Source: a virus
IMG/VR virus record: IMGVR_UViG_3300033508_000321
Length of the DNA: 64,000 bases
Strand: one strand, 5' to 3'
Shown here piece by piece: positions 1-64,000 of the stretch. The notes beneath the pieces are model-generated. The model searched no databases. It worked only from the letters and a program-made list of their open reading frames with translations, and was not told the origin of the DNA. Made by a program: the position numbers and the translations under genes. How positions within the stretch are numbered: position 1 is the stretch's first letter; the number at the start of each line of letters is the position of its first letter.

Positions 1-513
1 ATAGTAACTTTTTCCGCCGCCGAAACCGTTGGAAATGTGCTGAATCTTAAAGTGGCAAAAGGTACAACACCAACAAAACTTTCAGCAGGTGAGTTATCAG
101 CATTTACGGCATACGCAAATGAAATCGGATTTGCCGGCACGGAAATAAACGTGATAAGTACCGATGGTGACCAGCTGTGGTTAGAGGCGAATTGTTATGT
201 AAATCCTCTGTTAATAAATTTGGATGGTACTAGCGTTGCTGATGCTTCACTGGTGGTAGAAGATGCTTTGAACAGCTACTTAGCAAACTTGAATTTTAAC
301 GGTGTTTTCTCACTGTTTGAGCTATACAATTACATGAATAGTATATCAGGTGTGACTAACTTTGTGGTGACCGTAGGTAACGTAAAAGCAGCTACTTCGC
401 TTGCGTATACAGATTTGCTTATTACCTCGAGTCGGAGTTATGTACCTTATGCCGGTTATTTAATCGAAGACCCTGTAAACCCTTATAATATAACGTATTA
501 TGCGAGTGTATGA
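1..513 (+). CDS. Tail/baseplate structural protein, C-terminal fragment (baseplate J-like by weak resemblance); 5' end outside window
   Basis: Frame 1 is open from nt 1 (IVTFSAAETVGN...), so the GTG at 37 in the ORF track is not the true start. Lies directly upstream of fibre-like genes. Confidence 0.4.
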   Translation: MVTFSAAETVGNVLNLKVAKGTTPTKLSAGELSAFTAYANEIGFAGTEINVISTDGDQLWLEANCYVNPLLINLDGTSVADASLVVEDALNSYLANLNFNGVFSLFELYNYMNSISGVTNFVVTVGNVKAATSLAYTDLLITSSRSYVPYAGYLIEDPVNPYNITYYASV

Positions 514-979
514 TATAGATTACGCAAAACTTTTTGCCGGACTTTGGCCGTGGTTTATTCGTGGTGCAACATGGGTAGATTTCATGCTATCGTGGATTAA
601 CCCGATTTCGTATGTTAACTCACTTTTTACTTCGCAAGTGGATGAGGTTCGTGATACTTTGCTTTATGATAGTAGGGTAATTTACTTGCAAAAAAGGTTG
701 TGGACGTTGTACGATAATTCAGAGGCTACGTATGTAGAAAAGCACATCATTGACCGTAACCCGGTACTTAGTCAGATAAGCGAACAGCGAACGTCTTTTA
801 CGTATCAGATTAGTGAATCTTTACACGCTTACTTCTACCAACAAAACGATGTGCTGAACCAAATAAATTACACAGTACATTTACCCGCCGCTTTATCTAC
901 TCTCGAAGATCGTATCCGAGCAACGGTGGTGCAATATAGGCAATCAGGAACGCAGTTCGACTTGGCTTTTGACTTATAA
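500..979 (+). CDS. Hypothetical tail/baseplate-associated protein
   Basis: ATG overlaps the upstream stop. Position between a J-like fragment and a fibre-like gene. No motif recognised. Confidence 0.4.
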   Translation: MRVYDIDYAKLFAGLWPWFIRGATWVDFMLSWINPISYVNSLFTSQVDEVRDTLLYDSRVIYLQKRLWTLYDNSEATYVEKHIIDRNPVLSQISEQRTSFTYQISESLHAYFYQQNDVLNQINYTVHLPAALSTLEDRIRATVVQYRQSGTQFDLAFDL

Positions 980-991
980 AATAAAGGAATT

Positions 992-1801
992 ATGAATAAA
1001 TTTATCAATACTTTTACCGGTGGTCTGGACTTATTTCACGATGATATACGTTGGAATGACTATGCGTACCGTGGTGCTTTGAACAATCTACTGAATAGCT
1101 TCGCTATTGATACCAACACGAACTTTGTGATCAGCGGTTGTGTACCTACCTATACACCCGGTGTTTCATTGGCTGTTACCGATGGGTATATTTACTTGAA
1201 TGGTGAGGTTTTACAAGTTGAAGCACAAACGTTTTTAAACGACGGTGCTGATTTCAAGTATACCAAGGTAACTACGTTCGATACTACAGGAAACCGTGTT
1301 ACGAAAGCGGGTGCATCTGTACAAACTTATCAAAAAAACCGTGGTGTGGTGAGTGCCGGTGCTGCCGGAACTACTGAGTTGAATGCTCGTATAGTAACTA
1401 CGCTAATAGACAAAATAAAACTGGCATTAGAACTGACTTACGATACGTGGGTACAACCTACGTTTGAATCAGGTTTTGCGCATTCTACCGGCGAAGCAGA
1501 TTTTGGTGTTTGGTACAAAAAAACCAAAGAAGGGAACTTGTTTATTCAAGGTGCTATGGTACTTTTAGCGGATAAAACGGGTGACGATCTTTTATTCACT
1601 TTACCTGCCGGTTATCGTCCTAGCGATGTTAACACACTACCAGCGAGTACTGTTTACAGATTCCCGTTTATTGGTGATACTGGCGGTGGCGTAAGTACAA
1701 ACATTTTGGCCATAGATGAAACAGGCGCAGTTAAACTGGAAAACCCAGCGTTAACTGGGTACAAGTATTTCTTTAATCACATTATACCTTTGGATGTATG
1801 A
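992..1801 (+). CDS. Putative tail fibre / receptor-binding protein
   Basis: 269 aa, Gly/Thr/Asn-rich. Position in the tail-fibre block. Call by context only. Confidence 0.4.
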   Translation: MNKFINTFTGGLDLFHDDIRWNDYAYRGALNNLLNSFAIDTNTNFVISGCVPTYTPGVSLAVTDGYIYLNGEVLQVEAQTFLNDGADFKYTKVTTFDTTGNRVTKAGASVQTYQKNRGVVSAGAAGTTELNARIVTTLIDKIKLALELTYDTWVQPTFESGFAHSTGEADFGVWYKKTKEGNLFIQGAMVLLADKTGDDLLFTLPAGYRPSDVNTLPASTVYRFPFIGDTGGGVSTNILAIDETGAVKLENPALTGYKYFFNHIIPLDV

Positions 1802-2121
1802 TAGTAGTTTTCCCATCAATAATTCCGAACGGGTACAAGGCTATGGCTTTGTATCCTTTTATTTTCGTATCTGAGCCAAAAGGTACGTACGTATTTAAAC
1901 TTTTGAGCAAAGGTCTGGAATACTCAAAAGCGGTAGGACGGTGGGAAAGAATGATTGCGCATGAAAGAGTACACCACAAACAACAAAAAGAATTGCTTTT
2001 CATTGGCTTTTTACTTGTATATTTGTACTTTCACTTGCGTTATGGATATAGACACAACCCAATGGAAAAAGAAGCCGTACACGGTAGAAAAAAACGCTTT
2101 GGCTGGACTGAGTACATATGA
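1798..2121 (+). CDS. Small HExxH-motif protein with hydrophobic segment (putative minimal metallopeptidase-like)
   Basis: Motif AHERVHH (HExxH), then a hydrophobic stretch LLFIGFLLVYLYF, then NPMEKEA. ATGA overlap with the upstream gene. Confidence 0.4.
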   Translation: MIVVFPSIIPNGYKAMALYPFIFVSEPKGTYVFKLLSKGLEYSKAVGRWERMIAHERVHHKQQKELLFIGFLLVYLYFHLRYGYRHNPMEKEAVHGRKKRFGWTEYI

Positions 2122-3545
2122 TAACAGATAAGGAAATAGAGGAACTGGTAACAGGTTTGTATAATGGTACGGTGAGCATCTTGCGCTTGCCGCAAAATCT
2201 TTTTGCCGCCACTTATCTCGAGTTAATGGGTGGTGTGACTAAAGGTTTTGGAATACCCGAATTTGAAACACCGGCACACGATGTACTCACTAAGCTAGGC
2301 AATAATATCAGCTCTTTTTCCGGCTGTAAGACGTTCAAAGAAACTTATGATATGCAGCAACTTCTTTTCGATTCACAGGGCTATAAAAAGCCTTTTAATG
2401 TGTTCAAGAATGAAGTAATGACCGTTTACACGAATTACAACGAACGTTATTTACAAGCTGAGTACAACACCGCTATAAATTCCGCTTTTTCTGCTGCTGA
2501 CTGGGTAGAATACGAAGCGGATAAAGACATATTCCCACTTCTTCAGTACAAAACAGTACATGATGGTAGGGTACGGGAAGACCATGCAAAACTGCATAAC
2601 ATAGTGAAGCCGGTAGATGATCCTTTTTGGGATACTTTCATGCCGTGCAACGGTTGGAATTGTAGATGCAGGGTAATAAAATTAACAGAATTTGAAGCCG
2701 AAGAAACACCACTTTCAGAGGATAAGCTAAAAGAACTTACTGAAGGTATTCCTGATATATTTCAATTTAATCCGGGCAAACGAGGTGAGATATTTTCGCA
2801 AAGTCATGATTATTTTAATGCCAATACACTACCGCCAAAGGTACGTACGTATTTCACCGAAGAACGCAAAACCAATTTCGGGTTCGTTACACCACCAATA
2901 CAGGGTGTAACCTCACCGATTCCGCAAAAAATCGTTACTGACTATACCCATGCTGTAGAAGAAGTTAACGACTGGTATCTTACTTTGGGTGAAGTTGACC
3001 GTAAAATACTACGGCAGTACACAACCTATGGGGATGTTATTATGAGTAATTACCTACGGGGCACATTAAAAAATAGCGGTGACGTTCGAACTATCATAGA
3101 TGTTAACGGTGTTCCGGTTCTTGTTGGTGGTGGTAAACCGCCAAAGAAAACACTGGAAATGATCGCAAAAGATTTAGCCAATAAAACTACCGATTTGTAC
3201 AAGAAAGCACCTAAATTTGTAGGTACTTCCTACCGTGGGTTGGAGTTTAATAAACGTAACGATTTATTGGCTAAGTTTGAATCGCTAAAACCCGGAGATG
3301 TATTTGTCGAACCCGGCTTTATGAGTACTACACAAACTATAAAGGTTGGTTTAGACTTCTCAGGTGCTGCGGAAGGTGCTTTGATTGAAATAAAAAATGC
3401 TGAAGGCTACGCCATAAAAAGTTTTTCGCGGTTCAAAGGGGAGGAAGAAATACTACTGATGCCCGATACAGTATTAAGATTTGTAGAAAAAGAACGCATA
3501 ACAGTAAACAGAGATAAATACATATTTGAGTATGTCAAACAATGA
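2118..3545 (+). CDS. MuF / SPP1 gp7-like minor head (head morphogenesis) protein fused to a C-terminal ADP-ribosyltransferase domain
   Basis: N-terminal half has the MuF signature HDGRVREDHAKLHN...DPFWDTFMPCNGWNCRCR. C-terminal half has the R-S-ExE ART triad: TSYRG (R at 3234-3236), FMSTTQ, GEEEILL. Confidence 0.75.
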   Translation: MITDKEIEELVTGLYNGTVSILRLPQNLFAATYLELMGGVTKGFGIPEFETPAHDVLTKLGNNISSFSGCKTFKETYDMQQLLFDSQGYKKPFNVFKNEVMTVYTNYNERYLQAEYNTAINSAFSAADWVEYEADKDIFPLLQYKTVHDGRVREDHAKLHNIVKPVDDPFWDTFMPCNGWNCRCRVIKLTEFEAEETPLSEDKLKELTEGIPDIFQFNPGKRGEIFSQSHDYFNANTLPPKVRTYFTEERKTNFGFVTPPIQGVTSPIPQKIVTDYTHAVEEVNDWYLTLGEVDRKILRQYTTYGDVIMSNYLRGTLKNSGDVRTIIDVNGVPVLVGGGKPPKKTLEMIAKDLANKTTDLYKKAPKFVGTSYRGLEFNKRNDLLAKFESLKPGDVFVEPGFMSTTQTIKVGLDFSGAAEGALIEIKNAEGYAIKSFSRFKGEEEILLMPDTVLRFVEKERITVNRDKYIFEYVKQ

Positions 3546-3738
3546 TTCACCATTAAGCAAAGATTTTGAGCCGGTTTTTACGCAGTGCAACACGTGTAAA
3601 CATTTCTATAGGGAAAATGCTGATATTTCGTGTAAAGCATTTGAGAAAATTCCTATGAGTATTCTCACCAATAAAATAAAACACGATAAACCAATAGAGG
3701 GTCAAGAAAACAAAGTAGTGCATGAAAAAGCTAGGTAA
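3532..3738 (+). CDS. Small Cys-containing protein directly downstream of the ART domain (possible immunity/partner protein)
   Basis: The ORF track starts at TTG 3526. The first ATG is at 3532 and overlaps the MuF-ART stop by 14 nt. Contains CNTCKH...C. Confidence 0.4.
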   Translation: MSNNDSPLSKDFEPVFTQCNTCKHFYRENADISCKAFEKIPMSILTNKIKHDKPIEGQENKVVHEKAR

Positions 3739-4225
3739 TTTCGGTTTTCTCGAGGGTAATGCTAAAGGATTTCACGCAACAAAACTTCGTCTTGCGAAAA
3801 TTCTACCCAATACCGCTTTAAATCACTTTTTAGAAGGGTTTGAACTGGGTGGGTATAAAACCGATGCATCCGAAAGTGGGTGGCCTAAAAGAAAAAAGAA
3901 TTACCAAATGAAGAAACGTGGTACACGTGTACCGGGTCAAGTTCGTAGCGTAAATCGTGACCGTGCTTTGCTTGTTAAATCGGGTGCTTTACGTCGCTCG
4001 TTAAAAGTTACAGATTCAAGTCCAAATCTTATGCGTATAGCATCACGTGGTATCAGATATGCAGCTATTCATAACTTCGGTCTGATGGGAAAAGCATTCG
4101 GGAAATGGCCTTTTAAGATGCCTAAACGTGAGTTCGTGGGTAAAAGCAGAGAACTAGACTTGAAACTGAATAAAATCATCATAGCCGCTTTTAAACGCTA
4201 CATGAGTAGCTTAAAAAATCCTTAA
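3722..4225 (+). CDS. Virion morphogenesis / tail completion protein (Mu gpG-like)
   Basis: Motif ALLVKSGALRRSLKV...IRYAAIHNFG is typical of the Mu G / virion morphogenesis family. The MuF-then-G order matches Mu. Confidence 0.55.
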   Translation: MKKLGNFGFLEGNAKGFHATKLRLAKILPNTALNHFLEGFELGGYKTDASESGWPKRKKNYQMKKRGTRVPGQVRSVNRDRALLVKSGALRRSLKVTDSSPNLMRIASRGIRYAAIHNFGLMGKAFGKWPFKMPKREFVGKSRELDLKLNKIIIAAFKRYMSSLKNP

Positions 4226-4253
4226 AAATTAGGCTTTTAAAACAGTCTAGGTT

Positions 4254-4261
4254 TATATTTG
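4254..4261 (+). promoter_or_regulatory. Bacteroidota-type -7 box TAtaTTTG upstream of 4287
   Basis: Exact TAnnTTTG match 25 nt before the ATG, in a 61-nt intergenic gap. Confidence 0.45.
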
Positions 4262-4286
4262 CATTAAAATTAAAATTAAAATCTCT

Positions 4287-4838
4287 ATGGTTGTTTTCGA
4301 TATATACCGAGCCATACGTACAGCATTAGAAGCATCTACCATCATTGAGCACATTGGCTGGTATAATGACCAGATCAATAATGAAGAGCTTGAAACAGCC
4401 TACAATCATCCCGCCGTTTTTATCGAATTTCCTGACAATGCTTGGGAACAGCAAATGCATAGCACGTTCGGTAATACCGGTGCTCAGGCAAATGGTTACA
4501 TTCAAATAAACGTACACGTGGAATTTACCCTGCTAAATGATATTAGTGATGAGGTTGATTACATGGAAAGCATCGTAGAAGAGGTTTATTACCGTTTGGT
4601 AGGTCTTTCCGGAACTAATTTTACCACATTCAAACGTTTTGCCGATGGTGGCACACCAACAGCATCACGTGTGTACGAATGGGTACTAAAATTTTCAACA
4701 ACCGGCATAGAAGAAGGTAAAGACTTAGGTGCTATAGATGTAACAGAGGGCGATACAAACCCAATAGACTTAGTGCTGAACACCGATTTAGATATTGATA
4801 ACCAGATAATACGTACAGGCGATGGCAATTACATTTGA
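4287..4838 (+). CDS. Hypothetical structural protein
   Basis: 183-aa ORF in the structural block with its own -7 box. No motif recognised. Confidence 0.45.
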   Translation: MVVFDIYRAIRTALEASTIIEHIGWYNDQINNEELETAYNHPAVFIEFPDNAWEQQMHSTFGNTGAQANGYIQINVHVEFTLLNDISDEVDYMESIVEEVYYRLVGLSGTNFTTFKRFADGGTPTASRVYEWVLKFSTTGIEEGKDLGAIDVTEGDTNPIDLVLNTDLDIDNQIIRTGDGNYI

Positions 4839-5088
4839 GCGGCTAACTGATAGCCGAAAAATTACCGTAAAGCGAGATGGTATTGTACAAAGAACGTTCG
4901 ATGTGCAAGACAACGTAAGCATTTTGAGCACTAAAGAGGCGGGGGTAGAAAACCCAAACATGGTGCGCATGCTGAATAACTTAGAAGTGTACGAGTTTGA
5001 CTGGAGAGAAGTGACCATAACACCTACCCCCGGTAGTAGAAATGAACTGGTACAAACTTTGATCTTGAATTTTTTTTTTTTGACGTAG
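4822..5088 (+). CDS. Upstream segment of a fibre-like structural gene split by a T12 tract
   Basis: Ends ...LILNFFFLT* right after the T12 run. The downstream frame is open from 5046 and protein-like well before its first start codon. Confidence 0.5.
   Translation: MAITFERLTDSRKITVKRDGIVQRTFDVQDNVSILSTKEAGVENPNMVRMLNNLEVYEFDWREVTITPTPGSRNELVQTLILNFFFLT
5070..5081 (+). other. T12 homopolymer: candidate -1 frameshift / transcriptional slippage / phase-variation site
   Basis: 12 consecutive T. A -1 shift (or +1 T) joins frame of 4822 to the frame of 5082-6407. Confidence 0.6.
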
Positions 5089-6407
5089 GTCTTATTGGTA
5101 ACACCCCTTTAAAAGTAGCTTATTATGAAGCAATTACAACAACTAGCGGACAAATCACGAAACCGACTGGATCAACAATCCTCCTCGACCAATGGTCTAA
5201 CGGGGTTGATGCGTTGGTTTGTAAAATCGTTGGTGGAAAACCAGATTTTGAGGATTCCGGTGTGGACGTTCTCACTTTTGACGTTGATGGTAATTATACA
5301 ATTAGTGCAGCTTTACCTTCTAATCCGGCAGCATTAATATTTTACTTATCCGTACCGCTCAAGTTCATGGGTAATTTAGACATAAATTACACCATTCAGT
5401 ACGTTGAGTTATCTTACACAGGGTTAGACCATAGCACGCTAATAAATCGTGACGTTGCGGGAAATCATACACTGGTAAAACCGCTAGCAGATTCAACTAC
5501 CGCATTTATGATGCAAAAAGCGGATGGTACACCTATATTTATTTTCGATAGTACGAGTGAAAGTATAAGTATAGCAGGGTTACTTGACGTACTAAAGCAA
5601 ATTAGTCTTGGTGGAACGGATCTTGTAATATCGGACAATGGTAATATAAATGCATACGGCAGCCGTATGATGAGCTTTGCCGATGGTACGCTGTATGACA
5701 TGCAGGCAACTAACAGGGTAAGTATTGACTTCGTAAATCGTATACTTCAACGTATGTGGACAATCACCGGAACGAGTAATGACGGTAGCACACGTATTTT
5801 ACAAGGAAATAATTCGGATAATACCACTGTATTTGCGGTAGACACCAATGGATTTGAGCTCGATCAGTATGACGACCTATTGCCATCTGCCCAGTGGCTA
5901 GCCACCAGCGGAGCACCGAGCCCAGACTTAGTGACTGCAACCATTGGTGGGGTAGTATTCAGCCTGTGGGCATTCGATGGGGGAAATACAGCAGAAAGTA
6001 TGACTTCGTACTTCGAAGTTATACATGGGATTGATATTGACATTCTAAATGCCGATACACTACTTGCAGAAATTCATACACATGGGATGCCCAGTACTAA
6101 CGCTGCCGGTGTGGTGAAGGTATTTTTCTCGATAGTGTACCTTCCGGTAGGTGGTGTCCCTCAGTTATTGGGTACTTTCAGCACGCTTATTACCATCGCG
6201 CTAAATCAGCAGTATTTCCACAAGCTGGGTGGCGTAGAAATACCTAAACCTACCTCCGGTTACGGTATTGGTGACCAAATACTGGTGAAGTATGAGCGAA
6301 AGCCTAACGATGCTCAAGATACATACGGTGCAGACTGGCTATTCTTGCAGTGTGCGTTGCATATGCCATTCAATTCCAGAGGTAGCCGCCAAAGATATGT
6401 GAAGTAA
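5082..6407 (+). CDS. Downstream segment of fibre-like structural protein (tail/head fibre-like)
   Basis: Frame open 5046-6407. The first canonical start is only TTG 5214, yet 5082-5213 translates to plausible protein (DVGLIGNTPLKVAYYEAITTTSGQITKPTGS...). Fibre-like motif STTAFMMQKADGTPIFIFDSTSESISIAG. Confidence 0.5.
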   Translation, partial: DVGLIGNTPLKVAYYEAITTTSGQITKPTGSTILLDQWSNGVDALVCKIVGGKPDFEDSGVDVLTFDVDGNYTISAALPSNPAALIFYLSVPLKFMGNLDINYTIQYVELSYTGLDHSTLINRDVAGNHTLVKPLADSTTAFMMQKADGTPIFIFDSTSESISIAGLLDVLKQISLGGTDLVISDNGNINAYGSRMMSFADGTLYDMQATNRVSIDFVNRILQRMWTITGTSNDGSTRILQGNNSDNTTVFAVDTNGFELDQYDDLLPSAQWLATSGAPSPDLVTATIGGVVFSLWAFDGGNTAESMTSYFEVIHGIDIDILNADTLLAEIHTHGMPSTNAAGVVKVFFSIVYLPVGGVPQLLGTFSTLITIALNQQYFHKLGGVEIPKPTSGYGIGDQILVKYERKPNDAQDTYGADWLFLQCALHMPFNSRGSRQRYVK

Positions 6408-6444
6408 AAACACTTAAAAATTCTGATATTTCCCCCGCCACCGT

Positions 6445-6452
6445 TAGCTTTG
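6445..6452 (+). promoter_or_regulatory. -7 box TAgcTTTG upstream of 6472
   Basis: Exact TAnnTTTG 19 nt before the ATG. Confidence 0.45.
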
Positions 6453-6471
6453 AACCATAAAAATTAAAATC

Positions 6472-7179
6472 ATGGATATTCTATCTTTTTTCAAGTGGAC
6501 TAACGAATTTTTGGCATTAATCGTTGCCATTGGTGGTAGTGGCGCTACACTTTTTGGCCTTATATACAGTCACTTGAAACGTCAAAAAGCGGAGGAAAGC
6601 ATCGCTGAGAAACTCAGTAGTATTGACTTACAACAAAATGAGAAATTACAACAGATGGACGCAAGCGTACAAGAATTGGCTGTTATCGTTACCAACACGC
6701 AAGAGATTTTAAATATATTGCAAAAGGAAAAGCTAGATAAGGCTTTTTTGGATAACCTCAAAGTAAAAATTTCTGATTTGGGTGATACGATTATGAAGGT
6801 ACATCACCTAGATAATGCTTTCGAAAGTCTGATAGTAGAAGCAACCGAAAAAGCGGGTAGTGTGTTCAAGGATATTTGGCGCACAGGTTACGTGAATTGG
6901 GATACTGAGGTACTAGCACGAAAAATTACATCTGCTATGCGTAGCCTACGTACTTATTACACTGGACACGTGGTTACACCGCCAGAGGTTATCGAAGAAA
7001 TTCAACGTAGGGTTGCACAACCAGCCATAAAAAGGTTGCTTACCAGTTTGGAAATGTTCAAATCAGGTCAGTACAATGGTTCTACATCAAAAAAGTACGA
7101 GGAAGTAGTACTGAATTTTTGCCGGGAAATGATTGAAGGCGGTATAGAAATAAATCATTCTATTCAAAAGCGGACTTAA
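6472..7179 (+). CDS. Membrane-anchored coiled-coil protein (moron-like insertion in head module)
   Basis: N-terminal hydrophobic helix FLALIVAIGGSGATLFGLIY, then a Q/E/K-rich helical region. Own promoter. Convergent with the only - strand gene. Confidence 0.5.
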   Translation: MDILSFFKWTNEFLALIVAIGGSGATLFGLIYSHLKRQKAEESIAEKLSSIDLQQNEKLQQMDASVQELAVIVTNTQEILNILQKEKLDKAFLDNLKVKISDLGDTIMKVHHLDNAFESLIVEATEKAGSVFKDIWRTGYVNWDTEVLARKITSAMRSLRTYYTGHVVTPPEVIEEIQRRVAQPAIKRLLTSLEMFKSGQYNGSTSKKYEEVVLNFCREMIEGGIEINHSIQKRT

Positions 7180-7675
7180 GGTCAGTTAACACTTTTTGAG
7201 TGAGCGTATCTGGTAAGAATTTGCCGGATATTTTTATTTCCGTTTTTTCGATGCCGTTTGCTATGAATGTACCTACTTCGATTTTATCAAGATTCTTAGT
7301 GTATTGGATTACCTCGTCAAGTAGTTCATCATTTAAACAGCGTACCTCTGGCTGTAGCCAATCGTAATGATAGTGGTAAGCCTTCAAAACACCGTCAATA
7401 AACTTATAGGTTGATTTTACGATTTTAGGAATTTTCACATCCTTCGAATAAAAATAAAGTCTGGCGGTGGTAGGTGTGATGCTGTACATATCGGCAACCT
7501 CTTTCAAGTGATCCGGGTAGCGAAATGGTTTTTTATCTATGCTGTGCTGAATAGCTCGATCCCGCATTTCCATTTTTATTGCGTAGATAAGCATACTACG
7601 ATCTGATACTAAACCGCATTCAATCCCATCCCGGATAGTTGGTACTGTATCGAAAACAAGCCTATGGTATTTCAT
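7160..7675 (-). CDS. Putative HTH DNA-binding regulator (only - strand gene in window)
   Basis: 171-aa ORF. HTH-like segment LKEVADMYSITPTTARLYFY. 3' end overlaps 6472-7179 by 20 nt. Divergent from the protease gene. Confidence 0.5.
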   Translation of the reverse strand: MKYHRLVFDTVPTIRDGIECGLVSDRSMLIYAIKMEMRDRAIQHSIDKKPFRYPDHLKEVADMYSITPTTARLYFYSKDVKIPKIVKSTYKFIDGVLKAYHYHYDWLQPEVRCLNDELLDEVIQYTKNLDKIEVGTFIANGIEKTEIKISGKFLPDTLTQKVLTDLKSAFE

Positions 7676-7778
7676 GAAAAATATTTTTTTGTAAAATTAA
7701 GTGAATTTTAACAAAAATGTATAAAAATTTTGTATCGGGCACGCTAAGAATTTACTTTGTTAAAATTTTGTTATTGAT

Positions 7779-8963
7779 ATGATACAAAACGCAAAAAATG
7801 CTACTCTAAAGAACGGCGTGTACAGCATTAACATCTTTGGCGAAATCAGAGATTCAAGTTGGTTAGCTGAGGTTATTGATATGTGTCAACGTGAAACTGA
7901 CATAAGCACTATAGAGCTGCGCATTAATTCTACGGGTGGTTACGTGGTGGATGGTTTTTCCGTTGTTTCTGCTATGCTAAATTCAAGTAAGCCAATACGT
8001 ACCGTGAATGAAGGTGTGGCCGCTTCTATTGCCGCTGTTATTTTCTTAGCCGGAAACGAACGTTGGATGCGTGATTATGCAAAAGTAATGATTCACGATC
8101 CCAGTATGTGGGGCGAAGAAATCGAAAAAATGCCCGATGGTAAAAACAAAACCGGGTTAATAAATCTTCGTGAAATGATAGCGCAGTTTATCACGTCACA
8201 AAGTGGAATGAACCTACCTACCGTACGTAAGAAAATGAATGATGAAACTTGGTTCACCGCACCTGAGTGCAAAGAACTGGGTATGGTAGAAAAGATACTC
8301 ACTACCAAACGGAAAGTAGCACTGCCCGAAAATTCAATGGATGCTCTCTTAATGGCAACTAATATACTTAATTTTAACAATTTGAATATGATTCGTGAAT
8401 TTTTTAACCTGCCAGAGGACGCTTCGGAAGAAATGATCCTCGATGCGGCTAAAAACTTGCAAAACGAAGCAGCAGAGGCAAAAGGCAAAGTTTCAGAAAT
8501 GGAAAACAGCCTAAAAGACTTGAATGCTTCAATAGAGAGTTTGAATGCCAATGTGACAAACAAAAATTCGGAAATCGAAAATTTGAAAGCCGAAAACGCT
8601 TCAAAACTCGAGGCAGTTACAAACGAACTTACCAGCGCAAAAAACGAACTGGAACAGTTGAACGGTGTTGTAGCTGAGCAAGAGGTAGAGGCCGCAATAA
8701 AAGCCGGAAAATTCACCGAAGCCGATAAAGAAACGCTGCTCGTATCTGCCAAAAACAACTTGGATACTTTCCGCAAAATCGCTGCCAGTGTACGCACTAA
8801 CGTACCAAAGATTACTGACGTGATTAACAAACCTGCGGTTACTGAATCCAAAAATGATTGGGGCTACAGCGAATGGTCTAAAAAAGACCCAGAGGGTTTG
8901 AAAAAACTGCAAGCAGAGAACCCTGCAAAATTCAAAAATTTACTTGACAAATACCTAAACTAA
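7779..8963 (+). CDS. Prohead protease (ClpP/S49-like) with C-terminal coiled-coil scaffold region
   Basis: INSTGGYVVDG...GVAASIAAVIFLAG...MIHDPS (Ser/His ClpP-like motifs). C-terminal E/K/A/N-rich coiled coil. Confidence 0.75.
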   Translation: MIQNAKNATLKNGVYSINIFGEIRDSSWLAEVIDMCQRETDISTIELRINSTGGYVVDGFSVVSAMLNSSKPIRTVNEGVAASIAAVIFLAGNERWMRDYAKVMIHDPSMWGEEIEKMPDGKNKTGLINLREMIAQFITSQSGMNLPTVRKKMNDETWFTAPECKELGMVEKILTTKRKVALPENSMDALLMATNILNFNNLNMIREFFNLPEDASEEMILDAAKNLQNEAAEAKGKVSEMENSLKDLNASIESLNANVTNKNSEIENLKAENASKLEAVTNELTSAKNELEQLNGVVAEQEVEAAIKAGKFTEADKETLLVSAKNNLDTFRKIAASVRTNVPKITDVINKPAVTESKNDWGYSEWSKKDPEGLKKLQAENPAKFKNLLDKYLN

Positions 8964-8970
8964 ACAAGCA

Positions 8971-9327
8971 ATGAGCGCAGATGCTAATTCTCATTTTGTA
9001 AGTTTTCCCTTCGGAGGTTTCGAAGAGGTAGACTTGACCGCTACGGGTGCACAAGCTATCGCCGTTGGTGGTAGTAACCTCTTAATAGATGGTGTATCGA
9101 CCGTAGCTACTGGAAATAGAACCCTAAACCTGACCGTTGGTAGCAACGTGACCGTGGGTACTGCTATTTTCCTGAAATCGAAAACCACTGGCACAGAAAC
9201 TACCGTATTTGGCACAGGTTTCACAGCCCCTACTATTACCGGTGTAGCTGGTAAAACTTTCTCATGTATGTACGTTTACGATGGTGCGGCTTTCCGCCCT
9301 GTTGGGACAGCAGTTCAAAACGACTAA
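8971..9327 (+). CDS. Hypothetical head protein (possible decoration protein)
   Basis: 118 aa, between the protease/scaffold and capsid genes. Confidence 0.35.
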   Translation: MSADANSHFVSFPFGGFEEVDLTATGAQAIAVGGSNLLIDGVSTVATGNRTLNLTVGSNVTVGTAIFLKSKTTGTETTVFGTGFTAPTITGVAGKTFSCMYVYDGAAFRPVGTAVQND

Positions 9328-9340
9328 TATTTAATCGAAT

Positions 9341-10258
9341 ATGGCAACAGAAGTATTAAAAAGGTTGTTTAGCCGTGAAATCGCATCAAACCTTTTTCCC
9401 GACAACCAATTTTACAAGTATTCAAAGCTCGTTGGTGGTGTAAACCCTGACGTGGCCGTGGTAGAAATACCAAACGCAGGTGCAGTTCCTACTGTAGTAG
9501 TTAACCCTACCGTTTACCCTTTGCAGATTGTAGAGCGTAAAGACGACCGCCAAACTTTCAACGTGGATTTGTTTGCAACAAAACCTACCCTTTTGACTGA
9601 CGAAAATCAGTTGGTTGTAAGTTACGACAAACGTGCCGATGTGTTGAAAGACCATACAAGTACTTTGAATAGCGAAATCGCTTTTCGTATAGCTCACGCA
9701 TGGGCAAGTGGTATACCCGCAGGTGGACTTTTCCCAACAACCGGTACAACTACCCGTAGTGCTTCACTACCCTCAGCAACCGGTACACGTAAACGTGCAA
9801 TCGCTGCCGACATACAAAAAATTCAGGAATACATGGACAAACAAGACGTGCCAATGGATGGCCGTTACGCTGTTCTACCTGCTGAATTGTATGGTGACCT
9901 TGCATTGGTTGACGAGTTTATCTCGTACGACAGACGTGGTTTGGTTGACATGGTGAAAATGGGTCTGATTGGTGAGATTTACGGTTTCCGTATCTTCAAA
10001 CGTAGCTCAGTGGTTCTTGCAAACGCTTCTAGTGGTGCATTGAAAGCCATAGGTGCTGCTGCCGCAACTACCGATTCATACGCTGGTCTTTTCTGGCATG
10101 AATCTTTTGCTTGGAGAGCAGAAGGAAACGCAAAAATCTACATTAACCCTGATCAAGCCGAGTACCTTGGTACTGTTATGAACGCCGCAGTTCGTGCCGG
10201 TGGTGCTACTTCTTACCTTGACGGTAAAGGTGTTGCAATGCTTTATCAAGCAAGCTAA
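9341..10258 (+). CDS. Major capsid protein
   Basis: 305 aa. Canonical position after the protease/scaffold. No family-specific motif verified. Confidence 0.6.
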   Translation: MATEVLKRLFSREIASNLFPDNQFYKYSKLVGGVNPDVAVVEIPNAGAVPTVVVNPTVYPLQIVERKDDRQTFNVDLFATKPTLLTDENQLVVSYDKRADVLKDHTSTLNSEIAFRIAHAWASGIPAGGLFPTTGTTTRSASLPSATGTRKRAIAADIQKIQEYMDKQDVPMDGRYAVLPAELYGDLALVDEFISYDRRGLVDMVKMGLIGEIYGFRIFKRSSVVLANASSGALKAIGAAAATTDSYAGLFWHESFAWRAEGNAKIYINPDQAEYLGTVMNAAVRAGGATSYLDGKGVAMLYQAS

Positions 10259-10476
10259 TGACCGAATTAACAAAACTATCCGGGGCGTATTTTGAAAAAG
10301 ATACGTCTCTGGAGGTTATGTTTGCAACCTCTGATGGAAATTTCTTTTACCAAGAAACATATGCTACTGAGCATTCGAGGAAAAAAGGGATTGAAAAAAT
10401 CAAAATAACCCGGGAAGACTGGGAAAAAAGTAAAAACATACCCAAAATAAACAAAAATGGCATTAACAATAAATAA
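10258..10476 (+). CDS. Hypothetical protein
   Basis: ATG overlaps the capsid stop. 72 aa. Confidence 0.35.
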   Translation: MTELTKLSGAYFEKDTSLEVMFATSDGNFFYQETYATEHSRKKGIEKIKITREDWEKSKNIPKINKNGINNK

Positions 10477-12070
10477 GAGTGCTAACGGTTTGGGAAGGCT
10501 ACTGCCCGGTACTTCTCATGTATCGGGTTTGCTTTTTTACAGCAATACCTTACCGTCAGGCTTTTCATCTGGTAGCCGTATCAAAAAACTGTATTCATTA
10601 CAGGATGCGGTGAATCTGGGTATAACTGGCAATAGCTCCGATGAAACGAAAGCCGCAACCGGTGGAACAGTCTTGATGACTGCCGTAGGTTCAAGTGGTG
10701 ACGTTTCTAGTATCACTGTTAACGGTGGTGTATTGGGTTCGTATACGCATGGTGCTAGTGAAACTACCACTACCCTAGCTACCGCCCTTGCCGCCGCAAT
10801 TAACACCAACACGTTTAAACATGGGTGGACTGCTTCATCTGCAACCGCTACCGTGACCGTTGTACCGCCTACCGGCTTAGGTGCTTTCTCTCTTACTTTG
10901 GCTCTGGCTACAAGTGGTACAGCAGCAGCTACCGTTACTCAATTAAGTGGTGGTGCGAGTTCAAAACTTGATCCGTTGTATTATCACATTTCCGAATTTT
11001 TCCGCTTAAATTCTCAGGGTATTCTTTACGTTGGTATTTATGCTGAGGGTTCGTACACTGGTGCTGAAATAAAAACGCTGCAAGATTACTCAGGTGGTGA
11101 GATAAACCAAATAGCTGTATACGTACCCGCCGTTACTTTTGCTTCGAGCCTTGTAACTGCTTCACAAACTTACGTAGATACCGTATACAACGAAGGTAAA
11201 CCTTTGATGGTTACTTTAGCCGCCGATTTTACCTCACTTGCTATAGCTACATTGCCGAACATTACTACTTTGGACAGTGAAGGTGTACACGTGAATATTG
11301 GTGTAGATGGTTACTGGACTAGCCCCGTTTGGGCAGCAGCCGAAACATACGTTACCGGAACTCTGGTTAACTTCTGCGGTAAGATTTACAGCGCAAAGAG
11401 TAACGCAACCGGTGCTCCACAAAGCCCGTTGAATACTCAGTATTGGGCTGAAATCAGCAAAAACTATCAGGCTATCTTTGGAAAATCCGTACCCGCTCTA
11501 GGTACTGTACTCGGTGCAATGTCATTGGCGAAAGTTAGTGAAAATATCGGATGGGTACAGAAATTTGACCTCTCAGGTACAAACGTATTTCAAAGTGGCG
11601 GTCTGGTATTTGGTACTGCTTATCGTGATTTAACAGAAAATCAGAAAACCGATATTACCAATAAGCACTATACGTTTATTGAAACTCACTACGGTATTTC
11701 GGGTAGTTATTTCACCGATTCGTGGACTGCTACACTTCGTACTAGCGATTATGCAACGATTGAAAACAATCGTACAATTAACAGTCTGATACGTAGTGTA
11801 CGCCCAGAGGTTTTGCCCTTGCTCAAATCACCTTTGTTTGTTACAAGTGCGGGTAAACTTACCAATGGCACAGTGGCAATCTTCGAAAATTCCGTGAAAC
11901 GTGGTGCAGATGTGCTCACAACTTCGCAGGATATAAGTGCTTACAGTGTACTCATTAACCCGGATCAAGATGTGTTAACTACTTCGCAAGTTGTGGTGAC
12001 GCTTCGTGTTGTACCGGTTGGTGTTGCACGTGAGATAGTTGTTAACATTGGATTTACAACCGCATTATGA
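10457..12070 (+). CDS. Putative tail sheath protein with CBM5/12-like insertion
   Basis: 537 aa immediately before the tube-chaperone-tape measure series. Internal YVTGTLVNFCGKIYSAKSNATGAPQSPLNTQYW motif (11321-11452). Confidence 0.5.
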   Translation: MALTINKSANGLGRLLPGTSHVSGLLFYSNTLPSGFSSGSRIKKLYSLQDAVNLGITGNSSDETKAATGGTVLMTAVGSSGDVSSITVNGGVLGSYTHGASETTTTLATALAAAINTNTFKHGWTASSATATVTVVPPTGLGAFSLTLALATSGTAAATVTQLSGGASSKLDPLYYHISEFFRLNSQGILYVGIYAEGSYTGAEIKTLQDYSGGEINQIAVYVPAVTFASSLVTASQTYVDTVYNEGKPLMVTLAADFTSLAIATLPNITTLDSEGVHVNIGVDGYWTSPVWAAAETYVTGTLVNFCGKIYSAKSNATGAPQSPLNTQYWAEISKNYQAIFGKSVPALGTVLGAMSLAKVSENIGWVQKFDLSGTNVFQSGGLVFGTAYRDLTENQKTDITNKHYTFIETHYGISGSYFTDSWTATLRTSDYATIENNRTINSLIRSVRPEVLPLLKSPLFVTSAGKLTNGTVAIFENSVKRGADVLTTSQDISAYSVLINPDQDVLTTSQVVVTLRVVPVGVAREIVVNIGFTTAL

Positions 12071-12504
12071 ATACAGTACCCTTAATTAATGGCCGTGCGT
12101 ACGACTATGCATCCATTGAGTTGATTTTAGCAGGTTCGCCGCTAGTTTCCGTTTCTTCTATCTCATACGTAGAATCACAGGAAAAAATGAATAACTACGG
12201 TTTGGGTACATTACCAACAAGCCGTGGCCGTGGTACGAAAGAAGTGAGCGTATCTATGGACATTTCAATGAATGAGGTTGAAAACCTACGTACTGCCGTG
12301 TTTGCTTTGGATTCACTCAGCAAAGGTTCTTTGCTTTCTTTACCCGCTTTCGATATTTTGGTTTCGTTCTTCAATGGTCAAAGTGTAGTGGTTCACACAG
12401 TGAAAAATTGTGAATTTACTGACGATGGTGTTGAAGGTTCAACCGGTGATGGTGAGCTGAAACGTTCTTTCAATTTGATTGCTTCACACGTGGAATACCG
12501 ATGA
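12067..12504 (+). CDS. Putative tail tube protein
   Basis: 145 aa between the sheath-sized gene and the chaperone pair. ATGA overlap. Confidence 0.55.
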   Translation: MNTVPLINGRAYDYASIELILAGSPLVSVSSISYVESQEKMNNYGLGTLPTSRGRGTKEVSVSMDISMNEVENLRTAVFALDSLSKGSLLSLPAFDILVSFFNGQSVVVHTVKNCEFTDDGVEGSTGDGELKRSFNLIASHVEYR

Positions 12505-12809
12505 AAAAAACAAAAGTAATTCGCAAAGAGGCTTTGCCGGTACAAGCGTTTGAAATCGTGGTGAGCGGTGTAGCATACGAATATGTTATACAGCAACCTA
12601 CCTTTGAACAGCTATCACTAGCTACCTCGCAGATGATAAAATCAGGTGGTACTATGGATGTAGTTTCGCCCGGAAAAATCATTTTCGATACGTGTTGTGT
12701 AGAGCATACCGAAGGTATGGAATTAGAACCCTCAGTACTCATAAAAATCTGTATAGGTTTAACGACCGAATATGTACAGGGTTTTGATTACGAGATTAAA
12801 AAAAAATAG
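12501..12809 (+). CDS. Tail assembly chaperone (short, in-frame product)
   Basis: 102 aa directly upstream of the tape measure gene. Ends in the slippery run ATT AAA AAA AAA TAG. Confidence 0.6.
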   Translation: MKKTKVIRKEALPVQAFEIVVSGVAYEYVIQQPTFEQLSLATSQMIKSGGTMDVVSPGKIIFDTCCVEHTEGMELEPSVLIKICIGLTTEYVQGFDYEIKKK

Positions 12810-12976
12810 ATGTTGAAACGCTGCCGGAGGCTGTTAGTTTCCGGCACGTTTTCGCTCTTATCCGCTTTTACTATCACGTTAATCCCGAAGATTTGGACAT
12901 GGAAACATACGTAAAATTACTTTCAGAATTGACTTGGTTAAGCAAAGTGGGTGTTCTTGGTGTAAAACTTTCATAA
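12501..12976 (+). CDS. Tail assembly chaperone, long product via -1 frameshift at A9 (12798-12806)
   Basis: The -1 frame is open with no start codon from the A9 run to TAA 12974-12976 (57 codons: KIDVETLPEAVSFRHVFALIRFYYHVNPEDLDMETYVKLLSELTWLSKVGVLGVKLS). Confidence 0.55.
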
Positions 12977-13001
12977 TGTTACTCTTACCAGTAACATTTT
13001 T
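12977..13001 (+). terminator. Terminator-like hairpin between chaperone and tape measure genes
   Basis: TGTTACT-cttacc-AGTAACA followed by TTTTT. Confidence 0.3.
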
Positions 13002-13012
13002 AATTTAAAGCT

Positions 13013-14716
13013 ATGGCCAATATAGTAGAATACATCATAAAATTAAATGACCGCTTCGCACCGGTGCTCGATAAAACGCATTCGAAGTTAAAAACCTTTG
13101 AGAGCAGTTTATTTTCGGTAAATAGCACAGTACTTTCGCTCGGTGCTGCTATTGCCGGTATTGGTGTAGGTAGTAAAATCATTTCTGCTACATCCGATTT
13201 CGAGCGTTTTAACGCCGTTTTAACGAACGCATTTGGTGACGCTACAAAAGCAGCATCCAGTATGCAAATGATAACGGACATAGCAAGTAAAACGCCTTTC
13301 GAGATAGATAAATTAACCGAGAGCTACGTAAAACTTGTTAACCGTGGTTTTGTACCCACACGTGAGGAAATTATAAACCTAGGTGACTTAGCTAGTTCGC
13401 AAGGCAAAGAATTTGACCAGTTAACCGAGGCACTTTTGGACGCAGAAACAATGGAATTTGAGCGCCTAAAAGAATTTGGGATAAAAGCATCGAAAGAGGG
13501 TAATAAAGTAAAAATGACTTTCAGAGGTGTAACCACTACAATGGATGCGACTGGTGAAAGTGTGCGTAACTATGTACTAGGTTTAGGGCAAGTAAAAGGA
13601 ATTTCCGGATCGATGGCTGCTATCTCTGGTACGTTGGGTGGTAGGCTTAGCAATTTACAAGATTCATTAACACAATTGGCATTAAAAGTAGGTCTGGCAC
13701 TCTCGAAAGAACTAAAAGGGTTTATTGACTGGTCAATAGAATTGATCTCTAAGTACACACCGGCTATAGTTGCGGGTGTTGGTGCTATGATTGCAAAGTT
13801 CAAAGTTTTCGTAGGGTGGATTCAAGAAAATAAAGATATGCTGATGGGATTAATCACCGGTTTTGCCGCTTTTATTGCCATATATAAGACTCTAGGCATG
13901 GTTAGTCAGTCTATCACGTTGTTTCAATCTATAATGGCGTTTGCTGCCGCAAATCCTATTGTATTGATAGTAGCAGCCGTTGCCGGATTAATTGCATACA
14001 TGGTACATCTGTACAAAACAAGTGAATCATTTCGTAAAGTTGTGGATGACCTTTGGTCTTCAATAAAAGGGTTAGCTACTCAATTAAGCAAAGCATTTGC
14101 CCCTGCATTGTCTAAAATATGGGATATGTTCAAAAAACTTTGGGCAATTTTAAAGCCTATTGTAGACAGAGCACTTACCGGGTTGCTTGGATACATTAAC
14201 ATGATAATAACGGCATTCGGTAAATTGGTTTCTTTTTTTACCGAAACAAAAATAGGTACATTCATAGTTGACGTGCTGCTAGCACCATTAAAGCTAAGTA
14301 TTATGTACGTAGAAAAGCTATTTTCGCTCGTAGAGTGGGGCATGGAAAAACTCGGTTTGATGCAAAAAGAACAAGCAAGTGGTATAACTACTGATGAGGA
14401 CATGAATTTGATCGATCCGAACAGAAAGTACCGTATGGCAGGCCTACATAATGGTGGAAATACTCTTGCAGGAAATTTAAACGCTGCAACCAATACAACA
14501 GCAAATGGTGGTGTGAATGCTATAACGAAAAATGCAAGTGGTGTGAGTGAAATTACCAATGCAGCACCAAAAGTGTTTAACGTGAACATAGAAAAGCTAA
14601 TTGAGAATTTCGATATCAATACCACTAACATAAAAGAAAGCGGCGCACAGCTAAAGGAAATGATTAAAAAAACGATTTTAGAGGCGGTAACAGATGTTTC
14701 ACTTCAAATGAATTAA
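13013..14716 (+). CDS. Tail tape measure protein
   Basis: 567 aa. TMP core motif ASKTPFEIDKLTESYVKLVNRGF...LGDLASSQG. Central hydrophobic helices. Position after the frameshifted chaperones. Confidence 0.8.
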   Translation: MANIVEYIIKLNDRFAPVLDKTHSKLKTFESSLFSVNSTVLSLGAAIAGIGVGSKIISATSDFERFNAVLTNAFGDATKAASSMQMITDIASKTPFEIDKLTESYVKLVNRGFVPTREEIINLGDLASSQGKEFDQLTEALLDAETMEFERLKEFGIKASKEGNKVKMTFRGVTTTMDATGESVRNYVLGLGQVKGISGSMAAISGTLGGRLSNLQDSLTQLALKVGLALSKELKGFIDWSIELISKYTPAIVAGVGAMIAKFKVFVGWIQENKDMLMGLITGFAAFIAIYKTLGMVSQSITLFQSIMAFAAANPIVLIVAAVAGLIAYMVHLYKTSESFRKVVDDLWSSIKGLATQLSKAFAPALSKIWDMFKKLWAILKPIVDRALTGLLGYINMIITAFGKLVSFFTETKIGTFIVDVLLAPLKLSIMYVEKLFSLVEWGMEKLGLMQKEQASGITTDEDMNLIDPNRKYRMAGLHNGGNTLAGNLNAATNTTANGGVNAITKNASGVSEITNAAPKVFNVNIEKLIENFDINTTNIKESGAQLKEMIKKTILEAVTDVSLQMN

Positions 14717-14722
14717 CAAAGT

Positions 14723-15316
14723 ATGGCAGTATTCAAGCAACTAACCGCAAACGCAGTAGAACTCAGCATACGTGCTAAAGGAATTATCACATCATTAGTA
14801 CAGCCTTTGCTTTTCAACGTACAGGCTTTGCAACGTGATACACCAGATCGTTTTTCCGATTTTTTTGGTACACCGGTGCTCGGTTCTATGCTTTTCCCAC
14901 AGGGTGCGTATGTTGATTTGACGGGAAATACCATAGCGTACCCGGACTTGAATTTCAACGAGGCAATAGTAGAAGTAAGTAAAACGAATAACATAGAAAG
15001 CACCCCACTACCGGGTAGAGATGGTACGATAAAAGAGTACATTTCTGCATCCGATTACCAAATAACCGTAAATGCTTTGCTAGTTGGTGAGGGTGAGCAG
15101 TCACCGTATGATTTGGTTACCACTTGTAACTCCGTTTTTTCCGCTACTCAGGCTATTGAAGTGTATAACGATTTACTCATAGCTTTGGATGTTACGACCG
15201 TGGTTATTCAATCGGTTACGTACCGCCAAAATCAGGCATTTTCAAACGTTTTGGGTGTTACTATCACAATGACCTCGGATAAAAACGTTAACTTAGAAGA
15301 AAATGCTACGACCTAG
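14723..15316 (+). CDS. Baseplate/tail protein (post-tape-measure)
   Basis: 197 aa. Call by position only. Confidence 0.4.
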   Translation: MAVFKQLTANAVELSIRAKGIITSLVQPLLFNVQALQRDTPDRFSDFFGTPVLGSMLFPQGAYVDLTGNTIAYPDLNFNEAIVEVSKTNNIESTPLPGRDGTIKEYISASDYQITVNALLVGEGEQSPYDLVTTCNSVFSATQAIEVYNDLLIALDVTTVVIQSVTYRQNQAFSNVLGVTITMTSDKNVNLEENATT

Positions 15317-16274
15317 TATAAAAATACAAATCGGGCAAACGGTTTTTACTTCGGTAGAATCGGTCACAATTACCCAAACATGGGAAGAGATGACCGATAC
15401 CGCCATGTTTCGCCTACCTTCTACACTCTGGAAACGTGGCATTAATCTGAAAACGCTGTTTCCATATGGAACTGCCGTTACTATTTGGATGGGTGTGGAT
15501 AGAAATTTAGTCGAAATTTTTACTGGTTACGTTACTGCAATAAAGCAGGATTCAATCAGTGAGTTTGCGTGTCAAGATGCTATGTACCTGCTGAAAAAAA
15601 GCACCGTAAAAAGCTATTTTAAATCGAACGTTAGCTTAAAACAGTTGCTTTTAGATCTTGAAATACCCGCAACGGCGAATGTTGAAGTACCAAATCTAGG
15701 TACAGTGAAGTTTCAAAACGTAAACAAAGCTCAAATACTTGACAAACTCAAAGAATACGGACTTTATACGTTCAATCGTAACGGCTTGCAAGTTGGCTTT
15801 CCTTACCTGTTAACGGGTAGCGAGTACAAGTTTTACTTCAATGGCGCAAAAGCAAGCATAATTGATAATAGTTTGAACTACGAAGAAGTAGAAGTAAATC
15901 AGATTTACCTGAAAAGCACATCGTTTTTGGCAGATGGTAGCAATATTGTGCTTTATTCCTACTACCTGAATGGAAACATCGTGAGCAGTACTGAAAAGCC
16001 AGATGATGGTGATTCACGAAATGCTTTTTTCTACGGTTTATCATACTCAGAATTAAAGCAGGTGAGCGAAGAACGTTTGCGCAAAATAAACTATGATGGT
16101 TATAGTGGTACTTTTAGCACTTTTATTTTGCCGAAAATTTATTTTGGTGATAAAGTAACGCTAGTAGATAACCGTTATGCTGAGCGTGAGGGTACGTACC
16201 TTGTAAAAGGTGTAGAACGTACGTATAGTACAGGTGGTGCACGTCAAACAATAATGTTAGATGCGAAAGTATGA
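15303..16274 (+). CDS. Baseplate hub protein (P2 gpD / late control D-like)
   Basis: 323 aa. C-terminal GTYLVKGVERTYSTGGARQTIML resembles the gpD family ending. Position is consistent. Confidence 0.55.
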   Translation: MLRPSIKIQIGQTVFTSVESVTITQTWEEMTDTAMFRLPSTLWKRGINLKTLFPYGTAVTIWMGVDRNLVEIFTGYVTAIKQDSISEFACQDAMYLLKKSTVKSYFKSNVSLKQLLLDLEIPATANVEVPNLGTVKFQNVNKAQILDKLKEYGLYTFNRNGLQVGFPYLLTGSEYKFYFNGAKASIIDNSLNYEEVEVNQIYLKSTSFLADGSNIVLYSYYLNGNIVSSTEKPDDGDSRNAFFYGLSYSELKQVSEERLRKINYDGYSGTFSTFILPKIYFGDKVTLVDNRYAEREGTYLVKGVERTYSTGGARQTIMLDAKV

Positions 16275-16810
16275 GAGAAATAATAAAGCAACTTTTTGCC
16301 GATTTTTTTAATCAGCATGAAATTTACTCACGTTATGGTGTGGTTACTCAGGTTAATTCTGATAACACGTGTAGCGTAAGTTTTGAGGGTTTTGCGTCTA
16401 TGGAAAACATACCCTTTGCCGGAATTTCTGGCAATGATGGCATAGTAATAAAACCGAAATTGAATACTAAAGTACTGGTGACGTTTACCAGTTTTCAGAC
16501 CGCTTTTATTTCTTACGTTGTAGAACCTGATACCATACAATTTAAAAATGAAAGTGTTAAAATTCTGTTATCTGATAAAGTCATTTTTAATGCTGGTGAG
16601 AACGATGGTACAGTGCTAATAAATCCATTATTGGAAAAAATAAACCGCTTAGAAGGTCAGATAAATGACCTTAAAACGCTTTTTTCATCATGGGTAGTAG
16701 CACCCGGTGATGGTGGTTTAGCGTTGAAAACCATACTTGCAACGTGGTACGCTGCTCAGATAAGCGAAACAACAAAAGACGAAATAGAAAATAAAACTAT
16801 ACTGCAATGA
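16271..16810 (+). CDS. Baseplate spike/assembly protein (gpV-like)
   Basis: 179 aa following the hub gene. Call by context. Confidence 0.4.
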   Translation: MREIIKQLFADFFNQHEIYSRYGVVTQVNSDNTCSVSFEGFASMENIPFAGISGNDGIVIKPKLNTKVLVTFTSFQTAFISYVVEPDTIQFKNESVKILLSDKVIFNAGENDGTVLINPLLEKINRLEGQINDLKTLFSSWVVAPGDGGLALKTILATWYAAQISETTKDEIENKTILQ

Positions 16811-17109
16811 ATGATATAATTTTTGATAATGGGGACGTGCAAATAAGCAACGGCGATTTCGTGGTTAGTGACAGCACGGCGCAGGAAACTGAGTTAATCA
16901 TGTACGCTAACCTCGGTCAGTTACCTCTTAATCCTTTGCTCGGTGTTAACATTCAGAGCATGATCAACGGCTCAGCTAATCGTATGGCATTAACTGCCAT
17001 AGTTAGAAAAAATATGAAAAACGATGACTTAGAAGTAGAAAATCTTAATATTGCACTCACTACCAACGGTACGCTTAGTGTGGATGTTAACACAAAACGG
17101 AAAAAATGA
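16807..17109 (+). CDS. Baseplate wedge protein (gp25 / gpW-like)
   Basis: 100 aa. LGQLPLNPLLGVNIQSMING resembles the gp25-like core. Position is consistent. Confidence 0.45.
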   Translation: MNDIIFDNGDVQISNGDFVVSDSTAQETELIMYANLGQLPLNPLLGVNIQSMINGSANRMALTAIVRKNMKNDDLEVENLNIALTTNGTLSVDVNTKRKK

Positions 17110-17414
17110 CTCGTGCTTTACCCGGACAAACGCTTTTAGATGTTGTACTTCAAAACGCTGGTACGTTGGAGGCTATAGGTGATTTTTTGCGGGAAAATCC
17201 CTTATTTGACTTATCAGCAAACATACAAGAGGGTACAGCGTACCAGTATTCAGGCGCTACGGTTGATCGTGATGTGCTGGACACATTTATTCGTACAAAT
17301 CACAAACCGGTGGCAATACAAAGTACGATTGAATTTGGTGAGGGTGGTGATTACATCTCTACCGATGGAATTTATTACAAATCTACTGATGGGATTTACT
17401 ATTTAATAGCATAA
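17106..17414 (+). CDS. Small tail protein, LysM-like N-terminus; C-terminal STDGIYYK duplication
   Basis: PGQTLLDVVLQNAGTLEAIGDFLRENPL resembles LysM/gpX. Tandem 21-nt duplication at about 17359-17400. Confidence 0.35.
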   Translation: MTRALPGQTLLDVVLQNAGTLEAIGDFLRENPLFDLSANIQEGTAYQYSGATVDRDVLDTFIRTNHKPVAIQSTIEFGEGGDYISTDGIYYKSTDGIYYLIA

Positions 17415-17419
17415 AGAAA

Positions 17420-18598
17420 ATGGCAGGGGAAAAATTTAATTTTTGGAGTAAAAAACCCGGTGGAATAACCGGTACGGAAATATGGCCGATACAAGGTGCA
17501 AGTGGCGCACCCGGTGATAACTGGTCTTTGGATGGTAATGATATGGCTGCTTTTACAAAAGAGTATCTAAACGGTATATTACCCACAACAATCGGCACGG
17601 GTGGCGACTATACCAATGTTGCTGCTGCTATAGCAGCAGGGCTTACAGATTCACAAAAAAGGAATATTGTTTTTGTGAGTGATGTGACTGAAAATACAAG
17701 TTTTATTTTAGGTGGCTCTATTACTGCACCTATTGGGATAGATATGAATACGTATAGATGGAATCTTGGCGCAACAACATGTACAATTGATACCGTTGTA
17801 ATACAAAATGGAACAATAACTGGAACAGGCATAATGTTTTCTTTCGCATCTCAATATAGAAATGCCAGATTTTCAAGAGTTTCATTCAATACTAATTCAT
17901 CTGGAGGTGCAATTTCAATACCTACTCGTATATTTGGGGGCTCTTCAAACTCGTATCTACACATGCAATATTGCAATATAAAATTAGGTAATAACTCTAC
18001 AGGCTTTTGCGATGGTGCTTTTGAGGACATTAATATTGATTTCTGTGATTTTTATGGTGGTGGTAGTAGCTCCTCCGCTATATTAAGAGCTACATCAATA
18101 GCTTCAATCACAAATTGTATTTTTTACAATGCCTTCGACATTATATACATCAATGGATTATTCGCGAATAATCAGAATTCTGGTAATGACCAGGCCTTTT
18201 CTGCGAATAGAATAGAGACTGTATCCAATGCAGTTGCAACACCGAATATCGCAAATTGTAAATTTCCAAGTACAGCTTTATACATCAACACTGGCACAGA
18301 TACAACCGCAGCAAGAGTAAGTAATAGTAGATTTCTTGGTTACTTATCTACTAGCCCAAAAAAAGATTGCTATTTAAGCAATGTTGTTTTCCACGATACT
18401 AATAGCATTACTATGGGTGGTAACACATCTAACTGTACATTTATGGGCCCGATTGTACTAAGTAATAATTCTCGCTCATCAACTTGTACGTATAATAGCA
18501 CCCTAACAATTAATACTGGCACAACTGGGGTTAAGATATATGGAAGGATATCTGTAGGAGCTTATACTGACAGCGGAACGGGTACAGTAGACCTTTAA
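17420..18598 (+). CDS. Right-handed beta-helix protein (tail spike / depolymerase-like)
   Basis: About ten 20-25-aa repeats with an N-C-x-F style pattern (ITNCIFYNAF, IANCKFPST, VSNSRFLGY, LSNVVFHDT, TSNCTFMGP, SSTCTYNST). Confidence 0.5.
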   Translation: MAGEKFNFWSKKPGGITGTEIWPIQGASGAPGDNWSLDGNDMAAFTKEYLNGILPTTIGTGGDYTNVAAAIAAGLTDSQKRNIVFVSDVTENTSFILGGSITAPIGIDMNTYRWNLGATTCTIDTVVIQNGTITGTGIMFSFASQYRNARFSRVSFNTNSSGGAISIPTRIFGGSSNSYLHMQYCNIKLGNNSTGFCDGAFEDINIDFCDFYGGGSSSSAILRATSIASITNCIFYNAFDIIYINGLFANNQNSGNDQAFSANRIETVSNAVATPNIANCKFPSTALYINTGTDTTAARVSNSRFLGYLSTSPKKDCYLSNVVFHDTNSITMGGNTSNCTFMGPIVLSNNSRSSTCTYNSTLTINTGTTGVKIYGRISVGAYTDSGTGTVDL

Positions 18599-18610
18599 AA
18601 ATATAGAACT

Positions 18611-19117
18611 ATGAAATACATATACAGAGGACATACAGCAAGTTCAATCACTTTTCGTGCGATAAGCGATAATGGCAATATTACAGATTACGGGGTTTTT
18701 GACTTTGAAGAACCTTTGCGCCCTTATTTTTCTCAGCTATTTGCGAAATTCGTAGGCACTGGGAAATTCGTAGATGACGGTACTTTTAATAAAGCGTGCG
18801 CCGATTACCTATTATTGTTAACCTGGCAATTTGATGATCGTTCTTTGCGAGTTAGTATACCGAATGACCTGATCACAAAAGCACAGGTAGCAGCAGCAGC
18901 CGGAACGGGTGATATGTTGGACTGGTTAGGGCAGATAATCGAACAAGTTTACCCTTTGCACTCGAATAGAATTGTGGTTACGGATGTTTATGCGGTTATT
19001 TACTTGAATTACATTCTACCCGAGCACGAACCTATTTTGCGCCATTTTTCCGAAATTTCAATAGAGTACAAACCCGAAGTAGCAACTATACCCGAGGGTG
19101 AAATAAATATCGTATGA
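18611..19117 (+). CDS. Hypothetical protein
   Basis: 168-aa ORF at the end of the late operon. Confidence 0.45.
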   Translation: MKYIYRGHTASSITFRAISDNGNITDYGVFDFEEPLRPYFSQLFAKFVGTGKFVDDGTFNKACADYLLLLTWQFDDRSLRVSIPNDLITKAQVAAAAGTGDMLDWLGQIIEQVYPLHSNRIVVTDVYAVIYLNYILPEHEPILRHFSEISIEYKPEVATIPEGEINIV

Positions 19118-19380
19118 AACTGAATTTTCGCAAAAATTTAAAAGGTAACTTAGAAGCAGACCTACCGGTAGAGGAATTATGCTCAGATAAGGCGTTTTTA
19201 GACGCTCTGAGCAAAGTTCTACCAAAAGATGATACTTATATCATGCTTGAAAAGATAATCGCTAGAATCGAAAGAAAAACCAATGAGAGGATCGCATACG
19301 TTTACTTTGTCCTCGGTACATGGATTTTCTCTATGATTTTAGTAGGTGGATTCTTTGAGATGCTCAGGAATATTCATTGA
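19114..19380 (+). CDS. Small protein with C-terminal transmembrane helix
   Basis: IAYVYFVLGTWIFSMILVGGFF. Last gene before a strong terminator. A holin role is speculative. Confidence 0.4.
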   Translation: MKLNFRKNLKGNLEADLPVEELCSDKAFLDALSKVLPKDDTYIMLEKIIARIERKTNERIAYVYFVLGTWIFSMILVGGFFEMLRNIH

Positions 19381-19400
19381 CGTTTCGAAGATTCCACAAC

Positions 19401-19427
19401 AAAAAAGCCCGTTTTACCGGGCTTTTT
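19401..19427 (+). terminator. Rho-independent terminator closing the structural operon
   Basis: AAAAAGCCCG-ttttac-CGGGCTTTTT. Confidence 0.7.
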
Positions 19428-19612
19428 CTATTTAAAACTAACCAAAACGAGTAAAAATATTATATAAACCAGTGAAAAAATATGAGAAGCGCACCAACCT
19501 AAAAGTGCTTGGGTTAACTAACCCGATACAAAGGTAAAATTTTTGCGCAAAGGTTTACGTCATTAACAAAATTTTAACATGATGGACTATTGACAAATAC
19601 AAAAATCGGGTT

Positions 19613-19620
19613 TATCTTTG
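19613..19620 (+). promoter_or_regulatory. -7 box TAtcTTTG for the tRNA gene
   Basis: Exact TAnnTTTG ending 9 nt before the tRNA 5' end. TTAACAA/TTAACAt dyad at 19563-19580. Confidence 0.5.
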
Positions 19621-19629
19621 TAACATCAT

Positions 19630-19700
19630 TGCGGGATAGTGTAATGGTAAAACGCTGGTCTCATAAGCCAAAGCTGGTAGTTCGATTCTATCTCCCGCAA
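19630..19700 (+). tRNA. tRNA-Met (anticodon CAT; could also be an Ile2/initiator type)
   Basis: Manual fold. Acceptor TGCGGGA/TCCCGCA. D stem GTGT/ACGC. Anticodon loop CTCATAA. T arm GGTAG-TTCGATT-CTATC. No encoded CCA. Confidence 0.75.
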
Positions 19701-19726
19701 CTTAGATTCATCCTAAGTTTGTTTTT
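19701..19726 (+). terminator. Hairpin plus T-run after tRNA
   Basis: CTTAG-attcatc-CTAAG followed by TTTGTTTTT. Confidence 0.5.
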
Positions 19727-19740
19727 CTGTTAGGTTTTAG

Positions 19741-19773
19741 CCCCCGTGATAAAAAAATTTTGCGGGGGTTTTT
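19741..19773 (+). terminator. Second terminator hairpin
   Basis: CCCCCG-16 nt loop-CGGGGG followed by TTTTT. Confidence 0.55.
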
Positions 19774-19804
19774 AAAAAACTTAGAATGATGTAAAAAATA
19801 TTTA

Positions 19805-19812
19805 TATATTTG
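19805..19812 (+). promoter_or_regulatory. -7 box TAtaTTTG for the replication-module transcript
   Basis: Exact TAnnTTTG. About 175 nt upstream of the ATG at 19989. Confidence 0.45.
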
Positions 19813-19886
19813 TACTGCAAGATTCCGACTATTGTAGTTCTAAAAAAGTGTAAGATGTTTGAAAATTTTGGTAATTATAATCTCAG

Positions 19887-19970
19887 CCCAAATAGGGTAG
19901 GTAAAGAAGAAAACGGATTTGACACTGTTTGCCGTTTTTCTTGCTGTCGGAAGCACCTACTCTATTTGGG
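19887..19970 (+). promoter_or_regulatory. Long imperfect hairpin in the 5' leader (attenuator or small structured RNA)
   Basis: 16-bp outer stem CCCAAATAGGGTAGGT / ACCTACTCTATTTGGG (one G-T). Inner stem GAAGAAAACGG / CCGTTTTTCTT. Followed by TTTTACTTTTT. Confidence 0.45.
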
Positions 19971-19988
19971 TTTTACTTTTTATACGCT

Positions 19989-21074
19989 ATGGAAGAATTT
20001 GCTGTAGATGATTTACAGATCGTAAACTTGAAACGTGTTTACGCTTGTGGGATTAAACCCGGTGATTTGAGCATCCCTGCATTGGTAATATTTTTTTACT
20101 TTGGTAAGGTTGCTGCCGTTAGTCATAGACTCGAAGATCGTGAGTACTTTTGGGTAGCACATGGTAAGGTTATAAAAGATAACCCGTACCATGAGTTCAC
20201 AAAAACAATCATTCAAAACAACGTAACGAAGTTGATAAAATTTGGGTTGTTGGAAAGGCACTCAAACGTACGAGAGCTAAATAGGAGCTACTACAGATTG
20301 ACTAATTTAGGTAAAACCGTTATTTTAGGTGATAGTGCTGATGATAACACGTTTTTTAAAAGCAAGAAAAAATACGGCGCAGTTAAAAAAGTGGCAAAAA
20401 AACCTAAGATAACCGAAACAAGTAAAACCTATCATAAAAATATGACAGGTAACGAAAAACCTATCATAAAAAAACGACACGAATATAATAATATAAATAA
20501 TAAAGAATATATTAATAAGATTATAGAAGAAGAAAAAGAAAAGGCTTTTTTCCGAAAAAATCTTATTACACATTTTCCAAAAGATCAGAGAGAGAATATC
20601 GATGTAAATGATTTGGAAACTGCTAAAGATGATCCATACCTACAGGACTTACTTACTGATGAGCTAACTTTTCAAATTAAGTACGATATAAAAGCAGATG
20701 AAAAAACATTACAATACAGAATGTATAACGAAGATGCTGTACATGAATTTTGTGGTTTACTCGTATTGTTTAACCCCGATTATATGCGTAACTATGACAT
20801 TTGGGATGCTTACCAGTTGTACATTCGTAGGCGAATTTTTGATGACCTAGACACCATACGAGCTGTTATTTATTCTACGATGCAATCTCATTTGATTGAA
20901 GAAAAACCCTATTTGTTTACCCCGATTTTTTGCCTAAGGCGTAGCGTATTTTTAGCAAATAAAGCATCCGCAGGTGAAGAGAAAATAACCCACTACAGAA
21001 ATGTAGATATTAACGATTTTATGAAATCCTACCCAACAGAAAACACTTATCCGAATGGCTACGAATTACCATGA
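19989..21074 (+). CDS. Winged-helix DNA-binding protein, replication-initiator-like
   Basis: Start moved to ATG 19989 (MEEFAV...) after the leader hairpin. N-terminal wHTH-like region (NNVTKLIKFGLLERH...YYRLTNLGK). First gene of the replication module. Confidence 0.45.
   Translation: MEEFAVDDLQIVNLKRVYACGIKPGDLSIPALVIFFYFGKVAAVSHRLEDREYFWVAHGKVIKDNPYHEFTKTIIQNNVTKLIKFGLLERHSNVRELNRSYYRLTNLGKTVILGDSADDNTFFKSKKKYGAVKKVAKKPKITETSKTYHKNMTGNEKPIIKKRHEYNNINNKEYINKIIEEEKEKAFFRKNLITHFPKDQRENIDVNDLETAKDDPYLQDLLTDELTFQIKYDIKADEKTLQYRMYNEDAVHEFCGLLVLFNPDYMRNYDIWDAYQLYIRRRIFDDLDTIRAVIYSTMQSHLIEEKPYLFTPIFCLRRSVFLANKASAGEEKITHYRNVDINDFMKSYPTENTYPNGYELP
20399..20472 (+). repeat. Iteron-like direct repeats inside the initiator-like gene
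   Basis: AAAACCTATCATAAAAA at 20424 and 20456 (17/17), read in different codon phases (KTYHKN vs EKPIIKK). Related AAAACCTAAGATAA at 20399. AT-rich tract 20473-20545 follows. Confidence 0.45.
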
Positions 21075-21588
21075 TTTATTAATTAAATTGGGTATGTTAC
21101 CCAGACACGCTAGGACTGAATTTACAGACCTAGAAAAAACAAAACTTACTGATTTTGTACTAAATTACCCGATTGAGTCACCACATAGCTTTATAGTGCA
21201 AGGTTCTGACGGTATAGGCAAAAATACTGCACTTAGTATGCTTGTAAAGCGTGCTATTGAGTACAACAAATTGAATGAGTGTATAAATTTTGGCGGCGAA
21301 AAAATACTGGTTCGCAGAATGCCGAAATTTATCTATTCATGGGTAGGTGTAAAACCAGAGGATTTAATGAGCGGTGATATGCTTGTAATACCTAACTTCG
21401 AACAATGCCCGTTTGTAAATGATTTACCCGGAATACTGGCGAAAAGGTCTGCTAATCCGTTATTTTTTGCGTTAATGAGTTGTGGTTTACGTACGAACCC
21501 TAAATTGGTAGAATCATTCTCGCAAGTATGTACAATTTACACCACTAAGGACGTAAAAGCATTCACCAGAACAAGCAAAGAATTATGA
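21055..21588 (+). CDS. P-loop ATPase (helicase-loader-like by context)
   Basis: Walker A GSDGIGKNT. Sits between the initiator-like and helicase genes. Confidence 0.45.
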   Translation: MATNYHDLLIKLGMLPRHARTEFTDLEKTKLTDFVLNYPIESPHSFIVQGSDGIGKNTALSMLVKRAIEYNKLNECINFGGEKILVRRMPKFIYSWVGVKPEDLMSGDMLVIPNFEQCPFVNDLPGILAKRSANPLFFALMSCGLRTNPKLVESFSQVCTIYTTKDVKAFTRTSKEL

Positions 21589-23063
21589 TAATAAGAAACT
21601 CAATGCTTCGCATACCAAACGGTATAGTGAGCGAAGAACAATTGGTTGACGATCTAAGCATTGACAATCCGAAATACGCAAGCGCAAAAAGGTTTTCACG
21701 TTACCCTGTTAGTATTCCAAAACGTTTGTACTTTTTTGCGAAATATCCCGATGGTAGCTACTTAGTACCCAGAAACTACCCGATACATAGACCGATGGTG
21801 CAACAGGTGAGTTTGGGTGTACCCATCACTGGTGAAATAAATTTCACGGCTCGAGAAGGTCAAACTGAAATCTTCAAAGAAATAGAGGAAAAATTGGCGG
21901 AAAATGTAACTGATTTTCTTCTTCATGTAGACACCGGCAAAGGTAAAACGATGCTCGCATTGTGGATGATTAACCGTTACAAACTACGTACACTGGTGGT
22001 AGTACCTACACGTGCACTAGGCTTACAATTCGTTGATAGGGTAAAGCAGTTTTCAAACTACTCAGCAGGTTTTTTCGCACCCGGAAAACCTTTGTACGAT
22101 GTGACTATAGTTACATATCATTTGCTTGGTGGTGCGAAAGAAAGGGCGGCAAAAGACCCGGATTTTTACACGAAATTTGGACACGTGATATTTGACGAGT
22201 ACCACAACGCAGGTGCTACGCAGTTTCACAAAGTAAACGAACTAGCAGCGTGTAAATACCGAACTATGTTAACAGCTACTTTTCGTAGGAAAGACGGCAT
22301 GGACAAGGTATTGAAATACCATTTCGAGCACACAATCACGTGGAAAGACTCAGACCGCAATTTTGTAGATGTTTACCCGGTTATGATAACCGATATTGAT
22401 CTGAATAAAGATTTTAACGGTTATGGCACACGTGCAACGGCACTACGAATGCTTAGAAGAAATGACATCGTAAAGGTTAACGGTATGGTGGGGCGTATAG
22501 ATGGGCTAAGACCTTACATTTTTGATTCGCCTAACGGTACTTTCGAGCTAGATTTAACGGATAAAGTATATCTGAGCAATGGGTTCTCGCACGTGATGTT
22601 TGAAACTAACTTGAGCAATGATGAAAAATTGCGGGAAAAAGCCCGGAAATTTATTGATGGTTTACCGAGTAAAAATATACTTGTATTGAGCAGTAGATTG
22701 AAACAACTAGAGGATCTGGACTCACTGCTCAAGAAAAAAAGCGGGGTGTTAAAAGGTAAGATAAAGGACAAAGAATATATAAAATATTTGCGGGATGATG
22801 CCGATGTAGTTTTGGGTATAGATAAACTAGCCAAAGAGGGTATGGACTTACCACGAATGGACACGCTGGTGTTTTTAACCTCTTACCGTGATATAGAACA
22901 GGCTTTAGGTAGGGTAACACGTGAGTACAAAGGCAAGACCCGGGTAAGTGTTTACTTTTTCATTTATGATAGCCCGTACAGCAAGCTATTCTATGGAAGA
23001 AACGGGGCGCAAAAAATGTTCGAAAAGTTAGGTTGTACCATGATGCCAATGTTTGAAATCTGA
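21585..23063 (+). CDS. SF2 DEAD/DEAH-box helicase
   Basis: Walker A DTGKGKT. Walker B FDEYH. TAT motif (LTATF). C-terminal helicase lobe. Confidence 0.7.
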   Translation: MIIRNSMLRIPNGIVSEEQLVDDLSIDNPKYASAKRFSRYPVSIPKRLYFFAKYPDGSYLVPRNYPIHRPMVQQVSLGVPITGEINFTAREGQTEIFKEIEEKLAENVTDFLLHVDTGKGKTMLALWMINRYKLRTLVVVPTRALGLQFVDRVKQFSNYSAGFFAPGKPLYDVTIVTYHLLGGAKERAAKDPDFYTKFGHVIFDEYHNAGATQFHKVNELAACKYRTMLTATFRRKDGMDKVLKYHFEHTITWKDSDRNFVDVYPVMITDIDLNKDFNGYGTRATALRMLRRNDIVKVNGMVGRIDGLRPYIFDSPNGTFELDLTDKVYLSNGFSHVMFETNLSNDEKLREKARKFIDGLPSKNILVLSSRLKQLEDLDSLLKKKSGVLKGKIKDKEYIKYLRDDADVVLGIDKLAKEGMDLPRMDTLVFLTSYRDIEQALGRVTREYKGKTRVSVYFFIYDSPYSKLFYGRNGAQKMFEKLGCTMMPMFEI

Positions 23064-23296
23064 TGTTTTGGAATCGCAAGCCTTTGAAGTATTTAGAATA
23101 TAACAAGGCGCTGGACGTGTTTAGAATCGTGGATAAACCGACTGAGGAACTGAATTACATGGTAATTTTGAGACGAAAAAATCGGGCAAAACTAGAGGAA
23201 TTTATCCGTGAAATTGAATACATAGCCCCACATATCCACCCGAAAAAGAAATTTGAATTAATACTTAAACGATCACTACTAAAAGAGAACAAATGA
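23063..23296 (+). CDS. Hypothetical protein
   Basis: ATG overlaps the helicase stop. 77 aa. Confidence 0.45.
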   Translation: MFWNRKPLKYLEYNKALDVFRIVDKPTEELNYMVILRRKNRAKLEEFIREIEYIAPHIHPKKKFELILKRSLLKENK

Positions 23297-23715
23297 ATAG
23301 AGAAATTAAATTTAGAGCGTGGGATTTAACAAGAAAAACCATGCTGGCAGATGTACAAGAGTATAAGCAGATTATTTTTACCATGCATAGCAATGTTCCA
23401 GATTGCATCACTTTTGGTAATATTTGCAATAGTAAAACTGAGGTGGTTATGCAAGCATCCGGACTGGTGGATAAAAACGGGTGGGAAATTTTCGAAGGTG
23501 ATATACTACAAAGTACACACCAGTACGATAGAGTACGTTTTTACAAAGTTTTTCATAAACCGGGTGGATTGTGCGTAAATGACTTTCAAGACGATTTTAA
23601 AAGATCTCCGGATGAGATTGCTTTCTACGGGGCACTCGCAGACCCTCAAAATGCTAGTTTTTTATCTTCGTGTGAAATCATAGGAAACGTATTTGAAAAC
23701 CCGGAATTGATATGA
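23293..23715 (+). CDS. YopX-family protein
   Basis: N-terminal REIKFRAWD and C-terminal EIIGNVFENPEL are the YopX hallmarks. Confidence 0.7.
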   Translation: MNREIKFRAWDLTRKTMLADVQEYKQIIFTMHSNVPDCITFGNICNSKTEVVMQASGLVDKNGWEIFEGDILQSTHQYDRVRFYKVFHKPGGLCVNDFQDDFKRSPDEIAFYGALADPQNASFLSSCEIIGNVFENPELI

Positions 23716-23921
23716 TATTAAGATACGAAGAAATAATAAATCACGATGTGCATTCACACATATACGAGGTTACTTTTATGATTCGTGACGGTGAAATTTG
23801 GCGGGAAAAACTAGAGGTTTATTCCGGCGAAGAAAAACACCAATACGATGCAGTACTAAGAAGGTGGGAAAAGGACTACCGAAGTCACAAAGTACGCTTA
23901 GTTGCTGTGACTGATATTTGA
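23712..23921 (+). CDS. Hypothetical protein
   Basis: ATGA-coupled 69-aa ORF. Confidence 0.45.
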   Translation: MILRYEEIINHDVHSHIYEVTFMIRDGEIWREKLEVYSGEEKHQYDAVLRRWEKDYRSHKVRLVAVTDI

Positions 23922-23950
23922 AAAAAATGTAAAAATTTTGTGCATTTTTT

Positions 23951-23971
23951 ACACATATTAAAAATATGTGT
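23951..23971. promoter_or_regulatory. Perfect 9-bp inverted repeat ACACATATT-AAA-AATATGTGT (operator-like)
   Basis: Read directly. Lies in the 150-nt gap upstream of dut. Confidence 0.4.
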
Positions 23972-23995
23972 TCTATGTGGGCAAAATCTATATTT

Positions 23996-24053
23996 TTAAC
24001 AAATCAATAACAAAGTAGTTAACAACCCTTTAACAATTGATGATTTAAATTTG
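23996..24053 (+). promoter_or_regulatory. dut promoter: four TTAACAA-type heptamers plus -7 box TAaaTTTG
   Basis: TTAACAA 23996, ATAACAA 24007, TTAACAA 24019, TTAACAA 24030, N9, then TAaaTTTG 24046-24053. Confidence 0.5.
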
Positions 24054-24071
24054 TATCAAACAAAAGCAACA

Positions 24072-24479
24072 ATGATAAAAGTAAACAAAGATTTAAATTA
24101 CGCAACACCGGGTGCAAGCGGCTTCGATATAGAGGCCGCAGAAAAAGTGATAATTAACGCAGGTAGGACAGTAAGGGTAAAAACCGGCTTGCGAGTTTCT
24201 TTGCCCTACGTAGTAGAATTACAAGTAAGACCAAGAAGCGGTTTATCTTCGCAAGGTATATTCGTTGTATTGGGCACAGTGGATAGCGATTATCGTGGCG
24301 AAATTTCAGTGATAATTCACAATTCAACTGATGAGTTCTTTTTAGTAGAACCCGGAATGCGTATAGCACAGGGTGTTTTTTCCTATGTAGAACGTGAATT
24401 TACTGTTGTACCTGAGCAAGAAATTTTGGCGGAAAAAACCGAGCGAGGCGAAAATGGTTTTGGCAGTACCGGAATTTAA
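24072..24479 (+). CDS. dut: dUTP diphosphatase (dUTPase)
   Basis: GASGFDI, RPRSGL, GTVDSDYRGEI, RIAQ, ERGENGFGSTG motifs. Start set to ATG 24072, downstream of the -7 box (the track start 24051 is a TTG inside the promoter). Confidence 0.85.
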   Translation: MIKVNKDLNYATPGASGFDIEAAEKVIINAGRTVRVKTGLRVSLPYVVELQVRPRSGLSSQGIFVVLGTVDSDYRGEISVIIHNSTDEFFLVEPGMRIAQGVFSYVEREFTVVPEQEILAEKTERGENGFGSTGI

Positions 24480-24540
24480 AAAAATGGTATTAACAAACAG
24501 TTAACAACAACCAAAGAAAAACATAGATAATTTTACACCT

Positions 24541-25452
24541 ATGAAAAAAGCAGAAACACTTAGGCTCGATAAAACCACATTAGGGTTGCTCAAGAAGATG
24601 CGACCGGAAAGTGGGTTTTTTGTATGCAATGGCAGTTACATCATTGCGGAAAAAATATATGACGGACAATTGTGCCTTATAGGCTTAGCTTATGAAAGTG
24701 ATAAAATGACCATACCCTACGCACTGGTAGAAATGGCTAAAAAGTCACTCGTGCTGTTCTACGGCAGTAATGCGCTGGTGGATGATTTCGCAGTAAACTG
24801 GGATGCATGGGAACCATACGTTGAACCAGATTTCAAACCCAAAGGCGATGTGTGGATAGACGATGAAGTGGTAACAAACCTACAGCTATTGAAAGCGAGC
24901 ACCGGTAGTAAAATGGAAGCTGTACGTGTCTTTGCTGATTTAGCCGGAAACGTTATCTTTGATAACGGCCTTGCATACGTTTCCAGTGGTCATTACGTCC
25001 ATGTACAACACACACCGGTAGAAGAAAAATTTGCAATGCGGTTAGGTGCTATTCAGCACATACCAAACACCGGGTGCTTTTATGGTAAAACCGAAAAAGC
25101 TACGTATTTCTACAACGAAAATATAGCGGTAAAAATTTCGGATATGCCTAACTTGAAACTACCTGAGTACACAGTAGTAAAAGGGTTTTTCGAAAAGGAA
25201 TACGAGAAACTGCTAACCATAGATAAACAAACGGTGGTTAATCATTGTAAAGTAGCTTTGGCGAAAGAACCTGAAAAAAGGCAGCATAATAGCCTTGTGA
25301 TAGAATTAACACTTGAGGATATAACTATAAAAGTACGCCCAAAACAGATTTTGAACCTCTTAGCAGGTGTTTTGGATGACGTGCTTACTCTCGAACATAC
25401 GACAAATTTCTTTTTAATAAACAGTAATATTTTAGTAGCTAAAATCAATTAA
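24541..25452 (+). CDS. Hypothetical replication-module protein
   Basis: 303-aa ORF preceded by a TTAACAA dyad (24490/24501). No motif recognised. Confidence 0.5.
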   Translation: MKKAETLRLDKTTLGLLKKMRPESGFFVCNGSYIIAEKIYDGQLCLIGLAYESDKMTIPYALVEMAKKSLVLFYGSNALVDDFAVNWDAWEPYVEPDFKPKGDVWIDDEVVTNLQLLKASTGSKMEAVRVFADLAGNVIFDNGLAYVSSGHYVHVQHTPVEEKFAMRLGAIQHIPNTGCFYGKTEKATYFYNENIAVKISDMPNLKLPEYTVVKGFFEKEYEKLLTIDKQTVVNHCKVALAKEPEKRQHNSLVIELTLEDITIKVRPKQILNLLAGVLDDVLTLEHTTNFFLINSNILVAKIN

Positions 25453-25456
25453 ACAA

Positions 25457-25945
25457 ATGGCAACACAATTCATTTTAACAGACCCAGAAATTCGAGTAAT
25501 TGACAGCAAGGTATACGCATACTTGCATGACCTACCAAAAACAGAAACGGTAGAGGTAGTGGATGATACACAACCGAAAGCCGAGGTGGTAAAACCTGAA
25601 GTAAAACCAGAGCCTAAAGTTGAACCAAAGGTTGAACCAAAGGTTGAACCGAAAGTAACGGAAACACGAAGCAAGAAAGCAATCGAAAAGACGGTGGAAA
25701 AATCTGAATCAAACACCGTATGGGACTGGTCAACTATCGGACGTGGTGAAATGTTCACACTCGAGCACGCAGATGGCAATTGCGAAGTGGTAGCCGAAAG
25801 CGTAAAAACATTGGCGGGCGAAACTACAGTTTTCGTAGAAGTACTAAAAAGTGAAAACGAAAACCTAACGGTAGGTAAAAAATACGAACTATCTACCATT
25901 GACGATTTCGGTGATTTCATCTTTAAAACAGGTAACGTATTATGA
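25457..25945 (+). CDS. Hypothetical protein with (V/K)EPK repeat linker
   Basis: 12-nt tandem repeat GTTGAACCAAAG x3 at 25619-25654 encodes VEPKVEPKVEPK. Confidence 0.5.
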   Translation: MATQFILTDPEIRVIDSKVYAYLHDLPKTETVEVVDDTQPKAEVVKPEVKPEPKVEPKVEPKVEPKVTETRSKKAIEKTVEKSESNTVWDWSTIGRGEMFTLEHADGNCEVVAESVKTLAGETTVFVEVLKSENENLTVGKKYELSTIDDFGDFIFKTGNVL

Positions 25946-26385
25946 AAAAAGTAGGCGAAGAGTTCGACAAAGCAACGGTAGTAACCACTATCAATGCCGC
26001 AGCTAACAATCTGGAATTGGCACGAAAAAAAGCTAAGGAGATCAAAGAAATTGAGGATGACTCGAAAAACATTCTTAGCGAGTTTTTCAATCCAAAGTAC
26101 TCAGTTTTTCATGATAAAAAAGCTAAAAACGCAACGATTGACACCGGCGAATGGCAAGTGATAAACGAAAAGCGTGAATCATTGAAACAGAAAGCCGATG
26201 CACTGGCAAGCCTTGAGCAGATGATTGACAAAAAAGATTTGGCACGGTACACGGTAACTCAGGTAGTACTACCTGATGATGCGCTGGTAAACATGGTGCG
26301 GGGTGGCGTACTTACCGAAGAACAAGCAAACAGTTTGCTCGAGAGCAAAGTATCTTACGCACTCAAAGTAAAACGCTTAGCATGA
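25942..26385 (+). CDS. Hypothetical protein
   Basis: ATGA-coupled 147-aa ORF. Confidence 0.5.
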   Translation: MKKVGEEFDKATVVTTINAAANNLELARKKAKEIKEIEDDSKNILSEFFNPKYSVFHDKKAKNATIDTGEWQVINEKRESLKQKADALASLEQMIDKKDLARYTVTQVVLPDDALVNMVRGGVLTEEQANSLLESKVSYALKVKRLA

Positions 26386-26789
26386 AAGCAGTAGAACCGC
26401 AAACAGAAAAAATAACGCCTCTCTCTTACGAGAGGCTTATTACCCTCCCGCTTGTCAGTATCAATAGCATTAACAATATTTTCGGTCTGAAAGAAACCTC
26501 AGACATTAACGAAAAGTTGCAGAATATTATTGAAGCATCCAAAAAAGGTACGCCAAAGAACGTAGAAGCAATCATTAATGCTTATTCACAACGACGGGCT
26601 TATGTTACGATTGACTACACCAGAACCATCTCACCACAGAAATTTGAACCTATAAAACTGGGTGGTGGTGTTAGTATTCCGGTGGATTACACACCTGAGG
26701 AATTAAACCAAGCGATGAAAATTTGGCGGGAAACATTCCTAGAAATGAAAGAACTGGTAGACAAAGAAGCAAAGAGTATGCTATCATGA
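26382..26789 (+). CDS. Hypothetical protein
   Basis: ATGA-coupled 135-aa ORF. Confidence 0.5.
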   Translation: MKAVEPQTEKITPLSYERLITLPLVSINSINNIFGLKETSDINEKLQNIIEASKKGTPKNVEAIINAYSQRRAYVTIDYTRTISPQKFEPIKLGGGVSIPVDYTPEELNQAMKIWRETFLEMKELVDKEAKSMLS

Positions 26790-27352
26790 GAAAAACAAAC
26801 TTAGATGAGTTAAATGATGATCAACTGTACGGCTATATGTTAGCCGTACATGGTGACCGTGGCCGGGTACACTTAGCAAACTCAGATTCGAAGTACATGA
26901 AACGCTTGTACGAAAGCGGGTATGTGACGAAAGATGGTAATTTTTACTTGTTTGTTGCTACGCTCATTGATCAACCTGTGAGGTATGATTTCCCGGAAAG
27001 TTACAAGAATTTTTTAGAGGAATTTCGCAGCAATGCAACAACTTACGGAAAGGGTACGGTACAGCATAACAACTTGAGTAACCTCATCCTTAGTCGGGTG
27101 AATACCGGAATAATGAGTGATGTAGATTTATGCAAATTTGCTTCTTTGTTGGTTGCTATTCGTGACGAAAATCTTACTTTTAACCCATCTTACACGCCCA
27201 TAGCAAGCGAAAAAGCGGTGGCAAAGGGTATTTTATCTATGGCGGGGTTAAAAACGATTATAGACAACATGGTAGAATATTATTTATTTGACTCGAAAAA
27301 GCCCTCATCGTTAATTCAATACTATTACAATTTCAAAGCAGTATGCAGTTAA
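26786..27352 (+). CDS. Hypothetical protein
   Basis: Start moved to ATG 26786 (MRKTNL...), which overlaps the upstream stop as ATGA. Confidence 0.5.
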   Translation: MRKTNLDELNDDQLYGYMLAVHGDRGRVHLANSDSKYMKRLYESGYVTKDGNFYLFVATLIDQPVRYDFPESYKNFLEEFRSNATTYGKGTVQHNNLSNLILSRVNTGIMSDVDLCKFASLLVAIRDENLTFNPSYTPIASEKAVAKGILSMAGLKTIIDNMVEYYLFDSKKPSSLIQYYYNFKAVCS

Positions 27353-28536
27353 ATTTACTATACGCAGTAATCCATAAATCGGATACCAAGATTTTAGCCA
27401 GTATCAAAGAAGAATTTTTTGATGATGATCACAAAGAAATTTTGCGTTTCGTTCGATTACATCATGCGAAGTATGGTAAATTTCCTGATGCAGAAACTGT
27501 AGAGCAGGAATTTGAAATTGAGTTTGAAAGAACCTCTGATCCCGCACAATTTTGGTACGATAAATTACTGGTGAAATACCGTGAACGTTTGGTAGAGGAA
27601 GCGGTAAAAGAGGCGGTGAGGAAAAAAACCATCGAACCGTTCGCAGAAGCAATACAAAAATGGCATAAAGCCGATGGTAATGGCGAGGTAATAAACTACG
27701 GCGATAATACAGACGAACGCTTGCAGGTGTATACCGACCGACTGGGTACAAGTGGTATAGCTTACCTTAGTACCGGCGTACCTGAATTGGATGATCTCAC
27801 TTTCGGAATCGGGAAGACTGACTATTGGTTAATCGGGGGGCAAGAGGGTGTTGGTAAAACATGGTGGCTGCTTCGCTTAGCGTACGGTATGAGTAACTCA
27901 GTACGTAGGTTGAAAGAAACACGTGGTAGACCGATATTTTTCATCAACAATGAAATGGACGTTACTGAATTGATTGAACGCGTAGATGCGATGCAAGCAC
28001 GAATAAGCTATACAAGGCTTACCACGGGCAAACTAAATGTGCAAGAACAGGAAACACTTAGAGACTATTTGAGCACGGTAAAAGCGAGGAAAAATAGCGG
28101 AAAAGAGATATTCCGAGTGGTGAATGATATTAACCGAGTATCGGAAATAGAACAGCTAATAAATCTATACAATCCGGCAATGATTATAGTGGATGGTATA
28201 CACTTAGTAAGTAAGTCTTTCGATTGGCAGGACATGATGACTGCTAACCGTGACCTGAAAGCACTCACACGCAGGTATAACGTACCAATTATTTCAGCGG
28301 CGCACCTGAAAGCAAAAGCGGGTGTAAAAGAAGATGAGGTAAACACCGATTCTTTTGCATACTTCAAAGGTGCTAGAGATGCTGATGTAAGTTTTGTCTT
28401 TTTTCAAGATGACCAAATGGCCAATGATGATGAAATCGGGCTAAAAATGGTAAAAGGGCGCAAAGGGCAAAAAGGTGCGATACTGTATAGGAATCACAGA
28501 GAAACAACCGAACAAACAATAATAAGAGTAGTATGA
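27343..28536 (+). CDS. dnaB: DnaB-like replicative DNA helicase
   Basis: Walker A GGQEGVGKT. Walker B MIIVDGIHL. DnaB-like N-terminal domain. Confidence 0.75.
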   Translation: MQLNLLYAVIHKSDTKILASIKEEFFDDDHKEILRFVRLHHAKYGKFPDAETVEQEFEIEFERTSDPAQFWYDKLLVKYRERLVEEAVKEAVRKKTIEPFAEAIQKWHKADGNGEVINYGDNTDERLQVYTDRLGTSGIAYLSTGVPELDDLTFGIGKTDYWLIGGQEGVGKTWWLLRLAYGMSNSVRRLKETRGRPIFFINNEMDVTELIERVDAMQARISYTRLTTGKLNVQEQETLRDYLSTVKARKNSGKEIFRVVNDINRVSEIEQLINLYNPAMIIVDGIHLVSKSFDWQDMMTANRDLKALTRRYNVPIISAAHLKAKAGVKEDEVNTDSFAYFKGARDADVSFVFFQDDQMANDDEIGLKMVKGRKGQKGAILYRNHRETTEQTIIRVV

Positions 28537-28802
28537 CAGTACCACAATATTACAAAGGGAAAATCTTGTACGAGCAAATAAAACGGCAGGGAAGCATGAT
28601 GGATTTCTTCTTCGATAAAGAAGCAGGTATAAAAGCAACCGAGGAAACTGCCATAGGTACGCTGGTACAGTTTCTTACCGGCGCAAAAAATATCGGTGAC
28701 GATGCCACTAAAAAACGTTTAGCTTTACAGGCAGTTTATGAGATAGCTACAATACTGAAAGAAGAACATACTGAGATGCTGAAAGAATTTGAAAACTTGT
28801 AG
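28533..28802 (+). CDS. Hypothetical protein
   Basis: ATGA-coupled 89-aa ORF. Confidence 0.45.
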   Translation: MTVPQYYKGKILYEQIKRQGSMMDFFFDKEAGIKATEETAIGTLVQFLTGAKNIGDDATKKRLALQAVYEIATILKEEHTEMLKEFENL

Positions 28803-28805
28803 AAT

Positions 28806-29684
28806 ATGATATTAGATCAATATATGCTACAGCTACAAGGCGCAAGAAAAACACCACACGGGTATAATAGCTACTGCCCGCACCCAGACCATGTACATAA
28901 GAATAGTAAGTCATTTCATGTGAATTTACAGAAAGGGTACACAAAATGTTTTTCGTGCGGAAAATTCATGCCGTTATTCGATTTTCTTATTGAAAGAAAA
29001 GTACCGTTTGACATAGCAGTAGATTACTTATTTGCAACGAAATTCGAGGACTTAGGGCTGCAAGAATTTACAAAGCCACAGCTAGGTACTAAGATACCGA
29101 AAAGCATGATAGACCGTGGTTTTTTAGTTGATACGCTTCTTCATTTTGAGGTTGGTTATGACGATGTAGAACAACGCACAACGATACCGCTCAGAATGAA
29201 TAACACGCTTTTCGGCATTGTTTTTCGTGAGTACCCGAAGAAGTTTTACACTAGTGAGGGTTTTTCCCGCCAAAATTTTCTGTACAACTACGAAAAAACG
29301 CAAAAAAGATACTACGTAGAAGGTTTTACTGACTGCTGGAAACTATGGCAACATGGTACACGAAATGTATCTGCAACACTGGGGACAAAGCCGGCAGAAG
29401 GACAGTTAAAACTGATGCGAAAGCATGACTTAGTGGTGATAGTACCTGATTACGATGTGCAGATGAAAAACGATGTTTTAGAATCGCCCGGAATATCGAA
29501 TGCATACTACATCTACGAGCATCTAAAATACGATACCGAAGTACACGTGGCTGTTTATGGTGCTACCGGCGACAAAATAGACCCGGGTGAAACAACACCC
29601 GAAAATTGGAAAAATCGGCGGGAAATACATTTTATGGAATTTGACTTAGAAATACAAAAAAACTTACCAAAATTAAGGCTATGA
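28806..29684 (+). CDS. dnaG: DNA primase (DnaG-like: CHC2 zinc finger plus TOPRIM)
   Basis: CPHPDHVHKNSKSFHVNLQKGYTKCFSCG zinc finger. YYVEGFTDCWKL and VPDYD TOPRIM-like acidic motifs. Confidence 0.7.
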   Translation: MILDQYMLQLQGARKTPHGYNSYCPHPDHVHKNSKSFHVNLQKGYTKCFSCGKFMPLFDFLIERKVPFDIAVDYLFATKFEDLGLQEFTKPQLGTKIPKSMIDRGFLVDTLLHFEVGYDDVEQRTTIPLRMNNTLFGIVFREYPKKFYTSEGFSRQNFLYNYEKTQKRYYVEGFTDCWKLWQHGTRNVSATLGTKPAEGQLKLMRKHDLVVIVPDYDVQMKNDVLESPGISNAYYIYEHLKYDTEVHVAVYGATGDKIDPGETTPENWKNRREIHFMEFDLEIQKNLPKLRL

Positions 29685-29794
29685 GTACTACAGAAATCAT
29701 TTTAACAATCATAACGTTAGCAGTTATGTCATTCACAACCGTAGGACTTTTCATGCTTGCAGAAATGTGGGCAAAAAAGAGCCGCAAGAAGTAG
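29681..29794 (+). CDS. Unlisted 37-aa single-pass membrane peptide
   Basis: ATGA overlap with the primase stop. MSTTEIILTIITLAVMSFTTVGLFMLAEMWAKKSRKK. Below the ORF-track size cut-off. Confidence 0.3.
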   Translation: MSTTEIILTIITLAVMSFTTVGLFMLAEMWAKKSRKK

Positions 29795-29798
29795 ATTA

Positions 29799-29843
29799 TT
29801 AACAACCAGTTAACAAATCACTAGCTATAAATTTATACTTTTG
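29799..29843 (+). promoter_or_regulatory. TTAACAA-N4-TTAACAA dyad plus -7 box TActTTTG
   Basis: Heptamers at 29799 and 29810, N19, then TActTTTG 29836-29843. ATG at 29892. Confidence 0.5.
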
Positions 29844-29891
29844 TAATGAAGGCACAACGCCGAATTTTTAACCATTTTAATAATAATTTTT

Positions 29892-30569
29892 ATGAAACCA
29901 GTACAAAAAAGTACACAAAACGAACAACCCACTTCATGGGATGATTTACGGAAAAAAGCAGAATCCACAGGCTTTAAAAAACGTGAGGACGAAAACGGAT
30001 TCTCAAAAGAAACCACAAATTTCTACGTTAGTGCGGACGACGGTAAAGCCGAAATTGTATTACTTGACCCCGGCACGTTTCCGCTAACCGTTCGGGTACA
30101 CAACGTGAAAATGAAAAGTAAAAACGGGAAGGAGTATTACCATACCGAAACCTGCCAGAAATCAGAGCAAGATCATTGCACGTTATGTGATGCAAAAAAA
30201 GCGGGAAATGGTGCGATTAGCGATGCATACGATGTATTCGCATTCACAGTGCTCGACCTTCGTGGTAAACGTGCCGAAGACGGAAAATTTGATGGCGAAC
30301 CAACACCCCTAATTTGGATGGCGACCAAAAAAATGCTGATGCAGCTAATCGAATTGAAAGAGCAATACGAAGACCTTAGTGGTTTGGTGCTCGAGGTAAA
30401 GCGCCTGAACAAAGACACCTATGTAACGGTGAAGATGGAGAAAGATCCAAAAAACCCACGTGTTCAACGCATGGTACAGTGGGAAGAAGAACTACCGGTT
30501 GCGCTACCAAATCGTGATTTCCTTTGGGAAGCACAAAGTGATAAGGATCTAGCTTGGTTACTAAAATAG
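29892..30569 (+). CDS. ssDNA-binding protein, T4 gp32-like
   Basis: GKAEIVLLDPG...VHNVKMKSKNGKEYYHTETCQKSEQDHCTLC parallels the gp32 region GQAVIRFLP...NGKWYIETC...CPVC (His/Cys3 zinc site). Confidence 0.6.
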   Translation: MKPVQKSTQNEQPTSWDDLRKKAESTGFKKREDENGFSKETTNFYVSADDGKAEIVLLDPGTFPLTVRVHNVKMKSKNGKEYYHTETCQKSEQDHCTLCDAKKAGNGAISDAYDVFAFTVLDLRGKRAEDGKFDGEPTPLIWMATKKMLMQLIELKEQYEDLSGLVLEVKRLNKDTYVTVKMEKDPKNPRVQRMVQWEEELPVALPNRDFLWEAQSDKDLAWLLK

Positions 30570-30575
30570 TGAGGG

Positions 30576-30598
30576 GCGGGGCTTAACCCCGCTTTTTT
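30576..30598 (+). terminator. Rho-independent terminator
   Basis: GCGGGG-cttaa-CCCCGC followed by TTTTTT. Confidence 0.7.
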
Positions 30599-30601
30599 AT
30601 T

Positions 30602-30829
30602 ATGTTACATCTCACACCAAAAGCGTATATTCAATTCATGGACTGGCTATCATTGTATAGCAATGAGATTGAAGAAAAAACCGGCCTAAATGCGTATGAT
30701 TACGTAGTACAGCCGGTAGGCACACCACTTGGACTTACAGTAGGTAAGTTTCCCGAACCTCTGGCAATGTATATCATTGCACACTGCACGCAGCAAGAAC
30801 CAGTAACAAAATTAAAGAAGATATGGTAA
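30602..30829 (+). CDS. Hypothetical protein
   Basis: 75-aa ORF overlapping the polA start by 7 nt. Confidence 0.4.
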   Translation: MLHLTPKAYIQFMDWLSLYSNEIEEKTGLNAYDYVVQPVGTPLGLTVGKFPEPLAMYIIAHCTQQEPVTKLKKIW

Positions 30830-32838
30830 ATAAACTGATGCAGTGGTTTGAAGAAAACTATCGAATAATTAACACGTTGGATGATTTTTTGGCGTTTAAT
30901 CTCGGAAAAGAATTTTCGTTTGATACCGAAACCACCGGGCTTAATCCTACAATAGCAAACCTGATTGGTGTTAGCTTTTGGGATCACAAAAATAGCCCGG
31001 TATTCGTACAGTTTAACTTTGAACATTTTTTCATTGGCCAAGTACCAGACCCAAAAAACGGGCGCAAAAAACTGAGTTTGAAAGTACCCTACAAAAAAGA
31101 GGATGCCATAAATTTAGCTGATGCACTGCCGCACCTGAGAGAGATATTTACAGACGCAAAAATCGTTGGCGCAAATAGCAAGTTCGATGCCAAAATCATG
31201 ATGCGATACGGCATTAAGTACGATATAATGGGTGATACCATGATAGCATCATTTTTAGCGGATAGCAGTACCGATAATGACCTGAAAAGTAATGCCCGAA
31301 GATACTTAGACCTTGACATGATAAGTTATGCAGAAACGGCGGGGGCGAAGAAAATCAAAGGTTTTCTAAATGTGGAATGGCCTAGCGTAGACTGGGAAAA
31401 ATACGGGCGGTACGGTGCTTTAGATAGCTATTCTACGTACCTTTTGCATGATAAATTACTGGTTGAAATGGAAAATGCCGGAAAAAGTAAATTTGCAAGC
31501 ATACCCGGCAGTGATGTTTTGAACTGTTACTATAACGTAGAACTACCTTTGATACCGGTGGTTGCCGATATGGAATTTTCTGGTGTGAAAATAGATAAGC
31601 AATTGATACGAAACATTGCCAAAGATTTGGACAAGGAAATTGAAAAATCGGAAAAGGCGATTTACGAAGCATCTGGGTGCAAGTTTAATATCGGAAGCAG
31701 TCAGCAATTAGGGGAAATCCTATTTACCCGAATGAAAATAAAACCAAAGAAACAAACGAAAGCGGGAAAAGACTCAGTAGATGAAGAAACGCTAAAAGAA
31801 CTTGCTTTTGATGGTCACAAAATAGCAGATTACTTGCTCAGGTATAGAAAATTGTTAAAACTAAGTGGCACGTATACTGACTCACTTATTGAACAAGTTG
31901 ATGCCGATGGTAGACTTCGGGCAGGTTTTAATCAAATTGGTGCTTTAACTGGCAGATTTTCAAGCAGTTCGCCAAATTTGCAGAATATACCGACGAACAA
32001 GAAATTTCGCATTCGTGATGCTTTTATTCCCGGCAATGGTAATGTTATAGTAGGTGGTGACTTTAGTCAATTAGAGCTGCGTACAATGGCTCACATGAGC
32101 AAGGACAAAGCACTGATTGAAGCCTATCATAATAACGAGGATATACACCAAAAAACGGCAAACGGTATTAATAAAGCTAACGGTTTATCCATTACCAGAT
32201 CAGAAGGTAAGACGTTGAATTTCAGTGTGTTGTATGGAATGTCAGCACCTACGCTGATGTACACGATTAACATGAAATTGCGTGAAAATTTCCATGAGGG
32301 TTCTATCACGTTCGAGGAAATGAATAGTAAGTTAATCACAAAAGAAACGGCGCAAAAGATGATCGACGGGTATTATTCTACCTACTCAGGATTCGAGAAA
32401 ATGGGTGCACATGAAGTACAGAAAGCGAAAAAGCGAGGTTTTGCCAGTACGTTATCCGGTAGAGTAAGACACATACCAGAGTTGAAAGATAAAATGACTT
32501 TCGGTAGTGGTAAGCGTTACACGATTTCAACATGGATACAAGGCTCAGCAGCCGATATTGTGAAAATAGGCATGGTAAAGGCTTACTACGCATTAAAAGC
32601 GGAAGGAATACCATTTAAACCACTTTTACAGGTGCATGATGAATGGATGCTCGAAGTACCGAGAAGTAAAGCAAAATTGGCGGAAGAAATCTTGAAACGT
32701 ACAATCGAAAATTCAATGTCAGACTTCGCAGTACCTTTAATCTTCGATACCGGAATTTATGAAACATGGGGTGAGGCAAAGTACGGAAAAAAGAAAAAAG
32801 ACGATGTAGCAATGTTAAAAATACTGGGAATCATATGA
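30823..32838 (+). CDS. polA: Family A DNA polymerase (Pol I-like) with 3'-5' exonuclease domain
   Basis: Exo I FDTETTGL. Motif A DFSQLELR. GRFSSSSPNLQNIP. Motif B KTLNFSVLYGMS. Motif C QVHDEW. Confidence 0.9.
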   Translation: MVNKLMQWFEENYRIINTLDDFLAFNLGKEFSFDTETTGLNPTIANLIGVSFWDHKNSPVFVQFNFEHFFIGQVPDPKNGRKKLSLKVPYKKEDAINLADALPHLREIFTDAKIVGANSKFDAKIMMRYGIKYDIMGDTMIASFLADSSTDNDLKSNARRYLDLDMISYAETAGAKKIKGFLNVEWPSVDWEKYGRYGALDSYSTYLLHDKLLVEMENAGKSKFASIPGSDVLNCYYNVELPLIPVVADMEFSGVKIDKQLIRNIAKDLDKEIEKSEKAIYEASGCKFNIGSSQQLGEILFTRMKIKPKKQTKAGKDSVDEETLKELAFDGHKIADYLLRYRKLLKLSGTYTDSLIEQVDADGRLRAGFNQIGALTGRFSSSSPNLQNIPTNKKFRIRDAFIPGNGNVIVGGDFSQLELRTMAHMSKDKALIEAYHNNEDIHQKTANGINKANGLSITRSEGKTLNFSVLYGMSAPTLMYTINMKLRENFHEGSITFEEMNSKLITKETAQKMIDGYYSTYSGFEKMGAHEVQKAKKRGFASTLSGRVRHIPELKDKMTFGSGKRYTISTWIQGSAADIVKIGMVKAYYALKAEGIPFKPLLQVHDEWMLEVPRSKAKLAEEILKRTIENSMSDFAVPLIFDTGIYETWGEAKYGKKKKDDVAMLKILGII

Positions 32839-33050
32839 GAGAATCAATAAGACTTGAAACCGGACATAAACTAGATTACTACTTCGGTGATCTGGTTTAC
32901 TTGAAATCAGACCCCGAACAAAGAATGCGGATAGTGGTAGGTGTACTGCTTAGCCCTGACAAATGCGTGTGTTATCAGTTAGCCTGTGGTGAGGTGGTAA
33001 GTACACACTATTATGTAGAAATTTCAACCGATAAAAACGTGATGTTATGA
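32835..33050 (+). CDS. Hypothetical protein
   Basis: ATGA-coupled 71-aa ORF. Confidence 0.45.
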   Translation: MRESIRLETGHKLDYYFGDLVYLKSDPEQRMRIVVGVLLSPDKCVCYQLACGEVVSTHYYVEISTDKNVML

Positions 33051-34270
33051 GTTTACAAGATCAGATTAAGAAGATAAACGAAATGTACGGTAAAAACGTA
33101 ATAAAACAGGGTAGTGAGCTACAAGCGGTGCTTAAAGTACCGATGCGTGAGCCTATACTTGACTACGTTTTGGGTGGTGGATTACCGACCGGCAGAATAA
33201 TAGAATTTCTTGGTGATGAGCATACCGGAAAAACTCGTGATAGTTACGTAGCCTTGGAACGTTTTCAGCATTTTTGCTTTGCTTGTGGTGGTTCTGATAC
33301 GTTGCAAGCAGAGTGGGAAAATAGCACCGGATTTCCAAAACTTGTATCTGCAACGTGCTCGAATTGCGAAAACCCTAGAACGTGTATTCAGGTCATTATT
33401 GACTATGAAAATACAACGGATAAAGACTTCTTGATAAAGTATTTTGACGTGGATTTAAACGGGGTTCTTTTCAACGTGAGTGATACACCGTCTATGCTGA
33501 TTAATACCGTAGAAACGTTTCTACGTAGCCCGGAAATCGGTCTTATCATTGTGGATTCAATGGGTAGCATTAGCAGCGATGCCGAAATAGATTCACGCAT
33601 GGAAGATATAAAAATGAATAGTGGCGCAAGAAACACAAATACTGCTGTACGTAAATGGCAAGCCGCTTTGAACTTCAACAGCAATAGCGTAGCACACCAA
33701 ATACCTACAACGTGCATAGTGATTAATCGAGAGTACGAGACCCTAAGCATTTACAGTGCAAAAGTACCGCAGGGTGGCCGTGGTTTACGCCATGCGAAAA
33801 GCATATCCATATCCCGAAAAATCAAAGAAAAGGTGCAAGTAAAAACACCGAACGGTGACGTGGTAGTAGGTATTCACCGGTTGATTGAATCAAAGAAAAA
33901 TAAGGCGGGAATGCCTTATCGAAAAGGTGAGGATTATCTGAATTTGGACATTAACAACCCTATTGGTTATGTTCGTGTAGATAGAGCAAGTCAGATTGTG
34001 GACATAGCTCTTCAGGAACGCATGGTAAAAAGTAGCGGCGGGTGGTTCCAGATTGGTGATGATAAATTTCACGGACGGGCGGAACTGATGAAAGAAATAG
34101 ATAATACCGAATTACCAAACAAAATAGATTTATTAGTATATGGAAAATCATTGGCTACAAGCGCAGGAAAAACCAAGCCGGAAACAAAGCCAGAAGCAGG
34201 AATTGAAACTGGCAAAAAGACTACAGGGAAAAGTAACAGCAAACTCGGGGGCGGCAAAAAACCAAAATGA
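33047..34270 (+). CDS. recA: RecA-like recombinase with inserted Cys4 zinc-ribbon and basic C-terminal tail
   Basis: GGGLPTGRIIEFLGDEHTGKT (Walker A), IDYENT, LIIVDSMGS (Walker B). Insert CFACGG...CSNCENPRTC lies between them. Lys/Gly/Thr-rich tail. Confidence 0.8.
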   Translation: MSLQDQIKKINEMYGKNVIKQGSELQAVLKVPMREPILDYVLGGGLPTGRIIEFLGDEHTGKTRDSYVALERFQHFCFACGGSDTLQAEWENSTGFPKLVSATCSNCENPRTCIQVIIDYENTTDKDFLIKYFDVDLNGVLFNVSDTPSMLINTVETFLRSPEIGLIIVDSMGSISSDAEIDSRMEDIKMNSGARNTNTAVRKWQAALNFNSNSVAHQIPTTCIVINREYETLSIYSAKVPQGGRGLRHAKSISISRKIKEKVQVKTPNGDVVVGIHRLIESKKNKAGMPYRKGEDYLNLDINNPIGYVRVDRASQIVDIALQERMVKSSGGWFQIGDDKFHGRAELMKEIDNTELPNKIDLLVYGKSLATSAGKTKPETKPEAGIETGKKTTGKSNSKLGGGKKPK

Positions 34271-34469
34271 TGTAGTGAGTAAAGATCACGAATTTGAGAT
34301 TAAGTACACCGATGCTGCCAGTTATAAGTTGAACATCTCAGACCTTGAGAAACTAGAGCGCAAATGTAGTATGAACCGTGAGCCGGTCTTTTTGGTGGAA
34401 TTCCGTCAAATTGGTAAGACCTATGCCATAGTAGAATTAGGATATTTAGAAACTCTGGTTAAGTTTTAA
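34140..34469 (+). CDS. Hjc-like PD-(D/E)xK nuclease (putative Holliday junction resolvase), overlapping recA 3' end out of frame
   Basis: ELKLAKRLQGKVTANSGAAKNQNDVVSKDHEFEIKY fits the Hjc-type pattern (SG...D...E-x-K). The SG and D residues are encoded inside the overlap. Confidence 0.5.
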   Translation: MENHWLQAQEKPSRKQSQKQELKLAKRLQGKVTANSGAAKNQNDVVSKDHEFEIKYTDAASYKLNISDLEKLERKCSMNREPVFLVEFRQIGKTYAIVELGYLETLVKF

Positions 34470-34613
34470 CAACTTATTTACAATTTTAGGAAACTTTGTT
34501 AAAAACTTGTTAATTTCTTATAGATTTTAACAAATCATTAACAAAGTTTCCTTTTATAATTTATTGGTGTTTAACAACTTATTAACAAATGCTGCTTTAT
34601 CTTTGTTGTATAA
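34466..34613 (+). repeat. Terminator/promoter module, copy A (of 4)
   Basis: 15-bp inverted repeat AGGAAACTTTGTTAA (34488-34502) / TTAACAAAGTTTCCT (34538-34552) plus TTTTATAATTT. TTAACAA dyad 34571/34582. -7 box TAtcTTTG 34598-34605. Confidence 0.85.
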
Positions 34614-34648
34614 ATTTTTAAACAGAAAACAACTAAAATTTTAAAATC

Positions 34649-35809
34649 ATGACAACAATCAATTTCAACCCAAAACGAACCACTCAGGTTAAAGACGATT
34701 TTCGTTTTTACAAAGTAATAGAATCAGCCTTTGAAATTAAGGCAGAGGAGGTAGCAATACCTTACGAAACGGTGTATTCGAGTCGTACGGGTATGACCAT
34801 GGCAATCAGAGCACGCATCCCCGCCGATGTACGTATAGTAGATTGTGAAACCCAGCGTACGAAATTCAACGACAAAATTTCACTGTCACAAATAGGACGC
34901 AAAGGCACACCAATGATTATCCTACATGAATGGAAAGATAGTCAAACCGTAACCTTTGCAATCAGCGAAGCAAAGTACGGTATATGGAAACAAGCAGAAA
35001 CTGAACTCAATGTTTTCTGTATATACAAGTCCGACAACACAAAGGATCATACATATCAACTTAATGTTCACACTTGTAAGAGGGATAACCTCCGTGAGCT
35101 GCATCGCATAATAAGCCCTATGGCTGGGTTTGACCAGCCAAAAATAGGTGAGGAGTCAATAAGTATATTCAAAAACTTGGTAGTTGACCGCTTCGATGAT
35201 TATTTCATCACATCGAAGGGGTGTGCGTACTACAAGTTTGGCAGGTACAATCCGCTGGTGGAGTTCGATATGCTAATTCCCGGAAATGATTATTGGGAAG
35301 TTGCGAACGAGACAGGAATGGATGAGCGTACGTACAACGTATTGAAGCGCATGCGTACTGAGTTTACGGTGGTTACATATGGTATGCTATATGCCGAAAT
35401 AACCATGACCCACCTTGAAATAGGTGAGGATTTTGCTGTATTTACAAATGGTAAAAAACAGCTATATATCTACGAAGGCAGTACACAGTACTATGAGTAC
35501 GAGGATGAAAAAGGCGAATGCACAGCATCTGAAATGCGTTACAGCTGCCGCAAAAAAGAAATTTTTTACTTGCGTAGCCAGAATGACGCCGCAAGAATTT
35601 TAGAAAAAATAAATAGTATATCAGACGATACCGTTTTTACGGTAACTGATTCGTATCTTGCTGGTAACTGCGCGGTTGGTACCAGCAATTTTATGAAAAA
35701 ATATAATTTAAAAAGCCCCATCAGTATTGGTGACCTAAGGCAGCACCCTCAGTATGTCGAGTTGCTAAGTAACGCTAGATTTCTAGCGGTGCTAGTTGGG
35801 AAAGAGTAG
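34649..35809 (+). CDS. Cassette 1 cargo: 386-aa protein of unknown function
   Basis: Long ORF between module copy A and the GGGGCGAAAGCCCC hairpin. No motif recognised. Confidence 0.6.
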   Translation: MTTINFNPKRTTQVKDDFRFYKVIESAFEIKAEEVAIPYETVYSSRTGMTMAIRARIPADVRIVDCETQRTKFNDKISLSQIGRKGTPMIILHEWKDSQTVTFAISEAKYGIWKQAETELNVFCIYKSDNTKDHTYQLNVHTCKRDNLRELHRIISPMAGFDQPKIGEESISIFKNLVVDRFDDYFITSKGCAYYKFGRYNPLVEFDMLIPGNDYWEVANETGMDERTYNVLKRMRTEFTVVTYGMLYAEITMTHLEIGEDFAVFTNGKKQLYIYEGSTQYYEYEDEKGECTASEMRYSCRKKEIFYLRSQNDAARILEKINSISDDTVFTVTDSYLAGNCAVGTSNFMKKYNLKSPISIGDLRQHPQYVELLSNARFLAVLVGKE

Positions 35810-35817
35810 TAAAAAAC

Positions 35818-35831
35818 GGGGCGAAAGCCCC
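35818..35831 (+). terminator. Cassette 3' hairpin GGGGC-GAAA-GCCCC (copy 1)
   Basis: 5-bp GC stem with a GNRA loop, 9 nt after the stop. Followed by only TTT, so terminator function is uncertain. Confidence 0.4.
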
Positions 35832-35928
35832 TTTAAAACCTAGATAATTATGTTTTAATATGAATTTTTTAGATATAGAAGTTTCGGAGAAACTTATACT
35901 CTGTAAGTAATTAATAAGCTAAAGTAAC

Positions 35929-36162
35929 ATGATACACGATTTGGACAACGTTTTATTAAGCCCTCGTATAGAGGCAACATGGCTGACAATGCTAACTACT
36001 ATGAGTAGTGAGCTTATGGAGAAATACCCTGATTTAACACTGGGTGAAGTACCCGACGAACAGTTACGGGTACTACCAAGTGGTAATGCCGAGTTATTCA
36101 TCCAAGTTCGTGAAAGCGAACTGAAACTAGCAGTACCAAGGGACGAATACGCAATAGTTTAA
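35929..36162 (+). CDS. Hypothetical protein
   Basis: 77-aa ORF upstream of the AAA+ gene. Confidence 0.45.
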   Translation: MIHDLDNVLLSPRIEATWLTMLTTMSSELMEKYPDLTLGEVPDEQLRVLPSGNAELFIQVRESELKLAVPRDEYAIV

Positions 36163-36170
36163 ATAGTGTA

Positions 36171-37322
36171 ATGGAAAAACTAGTTTACGTAAAAAAAAGG
36201 GAGGGGAACTGGTATGTAGAACCAAATACCCTAATAAGTCAGCCTAGCGTTAGCAACATAAACCAATGGTATGACTTCGATATTTCAGGAAAGAGAATGA
36301 TCCTCAGACCGCAGCATCCCGGTTACAATGATGGTGACATAATCGGCTTTAAATCCGCCGCTTTTTTTCCTGATGATGACTACGTAGGTGCAGGTGCAGA
36401 ATGGACAGAGGTATGTATTTCCGGTGTATGGAAACACGAACCATACTTCGAGAAATATCCATCGGCAAAACCAAAAATTCGTGAGTTGGATATCTTGAAA
36501 AAGAACATCGAACCGATGACAATAGAAGCAAGTGGATTTGCTATTGATACCGATTTGTGGTACTACCTGCTACTACTGATGAAACAAGGTAAGCAGGTGC
36601 TACTAAGCGGTGCGAGCGGTAGCGGAAAAACGGAGCTACCGATGTACTTAGTTAAACATTTGAACGGATTGAAAAACGTTAGCGCACGAAAACTTGATAT
36701 CTTTGATATGGCAGTGAGTAACCCGGAGGCGAATTTCAAAGGTCAGATGCATATGGTTAACGGTACAACCGAATTTGTATATAGCAGATTCGCAAAAAGG
36801 ATTCAAGAACCTCACCAAGTGATAGTACTGGACGAGGTAAACCGTGGTGACTTGGACGTGCAAAATATGCTGATGCCGTTGTTCGATGGACGTAGAACTC
36901 TATTTGTAGAGCGTGGACATACCGAAGAGATAAAAGCACACCCCACTACCGTTTTTTGGGCGACTGCCAATGTAGGTAACGAATTTGCGGGTACAAACAT
37001 GATTGACTTAGCATTCCTGCAACGTTTTCATGTGGTAGAAGTGCCATTTCCAAAACCAGAGGACGAAGTAAAAGTACTCGAGATGCGTACTAGGGTTGAA
37101 CATGATTCGGCTGTAAAACTGGTAAAATTGGCGGGAAAAGTTCGTGAAAACCCTAGTATAAAACCAATATCCACACGCCAGTTAATTTTTACATCTGAGC
37201 TAGTCGTGGCAGGTTATCCAATAGTGAAAGCAATAGAACTTTCAATCCTTACTCAGTACCCTACTGATGGGTTTTCAGGCGGTGACCGTGGAATAGTAAA
37301 AGCAGAAATTTTGAAGCTATGA
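36171..37322 (+). CDS. AAA+ ATPase, MoxR/CobS-like
   Basis: Walker A LLSGASGSGKTE. Walker B VIVLDEVNRGD. ATGA-coupled to the vWA gene. Confidence 0.75.
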   Translation: MEKLVYVKKREGNWYVEPNTLISQPSVSNINQWYDFDISGKRMILRPQHPGYNDGDIIGFKSAAFFPDDDYVGAGAEWTEVCISGVWKHEPYFEKYPSAKPKIRELDILKKNIEPMTIEASGFAIDTDLWYYLLLLMKQGKQVLLSGASGSGKTELPMYLVKHLNGLKNVSARKLDIFDMAVSNPEANFKGQMHMVNGTTEFVYSRFAKRIQEPHQVIVLDEVNRGDLDVQNMLMPLFDGRRTLFVERGHTEEIKAHPTTVFWATANVGNEFAGTNMIDLAFLQRFHVVEVPFPKPEDEVKVLEMRTRVEHDSAVKLVKLAGKVRENPSIKPISTRQLIFTSELVVAGYPIVKAIELSILTQYPTDGFSGGDRGIVKAEILKL

Positions 37323-38992
37323 GAGTATTCGATGCATTAAAAACTGACTGGCTTGGACGTGGTGAAAACTATGTGAAACGTGCAGAATTAACTTTTGATT
37401 TGTTAACGCTTGAACCTTATTCTACTTTCATGTACAAAATACCGGCGGGTGCAGTTAGTTTCGTACAACCGCTCACCACTAAATTTGTCAGCACGATAAA
37501 ACCGGTGACGATAAAGTATAGCGATAAAGGTAGCAGCACTGATGGTAAGCAAATTATAATCAGCACCGAGCCAGAGGCTACTTTAGAACCACAGAAAGCG
37601 TTGGACGTGATGATCGGTCTGGGATGCCGTGAAGTAGCGCACATCATGTATACAACATTTGAGGTGGAGAAAAATGAGGTTTTGCGAGCGATTATAAACA
37701 TTGTAGAGGATGAACGTATAGAGGATCGAATGGTAACAGATTTGCCCGGCGTTTTTCCATTCTTACAGCGTGCAAAAGCGTTCTTTTTTGACAGAATACC
37801 CGATGCGCCTAAAAACGAATTACAAGAGATATTTTTGGCCTTTTTACGCTTAGTACGTTACCCTGCTACACTACCCGAGGAATTAGCTGATAAGTATAAT
37901 GATGTGCTGGAACAGATACTTGAAATCTTGACACCGTACCCGAGCACGTTCGAAGAGGTAAAAATTGCATCGAAAAAAATATACGAACTGTTTCTACAAT
38001 TCATGGACGAGCAAGAAGAACAGCAACAACGGAATGAGCAAGGCGAAAGTGAGGATGTGGAAGAGGGCGAAGGGCAAAGCAGTGGTGAGGAATCTACTGA
38101 GGAAAAAATGCTACGTATGCTGAAAAGTTTGGCGCAAGCATTAGAACCAGAGGTAGAAGGTGAAAAGCCAGAGGATACTCGAATACTACCAACCGAGGGC
38201 ACGTGTGATGTATTTTCGGTAAGGTGGCAAAAACCCGGCGGAATGATAAAAGGTAAACCTGACTTAAGTAGCGTAGCAGCTATCCGCCGTGAATTTCTAC
38301 CGATTGACTATACCAAGAAACACGTGCTACACAATAAAAATAGCGGTAGCTTAGATGATACTGAACTGGTACGAGGCTTTGCCGGTAGTAAGAACATCTA
38401 CGAGGTAACATCATACGGAAAAGCCGATATTTTGAATCTTGTTCTTTTGGTGGATCAATCTGGTAGCATGGATGGTAGCCGAATAGAAATGGCAAGAAAC
38501 GTAGCTATAATCGTGAGGGAAGCAACACGTGGATTTTCATTTATTCGCTTTTTTGCTTATGGTCATTCTACTGAGGATAGTGGTAGACCTACACCTACGG
38601 ACTTAGATATTTTTTGCGAAAAGGGCGTGGATAAATTGGATTCGATACAAGCGAAAAATGCTTGCAATCGTGATGGTAGCGCAATCATGGAGGTTACTGC
38701 TCGAGTACAAGCATTAAGCCCCTACAAAACTGTTATTCTGATGATCAGCGATGGCCAACCGAATGCCTTAGTACCACACGGGTTTACGGATGAAAGTTTT
38801 ATACGTCACGCAGTAAAATTTGCGGAAAAACGGAAAACCAAAATAGCACACATAAGCATGGTAGGTTTATCGTGGAAAAACGTATACGCATACGAGATGG
38901 ATGCAAGCAGTAATTTTACCATGAAAATGGTACTGATGCTTAGACAGGTATTGAAAGATAATTTTGCTCAAAATGTGTTAACAAAACTTTAA
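37319..38992 (+). CDS. von Willebrand factor A (vWA) domain protein, CobT-like
   Basis: Central acidic tract EEQQQRNEQGESEDVEEGEGQSSGEESTEE. MIDAS motif LLVDQSGSMDGSR. Confidence 0.75.
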   Translation: MRVFDALKTDWLGRGENYVKRAELTFDLLTLEPYSTFMYKIPAGAVSFVQPLTTKFVSTIKPVTIKYSDKGSSTDGKQIIISTEPEATLEPQKALDVMIGLGCREVAHIMYTTFEVEKNEVLRAIINIVEDERIEDRMVTDLPGVFPFLQRAKAFFFDRIPDAPKNELQEIFLAFLRLVRYPATLPEELADKYNDVLEQILEILTPYPSTFEEVKIASKKIYELFLQFMDEQEEQQQRNEQGESEDVEEGEGQSSGEESTEEKMLRMLKSLAQALEPEVEGEKPEDTRILPTEGTCDVFSVRWQKPGGMIKGKPDLSSVAAIRREFLPIDYTKKHVLHNKNSGSLDDTELVRGFAGSKNIYEVTSYGKADILNLVLLVDQSGSMDGSRIEMARNVAIIVREATRGFSFIRFFAYGHSTEDSGRPTPTDLDIFCEKGVDKLDSIQAKNACNRDGSAIMEVTARVQALSPYKTVILMISDGQPNALVPHGFTDESFIRHAVKFAEKRKTKIAHISMVGLSWKNVYAYEMDASSNFTMKMVLMLRQVLKDNFAQNVLTKL

Positions 38993-39050
38993 CAAGCGTA
39001 CGGGTAAGTAACTAAGTGAAATACAACTATATTTACAAGAAATAAACAAC

Positions 39051-39869
39051 ATGGCAAATCCATTGAAGGAAATAAAGAAAATGATAGATGACCCGATGCA
39101 AGCGGTTGTGTATGATTTGCCCTCAGGTACGAGGGATGAGTATAAAGACCGTTTGCGAGATTTTAAGGGTATGATTGACCAGTATTTAGATGGTCAGATA
39201 CGTAGTAAACACATTGCTTTGGCCGCTTTTGAACTGGCATTCTGGCAATTTAAACGTAGCTACGGTGGTGGTTTTCACCCGAGTGAAGTAAGTAAAGGCG
39301 ATTACTGCAAAAGAAAATTGTACTTCGAATACGTAGGTACAGAACCTGAAAAAAGTCGGAGTTTCAGTCAGCAAACTATGCGTATCTTTAATCTCGGTAC
39401 TATGGTGCATTTGTATATGCAGTATGTACTGTTGAAAGAAAAAGTAATTACCGATTTCGAAGTGCCGGTGGTGAGCAAAACCCTAGGAATAAACGGTAGT
39501 GCTGATGGTGAAAACACGGCGGAAGAGATAACGTTTGAAATAAAAACGATGTCTTCATTCATCTTCGCAAAACTGGTTGAACCGGTAAAGGAACACGTCA
39601 GACAGGCAACAATGTACGCTTATCCTAGAGGTATGAAACGTATAAGACTAATTTATGTGAATAAAGATTCGCTCGAGTTAAAAACGTTTTTAGTGCCCTT
39701 AGATATGGATTTCCTGAATCAATTTGCCGAGGTAGTATTCGAGTTAAAAACGCTGAAGAAAGAAAACGAAAAAAGCGGGGTGGAAACCCTACCTGAAAAA
39801 CGCTGTAAAAATCGCATGGATAACCGAGCACTCGAATGTCCGTTTGCCAATAAATGTTTTGAAGCATGA
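39051..39869 (+). CDS. Cas4/RecB-family PD-(D/E)xK exonuclease with Cys cluster
   Basis: N-terminal Cys (DYCKRKLYF). GSADGE...ITFEIKT (D...ExK). RQATMYAY (QxxxY). C-terminal CKNRMDNRALECPFANKC. Confidence 0.7.
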   Translation: MANPLKEIKKMIDDPMQAVVYDLPSGTRDEYKDRLRDFKGMIDQYLDGQIRSKHIALAAFELAFWQFKRSYGGGFHPSEVSKGDYCKRKLYFEYVGTEPEKSRSFSQQTMRIFNLGTMVHLYMQYVLLKEKVITDFEVPVVSKTLGINGSADGENTAEEITFEIKTMSSFIFAKLVEPVKEHVRQATMYAYPRGMKRIRLIYVNKDSLELKTFLVPLDMDFLNQFAEVVFELKTLKKENEKSGVETLPEKRCKNRMDNRALECPFANKCFEA

Positions 39870-40369
39870 AAAAAGCGGTAAAATATCCATTTTTAGACGA
39901 TATACCCGAGGATCTGGTATTAAAGATAGAACGCCTGTATAAAATATATGCTAAGCTAGGTTTACAAGAGCAAAGCGATGTACCGGACACGCTAATGAAT
40001 TACCCGAGCACGATTTCTTCACTCAGTACGTATGATGTTGCGGATTTACACGCAAATTATACAGCATGGTCAGGTTTTACAAGCGATAAATTCAAATACT
40101 TAATGGCTGCTACTTTGGTGTTAAAATCGGAACTCGAAAGCAAGATAAACCAGAAAATAGCCATTACCACATACCCAAAAGGTGTGACCGCATTAGAGAA
40201 AAAAGCAAGGGCGGCAAATGGTACAAACGTTATTCAGTTAAAGGAAAAACTAGAGGAATTAGAAGCACTAGGCGAAATGATAAAAATTGAACGTGAAAGA
40301 CTTGATATGCAGGTTATGGCATTACGTAGTGAACTAAGAAGAAGGGAAGCAGAATATGGGAACGCATAA
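39866..40369 (+). CDS. Hypothetical coiled-coil protein
   Basis: ATGA-coupled. C-terminal heptad-like E/L/K-rich region. Confidence 0.5.
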   Translation: MKKAVKYPFLDDIPEDLVLKIERLYKIYAKLGLQEQSDVPDTLMNYPSTISSLSTYDVADLHANYTAWSGFTSDKFKYLMAATLVLKSELESKINQKIAITTYPKGVTALEKKARAANGTNVIQLKEKLEELEALGEMIKIERERLDMQVMALRSELRRREAEYGNA

Positions 40370-40799
40370 AGGAACTTGGAAACATTTTGAACGTGAAGTA
40401 GCCGCTTACTTCGGATCTCACCGTGTACCGTTATCCGGGATGAGTAATTACATTCAAAAAGGTGATGTATTGCATGAGTTTCTTCATGTAGAATGCAAGT
40501 ACAGGGCACAGTGGCCGAAGTACGTACCCTTGGAATTTGCCGGGCGACTTATCATAAATGGTGAGTATGTGATGTGGTGCAAACCGGTAGGTAAGAACGG
40601 TAAAAAAGGCGAAGAAATAGTAGCTGAAGCAATCTTGAGGGAGGGTACATCACTGGAGGTATTATTTGCTTACACAGAAAAAGAAGCGGCGGAAAAAATT
40701 CCGGTGGTAGCGCTAAAGAAAAAAGGGCACGTAGGATTTGTGCTGATGTGCAGAAAAGAACATTACGAAAAAGTAAAAAGTTATGTGGTACAAAATTAA
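40356..40799 (+). CDS. Second Hjc-like PD-(D/E)xK nuclease
   Basis: FEREVAAYFGSHRVPLSGMSNYIQKGDVLHEFLHVECKY has the same SG...D...E-x-K pattern as 34140-34469. Confidence 0.5.
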   Translation: MGTHKGTWKHFEREVAAYFGSHRVPLSGMSNYIQKGDVLHEFLHVECKYRAQWPKYVPLEFAGRLIINGEYVMWCKPVGKNGKKGEEIVAEAILREGTSLEVLFAYTEKEAAEKIPVVALKKKGHVGFVLMCRKEHYEKVKSYVVQN

Positions 40800-41172
40800 C
40801 AAAGAGAATTTAGAACCTACCATGCAGGTAGCACACCGACCAAAAATAACACCGCTAGAGGTGTTCAGAAAATTGGCGGCAGAGGTAACAGACGATGCAC
40901 TTATAACGTATTTAGAAGTGCTTAGGAAACGTTTCTACGTAGAAGAAAGAATACTTGTACACAATGTCGGTTTGCTCACACACATGGAAAAAAACAACGT
41001 GCTGAGCGAAGTTGTAAACCGTATTCAGCATCTAGGATTGAAGGGCGAAATAAAGCGGGAAAATGTGCTGGCGTTTCTTGCTTTGCTCAAATATCACTAC
41101 TCAATAAACGTAGAAAATTTGGGTGGAAAAGATCGTTTAACAGTGTTAAATTACTTTTATGAGCGTAGCTAG
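40783..41172 (+). CDS. Hypothetical protein
   Basis: 129-aa ORF overlapping its neighbours by 17 and 14 nt. Confidence 0.5.
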   Translation: MWYKINKENLEPTMQVAHRPKITPLEVFRKLAAEVTDDALITYLEVLRKRFYVEERILVHNVGLLTHMEKNNVLSEVVNRIQHLGLKGEIKRENVLAFLALLKYHYSINVENLGGKDRLTVLNYFYERS

Positions 41173-41458
41173 GGTAGAAAGCATAAAGCTATCAGAGGTA
41201 ACACATGAGCGTGATTTCGTACTCAAAACGCTGGGTTTTGCTAATCGTCAGTGGGAAAGTAGTAGGCTGCAGCTTACTTTTGGCGAGGCACTGGGTGTTT
41301 TTCGGGCAGTTACTGAGCTAGGGTCGTTTGTTGGTATGTCAGCGCACACGCCTCAGATGTTTATTTTTGTTGACGTGAACATAAAGAGTCACGCAGCAAT
41401 GGACATGGTAGCCAATTTAGAGTACAGATGTAAAGTAAAAACGGCAAAAGATTTTTAA
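41159..41458 (+). CDS. Small paralog 1 (C-terminal LEYRCKVK motif)
   Basis: Shares the C-terminal (L/I)E(Y/F)xC(K/R/E)(V/I)K motif with the next three ORFs. Confidence 0.5.
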   Translation: MSVARVESIKLSEVTHERDFVLKTLGFANRQWESSRLQLTFGEALGVFRAVTELGSFVGMSAHTPQMFIFVDVNIKSHAAMDMVANLEYRCKVKTAKDF

Positions 41459-41462
41459 TGTT

Positions 41463-41759
41463 ATGAGTTTCCAAACCTACGCAGGTAAACAAGCAATGAA
41501 AGACATAGTTTTTTCTTTCGAGGACTTAGCTCGGAAGGTTACATGGGTAAAAGGGCAAGCACCAACAAATGCAGAATACGAAAAACGGGCGAAAATAAAC
41601 GGGAAACTGACCATGTATAGAGATTGGGTAAAAGCACCTACAACAATAGGTACGGTAGACTATATAAGTGATACCGGATGGCATTTCACAAACTCAGGTT
41701 TGGACGTAATTAGTTGGGATAAACTTGTAAACCTTGAGTACCTATGTCGAGTGAAGTAG
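41463..41759 (+). CDS. Small paralog 2 (ends NLEYLCRVK)
   Basis: IVFSFEDLARKVTW aligns with MVFSVDDLYKKVSY of paralog 3. The stop lies inside the next gene's first 16 nt. Confidence 0.55.
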   Translation: MSFQTYAGKQAMKDIVFSFEDLARKVTWVKGQAPTNAEYEKRAKINGKLTMYRDWVKAPTTIGTVDYISDTGWHFTNSGLDVISWDKLVNLEYLCRVK

Positions 41760-42016
41760 ATTGGATGTTAACATCAGCTAAAATGGTTTTTTCGGTGGAT
41801 GATCTATACAAGAAAGTAAGCTATGCTGTAATGGTGAAAGGTACAGATTTTAGAGAGATAATGAAAGAGGGTATAGCTGATAATTTCTGGCTGCTCAGAG
41901 GCGTTTTAAGCTGTGGTGTAGTTACGAAATTTAAAGTCGGTGAAATACATTACCCAAATACAGTTGTGAAGTTTGCCCAACTTAAATACATAGAATACCA
42001 ATGCGAGATAAAATAA
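41744..42016 (+). CDS. Small paralog 3 (ends YIEYQCEIK)
   Basis: 16-nt overlap at both ends. Confidence 0.55.
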   Translation: MSSEVDWMLTSAKMVFSVDDLYKKVSYAVMVKGTDFREIMKEGIADNFWLLRGVLSCGVVTKFKVGEIHYPNTVVKFAQLKYIEYQCEIK

Positions 42017-42234
42017 TATACGATGCCGATTCAGTTTACAGAATTTCCGGGAAAACGGTTCTTGACTTAGAAGATGGAAAAAGTAAACGGCGGGTGGGAA
42101 AACCTTATTTCTTGCAAGATTTAAGAATGTTCAAAACCATAAACAAAGAGATAAACATAAAAATGCCGGGAAGCGAGTATTTCGTGAAAAGAAAAGCGGC
42201 GGAAATAATGGAATTTATATGCGAAGTGAAATAA
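42001..42234 (+). CDS. Small paralog 4 (ends IMEFICEVK)
   Basis: 16-nt overlap at both ends. Confidence 0.55.
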   Translation: MRDKIIYDADSVYRISGKTVLDLEDGKSKRRVGKPYFLQDLRMFKTINKEINIKMPGSEYFVKRKAAEIMEFICEVK

Positions 42235-42587
42235 CACTTGACCCAAATAGTACTCTCAGCGATTACTATTCAATGTTTTGTGCTGACGCACAAATTACAA
42301 ATAAGAAAAACACCATGAAAACAATGACTCGGACAGAAAAAAGAAATACTTTATTACTTGCTAAAGTAACAGTAAGCCCACTAACGGTGGAATCAGAGAA
42401 AGCCTTTTTTAAAAGCCGGGTTAAAGAGCAGCATTTAGCTCTTATTGTGACTGATGATAACCTTTGGAAAGGATACCAGAGTTACAACGCTCTGATGAAA
42501 GAATCGGGTGATACCGATTACAAACACCTAACTTCTAAAGAAGTATTAGTACTGAGGGAGGAAATAAAAAAGGAATTTAACTTATGA
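42219..42587 (+). CDS. Hypothetical protein (starts in the conserved 16-nt junction)
   Basis: Starts MRSEI, like paralog starts MSSEV/MRDKI. The body is not obviously paralogous. Confidence 0.5.
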   Translation: MRSEITLDPNSTLSDYYSMFCADAQITNKKNTMKTMTRTEKRNTLLLAKVTVSPLTVESEKAFFKSRVKEQHLALIVTDDNLWKGYQSYNALMKESGDTDYKHLTSKEVLVLREEIKKEFNL

Positions 42588-42967
42588 TTGTTACCCTATT
42601 CCATGATTACGAAGTAGTAAAAAAGCTACGTACCTCAACACTTGTGCGCATCTTTTTTGACCGCAAAGGTAAGAATACTGATGTATTTTACCTATCCGCT
42701 AAACAACTGGATAAGCTGCATGCATCATACAGCAAAGTACAAAATTCAAGGGTAAAAGATACCCACGGGTTGGTTGTTATTGATGATGATAGATTTGTAT
42801 GGTCTGGTGTTGAATTTCCTGATTATTCAGACCGTGAAAACCTTTGTAAGCATTTTTCTGGCGGTTTTTCATCTATTTACGAGAAAGTAGAAGTTACAAA
42901 GGAAACGCACACCCCCGAAGAAGTAAAACCCGTAGAAACAAAACCGAATGATGATCTTGTTAGATGA
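42584..42967 (+). CDS. Hypothetical protein
   Basis: ATGA-coupled 127-aa ORF. Confidence 0.5.
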   Translation: MIVTLFHDYEVVKKLRTSTLVRIFFDRKGKNTDVFYLSAKQLDKLHASYSKVQNSRVKDTHGLVVIDDDRFVWSGVEFPDYSDRENLCKHFSGGFSSIYEKVEVTKETHTPEEVKPVETKPNDDLVR

Positions 42968-44144
42968 CCAGGCAAAAGCATTTGAAAAGCTAAAAACCCT
43001 TAAAGTAGGTGCACTTTTCATGTCACCGGGTGCGGGTAAAACCCTAACAGCCTTTGAGCTTATTCATAGTGTAGAAGGTATTAACTACGTGTTATGGTTA
43101 ACACCCTTTCAGACGAAAGAAAATTTGCGCAAAGAATTAACAGAGTATGGTGGTTTTGACTTTGCCCATGATGTAGTGGGTATAGAAACACTTTCATCAT
43201 CTGATGCTGTTTATCTGAAATTAAGTAAGAAGATACAAGAGCATAACACATTTATAGTGTGTGATGAAAGCCTGAAAATAAAAAATTTGGCGGCAAAGCG
43301 TACCCAAAGAATCCTAGAACTGAGCAAATTTTGTGAGTACAAACTCATATTGAATGGTACACCGCTAAGCAAGAATGTAATGGATTTATGGGCACAGTTA
43401 CAATTCCTTAGCCCTAAAATACTAAATATGCCTTTGGCTCAGTACAAGAGTGTATTCGTGAAATACACCACCATCACGAAGAAAATAAACGGCTATAAAG
43501 TAACAAGGGAGTTTATCGATGGCTACGCCAATATTGATTACCTGTACTCACTTATTAAACCCTACGTGTACGAGTGTGACCTTACAGTAAATGTAGAAAA
43601 ACATTATGTAGAGTACATTTATGAGGTAGGTGAAGAAGCAAAAGAAGAGTATAACAGGTTAAAAAAGTTCATGTCTGAGCATGAATATTTGCTTTTCAGG
43701 AATAACAACGTATTCTTGGAACTGATACAAAACTTACAAATGGCTTACTGTACAGTACCTGAAAAATTCGAACTCCTGGGGTGGGTGCTTACTCAGGTAG
43801 AACCAAAGAAAACCATTGTTTTTTGTAAATTTATACGTAGTGTTGAATCCATTAGTAAGAAATTTCCATACCTTAAAGTACTGACCTACGGTAAACACGC
43901 ATACGGGTTAAATTTGCAGGAATATAATACGGTTGTATTTTGGGATAAAACCTTTGATTATGCGTTACGATTACAAGCCGAAAGGCGTATCTTTAGAACC
44001 GGGCAAACTGATATTTGTACGTATTATGACCTAACAGCTAGTACGGGTTTGGATAACATGATAAACGGAAATATAGAGCGGAAAGAATCCATGCTCAGTT
44101 ACTTTAAGAAAATAGCATTTAAAACTTTTATTGAAAACTTATGA
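42948..44144 (+). CDS. SNF2-family helicase/ATPase
   Basis: Motif I MSPGAGKT. Motif II VCDESLKIKN. Motif III LILNGTPLSKNVMDLWAQLQFL. Motif VI RIFRTGQT. Confidence 0.75.
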   Translation: MMILLDDQAKAFEKLKTLKVGALFMSPGAGKTLTAFELIHSVEGINYVLWLTPFQTKENLRKELTEYGGFDFAHDVVGIETLSSSDAVYLKLSKKIQEHNTFIVCDESLKIKNLAAKRTQRILELSKFCEYKLILNGTPLSKNVMDLWAQLQFLSPKILNMPLAQYKSVFVKYTTITKKINGYKVTREFIDGYANIDYLYSLIKPYVYECDLTVNVEKHYVEYIYEVGEEAKEEYNRLKKFMSEHEYLLFRNNNVFLELIQNLQMAYCTVPEKFELLGWVLTQVEPKKTIVFCKFIRSVESISKKFPYLKVLTYGKHAYGLNLQEYNTVVFWDKTFDYALRLQAERRIFRTGQTDICTYYDLTASTGLDNMINGNIERKESMLSYFKKIAFKTFIENL

Positions 44145-44689
44145 AAAAAGCAGCGTTTAAAAGCCCTGTGTACAGTGTTGTAGCTGTACCGATTTATAAA
44201 ATTGAGGCAAATAACTACAATCCAAACCACGTTGCAAAGCGTGAAATGGACTTACTCTACCAAAGCATAAAATGTGATGGGTACACTATGCCTATTGTAT
44301 GTTTCTATGATGATGAAAGGGATAAATACATTATCGTGGATGGTTTTCACCGTTATACGATTATGCTCAAATACAAAGATATTTTTGAGCGAGAAAATGG
44401 TATGTTACCGGTATCAGTTATTCACAAAGATCTAAGTGACCGAATGGCTTCAACAATTCGTCATAACAGGGCACGAGGTAAACATGAAGTGGAACTGCAA
44501 GCATCTTTAGTCGGGATGTTAAAATCTGGGTGGGATGAGCTAAAAATAATGAAAGAGCTGGGCATGACCTTAGAAGAAGTACAACGTTTGATAGGTTTAC
44601 GTGGTATAGCAAGTGAGATAAAAGGTGTACCTTATTCAATCGAACGCCAAATAATAGAAGCAGGGGAGGACGTTACTGATGAAGATTAA
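44141..44689 (+). CDS. ParB/Srx-fold N-terminal domain protein (IbrB-like)
   Basis: YNPNHV...IIVDGFHRYT...IRHNRARGKH. ATGA-coupled to the SNF2 gene. Confidence 0.65.
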   Translation: MKKAAFKSPVYSVVAVPIYKIEANNYNPNHVAKREMDLLYQSIKCDGYTMPIVCFYDDERDKYIIVDGFHRYTIMLKYKDIFERENGMLPVSVIHKDLSDRMASTIRHNRARGKHEVELQASLVGMLKSGWDELKIMKELGMTLEEVQRLIGLRGIASEIKGVPYSIERQIIEAGEDVTDED

Positions 44690-45260
44690 ATTTATAGTAA
44701 TGACCAGCGAGGATCCTAAAAGGATTGAAAATGTACAAAAAATGGAAATTCCGGACTTAGTAATTTACAGGGGTGATAACGATGACGTATTTCAAAAGTA
44801 TCTTAATTGTTTTATCCTAGAATCTGAGTATGATGGCGTGCTAGTACTTGAGGATGATGTACAACTTTGCTGGGATTTTTATACTAAAGTGTTAGGTATA
44901 ATTCAAAAATATGCCAGTGATGTGATTAGCTTTTTTGAAAAGCCTAATTCTAGACAGGTACTTGAAAAAGGTTTTAGGCCGGGGCGTGACTTTATGTTCA
45001 ACCAGTGTAATTATTACCCTAAAGCTACATGTGAGTTATTTTTAGGTTCGGAAAACGTAGCTGAGTTTAAAAACTCATATTTCACTAAATACAAAGTTTG
45101 GGTAGCCCCGATCGATATTTACATAGCACACGTGCTAAGTAAATACAAGTTAGAGTACCTTATGTACTTACCTTTTTTGGTGCAGCATTTACCCTTTAAA
45201 TCTATTTTGGGTAACAGGTCTACCAAACGTCAAACCAAATTTTTTATAGATGACCTATGA
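44679..45260 (+). CDS. Glycosyltransferase family 25-like protein
   Basis: MKIKFIVMTSEDPKRIENV... and VLVLEDDVQLCWDF resemble the GT25 N-terminus and EDD motif. Confidence 0.45.
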   Translation: MKIKFIVMTSEDPKRIENVQKMEIPDLVIYRGDNDDVFQKYLNCFILESEYDGVLVLEDDVQLCWDFYTKVLGIIQKYASDVISFFEKPNSRQVLEKGFRPGRDFMFNQCNYYPKATCELFLGSENVAEFKNSYFTKYKVWVAPIDIYIAHVLSKYKLEYLMYLPFLVQHLPFKSILGNRSTKRQTKFFIDDL

Positions 45261-46414
45261 AAAGAACTACAACGCTGGGCACGGAAAACGTGTTGGAATC
45301 TACACTAAAACGTATTGCTTACCTGTTTGATCACTATGATAATATTTCCTTATCATTCTCTGGTGGTAAAGATAGCACTGCTTTGTTTCATTTGGTGAAT
45401 AACGAGGCTGTGAAACGTGATAGGAAATTTATTCTATACTTTCAAGATCAGGAAGCAGAGTATCAGGGTACTATTGACCTAATGGAATGGGCTATGACTA
45501 GGCCAAACGTAATACCACTTTGGTATCAAGTACCGATTTTTATGACCAATGCAGCTAGTCACCAACAACTATTTTTGTGGGCGTGGGGTGAGGGTGAAAA
45601 ATGGGTGCGAGAAAAGCATCCGATGGCCATACAATCTATTGATGGAAAATATCCTAAGCGGTTTTATAAGTTTAACTTGTGGGTAGGTCAGCAACTAAGA
45701 AAATTGCCCGGAAATCATGTATCAATAATCGGATTAAGAGCCGAAGAAAGCCCTGATAGACGTTTTGTGATGTTTGGCGAAGACAGTGATTTGTTTTGGT
45801 TACGTAGAAAAACAGAGCCACATAAAGCATATCCTATTATTGATTGGGCATATACCGATGTGTGGAAGTACCTTATTGAAGGTAGTTACAGGTACAATAA
45901 CGTGTATGATAAGATGTATATGCTAGGTGGTAATTTACGCCAATTCAGGGTTTCAAATTTGGTGCATGAAAAGGCATTCCGGTGTTTAACTGATTTGCAG
46001 GAATTAGAACCTGAAACGTATGATAAGTTAGAAGAACGTTTGCAGGGTGTACATACGGCAGCTATCTATGGCAAAGAAGCCTTGATTTATTCGATAAAAA
46101 CCTTACCGGAAAGTTTTAAAACATGGAAAGAGTACAAGGATTTTCTACTAAGTAGTATACACCCAGACCTGAGCAAATTGTTTCGTTATCAATGGTCACG
46201 TTTTGGTGATACGGACGATGTACGAGCTTGTAAATACATGGTAAAACGTATTCTATTATGCGACTGGGAGGGTAACATCAAAGAACAGGATTGGATGAAA
46301 TACTACCCTGAGTGGACTGTTAATAAATTCAACTACACCAAGGAACAGATACTAGAAAAAAATAGGCAGAAACGTGAAGATCCAGTAATAAATAAATGGA
46401 TGGCCAAGCTGTGA
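45257..46414 (+). CDS. PAPS reductase-family PP-loop ATPase (IbrA/DndC-like)
   Basis: PP-loop SFSGGKDSTALFHLV. C-terminal FRVSNLVHEKAFRCLTDLQELEPETYDKLEERLQGVHTA resembles the IbrA C-terminal extension. Confidence 0.65.
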   Translation: MKRTTTLGTENVLESTLKRIAYLFDHYDNISLSFSGGKDSTALFHLVNNEAVKRDRKFILYFQDQEAEYQGTIDLMEWAMTRPNVIPLWYQVPIFMTNAASHQQLFLWAWGEGEKWVREKHPMAIQSIDGKYPKRFYKFNLWVGQQLRKLPGNHVSIIGLRAEESPDRRFVMFGEDSDLFWLRRKTEPHKAYPIIDWAYTDVWKYLIEGSYRYNNVYDKMYMLGGNLRQFRVSNLVHEKAFRCLTDLQELEPETYDKLEERLQGVHTAAIYGKEALIYSIKTLPESFKTWKEYKDFLLSSIHPDLSKLFRYQWSRFGDTDDVRACKYMVKRILLCDWEGNIKEQDWMKYYPEWTVNKFNYTKEQILEKNRQKREDPVINKWMAKL

Positions 46415-46420
46415 AATGTT

Positions 46421-46448
46421 AAAACGCTGCTTAATTGCAGCGTTTTTT
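46421..46448 (+). terminator. Rho-independent terminator
   Basis: AAAACGCTGC-ttaatt-GCAGCGTTTT followed by TT. Confidence 0.7.
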
Positions 46449-46472
46449 ATTATTTTTGTTAAAATAAATGCA

Positions 46473-46480
46473 TAGATTTG
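46473..46480 (+). promoter_or_regulatory. -7 box TAgaTTTG
   Basis: Exact TAnnTTTG 17 nt before ATG 46498. Confidence 0.5.
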
Positions 46481-46497
46481 TAAAAATTTTACATTTT

Positions 46498-47373
46498 ATG
46501 GACATAAACGAATTAAAAGAACTCATAAAACCCGCTTTTGCAAGCGTCGGTAAACTACCAAAAGAAGAGGCGAAGAACTACGGTAATTACAAATTGATGC
46601 CGGTAGAGATATTGGTGAAAGCGGGTTGGAATTACAAGCAAGAAAACCCGTATACGAGTGATAAACTAAACGCTAATTTAAAGCGTAACGGGCAGGTAGA
46701 AAATATACAAGTACGATTACTTGATACAGGTTACTACGAGGTAGTAAATGGTAACCACCGCTTAGATGAAATCATAAAACTTGGGCGCAAAATGGTGGTG
46801 GTTTATGACCATGGAAAAGTAAGTTTAGCCGAGGCGAAGCGTATTGCCATTGAAACAAACGAAACGAAATTTAAAGCGGAAGAAACGCTTTTGGCGGAAG
46901 CAATCCGAGAACTCGAAGCAGAATTTGGCTTAGAAGACCTAGAGCAAACATTACCATTCTCGGATGAAGAAATGGAAAAAATGATGTCGGAAATGGATTC
47001 TGAGTTTGAGGAACCAACACAGGGTAATTATACACGCAAGATTGAATCGCCTACCTATGAGCCAAAGAATGAAAAACCGCACACCATAGACTTGTACGAC
47101 AAAAGCAAGTATGAGCAACTTTTAGAGGGTATAGAGGGTAGCTCAGCAGATCCAGAGGTTAAGATGTTTCTAAAAATTGCGGCGGCAAGGCACATAGTTT
47201 TTGACTATTCTAAGATAGCCGATTTTTATGCGCACAGCGATGCACAGGTACAACGTTTGATGGAGGATTCAGCACTCGTAATTATAGACTTTAATAGAGC
47301 TATTGAGCTAGGTTTTGTGCAGTTATCGGAGAATATAGCAAAACAATACACAGAGGATTATGGAAAAGCCTAA
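46498..47373 (+). CDS. Second ParB N-terminal domain protein with acidic C-terminal half
   Basis: Start moved to ATG 46498, downstream of the -7 box. YYEVVNGNHRLDEI...IAIETNETKF ParB-like motifs. Confidence 0.65.
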   Translation: MDINELKELIKPAFASVGKLPKEEAKNYGNYKLMPVEILVKAGWNYKQENPYTSDKLNANLKRNGQVENIQVRLLDTGYYEVVNGNHRLDEIIKLGRKMVVVYDHGKVSLAEAKRIAIETNETKFKAEETLLAEAIRELEAEFGLEDLEQTLPFSDEEMEKMMSEMDSEFEEPTQGNYTRKIESPTYEPKNEKPHTIDLYDKSKYEQLLEGIEGSSADPEVKMFLKIAAARHIVFDYSKIADFYAHSDAQVQRLMEDSALVIIDFNRAIELGFVQLSENIAKQYTEDYGKA

Positions 47374-48223
47374 AGATTTTTGCATTTTTATTATCTCACA
47401 TGGTAGGCCTGATAAGGTAATGACGTGGAATACTTTGAAAAAAGTTGGTAATACATCACCAGTTTACATTGTTATAGATGATACGGATAAAACATCGGAA
47501 AAATACTACACTAATTTCGGTAAAGAAACAGTAGTGATGTTCGATAAAGAAGCGATAGCCAAAACTACGGATCATGGAGATAATTTTTGGAACCTACGCA
47601 CAACTACTCACGCACGAAATGCTTGCTTCGACATAGCTAAAAAATTAGGGTACACGTACTTTTTAGTGCTAGACGATGATTATACCTACTTTGCGTACAC
47701 GGCAGACGATGCCTTTAACTACAATAGTAAGGGCACACCAGTAAAAGATATAAATAAAACTTTTTGTTTGTTTATCGATTTTTACAAGAGTATTCCAGCA
47801 CTTAGTGTATGTTTTGCTCAAGGGGGCGACTTTGTGGGCGGCGAAAATTCTGCTGTATTTAAAAAAGAACTATCAAGAAAGGCTATGAACTCGTGGTTTT
47901 GTTCTGTAGATCGCCCCTTTAAATTCATAAGTAGGTTGAATGAGGATGTTAACACTTACTTGTGTCTGGGTGCCACAGGCGGTTTATTCTTTACAGTTAC
48001 GTGGATAAGACTTGAGCAGATACAAACGCAGCTAAATTCAGGTGGAATGACGGAGGCATACCTAGAAGGTGGTACATACGTAAAATCATTCTACACAGTG
48101 ATGTACTGTCCATCTTTTGCTAAGGTAGGATTAATGGGTAACACCAATAAAAGGTTGCACCATAGAATATCATGGAATAATGCAGTACCTAAGATTGTAA
48201 ATGAAAATATTAGAAAAATATGA
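47360..48223 (+). CDS. GT-A-like glycosyltransferase (DxD)
   Basis: FIISHGRPDK...VYIVIDDTD...YTYFLVLDDDYTYF. Fold call by motif only. Confidence 0.35.
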   Translation: MEKPKDFCIFIISHGRPDKVMTWNTLKKVGNTSPVYIVIDDTDKTSEKYYTNFGKETVVMFDKEAIAKTTDHGDNFWNLRTTTHARNACFDIAKKLGYTYFLVLDDDYTYFAYTADDAFNYNSKGTPVKDINKTFCLFIDFYKSIPALSVCFAQGGDFVGGENSAVFKKELSRKAMNSWFCSVDRPFKFISRLNEDVNTYLCLGATGGLFFTVTWIRLEQIQTQLNSGGMTEAYLEGGTYVKSFYTVMYCPSFAKVGLMGNTNKRLHHRISWNNAVPKIVNENIRKI

Positions 48224-48714
48224 AAAAGAAAGAAAAAATTTGGGCGGAGGTTCAACCAAAAATATACGATGAAAAATACCACGATATAAAGATGGAAGAA
48301 TTGGTGATGGAAGGGTTAACGTTGCAAGAAATTGCAGAAAAATTGGCGGTAGAATATCGAACATTAACAAAATGGTTAGTACGTTACCCATCACTGGCAG
48401 AAGCATTCAATCGTGGACGTATACCGAGAGATTTGGCGGTGGAAAATGCCCTTTACAAGAGAGCTATTGGATATACGTATGAAGAAAAAATAGCTGAGTC
48501 AACTGGTACGATGGAGGAGGCGGAGGGGAAAAAAAGGGCGGGAAAATTCCGAAGAGTAACAAAACATATGCCACCAGATGTAGAAGCAATAAAGATGTGG
48601 TTAAGTAATAAAAAACCACACCTGTGGTCAAACACTCAAAAGATAGATGTAACATCGAAAGGACAACAAATGCCGATTGTAATGATAGGTGCACCACCGG
48701 AAGAGGAAAAATAG
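48220..48714 (+). CDS. Terminase small subunit
   Basis: HTH GLTLQEIAEKLAVEYRTLTKWL. ENALYKRAIGYTYEE and PPDVEAIKMWLSNKKPHLWSN are typical small-terminase motifs. Confidence 0.65.
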   Translation: MKKKEKIWAEVQPKIYDEKYHDIKMEELVMEGLTLQEIAEKLAVEYRTLTKWLVRYPSLAEAFNRGRIPRDLAVENALYKRAIGYTYEEKIAESTGTMEEAEGKKRAGKFRRVTKHMPPDVEAIKMWLSNKKPHLWSNTQKIDVTSKGQQMPIVMIGAPPEEEK

Positions 48715-48847
48715 GCGTATATACTCGCCGACCAATTTCGGAACTCATTCTTATAACTGATTGAAAATGTTATCGTGTAAGTGTTATTTCAGATATTTAT
48801 TAACAAAGTGCGTACCCCGTTAACAATAGTTTTTGTATACTTGTCAG

Positions 48848-48882
48848 CCTGTTAGAGTGTTACAAACTTTAACAGGTTTTTT
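48848..48882 (+). terminator. Rho-independent terminator in the 259-nt gap
   Basis: CCTGTTA-15 nt-TAACAGG followed by TTTTTT. Confidence 0.55.
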
Positions 48883-48900
48883 AATTTTGTATGCTGATAA

Positions 48901-48946
48901 TTAACAAGCTATTAACAATAAGTAAAAAGTTAATTAACTATTTTTA
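48901..48946 (+). promoter_or_regulatory. TTAACAA dyad plus TAttTTTa box upstream of 48974
   Basis: Heptamers at 48901 and 48912, N20, then TAttTTTa 48939-48946. An exact TAatTTTG also lies at 48882-48889. Confidence 0.45.
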
Positions 48947-48973
48947 CATGGTCACTAAATATGTTAAAAACCG

Positions 48974-49261
48974 ATGGCAAAACTACAAAAACATGACACA
49001 GTGCACGTTATGCAATGCACTGATTTACAATCAGGTAAGACCGTAGGAAAACACTACGGATGCATAGAAGAAAGCAAGGGTCTGGTCGGATACATCGTTA
49101 AGTTATTCACACACAGGCACAAAGGAAATACACCGGCAGACAAATGCAAATGTCATGGCCGTTTGAAAGGACTGATAGACGAAAACACGTTTATCACAGA
49201 ACCGAAGTTCTACGCAAGTAAGCACAATATCACTAAAATCAAAGGTTATTATGAAGAGTAA
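48974..49261 (+). CDS. Hypothetical protein
   Basis: 95-aa ORF, first gene after the promoter region. Confidence 0.5.
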   Translation: MAKLQKHDTVHVMQCTDLQSGKTVGKHYGCIEESKGLVGYIVKLFTHRHKGNTPADKCKCHGRLKGLIDENTFITEPKFYASKHNITKIKGYYEE

Positions 49262-49517
49262 TTTTTTACGAAAAATTTTAGCTGTAATTTTTGCACCCAA
49301 AAAATGCAAAACGTTAGTGTACAGTATGGTTAACCCGGCGGAAATTCTCATCGAAGATGAGGAAATCCTAGACGAATATTTAGATTATTTTCACATTGGA
49401 AGTAAGGTTTATCTGTATAAATTTAATTTATGGGTAGCCAATTCCGATGCGTACATGGTACAGCTGGGTGAAGTATACCCGGCAGTGATAAAAAATGGTA
49501 AAATTTACAAGAAATGA
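49251..49517 (+). CDS. Hypothetical protein
   Basis: 88-aa ORF with 11-nt overlap. Confidence 0.45.
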   Translation: MKSNFLRKILAVIFAPKKCKTLVYSMVNPAEILIEDEEILDEYLDYFHIGSKVYLYKFNLWVANSDAYMVQLGEVYPAVIKNGKIYKK

Positions 49518-49771
49518 AACAACAGTTTAAAGATTGGCGAGCCGTGAAAAACGCAATAGAAAGCGGTAAATTATGCATGAAACCCACAGCACTCGAAAGG
49601 TATTTCACAGAAAGAAACATTTACTTACCTAGCATCATGCATCTACTAGCACCAAAAGGTATAGCAGCTAGGGGCAAATCTGCCGATGCGCTTTTTTCCG
49701 CCGTTTCCTTTAACGATCCTGCTTATTTGGATGCAATTATCCAAGATAAATACGAACGCTTAAACACATAA
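49514..49771 (+). CDS. Hypothetical protein
   Basis: ATGA-coupled 85-aa ORF. Confidence 0.45.
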   Translation: MKQQFKDWRAVKNAIESGKLCMKPTALERYFTERNIYLPSIMHLLAPKGIAARGKSADALFSAVSFNDPAYLDAIIQDKYERLNT

Positions 49772-49859
49772 ACCGTGAATTGCGTAGATCCATTTTTGGG
49801 CACAAATGAAACATTAAGCCCAAAGCAAATAGAAAAAATCGAACAAAAAGCAAACGAAA

Positions 49860-50444
49860 ATGAAAGAATTGAAAGAAGCACTAACGAACCTAGCCCGGTA
49901 CTGGGCAACACAACTGAGTAAAGCAGGCGTAAGCCCTGTTTTCCCGGAACCAAAAACAGCTACAGAAGTTAGCATCATGCAAGGACATTTGCAGTGTCCA
50001 CCGGATGGTGTAGTACTTTTTAGCATAAATCCCGATACCTATGATGTAACGGTGAAAAACGATAAAGGCGAAATGCATTTTCCCGCCGGTGAAATTTACG
50101 ACGTAATAAAAAGATGCGGCCAAAGTTTGGGTAAACACAAGTTCGGTAACATCGACAAACCCGGATTGAACATGCAAAAATTCTTTGTCCAGATGCTCAG
50201 ACAAAAGCGTGAATACGTAGTACAGTACTTAGATTTTTGTGAAGAGTACGAAAGACTGCATAATGAGTTTTACTCAAAGCAGCCCAAAGATAATAATGCA
50301 TTTCGTTGGACAGCCGATTATAATGCTCATAGGGATATAGATGCTTCACTTTTGGCACGTCACCCATACTATGAAGAGTTTAAACGTGCATACCAGTATC
50401 GTGATTTAATCAAAGCAAATTTACGGATGTGGCGGGAATCTTAG
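49860..50444 (+). CDS. Hypothetical protein
   Basis: 194-aa ORF. Confidence 0.5.
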   Translation: MKELKEALTNLARYWATQLSKAGVSPVFPEPKTATEVSIMQGHLQCPPDGVVLFSINPDTYDVTVKNDKGEMHFPAGEIYDVIKRCGQSLGKHKFGNIDKPGLNMQKFFVQMLRQKREYVVQYLDFCEEYERLHNEFYSKQPKDNNAFRWTADYNAHRDIDASLLARHPYYEEFKRAYQYRDLIKANLRMWRES

Positions 50445-50692
50445 AGAAGAAAAAATCGGCAAAAGATAGGGTACTCAAAATGGCGTACCCTGTAGCCGAT
50501 AAAAGGGTAAGCGGAAAAGACCTTTTAGAGCAGGGTTTAATCTTGCGAAAATTTAAACGCAAAATGCTATGTTTTGCAGAACTCACAACCGGCGAAACGC
50601 TGGTAATACCTGAAGCATTTTTTAACATGATAAACCTGCATAAAAATGACCGAAAACGAAAAGAATCTGCTCAATCAAATAGCAGGCCTTAA
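50429..50692 (+). CDS. Hypothetical protein (start uncertain: GTG 50429 or ATG 50480)
   Basis: ORF overlaps the next gene by 47 nt. Confidence 0.35.
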   Translation: MAGILEKKKSAKDRVLKMAYPVADKRVSGKDLLEQGLILRKFKRKMLCFAELTTGETLVIPEAFFNMINLHKNDRKRKESAQSNSRP

Positions 50693-50903
50693 AGATGAAA
50701 TTACCATGCTCGAGTATGAGCTGGCAAGGCTAAAAGTGGAAAAAATGAGCTTTAATACTATGCTGCAATCCGAGTTAAAAAAGCAAAGATTCCTGATAGC
50801 AGAAAAAGCGGACGTGAAACAAGAAGTATTACCTGATGAAACCGTAGTATGGGTAGTAGACAAAGATTCAATTTATAATAACCCTTTAATACTGATGAAA
50901 TGA
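50646..50903 (+). CDS. Hypothetical coiled-coil protein
   Basis: 85-aa ORF, LKDEITMLEYELARLKVEK. Confidence 0.45.
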   Translation: MTENEKNLLNQIAGLKDEITMLEYELARLKVEKMSFNTMLQSELKKQRFLIAEKADVKQEVLPDETVVWVVDKDSIYNNPLILMK

Positions 50904-51280
50904 GCACACGTGCCTACATAGCAAGAAAAATAGATGATGGTTTTGAGTACATCTACTGCCACAATTCCGGTGAAGAAGACATAGCAGTATTGATAGACGA
51001 TTACGGTACTGATGAAAAGGTAAAAGAACTAATATCCCTTGGTGACATTTCATCTTTGGGCTCGAAAGTAATCCCAAACCCAGGAAGACGTCACACATTC
51101 GAACATCCACAAAAAGACGTAACCGTAGCCTATTACCGAGACCGCAACGAAGGCTGGTTACGAGTGAAACCGGGCAGAGTACCAGCGTTACACGAGCTGT
51201 TAGGTATAGCAGAAAGAGGAGGAATAGACTTTGTGTTTACATTTGACAATGGTGTATGGGCTAGTTATGAGATAGTTTAA
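50900..51280 (+). CDS. Hypothetical protein
   Basis: ATGA-coupled 126-aa ORF. Its stop lies inside module copy B. Confidence 0.5.
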   Translation: MSTRAYIARKIDDGFEYIYCHNSGEEDIAVLIDDYGTDEKVKELISLGDISSLGSKVIPNPGRRHTFEHPQKDVTVAYYRDRNEGWLRVKPGRVPALHELLGIAERGGIDFVFTFDNGVWASYEIV

Positions 51281-51424
51281 CAACTTATTTACAAATTGAG
51301 GAAACTTTGTTAAAAACTTGTTAATTTCTTATAGATTTTAACAAATCATTAACAAAGTTTCCTTTTACAATTTTCTGGGTGTTAACAACTTATTAACAAA
51401 TGTTACTTTATCTTTGTTGTATAA
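51277..51424 (+). repeat. Terminator/promoter module, copy B
   Basis: Same architecture as copy A. -7 box TAtcTTTG 51409-51416. Dyad 51382/51393. Confidence 0.85.
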
Positions 51425-51442
51425 ACAAATAAGAAAAACACA

Positions 51443-51766
51443 ATGGAAACTCAATTAGCAATCAGAACCAGACAACAAGAAATAGCTCAAACTATACTGG
51501 AACAACTAGGTGGATTAAATCGTTTAAATGCGATGTTAGGCTTAAAAGACTTGATGGTAAACGGTTATGGCCTCAGTTTCAAAATCAGCGTAAAAGCAGC
51601 CGCAAACTATGTAAACATCACATTAACCAGTGATGGTCTGTACTACGTAGAATTGGGTAAAATTCGTGGCAAATCTTACAACATAGTAGCTAACTTTCAA
51701 GGCGTGTATGCTGACCAATTGAAAAGCATAATCGAAGATACAGCAAAAGTAAGACTATCATTATAA
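51443..51766 (+). CDS. Cassette 2 cargo: 107-aa protein of unknown function
   Basis: ORF between module B and hairpin copy 2. Confidence 0.6.
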   Translation: METQLAIRTRQQEIAQTILEQLGGLNRLNAMLGLKDLMVNGYGLSFKISVKAAANYVNITLTSDGLYYVELGKIRGKSYNIVANFQGVYADQLKSIIEDTAKVRLSL

Positions 51767-51773
51767 AAACAAA

Positions 51774-51787
51774 GGGGCGAAAGCCCC
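51774..51787 (+). terminator. Cassette 3' hairpin GGGGC-GAAA-GCCCC (copy 2)
   Basis: Identical 14-mer, 8 nt after the stop. Confidence 0.4.
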
Positions 51788-51816
51788 TACTTAAAACAAC
51801 AGAAAAACACCAGAGC

Positions 51817-51978
51817 ATGAAAACTTTTGAAATCGAATTTACTACCTTAGGTGGTAACACGCAATCAGTATTGGTAGACGCTTACTCGCAGCTACAAGCA
51901 ATTCGCACATTTGAGAAAAACTATGCGGTGGATGAGATACTGAACATTGAAGAAATAGAAATCCCAGAAATAGACTAA
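51817..51978 (+). CDS. Unlisted 53-aa ORF
   Basis: MKTFEIEFTTLGGNTQSVLVDAYSQLQAIRTFEKNYAVDEILNIEEIEIPEID. Fills the gap before the methyltransferase. Below the track cut-off. Confidence 0.4.
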   Translation: MKTFEIEFTTLGGNTQSVLVDAYSQLQAIRTFEKNYAVDEILNIEEIEIPEID

Positions 51979-51979
51979 T

Positions 51980-53485
51980 ATGTGGAATCAAGATTTTTTC
52001 CCCACGCCGGCAGAGGTAGTATCACAGATGCTACTCGGTGAGGATTTAATCGGCAAAATAATTTTAGAGCCTTCAGCAGGTAAAGGTAACATAGTGGACA
52101 TATTGGTAGAACGTGGTGCAAAAGAAGTGTTAGCGTGTGAGCAAGAACCACAACTACGTAGAATACTCAAAGGCTGCAAAATCTTAGCCGCTGATTTTCT
52201 CACTCTTACCAGTGAGGCTGTTAGCCACATTGACTACATCATAGCAAACCCACCGTTTTCAGAGCAAGAAAAGCACATACAGCACATGATCGATATAGCA
52301 CCCGATGGTTGCATCATTGTAACGTTGTGCAACTCGAATTTAACAAACGCAAATACTACCTCACGCCATAGAATAATGAGCTACGCAAGTCAGTATGGCT
52401 ATTCGCAGGATTTGGGTAGCGTTTTTAGTGATGCTGAGCGCACAACGGATGTAAGCGTTTCAATGCTCAAAATTTTTAAACCGAAAACGGCGGAAAATGA
52501 GTTTGATGGGTATTTCGAATTAGACGATACACCAGAGGAGGATGGCGAAGGCATTATGAGCTATTCAATCATTCGGGAGTTCGTTAACCGATACGTAGGT
52601 GCGATAAAAGATTTTGACTCAGTATACGAAGCCCAAAAGCGGATGAATAACCTAATACAGCCATTCAATAGCAGTATCGTTTTTTCCGCTCACGATGACA
52701 AAACACCACTAACACGTGAAGCATTCAAAAAGCAATTACAAAAAGCGGCGTGGAAAATGATTTTTTCGAAAATGGATATGCATAAGTACACTACCGAAAA
52801 GCTAATGACGCAGTTAAATAAATTCGTAGAACGTCAGCAACACGTGCCCTTTACCGTTAAAAATGTGTGGAAAATGATCGACATGATTGTCGGTACACAT
52901 GATTCCCGGATGCAGTCTTTAATCGTAGAAATCTTTGATAAAATCACAGCACACACACCCGATAATAAACTGGTGCAAGAAGGGTGGAAAACCAACAGCG
53001 AGTATATTGTTAACAAGCGATTTATTCTACCTTCGCACGATGTTCGAATGGGTTACAACGGTAAACCGGATTGGAACTGGAACCGAAATAATTATTTCTT
53101 AGATGACCTCACAAAAGCACTTAGGCTTGTAATGGGCAACGAGTTGGGAAAAGCAGCGAGAGCGGAATTTATTAAGTTAGAAGGTATACGTCCGGTGCAA
53201 TGGTATGCCGTTGGTAGCTGCAAATGTATGCTTGAAAATGATGGTACAATTCGTGAAGAACCCTTGGGATTCTCAGAGGTAATAAAATCGGCGGAATGGG
53301 GTGAGTGGTGTAGTTTCGGATACATAAAATTCAGATGCTACAAGAAGGGTACAGTACACGTGGAATTTCAAACAGAAGAAGTTTGGGCAAAATTTAACAA
53401 CGTAGCAGCAAAAGCAAAAGGATTTCAGTTAGCAAGCAATTTCAAACCAAATACTAAAAAGAATGGAAATAAGTTTAATTCCTAA
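51980..53485 (+). CDS. N6-adenine DNA methyltransferase with long C-terminal extension
   Basis: FFPTP (motif X), ILEPSAGKGNI (motif I), IIANPPFS (motif IV). About 330-aa C-terminal region of unknown role. Confidence 0.75.
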   Translation: MWNQDFFPTPAEVVSQMLLGEDLIGKIILEPSAGKGNIVDILVERGAKEVLACEQEPQLRRILKGCKILAADFLTLTSEAVSHIDYIIANPPFSEQEKHIQHMIDIAPDGCIIVTLCNSNLTNANTTSRHRIMSYASQYGYSQDLGSVFSDAERTTDVSVSMLKIFKPKTAENEFDGYFELDDTPEEDGEGIMSYSIIREFVNRYVGAIKDFDSVYEAQKRMNNLIQPFNSSIVFSAHDDKTPLTREAFKKQLQKAAWKMIFSKMDMHKYTTEKLMTQLNKFVERQQHVPFTVKNVWKMIDMIVGTHDSRMQSLIVEIFDKITAHTPDNKLVQEGWKTNSEYIVNKRFILPSHDVRMGYNGKPDWNWNRNNYFLDDLTKALRLVMGNELGKAARAEFIKLEGIRPVQWYAVGSCKCMLENDGTIREEPLGFSEVIKSAEWGEWCSFGYIKFRCYKKGTVHVEFQTEEVWAKFNNVAAKAKGFQLASNFKPNTKKNGNKFNS

Positions 53486-53678
53486 AAGTGGGTACGAGCA
53501 CATGATAAAATTTGCGGTGCAACGTGGTGAGGTAGAAAATACAATCTACTATACCGATGGCACAATAGGCATAGAGGTAGAACCTGACGAGGCGGATGCT
53601 CAGGTAGCGTACATAAAAACGGTGCTGCTTAAGTACGATGTTTCGGAAAACGATTACACTTTGAGATATGAGCCTTAG
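53463..53678 (+). CDS. Hypothetical protein
   Basis: 71-aa ORF. Confidence 0.4.
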   Translation: MEISLIPKSGYEHMIKFAVQRGEVENTIYYTDGTIGIEVEPDEADAQVAYIKTVLLKYDVSENDYTLRYEP

Positions 53679-54243
53679 TAAGAAAATCATAAAAGAATAC
53701 GGCATTGACGTGAATAGCGGGGAAACTGTAGAGGTTTTCCCCCCCACGATTGACGATATACTTATTGAGTATGCCATACGTTTACGCCGCCGTGAGCGTT
53801 TTTTCTTTCACCGGACGTATAAACGTAATCTTTCGATGCGTGGAATGTACTTAGCGCAGATAAAACGCCTTAAAGCGGAAAATGTGAAGTTAAAGTATGA
53901 TATGTTCGCATTGCAAGTTGAAACCGATAAAAAGATAGTGCAAACGTTGAAGCACCCGATACCCAAACCACCGGTAAAACGGGCGGTAAAAAATTCTGGT
54001 GAAATACCGAAAACCGTTAAAAGCATATTGACTGGCTATACAATGGTAGAGGGTGACGTGATAACTACCTTCATAAAACGCTGGGATGCATACTCGCATG
54101 AAATAAAAATGGTAAAAGTAAAGGGTGCTTACTTGTTTAACTTTTGTTTGTACGAAGGTGAAAAAATAAAAACCCGCAGCAAACTAACTACCGCTTCAAC
54201 CGCAGTTATTACTAACGAATTAAAGCAAAGAATGTACGTATGA
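53668..54243 (+). CDS. Hypothetical protein
   Basis: 191-aa ORF. Confidence 0.5.
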   Translation: MSLSKKIIKEYGIDVNSGETVEVFPPTIDDILIEYAIRLRRRERFFFHRTYKRNLSMRGMYLAQIKRLKAENVKLKYDMFALQVETDKKIVQTLKHPIPKPPVKRAVKNSGEIPKTVKSILTGYTMVEGDVITTFIKRWDAYSHEIKMVKVKGAYLFNFCLYEGEKIKTRSKLTTASTAVITNELKQRMYV

Positions 54244-54515
54244 TAAACCAGAAAATTAAAGATGCTATTGAGAATGGCTATTTAGATGATAGCGTATGCG
54301 TTAACCCCGATGGTTATTTTGTAACCGTAGAAGTTAAGTTACGCATACCGAAGAGTTTTATGCACCAAGTTCATACAAGGCAGATAGAGAAAGGATTGAA
54401 GAAGTACGGTAAAACCATTGACGATTGCGAACCGGATGAGCATCCGTGGGAACTGATGGCGATTGAAGAAATGATCGATTTATTGGCATATTACTTTAAA
54501 AACAAGCAACAATGA
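54240..54515 (+). CDS. Hypothetical protein (weak MazG-like resemblance)
   Basis: KKYGKTIDD...WELMAIEEMIDLLAYY. Low-confidence similarity only. Confidence 0.3.
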   Translation: MINQKIKDAIENGYLDDSVCVNPDGYFVTVEVKLRIPKSFMHQVHTRQIEKGLKKYGKTIDDCEPDEHPWELMAIEEMIDLLAYYFKNKQQ

Positions 54516-55171
54516 AAGTAGAAAGATCATTGCGTGTACTAATAACGCATGAAGAAAGTCAAACAGTAATGGAGGCGTTTTTGAATGCCGGACATGATGC
54601 GTATAGCTGCGACTTATTGCCAGCAAGTGGTAAATACCCTGAAAGGCACTTGCAGATGGATTGCTTTGAGGCCATAAAATTTATTAAACCGGATTTTTTA
54701 GGGATGCACCCGGAGTGTACTCGATTAACAGTTGCGGCAAATAAATATTACAAGCCCGAATATGCTGAAAGGTTTCCAGATATACACACGCAGCGAGCCG
54801 AGGCGGTTGACCATTTTTTGAAATGCGCCGAAGCACTAGAGCACGTTGGTACGGGTTACATTGAAAACCCAATAGGCATAATGAGCAGGTTGCATAAAAA
54901 GCCAACTCAAATAGTACAACCTTATCAATTCGGACATTCTGAACGTAAAAGCACTTGTTTATGGCTTGCCGGATTGCCTACGTTGTACGCCACTAAAGTA
55001 GTTGAGCCTGATATAATCGTGCATAAAAGTGGTAGAACTGACAGCCGCTTGCACTACGAAACTCTTAAACTGCCAAGAGAGGAAAGAAGAAAAGCACGGT
55101 CAAAAACATTTCCGGGTATCGCTCAGGCAATGGCCGAACAATGGACTAATTATTTACTTAATAAATTATAA
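54512..55171 (+). CDS. Phage-type DNA C5-cytosine methyltransferase-like protein (divergent motifs)
   Basis: LRVLITHEESQTV...GHDAYSCDLLP...GMHPECTRL...YIENPIG...QPYQFGH...KSTCLWL...RSKTFPGIAQAMAEQW match the short phage Dcm-like family as I recall it. PEC replaces the usual PPC. Confidence 0.55.
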   Translation: MKVERSLRVLITHEESQTVMEAFLNAGHDAYSCDLLPASGKYPERHLQMDCFEAIKFIKPDFLGMHPECTRLTVAANKYYKPEYAERFPDIHTQRAEAVDHFLKCAEALEHVGTGYIENPIGIMSRLHKKPTQIVQPYQFGHSERKSTCLWLAGLPTLYATKVVEPDIIVHKSGRTDSRLHYETLKLPREERRKARSKTFPGIAQAMAEQWTNYLLNKL

Positions 55172-55173
55172 CA

Positions 55174-55992
55174 ATGAAAGTAGAAATTTTAGCAGATTCA
55201 CTGCACCGAGGCCACCGCCTCACCACTTTCCGACTCACGTTTCCTCAAATCATAGTAAAGGAAATGCTTCGGCATAGAATGTTTTCTTTCGCAAGTCTGA
55301 GTATGCGGGCTATTGGCTTAGATAGAAACATAGAAAAAATAAAGGCGGATATGTGGCGACCTTTGAGCTGGTTACCTGAGCACAAAGGTATGTGTACTGA
55401 TGAGGTAATTGAAAACCGGGAAGAACTGGACGAGCTACATAATGAGCTATTCCAAATCACTATGCGATACGTAAGACAGTTGCAGCAAAGAAACGTATCC
55501 CACCAAATCGTTAACCGGTACATAGAACATTTCGGGCAAGTGCAGATGATTGTATCAGCAACCGAATGGGAAAACTTCTACAAGTTACGCAGGGGTAAAC
55601 GTGCTGAGCAGCACATAAAACTTTTGGCGGAAACGATGTACGATGCTCAAAATACGAGTACACCATACACGTCCGATGACCGCTTCTGGCATATGCCATT
55701 CGTTGGTGGTATAGAAGAAAACGTGGCGAAAGTAGCACGTGTTTCGTTTAGTCAAGATAAGGTATTCACACCAGAGGAAAATAAAAACTTGTACAAGAAA
55801 CTTTTAGCAAGCGGTGAAATGTCACCATTTGAACACGTGGCCGTGGCAATGGGTAGCCGTTACTATGATTATTCACGAACCGTTACCGGTGGTTTAGAGC
55901 ATGGATGGGATAAAAATTTCCGTGGTTTTATTTCTCTTCGCACGCTGGTGGAAAACCCTTTGAACGTAGACTACGTGGAAATGGCAGTGTAG
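55174..55992 (+). CDS. thyX: ThyX-like flavin-dependent thymidylate synthase
   Basis: RHRMFSFASLSMRA fits the ThyX signature RHRxxSxxxxSxR(Y), with Ala in place of Tyr. Confidence 0.65.
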   Translation: MKVEILADSLHRGHRLTTFRLTFPQIIVKEMLRHRMFSFASLSMRAIGLDRNIEKIKADMWRPLSWLPEHKGMCTDEVIENREELDELHNELFQITMRYVRQLQQRNVSHQIVNRYIEHFGQVQMIVSATEWENFYKLRRGKRAEQHIKLLAETMYDAQNTSTPYTSDDRFWHMPFVGGIEENVAKVARVSFSQDKVFTPEENKNLYKKLLASGEMSPFEHVAVAMGSRYYDYSRTVTGGLEHGWDKNFRGFISLRTLVENPLNVDYVEMAV

Positions 55993-55994
55993 TT

Positions 55995-56142
55995 TTAACA
56001 ACTTATTTACAATTAAAGGAAACTTTGTTAAAAACTTGTTAATTTCTAATAGATTTTAACAAATCATTAACAAAGTTTCCTTTTATAATTTATTGGTGTT
56101 TAACAACTTATTAACAAATGATGCTTTATCTTTGTTGTATAA
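55995..56142 (+). repeat. Terminator/promoter module, copy C
   Basis: Differs from copy A at about 4 positions by manual alignment. -7 box 56127-56134. Dyad 56100/56111. Confidence 0.85.
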
Positions 56143-56160
56143 ACAAATAAGAAAAACACC

Positions 56161-56487
56161 ATGAGAACTTTAACAAGCAGTTTCACAAGATTAGAGGAAA
56201 ACACACTTTTTTCCGCTGAATTTCAACAAGCATTAACAGAAGTGCAAAATATGGTACTGGGATTAAGCCCAATGAAAGCCGAACAGGGAAAGTTATACGC
56301 AGCGGAAGCAGCCGGGGAACTTTCCGAGTACGAGGTTGACAAGCTGGTAGAAACTACCATAGTTGAGCACAAGAAATTCACGGCAAAGTTCTACAAATTG
56401 GAACTTAACGATGATGACCAAGGGCAGTATTCAGCTACCGAGGGTGCGTTTTTTGCCTCCGGTGTAGCCACACTAACAATATACTAG
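56161..56487 (+). CDS. Cassette 3 cargo: 108-aa protein of unknown function
   Basis: ORF between module C and hairpin copy 3. Confidence 0.6.
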   Translation: MRTLTSSFTRLEENTLFSAEFQQALTEVQNMVLGLSPMKAEQGKLYAAEAAGELSEYEVDKLVETTIVEHKKFTAKFYKLELNDDDQGQYSATEGAFFASGVATLTIY

Positions 56488-56501
56488 TAGTCACAAACAA
56501 C

Positions 56502-56515
56502 GGGGCGAAAGCCCC
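56502..56515 (+). terminator. Cassette 3' hairpin GGGGC-GAAA-GCCCC (copy 3)
   Basis: Identical 14-mer, 15 nt after the stop. Confidence 0.4.
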
Positions 56516-56531
56516 TTTAAAAAACTAAAAA

Positions 56532-57284
56532 ATGGAAAAATTAATTTTAAACCCAGTTTCAAGGGCGCACAGGAGAAACCGCCAAAGTAGAACAATTTTG
56601 GTTACCAAAACTAAAATTTATACTTTCAATGGTCAAAGTATTGACGGCGTTTGCGTTTCAGAATTAGTAGATGCAAATAAAAACGGCAAGTGGAGTACCA
56701 AAGATTATGCTGTTATTCTTGCAGAGGGTGTTTCTGTGATACACTTAAAGGAAGACTGGGAAACATGCGAATACATAAATGATGTATCGTCTGTTAAATC
56801 AATGGCTAAGGCATTAAACCTCGAAAATTCAGCACCGTCTATCGTTGCTGAGTACATAAAAAGTGAATTGCCTGACGCATGGGAACGACACCTCAGTTTC
56901 AAGAAACGGGTGGCAGCATTAGACGATGCGGGTATATCAGAAACTCTCGAGATAGAGTACAACTATGAGTTCAGGAATAATAGATGTGGGCATCTGCACT
57001 TGCTGCTTGATGAGAAAGTTTGGGATTTCAAAGAAATACCCGGAAAGCTAGTTATAAAAGAAGAAAACCATTATTCAGGACGTGGCGGAGGCGGATGCCA
57101 TTACAAGTTAATAATTGATGCCAGTATCAAAGTAGAAGAACTGTACGAAAGCGATTACGGCGATGATGCCCTTGATACTAGAGGCTGGAAAAAAGAGTAT
57201 AATGGGGGGTGGGTAAAAGAAGTTGTTGCCGTAAACTCAAATTCTCCATTTGCGAATTTAGCACATATGCTCAATAAAAAATAA
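56532..57284 (+). CDS. Hypothetical protein
   Basis: 250-aa ORF. Confidence 0.55.
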   Translation: MEKLILNPVSRAHRRNRQSRTILVTKTKIYTFNGQSIDGVCVSELVDANKNGKWSTKDYAVILAEGVSVIHLKEDWETCEYINDVSSVKSMAKALNLENSAPSIVAEYIKSELPDAWERHLSFKKRVAALDDAGISETLEIEYNYEFRNNRCGHLHLLLDEKVWDFKEIPGKLVIKEENHYSGRGGGGCHYKLIIDASIKVEELYESDYGDDALDTRGWKKEYNGGWVKEVVAVNSNSPFANLAHMLNKK

Positions 57285-57307
57285 ATTAGCTTTTGAGGTT
57301 TAGTCAG

Positions 57308-57315
57308 TATCTTTG
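57308..57315 (+). promoter_or_regulatory. -7 box TAtcTTTG upstream of lysozyme gene
   Basis: Exact TAnnTTTG. ATG at 57362. Confidence 0.45.
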
Positions 57316-57361
57316 TGTTTTCTCTGGGATAAATACCCGGCTAAACACTAAATTTCAAAAT

Positions 57362-57838
57362 ATGAAACTAATTTTAACAATCATTTTTTCCGCCTTTTTT
57401 CTTTCAGCATACGCACCAAGTGAAAAGGTAAGCTACTCAATCATGAGTCACTACGAAAGCATAGTGCAGTACATAAAAGACCATGAAGGTTTCTCTAGTA
57501 CAGTGTATAATGATAACGGTTATCAGGCCATAGGGTACGGTGTAAGGCTTTTAAACCTGAGCTACGTACCTGATACGGTGGACAAAAAAGCGGCGGAAAA
57601 AATGCTTAGAGCGGTGTTCGATAAAAACATACAGTACATAGAACACCACTACCCTAGATTACCAGAAAATAAAAAATTGGCCTTAGCTCATCTCTCATAT
57701 TGTGTGGGCATTGGTACAGTGATAAAGTATAATGGAATTTTGCCGGAAAAAACATTCGGCCAAAGTATAAACCTACGTAATTTTGAAAAACGTATATGGA
57801 CACAATTAGTAAGGAAGAGTTTATTGAAGCGGTTTTAA
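57362..57838 (+). CDS. Lysozyme (GH24/T4-lysozyme-like) with N-terminal signal/anchor sequence
   Basis: Start moved to ATG 57362, downstream of the -7 box. MKLILTIIFSAFFLSAYA signal-like peptide. HEGFSSTVYNDNGYQAIGYG catalytic-region motif. Confidence 0.7.
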   Translation: MKLILTIIFSAFFLSAYAPSEKVSYSIMSHYESIVQYIKDHEGFSSTVYNDNGYQAIGYGVRLLNLSYVPDTVDKKAAEKMLRAVFDKNIQYIEHHYPRLPENKKLALAHLSYCVGIGTVIKYNGILPEKTFGQSINLRNFEKRIWTQLVRKSLLKRF

Positions 57839-57969
57839 AAGGCATTATACCGCACCTGAGCACGTATGATGCTACGCATCTGCTACAGCAAGTAGAAAGC
57901 CTGTATGGTCGGAAAACCATTGAAGAAGCCATCTTATTTTTACAAATGACTTACACCGGCAGAGTATGA
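57796..57969 (+). CDS. Unlisted 57-aa ORF bridging lysozyme and dam-like genes
   Basis: MDTISKEEFIEAVLKGIIPHL... Overlaps the lysozyme 3' end by 43 nt. Its stop overlaps the next ATG (ATGA). Confidence 0.3.
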   Translation: MDTISKEEFIEAVLKGIIPHLSTYDATHLLQQVESLYGRKTIEEAILFLQMTYTGRV

Positions 57970-58394
57970 ATGATGCAATGTTTAGCAGTAAGAGGCATGA
58001 CTACGAAACACCGTTGGATTTTTTCGCTTTGCTCAATGAGCAGTACTTCTTCGATTTGGATGTGTGTGCAAGCAGTGCAAATACCAAGTGCTCGAATTTC
58101 TTTTCGGTAGATGATAACGGTCTGGAAAAAGAATGGTACGGAACGTGTTGGATGAATCCACCCTATGGTCGTGAAATCGGGAAATGGGTAGCAAAAGCGG
58201 CAAGCGAAGCCGAGAAAGGAATTACCATTGTAGCGTTGCTACCTGCCAGACCAGACACGAAATGGTTTCACCAACACATCTACGGTAAACACGAAATACA
58301 GTTTATCAAAGGGCGTCTAAAATTTGTTGGTGCCCCTAGCTCAGCCCCGTTTCCTTCAATGCTCGTAATATTTCGCAAAGAATGGAAGCAGTAA
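57966..58394 (+). CDS. Phage-type N6-adenine DNA methyltransferase (Dam family)
   Basis: ETPLDFFALLNEQYFFDLDVCAS...CWMNPPYGREIGKWVAKA...LLPARPDTKWFH...APFPSMLVIF. Confidence 0.8.
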   Translation: MNDAMFSSKRHDYETPLDFFALLNEQYFFDLDVCASSANTKCSNFFSVDDNGLEKEWYGTCWMNPPYGREIGKWVAKAASEAEKGITIVALLPARPDTKWFHQHIYGKHEIQFIKGRLKFVGAPSSAPFPSMLVIFRKEWKQ

Positions 58395-58454
58395 TAACCG
58401 CCTGTATACTGGGCACGATTTTTATAGTTTGTTTAATTGATTATACGTTATTAG

Positions 58455-58664
58455 ATGAAAAAGACGATTGAATCAGATTTGCCGGTACACGATAAAATAC
58501 GCATAGCGCACGTGCATGGTATTCGAGAATTTAAACTCATAGCAAAAAACACGCAGGAAATTGCATCTGCAAAAAACATAGCAAGTCAGCTACGCTACAA
58601 AGTAAAAGAGAGCCGAAATTGGTTTACCGGCGTGGTTACATTAAAATTCAAATGGACGTTATGA
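58455..58664 (+). CDS. Hypothetical protein
   Basis: 69-aa ORF. Confidence 0.45.
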   Translation: MKKTIESDLPVHDKIRIAHVHGIREFKLIAKNTQEIASAKNIASQLRYKVKESRNWFTGVVTLKFKWTL

Positions 58665-58900
58665 GTGATCTGAATGCACTAAAAGAGGGTAAGCTATTAC
58701 AAGTAATAAACAAAGTTTGGCGTTTCCCTGATTGTGAGGAATCCTACAAGCAGCGTATTGAACGTGGTAAAATAGTGGATGTAGAAATAATTTCCGGTAA
58801 ACATTGCGCTGTAGAAGATACAGGCGACCTATGGAAAATATCAAAGACGATTTACGAGTACTTTAAAAACTTAAAGAATCACGTGGAAAATACTGAATAA
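58661..58900 (+). CDS. Hypothetical protein
   Basis: Start moved to ATG 58661 (MSDLNAL...), ATGA-coupled. Confidence 0.45.
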   Translation: MSDLNALKEGKLLQVINKVWRFPDCEESYKQRIERGKIVDVEIISGKHCAVEDTGDLWKISKTIYEYFKNLKNHVENTE

Positions 58901-58946
58901 ATTATTCGACTGGGATTACGTAGCAGTAACAGGTATTTTCAAGGGT

Positions 58947-59213
58947 GTGTACCGGGTAAGAACCCTACCAAGTGGGGTAGTAGTATACGAAGGTAGTGCA
59001 TACACACCAATAGAAAACTGGGCAGAAGTTCTTTGGCTTACTTGCACACAGGAAAAGTATGGTTTTGTGAGATGCGGAATACCGGACATACAAAACCCGA
59101 TAACGTCAGAGCACGCTGTATGCAAATACATACCCGGTACATCTTCAATCATGGATGTAGCGGTTGAATGGTTCGAGTCACGTTATCCCGGACAATTCAG
59201 AAAAACATCATGA
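58947..59213 (+). CDS. Hypothetical protein (start uncertain)
   Basis: GTG 58947 is the first canonical start, but the frame is open and protein-like from 58875. Confidence 0.4.
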   Translation: MYRVRTLPSGVVVYEGSAYTPIENWAEVLWLTCTQEKYGFVRCGIPDIQNPITSEHAVCKYIPGTSSIMDVAVEWFESRYPGQFRKTS

Positions 59214-59455
59214 AAATAATAGAGATTAAAGGCGGCAAAATAATATCAGATGGGAGACTTTGGTCAAAAGTTAGGAGAAACTTTGACTTAGGTAACCAAA
59301 TACTAGACGTGTTGTACTATACTAACAAGGCATTCGAGCCCGTCAGCATTATTGTAAGTGGTAAAGATGAAACTGAGCAATTTGTCTTTGAAGTACGCCA
59401 AAAGTACGAAAATACTAACCTGAGTTACTTACTCAATTACTGTGGTATTAAATGA
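59210..59455 (+). CDS. Hypothetical protein
   Basis: Start moved to ATG 59210 (MKIIEIK...), ATGA-coupled. Confidence 0.45.
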   Translation: MKIIEIKGGKIISDGRLWSKVRRNFDLGNQILDVLYYTNKAFEPVSIIVSGKDETEQFVFEVRQKYENTNLSYLLNYCGIK

Positions 59456-60243
59456 AAACATTACACTACAAAAACTACACGATGGTAATAGGTGAGCCAG
59501 AATGGCCACACTGTTATGTGGATGTTATAAAAAGCGATGGCAGAGGTAACGTTCAAACTCGTAAGATAGATGAACCGATTTATCCGGTATCCTACCAACA
59601 TAGAGAAAAGAACATTTCATCAGGTCTTACCGTTGCTATTCCAGTGAGCAAGTATGCTGAGAAAATACCTGTTTTATTTGCCGAATTTAAAGCCTTGGTA
59701 GAAACCAGAAGAACGGAAAGACTCGAAAGGGTTGTAGAAAAACGCAAAGAACTGGCAATCGGTAGAACATACCCTAGGTTAACACATTTCGAGTTTAAAA
59801 ACGTAACGGTACACATCATAGAAGATTTTCGTGGTAAGATGTGGGATGTAAAAGAACCTTATTTGGGTAAGTCCTACCAGCTATTTTTCAATAAGCGTAG
59901 ATTGTACCCACACATTAACGAACCAGTAGAACACGAACTTTCCGCCGATTTTATCCTAGGTGCTTTGCACCCGGGTAGATTAGAAGATTACGGACACGTG
60001 TACCAAGATTTTTTGGGTGAGAGAAAACCTTACAGCGAAACAACATACAAAGAAGCTATAAACCTGCTACCCATGTACGAGTTTCTAGGGTATGAAGTAA
60101 AATTTCGTGGTGAGGTATTAAAAATACTGGACTTAAATTTTAAGTTCGGTGTGCGTGATTACCTCGAGTACGAGGTGTTAGGGGAACTAGATACCTGGGG
60201 TATGTTTACAGCATTACAAAACAAATTAAAATACTTATCATGA
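59452..60243 (+). CDS. Hypothetical protein
   Basis: ATGA-coupled 263-aa ORF. Confidence 0.55.
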   Translation: MKTLHYKNYTMVIGEPEWPHCYVDVIKSDGRGNVQTRKIDEPIYPVSYQHREKNISSGLTVAIPVSKYAEKIPVLFAEFKALVETRRTERLERVVEKRKELAIGRTYPRLTHFEFKNVTVHIIEDFRGKMWDVKEPYLGKSYQLFFNKRRLYPHINEPVEHELSADFILGALHPGRLEDYGHVYQDFLGERKPYSETTYKEAINLLPMYEFLGYEVKFRGEVLKILDLNFKFGVRDYLEYEVLGELDTWGMFTALQNKLKYLS

Positions 60244-60569
60244 AGGAGTTTATTATTTGTGCCGCAAATTATTATAATGACGGCAAAGTTTACGAACAGC
60301 AGCCAAAAAATATAGAAATTGGTTTTGTTGTTTGTGGTAGAGGACACCATAATTGTATTTTTGTTTTTGCGCAAATTGCCGGATTTCCCTACAACGAATT
60401 TTGGCAAAATGTAAGCAATAATGAAATTCAAGGTTTTATTACTAATACAAACCGGTTCGTAAACCGAAAAGAGGCGTATCATATTGCCTACAGTGCTGAT
60501 CAAATTACCGGACCAACTAAAGGTTGTCCCACGAATAACATAGGATTAACAAGTGAAGATTTATACTAA
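60240..60569 (+). CDS. Hypothetical protein
   Basis: ATGA-coupled 109-aa ORF. Confidence 0.5.
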   Translation: MKEFIICAANYYNDGKVYEQQPKNIEIGFVVCGRGHHNCIFVFAQIAGFPYNEFWQNVSNNEIQGFITNTNRFVNRKEAYHIAYSADQITGPTKGCPTNNIGLTSEDLY

Positions 60570-60581
60570 AACGCATAAAAA

Positions 60582-60833
60582 ATGAAAGAAGAACAAACAG
60601 CAGATGCTTACGTACAACATGTATTTTCCGTAGCTGAGAAAATGCACAACGCAATACTGAGTAACCAAGCGTATTTAGACCACATAGAAGGTGAAATTCG
60701 TAAACAGGTAAAAGACCCGGAAGCCCGCACAAAATTTTTCTACCAAACGGTAGCAGAAGAAGCATGGCGACACGCAAATGCTTTCGTGGGTGTATCAAAA
60801 AACCTAAAAGAATTAGGACTATGGAAACCATAA
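60582..60833 (+). CDS. Hypothetical protein
   Basis: 83-aa ORF. Confidence 0.45.
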   Translation: MKEEQTADAYVQHVFSVAEKMHNAILSNQAYLDHIEGEIRKQVKDPEARTKFFYQTVAEEAWRHANAFVGVSKNLKELGLWKP

Positions 60834-61039
60834 TAGTACCGGGTGGTACAATCACTTTAGGCAATAGCGATTTTAAATGCCCTAAATGCGATTTTTTGCA
60901 TACTGAAAAGGATTACTACAAGCAACTAGACAAAAGCAAGTCTGGTGTAATAAAAAAGCTGTGTAAAAGTTGTAAAACGTGGTTAGGCATTACCGTGGAT
61001 ATGCAAAGCGATGTGCGAGTCTGGTTACACACGAAATGA
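60821..61039 (+). CDS. Small zinc-ribbon protein
   Basis: Start moved to ATG 60821 (METIIVPGG...). CPKC...CKSC. Confidence 0.45.
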   Translation: METIIVPGGTITLGNSDFKCPKCDFLHTEKDYYKQLDKSKSGVIKKLCKSCKTWLGITVDMQSDVRVWLHTK

Positions 61040-61045
61040 AGTTTT

Positions 61046-61077
61046 AAAAGCTATTTAGTAAATGAGTAGCTTTTTTA
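61046..61077 (+). terminator. Rho-independent terminator upstream of terminase large subunit
   Basis: AAAAGCTA-13 nt-TAGCTTTT followed by TT. Confidence 0.55.
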
Positions 61078-61081
61078 TTTC

Positions 61082-61089
61082 TATATTTG
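61082..61089 (+). promoter_or_regulatory. -7 box TAtaTTTG for terminase large subunit
   Basis: Exact TAnnTTTG 17 nt before ATG 61107. Confidence 0.5.
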
Positions 61090-61106
61090 CGGTAAATACC
61101 CGTTGT

Positions 61107-62678
61107 ATGCTCACTTCACCGCAATATTATTTCACCTCTACCGTACGTCCGATTAACTTATTCATGGCAGGTTATGGCTCAGGAAAAACCCGAAGCATGG
61201 GTGATCTTAGTTTGTATTTCATTTCTAATTTTCCAGAAATTATTGGACTCATTGCCGCAAATACTTTTTCGCAGTTAACACGTTCAACGTTATTCCGGGT
61301 TTATCAGGTATGGGAAGAAAATGGTGTTGGTGAGTACAGCGAAAACAACCCAAAGGGTCAGTACGTAATGGGTAAGATTCCGCCCCGGCATTTTAAGCGT
61401 TCGAAATATCGCTTGGATGATTATTCGAATGTAATAAGTTTCATTAACGGTGCTATAGTTTTCAAAGGTACACTGGAAAATTACAAGGCGTTGGATGGTA
61501 TGGAGGTCGGGTGGGCTATGTTGGATGAAACGAAAGATACGAGAAGCGAAGCATTGGGGGTTATTATTTCCCGACTTCGTCAGCACGGTGTGTATTTGAA
61601 AGAAAATCATATCATGGAACGGGATAAAAAAGCGGGAGATTATAGCCCATTCTCAAAAACCATAACTGACTATCCTATTAACCCTCTGTACGTATTCACC
61701 GCACCGGCAAAAGAACCATGGTTAAATGCGTTTTTCCACATCTCAGACCTAAGACCAGAGGACATTAAGCCCCGCCTTTTTTCACCACCGCATTATTACC
61801 ATCAGGTAACAGACCATCAGCAAATCATGATTGCAAGCACGTACACGAATGAAAAGAACCTGCCGAGTAGTTACATACCTTCGCTTGCTGAAAGCATGGG
61901 AAAAGCGTTCGTAGATATGTTTATTTACAGCTACCCGTTCTCAGCATCGGGTGGTGAGTTCTACAAAGATTTTAACCGTGAAAAACACGTTGGTACGTGT
62001 GAGTACGATCCGGCGTTACCACTTCATATAACATTCGATGAAAACGTAGTACCATACCAACCTGCCGGTGTATGGCAGACGATGGGAAAACGTGTACGCA
62101 AGATTGCAGAAGTACCGATGGAACCACCTAGGAATAATATTTTTGAGCTATGTAAAGAACTGGGTGTAAAATATGGCGGACATAAAGCCGGGGTGTTTAT
62201 CTACGGTGATGCTACGAGCTTAAAACGTGATAGCAAGCAGCGATTAAATGAAAACTTCTTTACCATTGTAAGGCGTGAGCTGTACGAGTGGAAACCGGTG
62301 ATGCGAATACCATTACAGAACCCGGATGTCGTACATCGGGGTAGTTTTGTGAATGCAATTTTGCGGGATAAAATATTCGGCATTGACTTACTCATAGATG
62401 AATCGTGCCGGAAAAGTATCGAAGATTACGAATTTCTCAAAGAGGATAACGAGGGTAAAAAGCGCAAAGAAATGTACACCGATCCATTAACAAAGGTAAG
62501 CTACCAGCGGTGGGGTCACTTCTCGGATGCGGATGATTACTTCTTACTGGAATATTTCAGACATGAATACAACGCATTTTTGAAAAAAGCTAAAAATAAA
62601 AATACCGAAATACAAGAAAGTGAGCAGATGGACAGAATACTTCGCCGGATGCCTACACGTATAAGTAAGAAATTTTAA
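61107..62678 (+). CDS. Terminase large subunit
   Basis: Start moved to ATG 61107, downstream of the -7 box. Walker A GYGSGKTRS. Walker B WAMLDETKD. C-terminal nuclease-sized domain. Confidence 0.8.
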   Translation: MLTSPQYYFTSTVRPINLFMAGYGSGKTRSMGDLSLYFISNFPEIIGLIAANTFSQLTRSTLFRVYQVWEENGVGEYSENNPKGQYVMGKIPPRHFKRSKYRLDDYSNVISFINGAIVFKGTLENYKALDGMEVGWAMLDETKDTRSEALGVIISRLRQHGVYLKENHIMERDKKAGDYSPFSKTITDYPINPLYVFTAPAKEPWLNAFFHISDLRPEDIKPRLFSPPHYYHQVTDHQQIMIASTYTNEKNLPSSYIPSLAESMGKAFVDMFIYSYPFSASGGEFYKDFNREKHVGTCEYDPALPLHITFDENVVPYQPAGVWQTMGKRVRKIAEVPMEPPRNNIFELCKELGVKYGGHKAGVFIYGDATSLKRDSKQRLNENFFTIVRRELYEWKPVMRIPLQNPDVVHRGSFVNAILRDKIFGIDLLIDESCRKSIEDYEFLKEDNEGKKRKEMYTDPLTKVSYQRWGHFSDADDYFLLEYFRHEYNAFLKKAKNKNTEIQESEQMDRILRRMPTRISKKF

Positions 62679-62822
62679 CAGCTTATTTACAATTTTAGGA
62701 AACTTTGTTAAAAACTTGTTAATTTCTTGTAGATTTTAACAAATCATTAACAAAGTTTCCTTTTATAATTTATTGAGTATTAACAACTTATTAACAAATC
62801 ATTTATTGTCTTTGTTGTATAA
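62675..62822 (+). repeat. Terminator/promoter module, copy D (variant -7 box TGtcTTTG)
   Basis: Same palindrome and dyad (62780/62791). The -7 position reads TGtcTTTG at 62807-62814. Confidence 0.8.
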
Positions 62823-62839
62823 CAAAACAAAAAAACACA

Positions 62840-63061
62840 ATGGAAAACAAAGTAAAAACATTCGGGGAACTTACACAAGGCACTGTTATAAATTATCGTA
62901 ATAACGTGGTAGCGGATGATACCAATTTCGTAGTGCTTCGCCAGTACGAGAATAGATTTGGTAAGTGGACAGAAGTTTTGAACTTAGATACCTACGAAAA
63001 AGATTTTTTTACCCAGCATACAAAAACTCAGAATCTCTGGACAATAGTAAAAGAAAATTAA
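62840..63061 (+). CDS. Cassette 4 cargo: 73-aa protein of unknown function
   Basis: ORF between module D and hairpin copy 4. Confidence 0.55.
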   Translation: MENKVKTFGELTQGTVINYRNNVVADDTNFVVLRQYENRFGKWTEVLNLDTYEKDFFTQHTKTQNLWTIVKEN

Positions 63062-63066
63062 AAACC

Positions 63067-63080
63067 GGGGCGAAAGCCCC
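63067..63080 (+). terminator. Cassette 3' hairpin GGGGC-GAAA-GCCCC (copy 4)
   Basis: Identical 14-mer, 6 nt after the stop. Confidence 0.4.
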
Positions 63081-63103
63081 TTACGTATACGGAAAATTCA
63101 ATA

Positions 63104-63493
63104 TTGTTCGATACGCTTATAGCTGCTGAGCAGCATTTAAAAACTGATGGATACAAAAAAGTCGGGATGCGAATACACCAAAGCGTAACCTACTACGGTT
63201 ACAGGAATAAAGCAGCCCACATTAAACTTCTTGCTTTGTGGAGAGACCCCAGTAGCGGAAAACAGATGTACGAAGTAACGTGGGTAGAAAAAATAATCGT
63301 GCTCGAAACAAGCGGTAAACATAGCGAGGTTTACACCGCAAAAGTTAAATTCTTTGATGGCGAAGAAGCCGCAGAATTGTACTGCGAACTGGTAAACGAA
63401 CAACCTATGGCAAGTTGGTGGACTCGCGCTAAAGTGATAAAAGCGGACAAGGAATACTGGCTTGGCGAAAATGATATTTACGAACGTTCATAA
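63104..63493 (+). CDS. Hypothetical protein (start TTG 63104 or ATG 63167)
   Basis: 129-aa ORF followed by a strong terminator. Confidence 0.45.
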   Translation: MFDTLIAAEQHLKTDGYKKVGMRIHQSVTYYGYRNKAAHIKLLALWRDPSSGKQMYEVTWVEKIIVLETSGKHSEVYTAKVKFFDGEEAAELYCELVNEQPMASWWTRAKVIKADKEYWLGENDIYERS

Positions 63494-63501
63494 AATAAAA
63501 A

Positions 63502-63530
63502 ATACCGGAATAAACGTCCGGTATTTTTTA
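63502..63530 (+). terminator. Rho-independent terminator
   Basis: ATACCGGA-ataaacg-TCCGGTAT followed by TTTTTT. Confidence 0.7.
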
Positions 63531-63595
63531 TTTTTCGTAAAATTTTGGCAATCAGCTAAACTTTAGATTAAATTTGAGCAAATTTAATTTGCATC

Positions 63596-64000
63596 ATGGG
63601 TTACTTAAGAATAGAGGATTATAGCAACGTGATAAGGCAAACGGATTTAACTGATATCCTAAAGGGTGACCAGTACATTCGTTCTGAGGTTGAACTTGCT
63701 GTACGTGAACAGATGGAGGTTTATCTTCGCCATAGGTACGATTTAAAGCGGTCTTTTCCCGAAATTTTACCCTTCGATATTGCAGATGTCTACCACGAAA
63801 ACTCACTGGTAGAGTATACCGAAGATGCTTATGTGAATACCACAACATACGTAATTGGTGACCGAGTTTCGTACACTGCCAATATCTACGAATGTATACA
63901 AAATAGCACTGGAAATTTACCTACGGTTGTTACTCATTGGGTTTTGGTATGTGAGGATAAAGCACTGTTTTATGCGAATCGTGATACTACCGGAAATTTA
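63596..64000 (+). CDS. Structural (fibre-like) protein with CBM5/12-like motif, N-terminal fragment; 3' end outside window
   Basis: ATG 63596, with the frame open to the window edge (135 codons, absent from the ORF track). YVIGDRVSYTANIYECIQNSTGNLPTVVTHW matches the chitin-binding-type Y-x2-G-x-x-V-x-Y...Y-x-C...P...W pattern. Confidence 0.5.
   Translation, partial: MGYLRIEDYSNVIRQTDLTDILKGDQYIRSEVELAVREQMEVYLRHRYDLKRSFPEILPFDIADVYHENSLVEYTEDAYVNTTTYVIGDRVSYTANIYECIQNSTGNLPTVVTHWVLVCEDKALFYANRDTTGNL

Follow-up and report, generated by a model that had tools for sequence, protein, structure and literature searches.

Modules and genes at the locus

The window analysed here is a 64,000-nt stretch of viral DNA (IMG/VR record IMGVR_UViG_3300033508_000321). 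Within it, four genes, called cargo A to D, each follow a copy of the same non-coding module, and each is followed by an identical 14-nt hairpin (Table 1). Self-alignment confirms four direct copies of the module, at 34462-34644, 51273-51455, 55991-56173 and 62671-62853. Copies A and C, originally predicted to differ at about four positions, differ at exactly 4 (97.4% identity over the 153-nt core); the remaining pairs are 88–92% identical over this core. The composite layout described earlier, a terminator-like hairpin joined to a Bacteroidota-type promoter, is borne out. Twenty-three module columns vary, all of them in spacers or in the apical loop. Across the boxes, the two stems, the T-tract and the -7/start region, the only changes are two substitutions in module D, where the first box reads TTAACAG. 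The upstream stop codon TAA falls within the first TTAACA box in three of the four modules (A, B and D), as had been noted; in module C, the stop is TAG and ends 2 nt before that box. The resemblance of module A to the other copies stops at its -7 box/start region (34598..34614); the similarity among B, C and D continues through the leader into the first codons.

Table 1. Coordinates of the modules, cargo genes, hairpins and additional dyads in the window.
Feature	Position	Strand	Remarks
Module A site 1, TTAACAA-N4-TTtACAA dyad	34466..34483	+	from dyad scan
Stop TAA of Holliday-junction-resolvase-like ORF (PHROG match)	34467-34469	+	inside module A site 1
Module A long hairpin	34488..34552	+	arms 34488-34502 / 34538-34552, inner 7-bp stem
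Module A site 2 dyad	34496-34513	minus orientation	in hairpin arm
Module A site 3 dyad	34527-34544	+	in hairpin arm
T-rich tract TTTTATAATTT	34553..34563	+	directly 3' of long hairpin
Module A site 4, perfect TTAACAA-CTTA-TTAACAA dyad	34571..34588	+	
Module A -7 box TATCTTTG and predicted start region	34598..34614	+	box 34598-34605; start site predicted
Cargo A, 386-aa ORFan	34649..35809	+	no family or homologue except in same phage
GNRA hairpin GGGGC-GAAA-GCCCC after cargo A	35818..35831	+	only TTT follows
Module B	51273..51425	+	same four dyads and hairpin; -7 box TATCTTTG at 51409
Cargo B, 107 aa, phrog_9437	51443..51766	+	small uncharacterised family
GNRA hairpin after cargo B	51774..51787	+	next ORF 30 nt on (51817)
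Module C	55991..56143	+	3' of ThyX gene; identical in strain L031
Cargo C, 108-aa acidic ORFan	56161..56487	+	pI 4.5
GNRA hairpin after cargo C	56502..56515	+	next ORF 16 nt on
Module D	62671..62822	+	3' of large terminase gene; -7 box TGTCTTTG at 62807
Cargo D, 73 aa	62840..63061	+	no detectable homologue
GNRA hairpin after cargo D	63067..63080	+	
Dyad	7757..7774	-	only minus-strand dyad, 1 mismatch; 5' of ORF 7160-7675
Dyad	19563..19580	+	5' of -7 box at 19613 and tRNA-Met gene
Two tandem dyads	23996..24036	+	5' of -7 box at 24046 and dUTPase gene
Dyad	24490..24507	+	5' of ORF 24541-25452
Dyad	29799..29816	+	5' of -7 box at 29836 and ORF 29892-30569
Dyad	38978..38995	+	5' of Cas4-like exonuclease gene (39051)
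Dyad	48901..48918	+	in complex intergenic region past TerS-like gene

The virus is a tailed phage, a lytic-looking myovirus of ~66.3 kb, and its host is probably a member of the Bacteroidota. Its closest TerL matches are Flavobacterium phages. The head genes are Mu-like, and there are relatives with Mu-type portal and F genes. The gene content is that of a lytic, replication-proficient phage (DNA polymerase, primase, helicases, UvsX) and includes ParB-like genes. The ORFs scanned include no integrase, repressor-like HTH or lysogeny module, and none of 185,579 species genomes (GTDB) contains a prophage copy. The tRNA-Met is the only Rfam match at the gathering threshold. The modules lie at the boundaries of functional blocks, which run in the order replication, A, DNA metabolism and modification, B, methylase and ThyX, C, lysis with Dam and TerL, D, morphogenesis.

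A blastn search of GenBank phages with 7.9 kb plus the module gave no close DNA relative. Exact and degenerate module patterns, run against IMG/VR, JGI metagenomes and GTDB, returned strain-level copies and unrelated contigs only. The latter carry generic TTAACAA arrays and have no proteins in common with the window. We dropped these arrays as evidence; at least one of them, next to a primase-helicase gene, is possibly a set of iterons. The arrangement itself recurs in JGI samples 3300002026, 3300033516 and 3300033514 and in ENA ERZ27248459 contigs, and an assembly artefact is therefore rejected, since four independent samples show it.

A terminator-like hairpin precedes each predicted module promoter

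The 15-bp arms of the long hairpin, AGGAAACTTTGTTAA and TTAACAAAGTTTCCT, are perfect in all four copies, as predicted. The RNA fold has a dG of -26.9 kcal/mol (z -6.6), with UUUUAUAAUUU directly after, and the hairpin is constant among the copies save for two apical-loop positions. With its T-rich tract, it forms a terminator-like element that would act on transcription arriving from upstream. It is also conceivable that its sequence is conserved because a protein binds the duplex DNA, and not for the sake of an RNA structure; the four copies show no covariation that would tell these apart. We considered whether the 15-bp inverted repeat might mark a MITE, and rejected the idea: homology extends well past the two arms, and a target-site duplication is lacking.

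TTAACAA dyads mark a predicted genome-wide promoter class

One TTAACAA dyad per module had originally been recognised. The dyad itself stands, but there are four such sites in each module. Sites 2 and 3 are inverted relative to each other, and sites 3 and 4 are spaced 44 bp apart (four turns). Site 4 of module A begins 27 nt 5' of the -7 box and is therefore centred near -30. Bacteroidota sigma-A promoters have a -7 box with the consensus TAnnTTTG. A -7 box was also claimed for every module; modules A, B and C bear this out, with TATCTTTG fitting the consensus, whereas in D the box is degenerate. As a result, the promoter of module D may not fire in this strain, although its dyad occupies the same position as in A-C.

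A census at up to 2 mismatches gives 30 dyad matches versus 3.1 expected. Eight dyads lie outside the modules (at most 1 mismatch); every one is intergenic and co-oriented with the gene downstream. This implies that the modules are probably amplified, concertedly evolving members of a genome-wide dyad promoter class. The original prediction did not see the dyad as a wider promoter class in the genome. Boxes of the -7 type are themselves enriched 4-5-fold in intergenic DNA (14 of 54, within 5.8% of the sequence). Dyad-to-box offsets of 27, 27, 37, 38, 50 and 50 nt suggest helical phasing, as judged from six promoters, two of them with boxes ending in A, not G. The 27-nt offset is that of modules A-C and of the second tandem dyad near the dUTPase gene (24019); other dyads lie one or two turns further upstream. 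Two further composites deserve mention. At 48846-48889 there is a second hairpin-plus-promoter combination, and the dyad at 29799 with ORF 29892-30569 makes up a fifth unit of the same layout, built from non-homologous parts. In this unit, a strong terminator follows the ORF at about 30573-30597, 4 nt before the next ATG.

The dyads suggest that the module promoter depends on a factor. Among about 75 ORFs scanned with Pfam or PHROG, none was recognised as a transcription factor and hence as a candidate regulator, and MotA, AsiA, PhoB homologues and Trans_reg_C domains are likewise absent from this set, in which the sole HTH protein is TerS-like (48220-48714). ORF 7160-7675, the only sizeable minus-strand ORF, had no matches in domain and family scans. 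We also entertained the idea that the dyad replaces a -33 element. It is weakened because a canonical -33 TTTG is absent from all promoters of this phage, such that a replacement is not visible.

A GNRA hairpin follows each cargo gene

There are exactly 4 copies of the 14-mer GGGGCGAAAGCCCC, each on the + strand (35818, 51774, 56502 and 63067). No further site appears with one mismatch allowed, and 0 are expected in shuffles. As stated originally, it sits close behind the cargo stop codons (8, 7, 14 and 5 nt for A, B, C and D). The 5-bp G+C stem with its GAAA loop (dG -11.4 kcal/mol) is a G+C-rich stem-loop of the kind found in intrinsic terminators. On the coding strand, however, no U run follows the stem, the tails being UUU, UAC, UUU and UUA, and a terminator scanner accepts the hairpin on the minus strand only. 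Three further terminators elsewhere in the genome differ in their stems and carry T5-6 runs. Nor is there a -7 box between the hairpin and the next ORF at any copy. The absence of a coding-strand T-tract, and of a promoter for ORFs that begin 16-30 nt on, speaks against the original view that the hairpin closes a discrete single-gene cassette. The units are therefore first genes of longer operons, not monocistronic cassettes. More likely than a classical terminator is an element that attenuates transcription or stabilises the mRNA of the first gene. The identity of the 14-mer among its four sites is only weakly informative, since the stems are constrained and free variation is limited to two loop positions. 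Around the hairpins, there is no boxA-like or other conserved flank, an A-rich run alone being common to them.

Cargo genes

The cargo proteins (386, 107, 108 and 73 aa) show no similarity to one another by blastp, in agreement with the original description. That they lack any recognisable domain is right for A, C and D; B belongs to phrog_9437, which is itself uncharacterised and is present in many unrelated phages. Thus, the modules do precede unrelated uncharacterised genes, two of which (A and C) are demonstrable ORFans. For cargo C, an exhaustive HMMER search returned its own strain variant as the sole match, and cargo D has no homologue among isolated phages. PDB sequence searches with cargo A, B and C were empty. 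The AF2 model of cargo A is uninformative (pLDDT 33); that of cargo B is moderate, and its Foldseek matches are uncharacterised phage proteins only. Structure and homology searches provided no function for any cargo. Cargo GC ranges from 0.35 to 0.43, against a gene mean of 0.403 (sd 0.023), with D alone at about -2.4 sd.

Strain variants and relatives

In every strain contig, the four sites hold the same cargo genes as in the window, and no genome found has a different cargo between the same flanks. Two strain variants are nonetheless instructive. In strain L001, module D has an in-register 44-bp deletion between two TTAACAA sites and a module-C-like patch identical to module C, and the leader and ATG of cargo D are lost. 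A repeat-induced misassembly is possible in principle, but the right flank enters cargo D with unique differences, which argues against a simple chimera. Strain L031 lacks an 818-bp segment, with TAGTCA repeats at both sides, that holds hairpin C and a 250-aa ORF (56532-57284). This indel parts the hairpin from cargo C, and the hairpin is therefore not an obligate right end of the cassette. Cargo C of L031 differs from that of the window at 9 synonymous and 8 non-synonymous positions, and the one mapped strain recombination breakpoint lies within cargo C, away from the module edge.

Among relatives, only cassette D has a bearing on cassette insertion. In the more distant L026, L029 and L030, TerL adjoins gp36-like and portal genes, with no small gene corresponding to cargo D. 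Relative L027, whose TerL is 49% identical, possesses a different promoter-leader module in 7 copies, one of which immediately follows TerL. In a marine phage, a cargo B homologue belongs to a tight operon and is not flanked in this way. Neither this homologue nor the L031 breakpoint supports the portability suggested for the cassettes. Other observations agree with it: in L001, modules have recombined, internally or with one another; in L031, there is an indel at the edge of a cassette; and TerL relatives lack cargo D. Cargo exchange was not seen. As no different cargo between the same flanks was found, we regard the portable-cassette idea as plausible but unproven.

Discussion

From the sequences, copy number, fold and placement of the modules, and from the strain variants, all observed directly, we infer termination, promoter activity, protein binding and attenuation. 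On the reading we favour, which we consider probable though far from certain, each module is a composite element that marks an operon boundary in this lytic-looking myovirus, whose host is probably a member of the Bacteroidota. The long AU-rich hairpin and its U-rich tract would stop transcription from the preceding gene block. The promoter that comes next would consist of a host-type -7 box, TAnnTTTG, behind TTAACAA-N4-TTAACAA direct repeats, with a sequence-specific DNA-binding protein of phage or host presumably seated on the repeats at about -30. Three further binding sites in the modules, two of which form the hairpin arms, may be occupied as well. A short A-rich leader would run to the first ORF, past which the GGGGC-GAAA-GCCCC hairpin would serve as a partial terminator or a 3' mRNA stabiliser. 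The first gene would therefore be expressed well above the genes behind it, the latter being reached by read-through. The same dyad class probably drives the tRNA-Met gene, the dUTPase gene, the Cas4-like exonuclease gene and other DNA-metabolism genes.

It is also possible, though we are inclined to doubt it, that these are portable cassettes, with the module on the left and the hairpin on the right as recombination substrates for insertion, deletion or swapping of ORFans whose products act in host takeover or anti-defence. This idea is compatible with the operon-boundary reading. Association of terminator, promoter and ORFan is what defines the promoter-early stem-loop (PeSL) elements (PMC2839356). 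The status of A and C as ORFans, the lack of a cargo D homologue in isolated phages and the membership of B in a promiscuous small phage family are all in keeping with portability, as are the similarity of B, C and D into the first codons, the rearranged module D of L001, the bracketed loss in L031 and the TerL relatives without the small gene. Yet the cargo is constant between flanks and among strains, the L031 breakpoint is inside cargo C and its indel separates the hairpin from that gene, and the marine homologue of cargo B does without the flanks. Moreover, 14 bp is very short for homologous recombination, four copies compare poorly with the dozens of PeSLs in a T4-type genome, the cargo GC is within about 2 sd of the genome, and no function can be inferred for the cargo. 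A bolder version, which we think unlikely, would make the modules and hairpins the Bacteroidota-phage counterpart of PeSLs: a recombination-active ORFan 'landing pad' under one putative regulator of phased TTAACAA repeats, with the hairpin possibly an RNA-protein control point. About equally unlikely, in our estimation, is that the dyads are repressor operators that silence a promoter set, with the four-site modules as high-affinity looping or roadblock sites. Dispersed asymmetric operators are known, for example the C1 operators of phage P1 and the 'stoperators' of mycobacteriophage L5. Here, too, multiple asymmetric sites of one orientation are scattered among the intergenic regions, there is an overlap between site 4 and the core promoter, the inverted 2/3 pair and the four-turn spacing of 3 and 4 suit cooperative binding, and ParB-like genes are present. 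Against this stand the lytic gene content, the absence of lysogeny functions from the ORFs scanned and of prophage copies from 185,579 species genomes, and site positions that vary in helical register between roughly -30 and -53, as is more typical of activators.

Two further proposals are harder to reconcile with the data. The GNRA hairpin might be a boxB (nut)-like RNA site that binds protein and loads an antitermination factor for intra-operon terminators downstream. Its identity at four operon-proximal positions, its G+C stem and GNRA loop, and the reliance of downstream genes on read-through all fit such a role. A strong canonical terminator lies 4 nt before a gene located upstream of the DNA polymerase gene, and read-through of a terminator is therefore needed somewhere in the genome. 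In addition, the ORF after hairpin C (56532-57284) has an Arg-rich N-terminus, SRAHRRNRQSR. But this ORF has no homology to N proteins and no N-like protein was found among the ORFs; L031 lacks both the ORF and hairpin C; the fifth unit, with the strongest terminator, has no such hairpin upstream; and the conserved flanks are missing, with a tetraloop in place of lambda's pentaloop. We thus judge this role improbable. Least credible of all are replication origins or packaging sites, in which the 11-bp-phased TTAACAA repeats would be iterons for an initiator or for the small terminase. Direct repeats of 11 bp are typical of iterons, similar arrays occur in unrelated contigs beside a primase-helicase gene (L005) or tandem repeats (L008, L016, L019), and the gene for a TerS-like HTH protein immediately precedes a dyad-rich intergenic region. 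Those contigs, however, share no proteins with the phage, and the 12 dyad-bearing loci are co-oriented with the gene behind, at a fixed, phased distance upstream of a -7 box (six offsets measured). It would also be unprecedented for a single 66-kb genome to carry four near-identical origins or pac sites.

Transcription signals of Bacteroidota phages are poorly charted, and this genome offers an unusually clear architecture: a predicted promoter class marked by phased TTAACAA repeats, and terminator-promoter junctions that divide the genome into blocks. The identical hairpin seems to determine how strongly the first gene of an operon is expressed relative to the others. If the modules are also recombination sites, the PeSL principle of regulatory cassettes driving ORFan turnover would extend beyond T4-type phages, and four uncharacterised genes would be flagged as likely highly expressed accessory genes. 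Should the landing-pad reading be true, a poorly studied phage group would possess a built-in, co-regulated platform for fast-evolving accessory genes, possibly with anti-defence roles. The strong promoter, insulating terminator and attenuator hairpin predicted here are candidates for the genetic toolkit of Bacteroidota, which is short of such parts.

Comparison with known systems

Activator-dependent promoters in which an upstream box takes the place of the -35 element include the T4 MotA middle promoters and the PhoB Pho boxes (7-bp direct repeats with an 11-bp period). The modules are similar in having, by sequence, a host-type downstream element (degenerate in D) and an upstream box centred near -30. 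As in these systems, the dyad is an orientation-dependent 7-N4-7 direct repeat and recurs over a set of DNA-metabolism genes. The modules differ in having no homologue of those activator families in about 75 phage ORFs, in the dyad not visibly replacing -33 and in the three further sites per module. In phage lambda, nutR follows cro, and boxB loads the antitermination factor N. The small G+C stem of our hairpin, with its GNRA-type loop, is similarly promoter-proximal after a first small gene, and distal genes need read-through. Unlike nut, the site lacks a boxA and has a tetraloop where boxB has a pentaloop; no N-like protein was found, and in strain L031 one of the four hairpins proves dispensable.

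In the archaeal halovirus HF2, 29- and 58-bp intergenic repeats carry promoters (PMC8707807). Both viruses have multi-copy, highly similar intergenic repeats acting as promoters, an activity predicted in our case; the HF2 abstract names neither a terminator half nor a dyad array or 3' hairpin. Morons of lambdoid phages are summarised in PMC2839356. Cassette D is like them in being a gene with its own promoter and downstream hairpin between genes that are adjacent in relatives (L026, L029, L030), and it is the only one of the four for which insertion of this kind is seen. However, the flanks of a classical moron are unrelated, whereas here they are common to four units; the 3' hairpin is a poor terminator; lysogeny is not indicated, while morons are typically expressed from prophages; and the cargo GC does not set these genes apart from the gene mean as moron composition would.

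Finally, the closest described analogue, as originally proposed, is the PeSL cassette of T4-type phages (Arbiol et al. 2010, PMC2839356; Comeau et al. 2014, PMC4122927). PeSL copies recombine with one another, giving indels, replacements and mini-circles, and are clustered in hyperplastic regions (PMC2839356, PMC4122927). In both cases, a stem-loop terminator or attenuator, predicted in ours, lies directly 5' of a promoter, strong and host-type in PeSLs and perhaps so here, in a motif that reaches the start codon, is conserved over about 100 bp or more and has several copies per genome. Going by predicted fold and box, stem-loop, promoter and leader share one intergenic motif here as well, with TATCTTTG in A, B and C as the putative host-type element and no -33 TTTG. 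ORFan association is common to both. Recombination between copies may be shared as well: here it is indicated by the L001 deletion and module-C-like patch, and plasticity around the four copies is documented by two strain variants, but no cargo replacement was seen. PeSLs occur in T4-like myoviruses with sigma-70 promoters, whereas this lineage has Mu-like head genes and a Bacteroidota-type promoter. Their stem is polyG/polyC; ours is AU-rich and derives from protein-binding-type repeats. The four phased TTAACAA dyads embedded in the module, the position of the four copies at block boundaries rather than in hyperplastic regions, and the extra identical GNRA hairpin after the first gene also set the modules apart. 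The layout is thus both PeSL-like and moron-like, built from different parts.

Results

Self-comparison of the window recovers the four direct copies of the terminator-plus-promoter repeat that the original prediction had described (modules A–D, each followed by a cargo ORF; see table). Modules A and C, said to differ at about four positions, differ at exactly four over a 153-nt core (97.4% identity), and all other pairs are 88–92% identical over that core. The perfect 15-bp inverted repeat also holds, its arms AGGAAACTTTGTTAA and TTAACAAAGTTTCCT being free of mismatches in every copy, as does the placement of the upstream gene's TAA inside the first TTAACA box of modules A, B and D. The supposedly uniform layout is borne out for the Bacteroidota-type -7 box (TAnnTTTG) of modules A–C and breaks down in module D, where the -7 box is TGTCTTTG and the first box TTAACAG.

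Modules, cargo ORFs, extra-modular dyads and gene blocks of the window
Feature	Position	Strand	Basis, size or setting
Module A	34462–34644	+	self-comparison
Module B	51273–51455	+	self-comparison
Module C	55991–56173	+	self-comparison
Module D	62671–62853	+	self-comparison
Cargo A			386 aa
Cargo B			107 aa
Cargo C			108 aa
Cargo D			73 aa
Dyad	7757	-	upstream of sole sizeable minus-strand ORF
Dyad	19563	+	before tRNA-Met
Dyads	23996 and 24019	+	before dUTPase
Dyad	24490	+	intergenic
Dyad	29799	+	intergenic
Dyad	38978	+	before Cas4-like exonuclease
Dyad	48901	+	intergenic
Structural block, myovirus-type	1–19.4 kb		MuF-like protein, protease, sheath, tape measure
tRNA-Met gene	19630–19701		after structural block
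Replication block	up to module A		helicases, DnaB-like helicase, primase, family-A polymerase, UvsX-like recombinase, resolvase-like ORF
DNA-metabolism and modification genes	between modules A and B		with TerS-like gene (48220–48714)
Methyltransferase and other genes as far as ThyX	between modules B and C
Lysozyme-like and Dam genes, TerL	between modules C and D
Head genes	behind module D

Each module contains four TTAACAA-N4-TTAACAA sites (dyads), the second on the minus strand and the other three on the plus strand. Sites 2 and 3 form the arms of a long hairpin (15-bp stem, 4x4 internal loop, 7-bp stem, 13-nt loop), folded as RNA at -26.9 kcal/mol (z = -6.6) and directly followed by UUUUAUAAUUU. 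Site 4 lies 44 bp from site 3, exactly four 11-bp periods, and starts 27 nt upstream of the -7 box TATCTTTG. The 23 variable columns of the four-module alignment are confined to spacers, the apical loop and the last base; no box, stem, T-tract or -7/start region varies, save for the two changes in module D. This distribution argues for selection, or gene conversion, acting on particular functional parts of the module and against a recent neutral duplication. An assembly artefact is ruled out, since the same arrangement is found again in contigs of four independent samples.

Dyads extend beyond the modules. With up to two mismatches, 30 occur in the window, versus 3.1 expected. Outside the modules, all eight dyads with no more than one mismatch lie between genes, and every dyad is oriented like the gene behind it. 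Measured from the first base of the dyad, a TAnnTTT(G/A) box follows after 27, 27, 37, 38, 50 or 50 nt; in this small sample, these are steps of about one helical turn. TAnnTTTG boxes are 4–5-fold enriched in intergenic DNA, and none has a canonical -33 TTTG. By sequence, the modules are members of a wider class of putative dyad-bearing promoters. The 259-bp intergenic region behind the TerS-like gene (window 48220–48973) also holds several TTAACAA boxes, along with a second hairpin-plus-promoter composite, a 13-pair stem (48846–48878) whose T-run overlaps the -7 box TAATTTTG. An A-rich translation-start context, ACAAATAAGAAAAACAYCATGAAAA, is common to five genes (42297–42322, 59192–59217 and the leaders of B, C and D); for the two genes at 42315 and 59210, it suggests true start codons downstream of the longest-ORF starts.

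The four cargo ORFs share no similarity, as had been claimed. Cargo A, an ORFan, matches only itself among 5.8 billion proteins, is without Pfam, PHROG or PDB match, and gave an unusable single-sequence model (pLDDT 33). Cargo B belongs to phrog_9437, present in about 50 very diverse phages; its moderate model (pLDDT 73) matches uncharacterised phage proteins only. Cargo C is an ORFan in an exhaustive HMMER search of 1.84 billion representatives. Compared with its strain variant it shows 9 synonymous and 8 non-synonymous differences, which fits a genuine, moderately constrained gene. Cargo D has no homologue among isolated phages. The GC content of the cargo is near that of the genome, and an anti-defence role is a guess.

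Genes were annotated with PHROG and Pfam; all but one lie on the plus strand. A strain-variant contig, L001, is 99% identical and links window end to window start, closing the map into a circle of about 66.3 kb; a contig of 66,454 bp has also been recorded. By TerL, the nearest isolated phages are Flavobacterium phages (30–43% identity), metagenomic relatives reach 52% identity at most, and no prophage copy was found in one genome each from 185,579 species. The stand-alone tRNA-Met (CAT) gene is served by a dyad, a -7 promoter and a terminator of its own (window 19381–19928); it sits between the structural block's closing terminator (~19395) and the replication genes. TerL lies 12 kb from the gene for the TerS-like HTH protein (phrog_309, E = 1e-33). 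DNA-modification genes are dense at 44141–48223 and 51980–58394 (two ParB-like proteins, a PAPS-reductase-like protein, a glucosyltransferase-like protein with a TAGT domain, a large methyltransferase and a Dam methylase), which suggests that the phage DNA is hypermodified.

Discussion

We consider it fairly probable that the modules are composite terminator/operator/promoter junctions of the dyad-marked class, each followed by a first gene and a hairpin that, as attenuator or stabiliser, would set this gene's mRNA apart. The 14-mer GGGGCGAAAGCCCC, which forms this hairpin, is unique to the cassettes as predicted: it occurs only four times, even with one mismatch allowed, and none is expected by chance. 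It starts 8, 7, 14 and 5 nt after the stop codons of cargo A, B, C and D, and is stable (-11.4 kcal/mol). A classical terminator can be rejected, given the short U tails (UUU, UAC, UUU and UUA only) and a consensus terminator scanner that accepts the hairpin on the minus strand only; other terminators of the genome (near 19395, 30573 and 46421) have different stems and T5–6 runs. A -7 box is absent between hairpin and next ORF in all four cases, and the next ATG is only 30 nt away in B and 16 nt in C; therefore, read-through must reach the downstream genes. The most economical reading is that the hairpin is a partial terminator or a 3′ mRNA stabiliser, favouring the first gene over the rest of the operon. 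It is also possible that it is a boxB-like protein-binding site, but we find no conserved boxA-like flank beside the hairpins, and hairpin C is missing in one strain. A fifth unit (29799–30601) follows the same plan with unrelated parts: a dyad, the -7 box TACTTTTG, a 225-aa ORF (phrog_17226, function unknown) with the primase gene on one side and the DNA polymerase gene on the other, and, upstream of the polymerase gene, a strong canonical terminator (GGGGCGGGGC-TTAA-CCCCGC + T6, dG -18.3). Because this terminator is followed after just 4 nt by the next ATG, the polymerase operon seems to need read-through as well, which seems to be a general feature of intra-operon hairpins in this phage.

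The original prediction took the repeats to mark portable cassettes. Its observation is confirmed; its interpretation is supported in part only, exchange being unproven. PeSL-like mobility would be compatible with composite junctions, yet we regard it as rather unlikely, as the strain contigs all have these four cargo genes in the same places and a marine-phage homologue of cargo B belongs to a tight operon that has no flanks of this kind. The cassettes are affected in two natural variants. In L001, module D (L001 6976–7095) has an in-register 44-bp deletion between sites 3 and 4 that takes away the hairpin's 3′ arm, and has acquired a spacer and -7 box that match module C exactly; cargo D has lost its leader and ATG, the remainder being identical. 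With its degenerate -7 box in the window, module D appears to be decaying, or remodelled differently between strains. L031, another strain variant, shows no difference from the window for 987 nt across ThyX and module C, and divergence of 7–12% starts inside cargo C, a breakpoint away from the module edge that also speaks against portability. Also missing from L031 is an 818-bp segment flanked by TAGTCA(C/G) direct repeats (window 56490–57307 versus L031 1657–1660); it comprises hairpin C and a 250-aa ORFan whose N-terminus is rich in arginine (SRAHRRNRQSR). In this contig the cargo C stop codon abuts the -7 box TATATTTG of the lysozyme-like gene.

More distant relatives have TerL directly before gp36-like and portal genes (L026, L029, L030) or other small inserts behind TerL (L027, L028), so that the junction holding cassette D is, to judge from these contigs, plastic. 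L027 (TerL 49% identical, GC 33%) has its own seven-copy promoter-leader module of 45–116 nt (L027 1858–15345; TTTTATTTTG ... TAnnTTTG ... leader ... ATG), with one of the copies immediately behind TerL; this lineage thus habitually carries putative promoter modules in several copies. At L027 6688–7422, within a 352-aa ORF, a 15-nt unit is repeated in tandem about 34 times, which implies a predicted pentapeptide-repeat protein.

TTAACAA arrays occur in unrelated phage contigs too. In one element (L008, L016 and L019), three dyads of alternating orientation adjoin a tandem array of ~30-nt repeats (ACATTATACAAACATTATATATATAAACTAGAAAA...; L008 3954–4300), which looks like an origin or iteron region. 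In two low-GC contigs (L003 425–470, L005 3366–3422), 3–4 TTAACA(A) boxes with an 11-bp period immediately precede a TAnnTTTG box in the stretch that separates a conserved primase-helicase gene from a conserved 141-aa gene; these may represent iterons or a shared type of promoter.

The dyad promoters resemble Pho boxes and T4 MotA boxes in their 7-N4-7 direct repeats, orientation dependence and phasing. Pho-box and MotA-box promoters are activator-dependent; no regulator of that type was found among about 75 ORFs scanned, and the dyads might be bound by a repressor instead. The sole sizeable minus-strand ORF (7160–7675, 171 aa), inside the head-gene block, is without Pfam, PHROG or PDB match and has a TTAACAA-type dyad in its own upstream region (7757–7774). 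It could encode a regulator, possibly of the dyad class itself.

PeSLs, the promoter-early stem-loops of T4-type phages, combine a stem-loop terminator or attenuator with a strong early promoter over about 100 conserved bp; they adjoin ORFans, and recombination between them gives indels and mini-circles (PMC2839356, PMC4122927). By analogy, our modules would work like PeSLs without being members of that family. Phage lineage and promoter type differ, the module stem is made of phased repeats of protein-binding type, only four copies exist, at block boundaries, and an extra, dedicated 3′ hairpin is present. Cargo exchange, unlike in PeSLs, is unproven here. Cassette D has the structure by which morons are defined, and the promoter-bearing intergenic repeats of halovirus HF2 (PMC8707807) offer a further parallel to the modules.

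Follow-up and report, generated by a model that had tools for sequence, protein, structure and literature searches.

An extended IbrA/IbrB gene module carrying SNF2 and GT25-like genes in a metagenomic phage genome, and its possible role in nucleic-acid modification

Introduction

What pathway would bring together an SNF2-family ATPase, a ParB-like protein, a glycosyltransferase and a PP-loop enzyme in four overlapping genes of a phage? The question is raised by positions 42948 to 46414 of IMG/VR virus record IMGVR_UViG_3300033508_000321, analysed here as a stretch of 64,000 nucleotides (the window), for which a preliminary description had proposed a DNA-modification system. We find that the four genes are a rare, extended variant of a very widespread two-gene core, IbrA/IbrB (YbdN/YbdM in E. 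coli), which can occur with or without the SNF2 motor and a GT-A glycosyltransferase. The earlier proposal holds in so far as the surrounding genes suggest a nucleic-acid modification pathway; DNA stays a candidate substrate, plausible but unproven as the target.

The searchable literature yielded no biochemical function for IbrA or IbrB. For IbrAB the sole phenotype reported from experiment is that prophage eib genes are activated, which opens a rival reading that the preliminary description had not weighed.

Results

Gene order and family assignments

The four open reading frames (42948–44144, 44141–44689, 44679–45260 and 45257–46414) lie on the plus strand, encode 398, 182, 193 and 385 amino acids, and overlap successively by 4, 11 and 4 nt. 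The coordinates, the overlaps and the terminator all agree with the preliminary description, the last being an intrinsic-terminator-like hairpin on the plus strand measured at 46421–46446, with a 10-bp stem containing five G-C pairs and a 6-nt loop, followed by the T-run TTATTATTTT. The genes had also been described as a coupled operon and, although the overlaps bear out the coupling, they are not a self-contained unit, since the SNF2 gene start overlaps the preceding frame by 20 nt and a near-continuous plus-strand chain of overlapping or closely abutting genes reaches back to at least 39051. The module forms the end of a replication/recombination gene chain that the hairpin closes, and packaging genes come next. 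Profile and structure comparisons reassigned none of the four proteins to an unrelated family, so the original family calls stand.

The first gene (42948–44144) encodes a minimal SNF2-family ATPase of 398 residues, matching Pfam SNF2-rel_dom (3e-12), phrog_62 (1e-63) and, as its best PDB sequence match, the SNF2/Rad54 core of S. solfataricus (1z63, 1e-12). Its Walker A residues G28/G30/K31, the D106-E107-S108 triad and motif VI residues Q343/R347/R350/G352/Q353 are at least 90% conserved among 17 homologs. In Flavobacterium phages FCL-2 and 1H, the protein encoded upstream of IbrB/IbrA shares 44–46% identity with the window copy; for gp26 of Streptococcus phage CHPC1148 the figure is 38%.

The second gene (44141–44689) encodes IbrB, which has a ParB/Srx fold, a set of invariant motifs resembling a nucleotide pocket, and a C-terminal tail of HTH-like type. 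It matches phrog_2159 at 3e-82 and Pfam ParB_N at only 7e-4, under the Pfam cutoff, and is 42% identical to E. coli K-12 YbdM (E 4e-38); the motifs N-x-YNPN, DG-x-T-x-P, DGFHR and RHNRARG-x-H are invariant in 16 diverse homologs. Its profile matches the N-domains of Noc and ParB at 5e-6 and, more weakly, the free-serine kinases SerK and SbnI (E 0.004–0.07).

The third gene (44679–45260) lies in the variable slot that separates IbrB from IbrA, and encodes a small GT25-like glycosyltransferase of GT-A fold. This copy itself has no Pfam or PHROG match; Pfam Glyco_transf_25 is matched by 20 of its 34 homologs (best 2.4e-6), and E58-D59-D60 (LEDD), Q169-H170 (LVQH), R184-Q185 and D191-D192 are invariant across the 34. 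An AF2 model (pLDDT 91.2) retrieved GT-A enzymes with Foldseek, including human COLGALT1 (entry name GLT25D1), Mimivirus R655 and viral GT25 proteins, the top viral match being a 192-residue protein of Microbacterium phage Hendrix (TM 0.80).

The fourth gene (45257–46414) encodes IbrA, a PP-loop enzyme of the PAPS-reductase/FMN-adenylyltransferase/CysD branch with an intact SGGKDS ATP-binding loop, joined to a helical DUF3440 C-domain. It matches Pfam PAPS_reduct (6e-15) and DUF3440 (1e-10), phrog_2302 (2e-117) and E. coli YbdN (27% identity, E 4e-28). Across diverse homologs SGGKDS, D64/E66, G159/E164/S165/R168, D196 and Y217 are invariant, and none of the cysteines is conserved family-wide, so IbrA would lack both the CysH-type catalytic cysteine and Fe-S ligands. 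Matches to curated DndC, BrxP, CysH and CysD models are weak and partial (DndC 19.8 bits against a cutoff of 290; cysH 28.7 bits against 165). In the AF2 model (pLDDT 82), the N-domain resembles CysH, the PAPS domain of FAD synthase, FMNAT, CysD, TilS and TtuA; these alignments span only about 220–300 columns (query-normalised TM about 0.36), so that no counterpart of the C-domain was found among solved structures. The net charge of the protein gives no hint of DNA binding.

Distribution of the module and its accessories

Among 80 metagenomic phage loci from IMG/VR, IbrA lies next to IbrB in 75, and the usual position of the module is just upstream of terminase genes. Four accessories were scored: the SNF2 gene (13 loci, always directly upstream in the architectures), the GT25-like GT-A enzyme (6), a class-I methyltransferase (11) and a weak GNAT-like protein (11); 48 loci carry none of them. 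Extra ParB paralogs, tallied separately, are a further variable addition, with up to three in one module. The SNF2 ATPase, which had been described as a component of the system, does stand directly upstream of the core in the loci that carry it, but it is an optional accessory found in about 16% of those surveyed, and in the closest glycosyltransferase-bearing relative it has shrunk to a remnant of 69 residues. SNF2 and glycosyltransferase occur together in none of the 80 loci.

The preliminary description knew of no such module with an embedded glycosyltransferase, yet besides the six surveyed loci the arrangement recurs on several other metagenomic contigs and in the cultured phage Hendrix. 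Genes of this GT25-like subfamily turned up nowhere but within IbrA/IbrB modules, where they occur in four or more gene orders. Distant family members are fusions with a second glycosyltransferase domain or with UDP-glucose dehydrogenase. In the closest Bacteroidota relatives the IbrB–IbrA slot is empty, or holds either the glycosyltransferase or a gene for a DNA amino-methyltransferase-like protein of about 213 residues, called from non-significant PDB hits and from motifs typical of the beta class of these enzymes (DPPC/DPPW, D-x-F/C-x-G-x-G and G(T/S)E-x-N). IbrA and IbrB are 77–85% identical among phages whose SNF2 proteins are merely 44–46% identical, which points either to a core under strong constraint or to one exchanged as a cassette. 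The pair also stands alone, away from DNA-modification genes, in the chromosome of E. coli K-12 and on plasmids of Klebsiella and E. coli.

The downstream cassette

Directly downstream, also on the plus strand, lie a second ParB-like gene, ParB2 (46468–47373; phrog_620, 2e-19), a member of the TET-associated glycosyltransferase (TAGT) family (47360–48223; PF20691, 7e-32, 111 bits against a cutoff of 27.5; phrog_842, 1e-69), and the terminase small subunit (48220–48714; phrog_309, 1e-33), a marker of the packaging genes that come after the modules. ParB2 shows no detectable similarity to the IbrB-type ParB, and is 31% identical to the ParB preceding TAGT in E. coli phage vB_EcoS-683R6 and Lactobacillus phage phi jlb1. 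Phages of Lactobacillus, Porphyromonas and E. coli keep the order ParB-TAGT-TerS-TerL-portal; TerL of Nocardia phage NTR1 is directly preceded by an unannotated frame and a TAGT-like frame. The ParB-TAGT cassette is also present in many phages that lack IbrA or the GT25-like gene. ParB2-TAGT-TerS is a separately conserved module adjoining the four genes. TAGTs are a known family of DNA-base glycosyltransferases, and many phages have solitary TAGTs with no known primary glycosyltransferase.

Discussion

The best explanation, which we advance tentatively, is that the four genes are an extended IbrA/IbrB module acting on nucleic acid, most likely on replicated phage DNA prior to packaging. IbrB would bind DNA, NTP or both and position IbrA, which would spend ATP to adenylate a substrate oxygen, activating it for substitution or AMP transfer through chemistry involving neither sulfur nor redox. 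The SNF2 motor might translocate along duplex DNA to provide access or processivity, the GT25-like enzyme would attach a sugar from a nucleotide-sugar via its DXD site, and the neighbouring ParB2-TAGT pair might attach a further one. This reading draws on the family matches and conserved motifs of each of the four proteins, on the adjacency of IbrA and IbrB with transferases (methyltransferase, GNAT-like, glycosyltransferase) embedded around them, on the slot that holds a glycosyltransferase or amino-methyltransferase-like gene in close relatives, on the gene content of Hendrix (glycosyltransferases, methyltransferase, acetyltransferase, IbrA, ParBs and terminase), on the location between the replication/recombination chain and the packaging genes, on the ParB-TAGT cassette directly downstream, and on a core that is constrained or exchanged as a cassette. 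Against it, an acceptor-generating enzyme (TET/JBP, or dCMP or dUMP hydroxymethylase) is absent from the roughly 40 window frames scanned, no counterpart of DUF3440 was found among solved structures and charge is uninformative, most surveyed loci carry none of the four scored accessories and the chromosomal and plasmid pairs stand alone, and the one reported phenotype is eib activation. The slot glycosyltransferase and methyltransferase could also be independent cargo at a permissive gene boundary, and the methyltransferase-like call depends on motifs and non-significant hits.

That phenotype, from which the family takes its name, raises the alternative that IbrB (with its HTH and ParB fold) and IbrA co-activate late or moron genes of the phage, with SNF2 acting on RNA polymerase or nucleoid proteins like E. 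coli RapA and the glycosyltransferase being unrelated cargo. An annotation as 'co-activator of prophage gene expression' exists, the position just upstream of terminase and late genes is a frequent site of late activators, one E. coli IncF plasmid carries the pair near an autotransporter gene, and a LysR repressor controls ybdNM in E. coli. We nevertheless consider this explanation unlikely: the invariant PP-loop and catalytic-type residues of IbrA and the pocket motifs of IbrB indicate enzymes and not simple DNA-binding regulators, and recurrent embedded transferases are hard to explain for a regulator. Since a DNA mark could itself produce an expression phenotype, the co-activator explanation partly overlaps with nucleic-acid modification.

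The weak SerK and SbnI matches of IbrB, together with the presence of FAD synthase/FMNAT and CysD, enzymes that pass AMP to a phosphate or sulfate, among the best relatives of IbrA in sequence and structure, allow a pathway in which IbrB is a ParB/Srx-type kinase and IbrA an adenylyltransferase. Their joint product would be a small-molecule donor linked to AMP or ADP, such as an ADP-sugar, which the glycosyltransferase, methyltransferase and acetyltransferase would tailor and transfer to DNA, protein or a cell-surface polymer. Hendrix annotators label the IbrA homolog, preceded by two glycosyltransferases, a methyltransferase and an acetyltransferase, as an adenylyltransferase, and the fusions of distant GT25-like members are in keeping with a donor pathway. 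It seems to us distinctly unlikely, however, as the ParB/Noc matches of IbrB are the stronger, an SNF2 motor and multiple ParB paralogs point to DNA and not to small-molecule metabolism, and the glycosyltransferase is absent from most loci, where the donor would have no dedicated transferase.

Alternatively, IbrA/IbrB could be one unit, with the glycosyltransferase and SNF2 gene as independent cargo at its boundaries, as the lack of co-occurrence of the two, the SNF2 remnant and the acceptance of unrelated genes by the slot would allow. The overlapping start and stop codons, the confinement of this GT25-like subfamily to IbrA/IbrB modules, and an SNF2 gene directly upstream of the core in both Bacteroidota and Streptococcus phages despite swapped IbrA/IbrB order render this decidedly improbable.

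Finally, sulfur chemistry, with IbrA as a PAPS reductase (a class commonly described in phages as sulfur AMGs, for sulfur assimilation) or a DndC-like phosphorothioation enzyme and IbrB as a DndB analogue, draws on PAPS_reduct membership, the weak model matches and the similar protein pairing of Dnd systems, but the missing family-wide cysteine and scores far under the DndC and CysH cutoffs disfavour it, and with it the thiolation suggested initially, the PP-loop is of the ATP-using SGGKDS type, and DndA-, DndD- or DndE-like partners are absent from the same roughly 40 frames, making it very improbable indeed.

Comparison with known systems

In DNA glucosylation of the T2/T6 type, a primary glycosyltransferase acts before a TAGT, which puts a sugar on the base already glycosylated, and in the window a TAGT similarly lies 2 kb downstream of another glycosyltransferase. 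The candidate primary enzyme here has a GT-A fold, whereas the T2/T6-type alpha- and beta-glucosyltransferases are GT-B, and no 5-hydroxymethylpyrimidine pathway was found among the window frames scanned. Dnd (DndB/DndC) and type 4 BREX (BrxP) bring the same two superfamilies to DNA, a ParB partner and a PAPS-reductase-family PP-loop enzyme; IbrA differs from DndC in its lack of the cysteines and its low model score, and the scanned frames yielded neither a cysteine desulfurase nor partners of the DndD/E or PglZ/BrxC/BrxL kind.

IbrA/IbrB of E. coli ECOR-9 and their K-12 paralogs YbdN/YbdM share the two-domain IbrA and the IbrB motif set with the window, and are likewise encoded by overlapping, adjacent genes. 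In the window IbrB precedes IbrA, the SNF2 gene lies upstream and the glycosyltransferase is inserted between; the module sits in a lytic-type phage genome adjoining packaging genes, whereas the pair stands bare in its cellular and plasmid versions. Flavobacterium phages FCL-2 and 1H (IbrA 75–78% and IbrB about 85% identical to the window proteins) and Streptococcus thermophilus phages such as CHPC1148 carry homologous SNF2, IbrB and IbrA in one coupled block, in the order SNF2-IbrA-IbrB in the Streptococcus phage; unlike the window, they leave the slot between IbrB and IbrA empty and lack a downstream ParB-TAGT cassette. Microbacterium phage Hendrix (gp154–158 and gp1–5) adds a second glycosyltransferase, a methyltransferase and an acetyltransferase, and has no SNF2 gene in the stretches examined. 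Its block spans the genome ends. One end carries the GT25-like gene, glycosyltransferase, methyltransferase, acetyltransferase and IbrA; at the other lie the terminase, an HTH protein and three ParB-like genes. A small GT-A homolog of the window enzyme (BLAST 1e-9, with LEDD and LVQH kept) shares the block with an IbrA homolog 34% identical to that of the window.

Organisation and genomic setting of the module

The SNF2 ATPase (42948-44144; ORF with Pfam and PHROG matches), the ParB/Srx-fold protein IbrB (44141-44689; ORF with a PHROG match and identity to E. coli YbdM), the GT25-like glycosyltransferase, or GT (44679-45260; a 193-aa ORF assigned through its homologs and an AF2 model), and IbrA (45257-46414; ORF with PAPS_reduct, DUF3440 and PHROG matches) are all encoded on the + strand, exactly where the preliminary description had placed them, with start/stop overlaps of 4, 11 and 4 nt. 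A terminator-like hairpin, with a 10-bp stem and then a T-run, follows at 46421-46446. Of the operon proposed at that stage, the coupling and the terminator stand; its reading as a self-contained block does not, since the start of the SNF2 gene overlaps ORF 42584-42967 by 20 nt. From the module back to at least 39051, + strand genes that overlap or nearly touch follow one another almost without a break, and 5' of them lies a replication and recombination set comprising a DnaB-like helicase, a primase, a family A polymerase, a RecA-like protein, a Cas4-like exonuclease and a protein weakly resembling a resolvase. The window, the genome of a tailed phage, has genes for a tail sheath, tape measure, baseplate hub and head protease and for both terminase subunits, and an IbrA protein identical to that of the window is recorded from a contig of 66,454 bp. 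The module is located at the boundary between replication and packaging genes.

The region 5' of the module holds two other features. Four tandem, overlapping small ORFs at 41159-42234 encode paralogs of 99, 98, 90 and 77 aa, with a C-terminal (L/I)E(Y/F)-x-C-x-(V/I)K motif common to all four and no assigned family, and an AAA_5 (MoxR/CbbQ-like) ATPase is followed by a VWA-domain protein at 36171-38992. An AAA_5 ATPase followed by a DUF7192 protein is also found in unrelated phages with a GT25-like gene (fetched loci L008:1173-3270 and L009:2287-4354).

IbrA and IbrB

IbrA matched PF01507 (PAPS_reduct; 6.4e-15, 56 bits against a cutoff of 22.5), PF11922 (DUF3440; 1.2e-10, 41.9 bits against 25) and phrog_2302 (2e-117), and is 27% identical to E. 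coli YbdN over 321 residues (E 4e-28), bearing out its earlier assignment as a PP-loop protein of the PAPS-reductase family that resembles IbrA. In alignments of 9 and 84 diverse homologs the PP-loop SGGKDS (residues 35-40), D64/E66, G159..E164-S165..R168, D196 and Y217 are invariant, and D218, invariant in the smaller alignment, is at least 90% conserved in the larger. The alignments contain no family-wide conserved cysteine; three Cys columns are filled in 46-67% of sequences, all in a clade other than that of the window protein. The N-domain of the AF2 model (pLDDT 82) superposes on CysH, the PAPS-like domain of FAD synthase, FMN adenylyltransferase, CysD, TilS and TtuA, these matches being partial (about 220-300 aligned columns of 385 residues; query-normalised TM about 0.36). 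Because the Foldseek matches cover only part of IbrA, its helical DUF3440 half appears to be without a counterpart among solved structures. The net charge of the domains is near neutral and uninformative.

The direct reading of these features is that IbrA is a predicted ATP-using PP-loop enzyme, of either the adenylyl-transfer or the ATP pyrophosphatase type, and the alignments show it to be without residues expected to serve PAPS reduction or persulfide/Fe-S chemistry. Phage copies of IbrA are usually filed as sulfur-metabolism genes; the lack of sulfur or redox residues argues against this 'sulfur AMG' label and against phosphorothioation or thiolation of the Dnd type. CysH sensu stricto was rejected (TIGR00434, 28.7 bits against a cutoff of 165; no conserved catalytic Cys), as was DndC (TIGR03183, 19.8 bits against 290; a partial, 60-residue match to the PADLOC DndC model; no conserved Cys), and the CysD model scored about 22 bits against 195. 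No DndA, DndD or DndE partner gene was found among the approximately 40 window ORFs scanned, which are those of about 140 aa and above, 2.4 kb of the contig lying outside the window.

For IbrB, the Pfam ParB_N match falls below threshold (7e-4), and the ParB/Srx-fold assignment is upheld by phrog_2159 (3e-82), by 42% identity to E. coli K-12 YbdM and by matches of the family profile to Noc/ParB N-domains (5e-6), in which DGFHR aligns at the ParB 'GERR' box. Two kinases with the ParB/Srx fold, SbnI and SerK, gave weaker matches to this profile than Noc/ParB did. An alignment of 16 sequences shows invariant blocks N-x-YNPN, DG-x-T-x-P, DGFHR and RHNRARG-x-H, followed by an HTH-like tail. Long IbrB variants of about 370-460 aa carry no additional Pfam domain.

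The SNF2 ATPase and the glycosyltransferase

The SNF2 ORF matched SNF2-rel_dom (3e-12, 46.6 bits against a cutoff of 24.9) and phrog_62 (1e-63), with Helicase_C slightly under its cutoff (21.5 against 23.5 bits). The SNF2-type motifs I, II, III and VI of two RecA-like lobes are present, and GAGKT (Walker A), DESL, NGTP and Q-x3-R-x2-RTGQ (motif VI) are at least 90% conserved across 17 homologs. There were 62 matches to SNF2 proteins in the PDB, led by the S. solfataricus SNF2/Rad54 core and then eukaryotic remodellers; matches to DpdE-like proteins were local only. Pfam, PHROG, PDB sequence and motif evidence agree with the original SNF2 call.

The GT ORF itself has no match in Pfam, PHROG, NCBIfam or PADLOC, and its assignment comes from homologs and structure. 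Among 34 homologs the motifs LEDD (E58-D59-D60), LVQH (Q169-H170), RQ and DD are invariant; by analogy, E58-D59-D60 would be the DXD metal/nucleotide-sugar motif and H170 the C-terminal His. Twenty of the 34, the window protein not among them, match Glyco_transf_25 (PF01755) at E <=0.1 (best 2.4e-6), and two have a precomputed PF01755 match. The AF2 model (pLDDT 91.2) has a GT-A Rossmann-like fold with 38 PDB matches at E <=1e-3, the top-ranked being GT-A enzymes with TM to the query of up to 0.64; the GT-A matches include Mimivirus R655, POMGNT1 and human COLGALT1 (entry name GLT25D1). In a viral structure library the top match was a protein of the Microbacterium phage Hendrix (TM 0.80), and many annotated GT25 proteins ranked after it. 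The description 'GT25-like' is therefore supported at the level of fold and family. Relatives in the PDB were recovered by structure comparison only, a sequence search with the GT profile finding nothing there.

An exhaustive search with the GT profile returned 772 representative proteins at E <=1e-3 and only 11 at <=1e-30; the window GT therefore belongs to a small subfamily within a broader family of GT-A proteins of about 190 aa. In distant members of that family the domain is joined to a second GT domain or to UDP-glucose dehydrogenase. One close relative, P0275 (515 aa; E 9e-66), carries a 320-aa C-terminal fusion region that has no credible Pfam family (a 14-residue ScsC_N match at E 0.004 only) and is unmatched in all fetched loci.

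Distribution and variation of the module

A diverse IbrA alignment served to retrieve 80 IMG/VR loci, which were then scored with HMMs built locally; the counts rest on ORFs called by a simple longest-ORF script and on HMMs made from few sequences. IbrB lies within 5 kb of IbrA in 75 of the 80, and in most of the others IbrA is close to a contig end. Near IbrA there are two or more ParB-type genes in 23/80 loci, an SNF2 gene in 13/80 (in the listed architectures, immediately before the pair), a class-I SAM methyltransferase in 11/80 (Pfam Methyltransf_25, 1e-6), a GNAT-like protein in 11/80 (a weak match, Acetyltransf_7 at 6e-4, below cutoff) and a GT25-like gene in 6/80. One large-terminase family is near IbrA in 16/80 loci, other terminases clustering separately. 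GT homologs fetched independently also lie within IbrA/IbrB modules, in three further gene orders.

The closest genomic relatives of IbrA are 68-84% identical and come mostly from Bacteroidota assemblies (Flavobacterium, Riemerella, Chryseobacterium, Paludibacter and others), in most of which the order is c10-SNF2-IbrB-[slot]-IbrA, c10 being a conserved small protein and the slot the position between IbrB and IbrA. No c10 homolog was found in the window, and Pfam searches with c10, c11 and c7 gave no family. Three states of the slot were seen: empty, as in the Flavobacterium phages FCL-2 and 1H (SNF2-IbrB-IbrA); occupied by the GT, as in the window and L006/L097; or filled by a protein of about 213 aa (range about 184-239 aa), as in the Bacteroidota loci L100:7357-8001, L101:7360-8001, L102:7279-7998, L104:7360-8001 and L105:7465-8019. 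These slot proteins form two subtypes that are homologous (hhalign probability 93.7%) and carry FIDPPC or WCDPPW together with D-x-F/C-x-G-x-G and G(T/S)E-x-N, motifs typical of beta-class DNA amino-methyltransferases, to which these proteins are weak candidate relatives. Their PDB matches were non-significant (MboIIA 0.077; N4-cytosine methyltransferases 0.2) and the phage collection contained no match. Kinship with the window's own methyltransferases was considered, and on comparison the two are unrelated.

In the Streptococcus thermophilus phage CHPC1148 the order is SNF2-IbrA-IbrB, and its SNF2 protein is 38% identical to that of the window, across phyla. With FCL-2 and 1H (L001, L003) the window shares 75-85% identity in IbrA and IbrB and only 44-46% in SNF2, suggesting either far tighter constraint on the IbrA/IbrB core or cassette exchange. 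In the closest relative with IbrB-GT-IbrA only a 69-aa C-terminal remnant of SNF2 is left (L006:7251-7460; L097:6667-6876 on the same contig), so the motor appears dispensable. Hendrix encodes a homolog of the window GT, gp154 (BLAST 1e-9), followed by a glycosyltransferase (gp155), a methyltransferase (gp156), an acetyltransferase (gp157) and an IbrA homolog annotated 'adenylyltransferase' (gp158), all at the right genome end, with three ParB-like genes, an HTH protein and a terminase at the left end. The preliminary description named no IbrAB module with an embedded GT; this variant recurs, in the six loci, in the further loci and in Hendrix. Comparison across loci shows a conserved core of IbrA and IbrB, predicted to be enzymatic, with an optional SNF2 protein and variable putative group-transfer enzymes embedded in it or flanking it.

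IbrA/IbrB-type pairs are widespread, with more than 2,000 protein clusters (90% identity) within reach of one query and relatives in 223 phage records, 719 plasmids and, as ybdNM, on the E. coli K-12 chromosome. Two bare plasmid pairs were examined (L110:8968-10817 and L111:8971-10832), one adjoining the iro siderophore cluster on a Klebsiella IncFIB plasmid and the other, on an E. coli IncF plasmid, lying not far from an autotransporter gene. An anti-restriction establishment role is unsupported, no leading-region or anti-defence genes being annotated beside the pair on these two plasmids.

The ParB2-TAGT cassette and other putative modification genes

Directly after the terminator lies ParB2 (46468-47373), a second ParB-like gene unrelated to IbrB, and then a TAGT-family glycosyltransferase (47360-48223; PF20691, 7e-32, 111.4 bits against a cutoff of 27.5), residues 9-223 of which match positions 3-200 of 205. 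The small terminase follows, and the cassette spans 46468-48714. Phages of Lactobacillus, Porphyromonas and E. coli share the gene order ParB-TAGT-TerS-TerL-portal, and in the Nocardia phage NTR1 an unannotated ORF and then a TAGT-like ORF stand directly 5' of TerL. Since this order is conserved, the ParB partners are homologous and IbrA is absent nearby in all these phages, ParB-TAGT is a separate, recurrent cassette. No hydroxymethylpyrimidine pathway is annotated near these TAGTs in the stretches examined. In T2/T6, TAGT puts a second sugar on already glucosylated hydroxymethylcytosine; according to a 2026 study, 288 of 753 phage genomes encode TAGT homologs that stand alone, with neither alpha- nor beta-GT. 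A relationship between the GT25-like protein and TAGT was rejected, profile comparison giving similarity in the DXD region only.

Three methyltransferase-type genes (DUF4942-containing; phrog_757, with PC-/ENP-like motifs; and Dam-family) and a divergent ThyX-like gene directly 3' of the phrog_757 gene lie at 51980-53485, 54512-55171, 55174-55992 and 57966-58394, a large investment in DNA or nucleotide modification that is separate from the four-gene module.

Function and relationship to known systems

The reading that we favour most, and hold tentatively, is that the module may modify nucleic acid, its probable target being phage DNA prior to packaging. IbrA would supply ATP-dependent activation, IbrB would provide DNA and/or NTP binding, SNF2 would give access and the GT would attach a sugar. 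It is favoured because unrelated transferases (GT-A, amino-methyltransferase-like, class-I methyltransferase and GNAT-like) have repeatedly been recruited around an invariant core, which by analogy resembles the pattern of diversifying hypermodification pathways. The strongest counter-arguments are that no acceptor-generating enzyme was found among the scanned ORFs, that bare IbrA/IbrB pairs are abundant on chromosomes and virulence plasmids, and that activation of prophage eib genes is the sole phenotype reported. Biochemical characterisation of IbrA/IbrB was not found in the searchable full-text literature, coverage of which is incomplete, and such a study may exist.

IbrA and IbrB reportedly activate expression of prophage eib genes; Eib are surface immunoglobulin-binding proteins. 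With this phenotype on its side and the recruited transferases on the other, a role as transcription co-activator is rather unlikely. IbrA travels with ParB paralogs, SNF2 and interchangeable glycosyl-, methyl- and possibly acetyl-transferases, beside packaging genes; the ParB paralogs and SNF2 suggest DNA over small-molecule metabolism, and an activated-donor small-molecule pathway is unlikely. IbrB and IbrA lie in one coupled gene block, parted only by the GT ORF. That the four genes are mere neighbours is improbable given their overlapping start and stop codons, though the finding of SNF2 and GT together near IbrA in 0/80 loci speaks for it. Sulfur chemistry, whether as PAPS reduction or as a Dnd-like activity (thiolation was one option in the preliminary description), is hardly credible with no conserved Cys and scores far under the DndC and CysH cutoffs.

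Within the modification reading, a specific mechanism to which we give little weight is that IbrA/IbrB would place a covalent mark of a new type on DNA, using ATP to adenylate an oxygen of a base or of the backbone, without 5-hydroxymethylpyrimidines, with the GT then glycosylating the mark and TAGT possibly extending it. If true, glycosylated phage DNA would arise here by a new route, and E. coli ybdNM would gain a function. Were the product any DNA mark, the module would represent a new hypermodification pathway and might explain solitary TAGTs without a known primary enzyme. An annotation habit, that of the sulfur gene, becomes a testable hypothesis, with Hendrix, FCL-2, 1H and CHPC1148 as cultured carriers.

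The Dpd system is defined by DpdA (tRNA-guanine transglycosylase-like) and preQ0 synthesis genes, and TET/JBP-TAGT systems by a source of 5-hydroxymethylpyrimidine; the scanned window ORFs contain none of the former (Pfam/PHROGs) and no TET/JBP dioxygenase or hydroxymethylase. With the defining features of each tested and absent, the module is not a DndC/DndB, CysH, Dpd or TET-TAGT system; by every testable feature the four genes belong to the IbrA/IbrB (YbdN/YbdM) family. SNF2, IbrB, GT and IbrA beside a ParB-TAGT cassette were seen only in the window, the SNF2 gene of the closest relative having decayed. Since the GT-embedded variant is recurrent, the window holds a new arrangement of an already known family.
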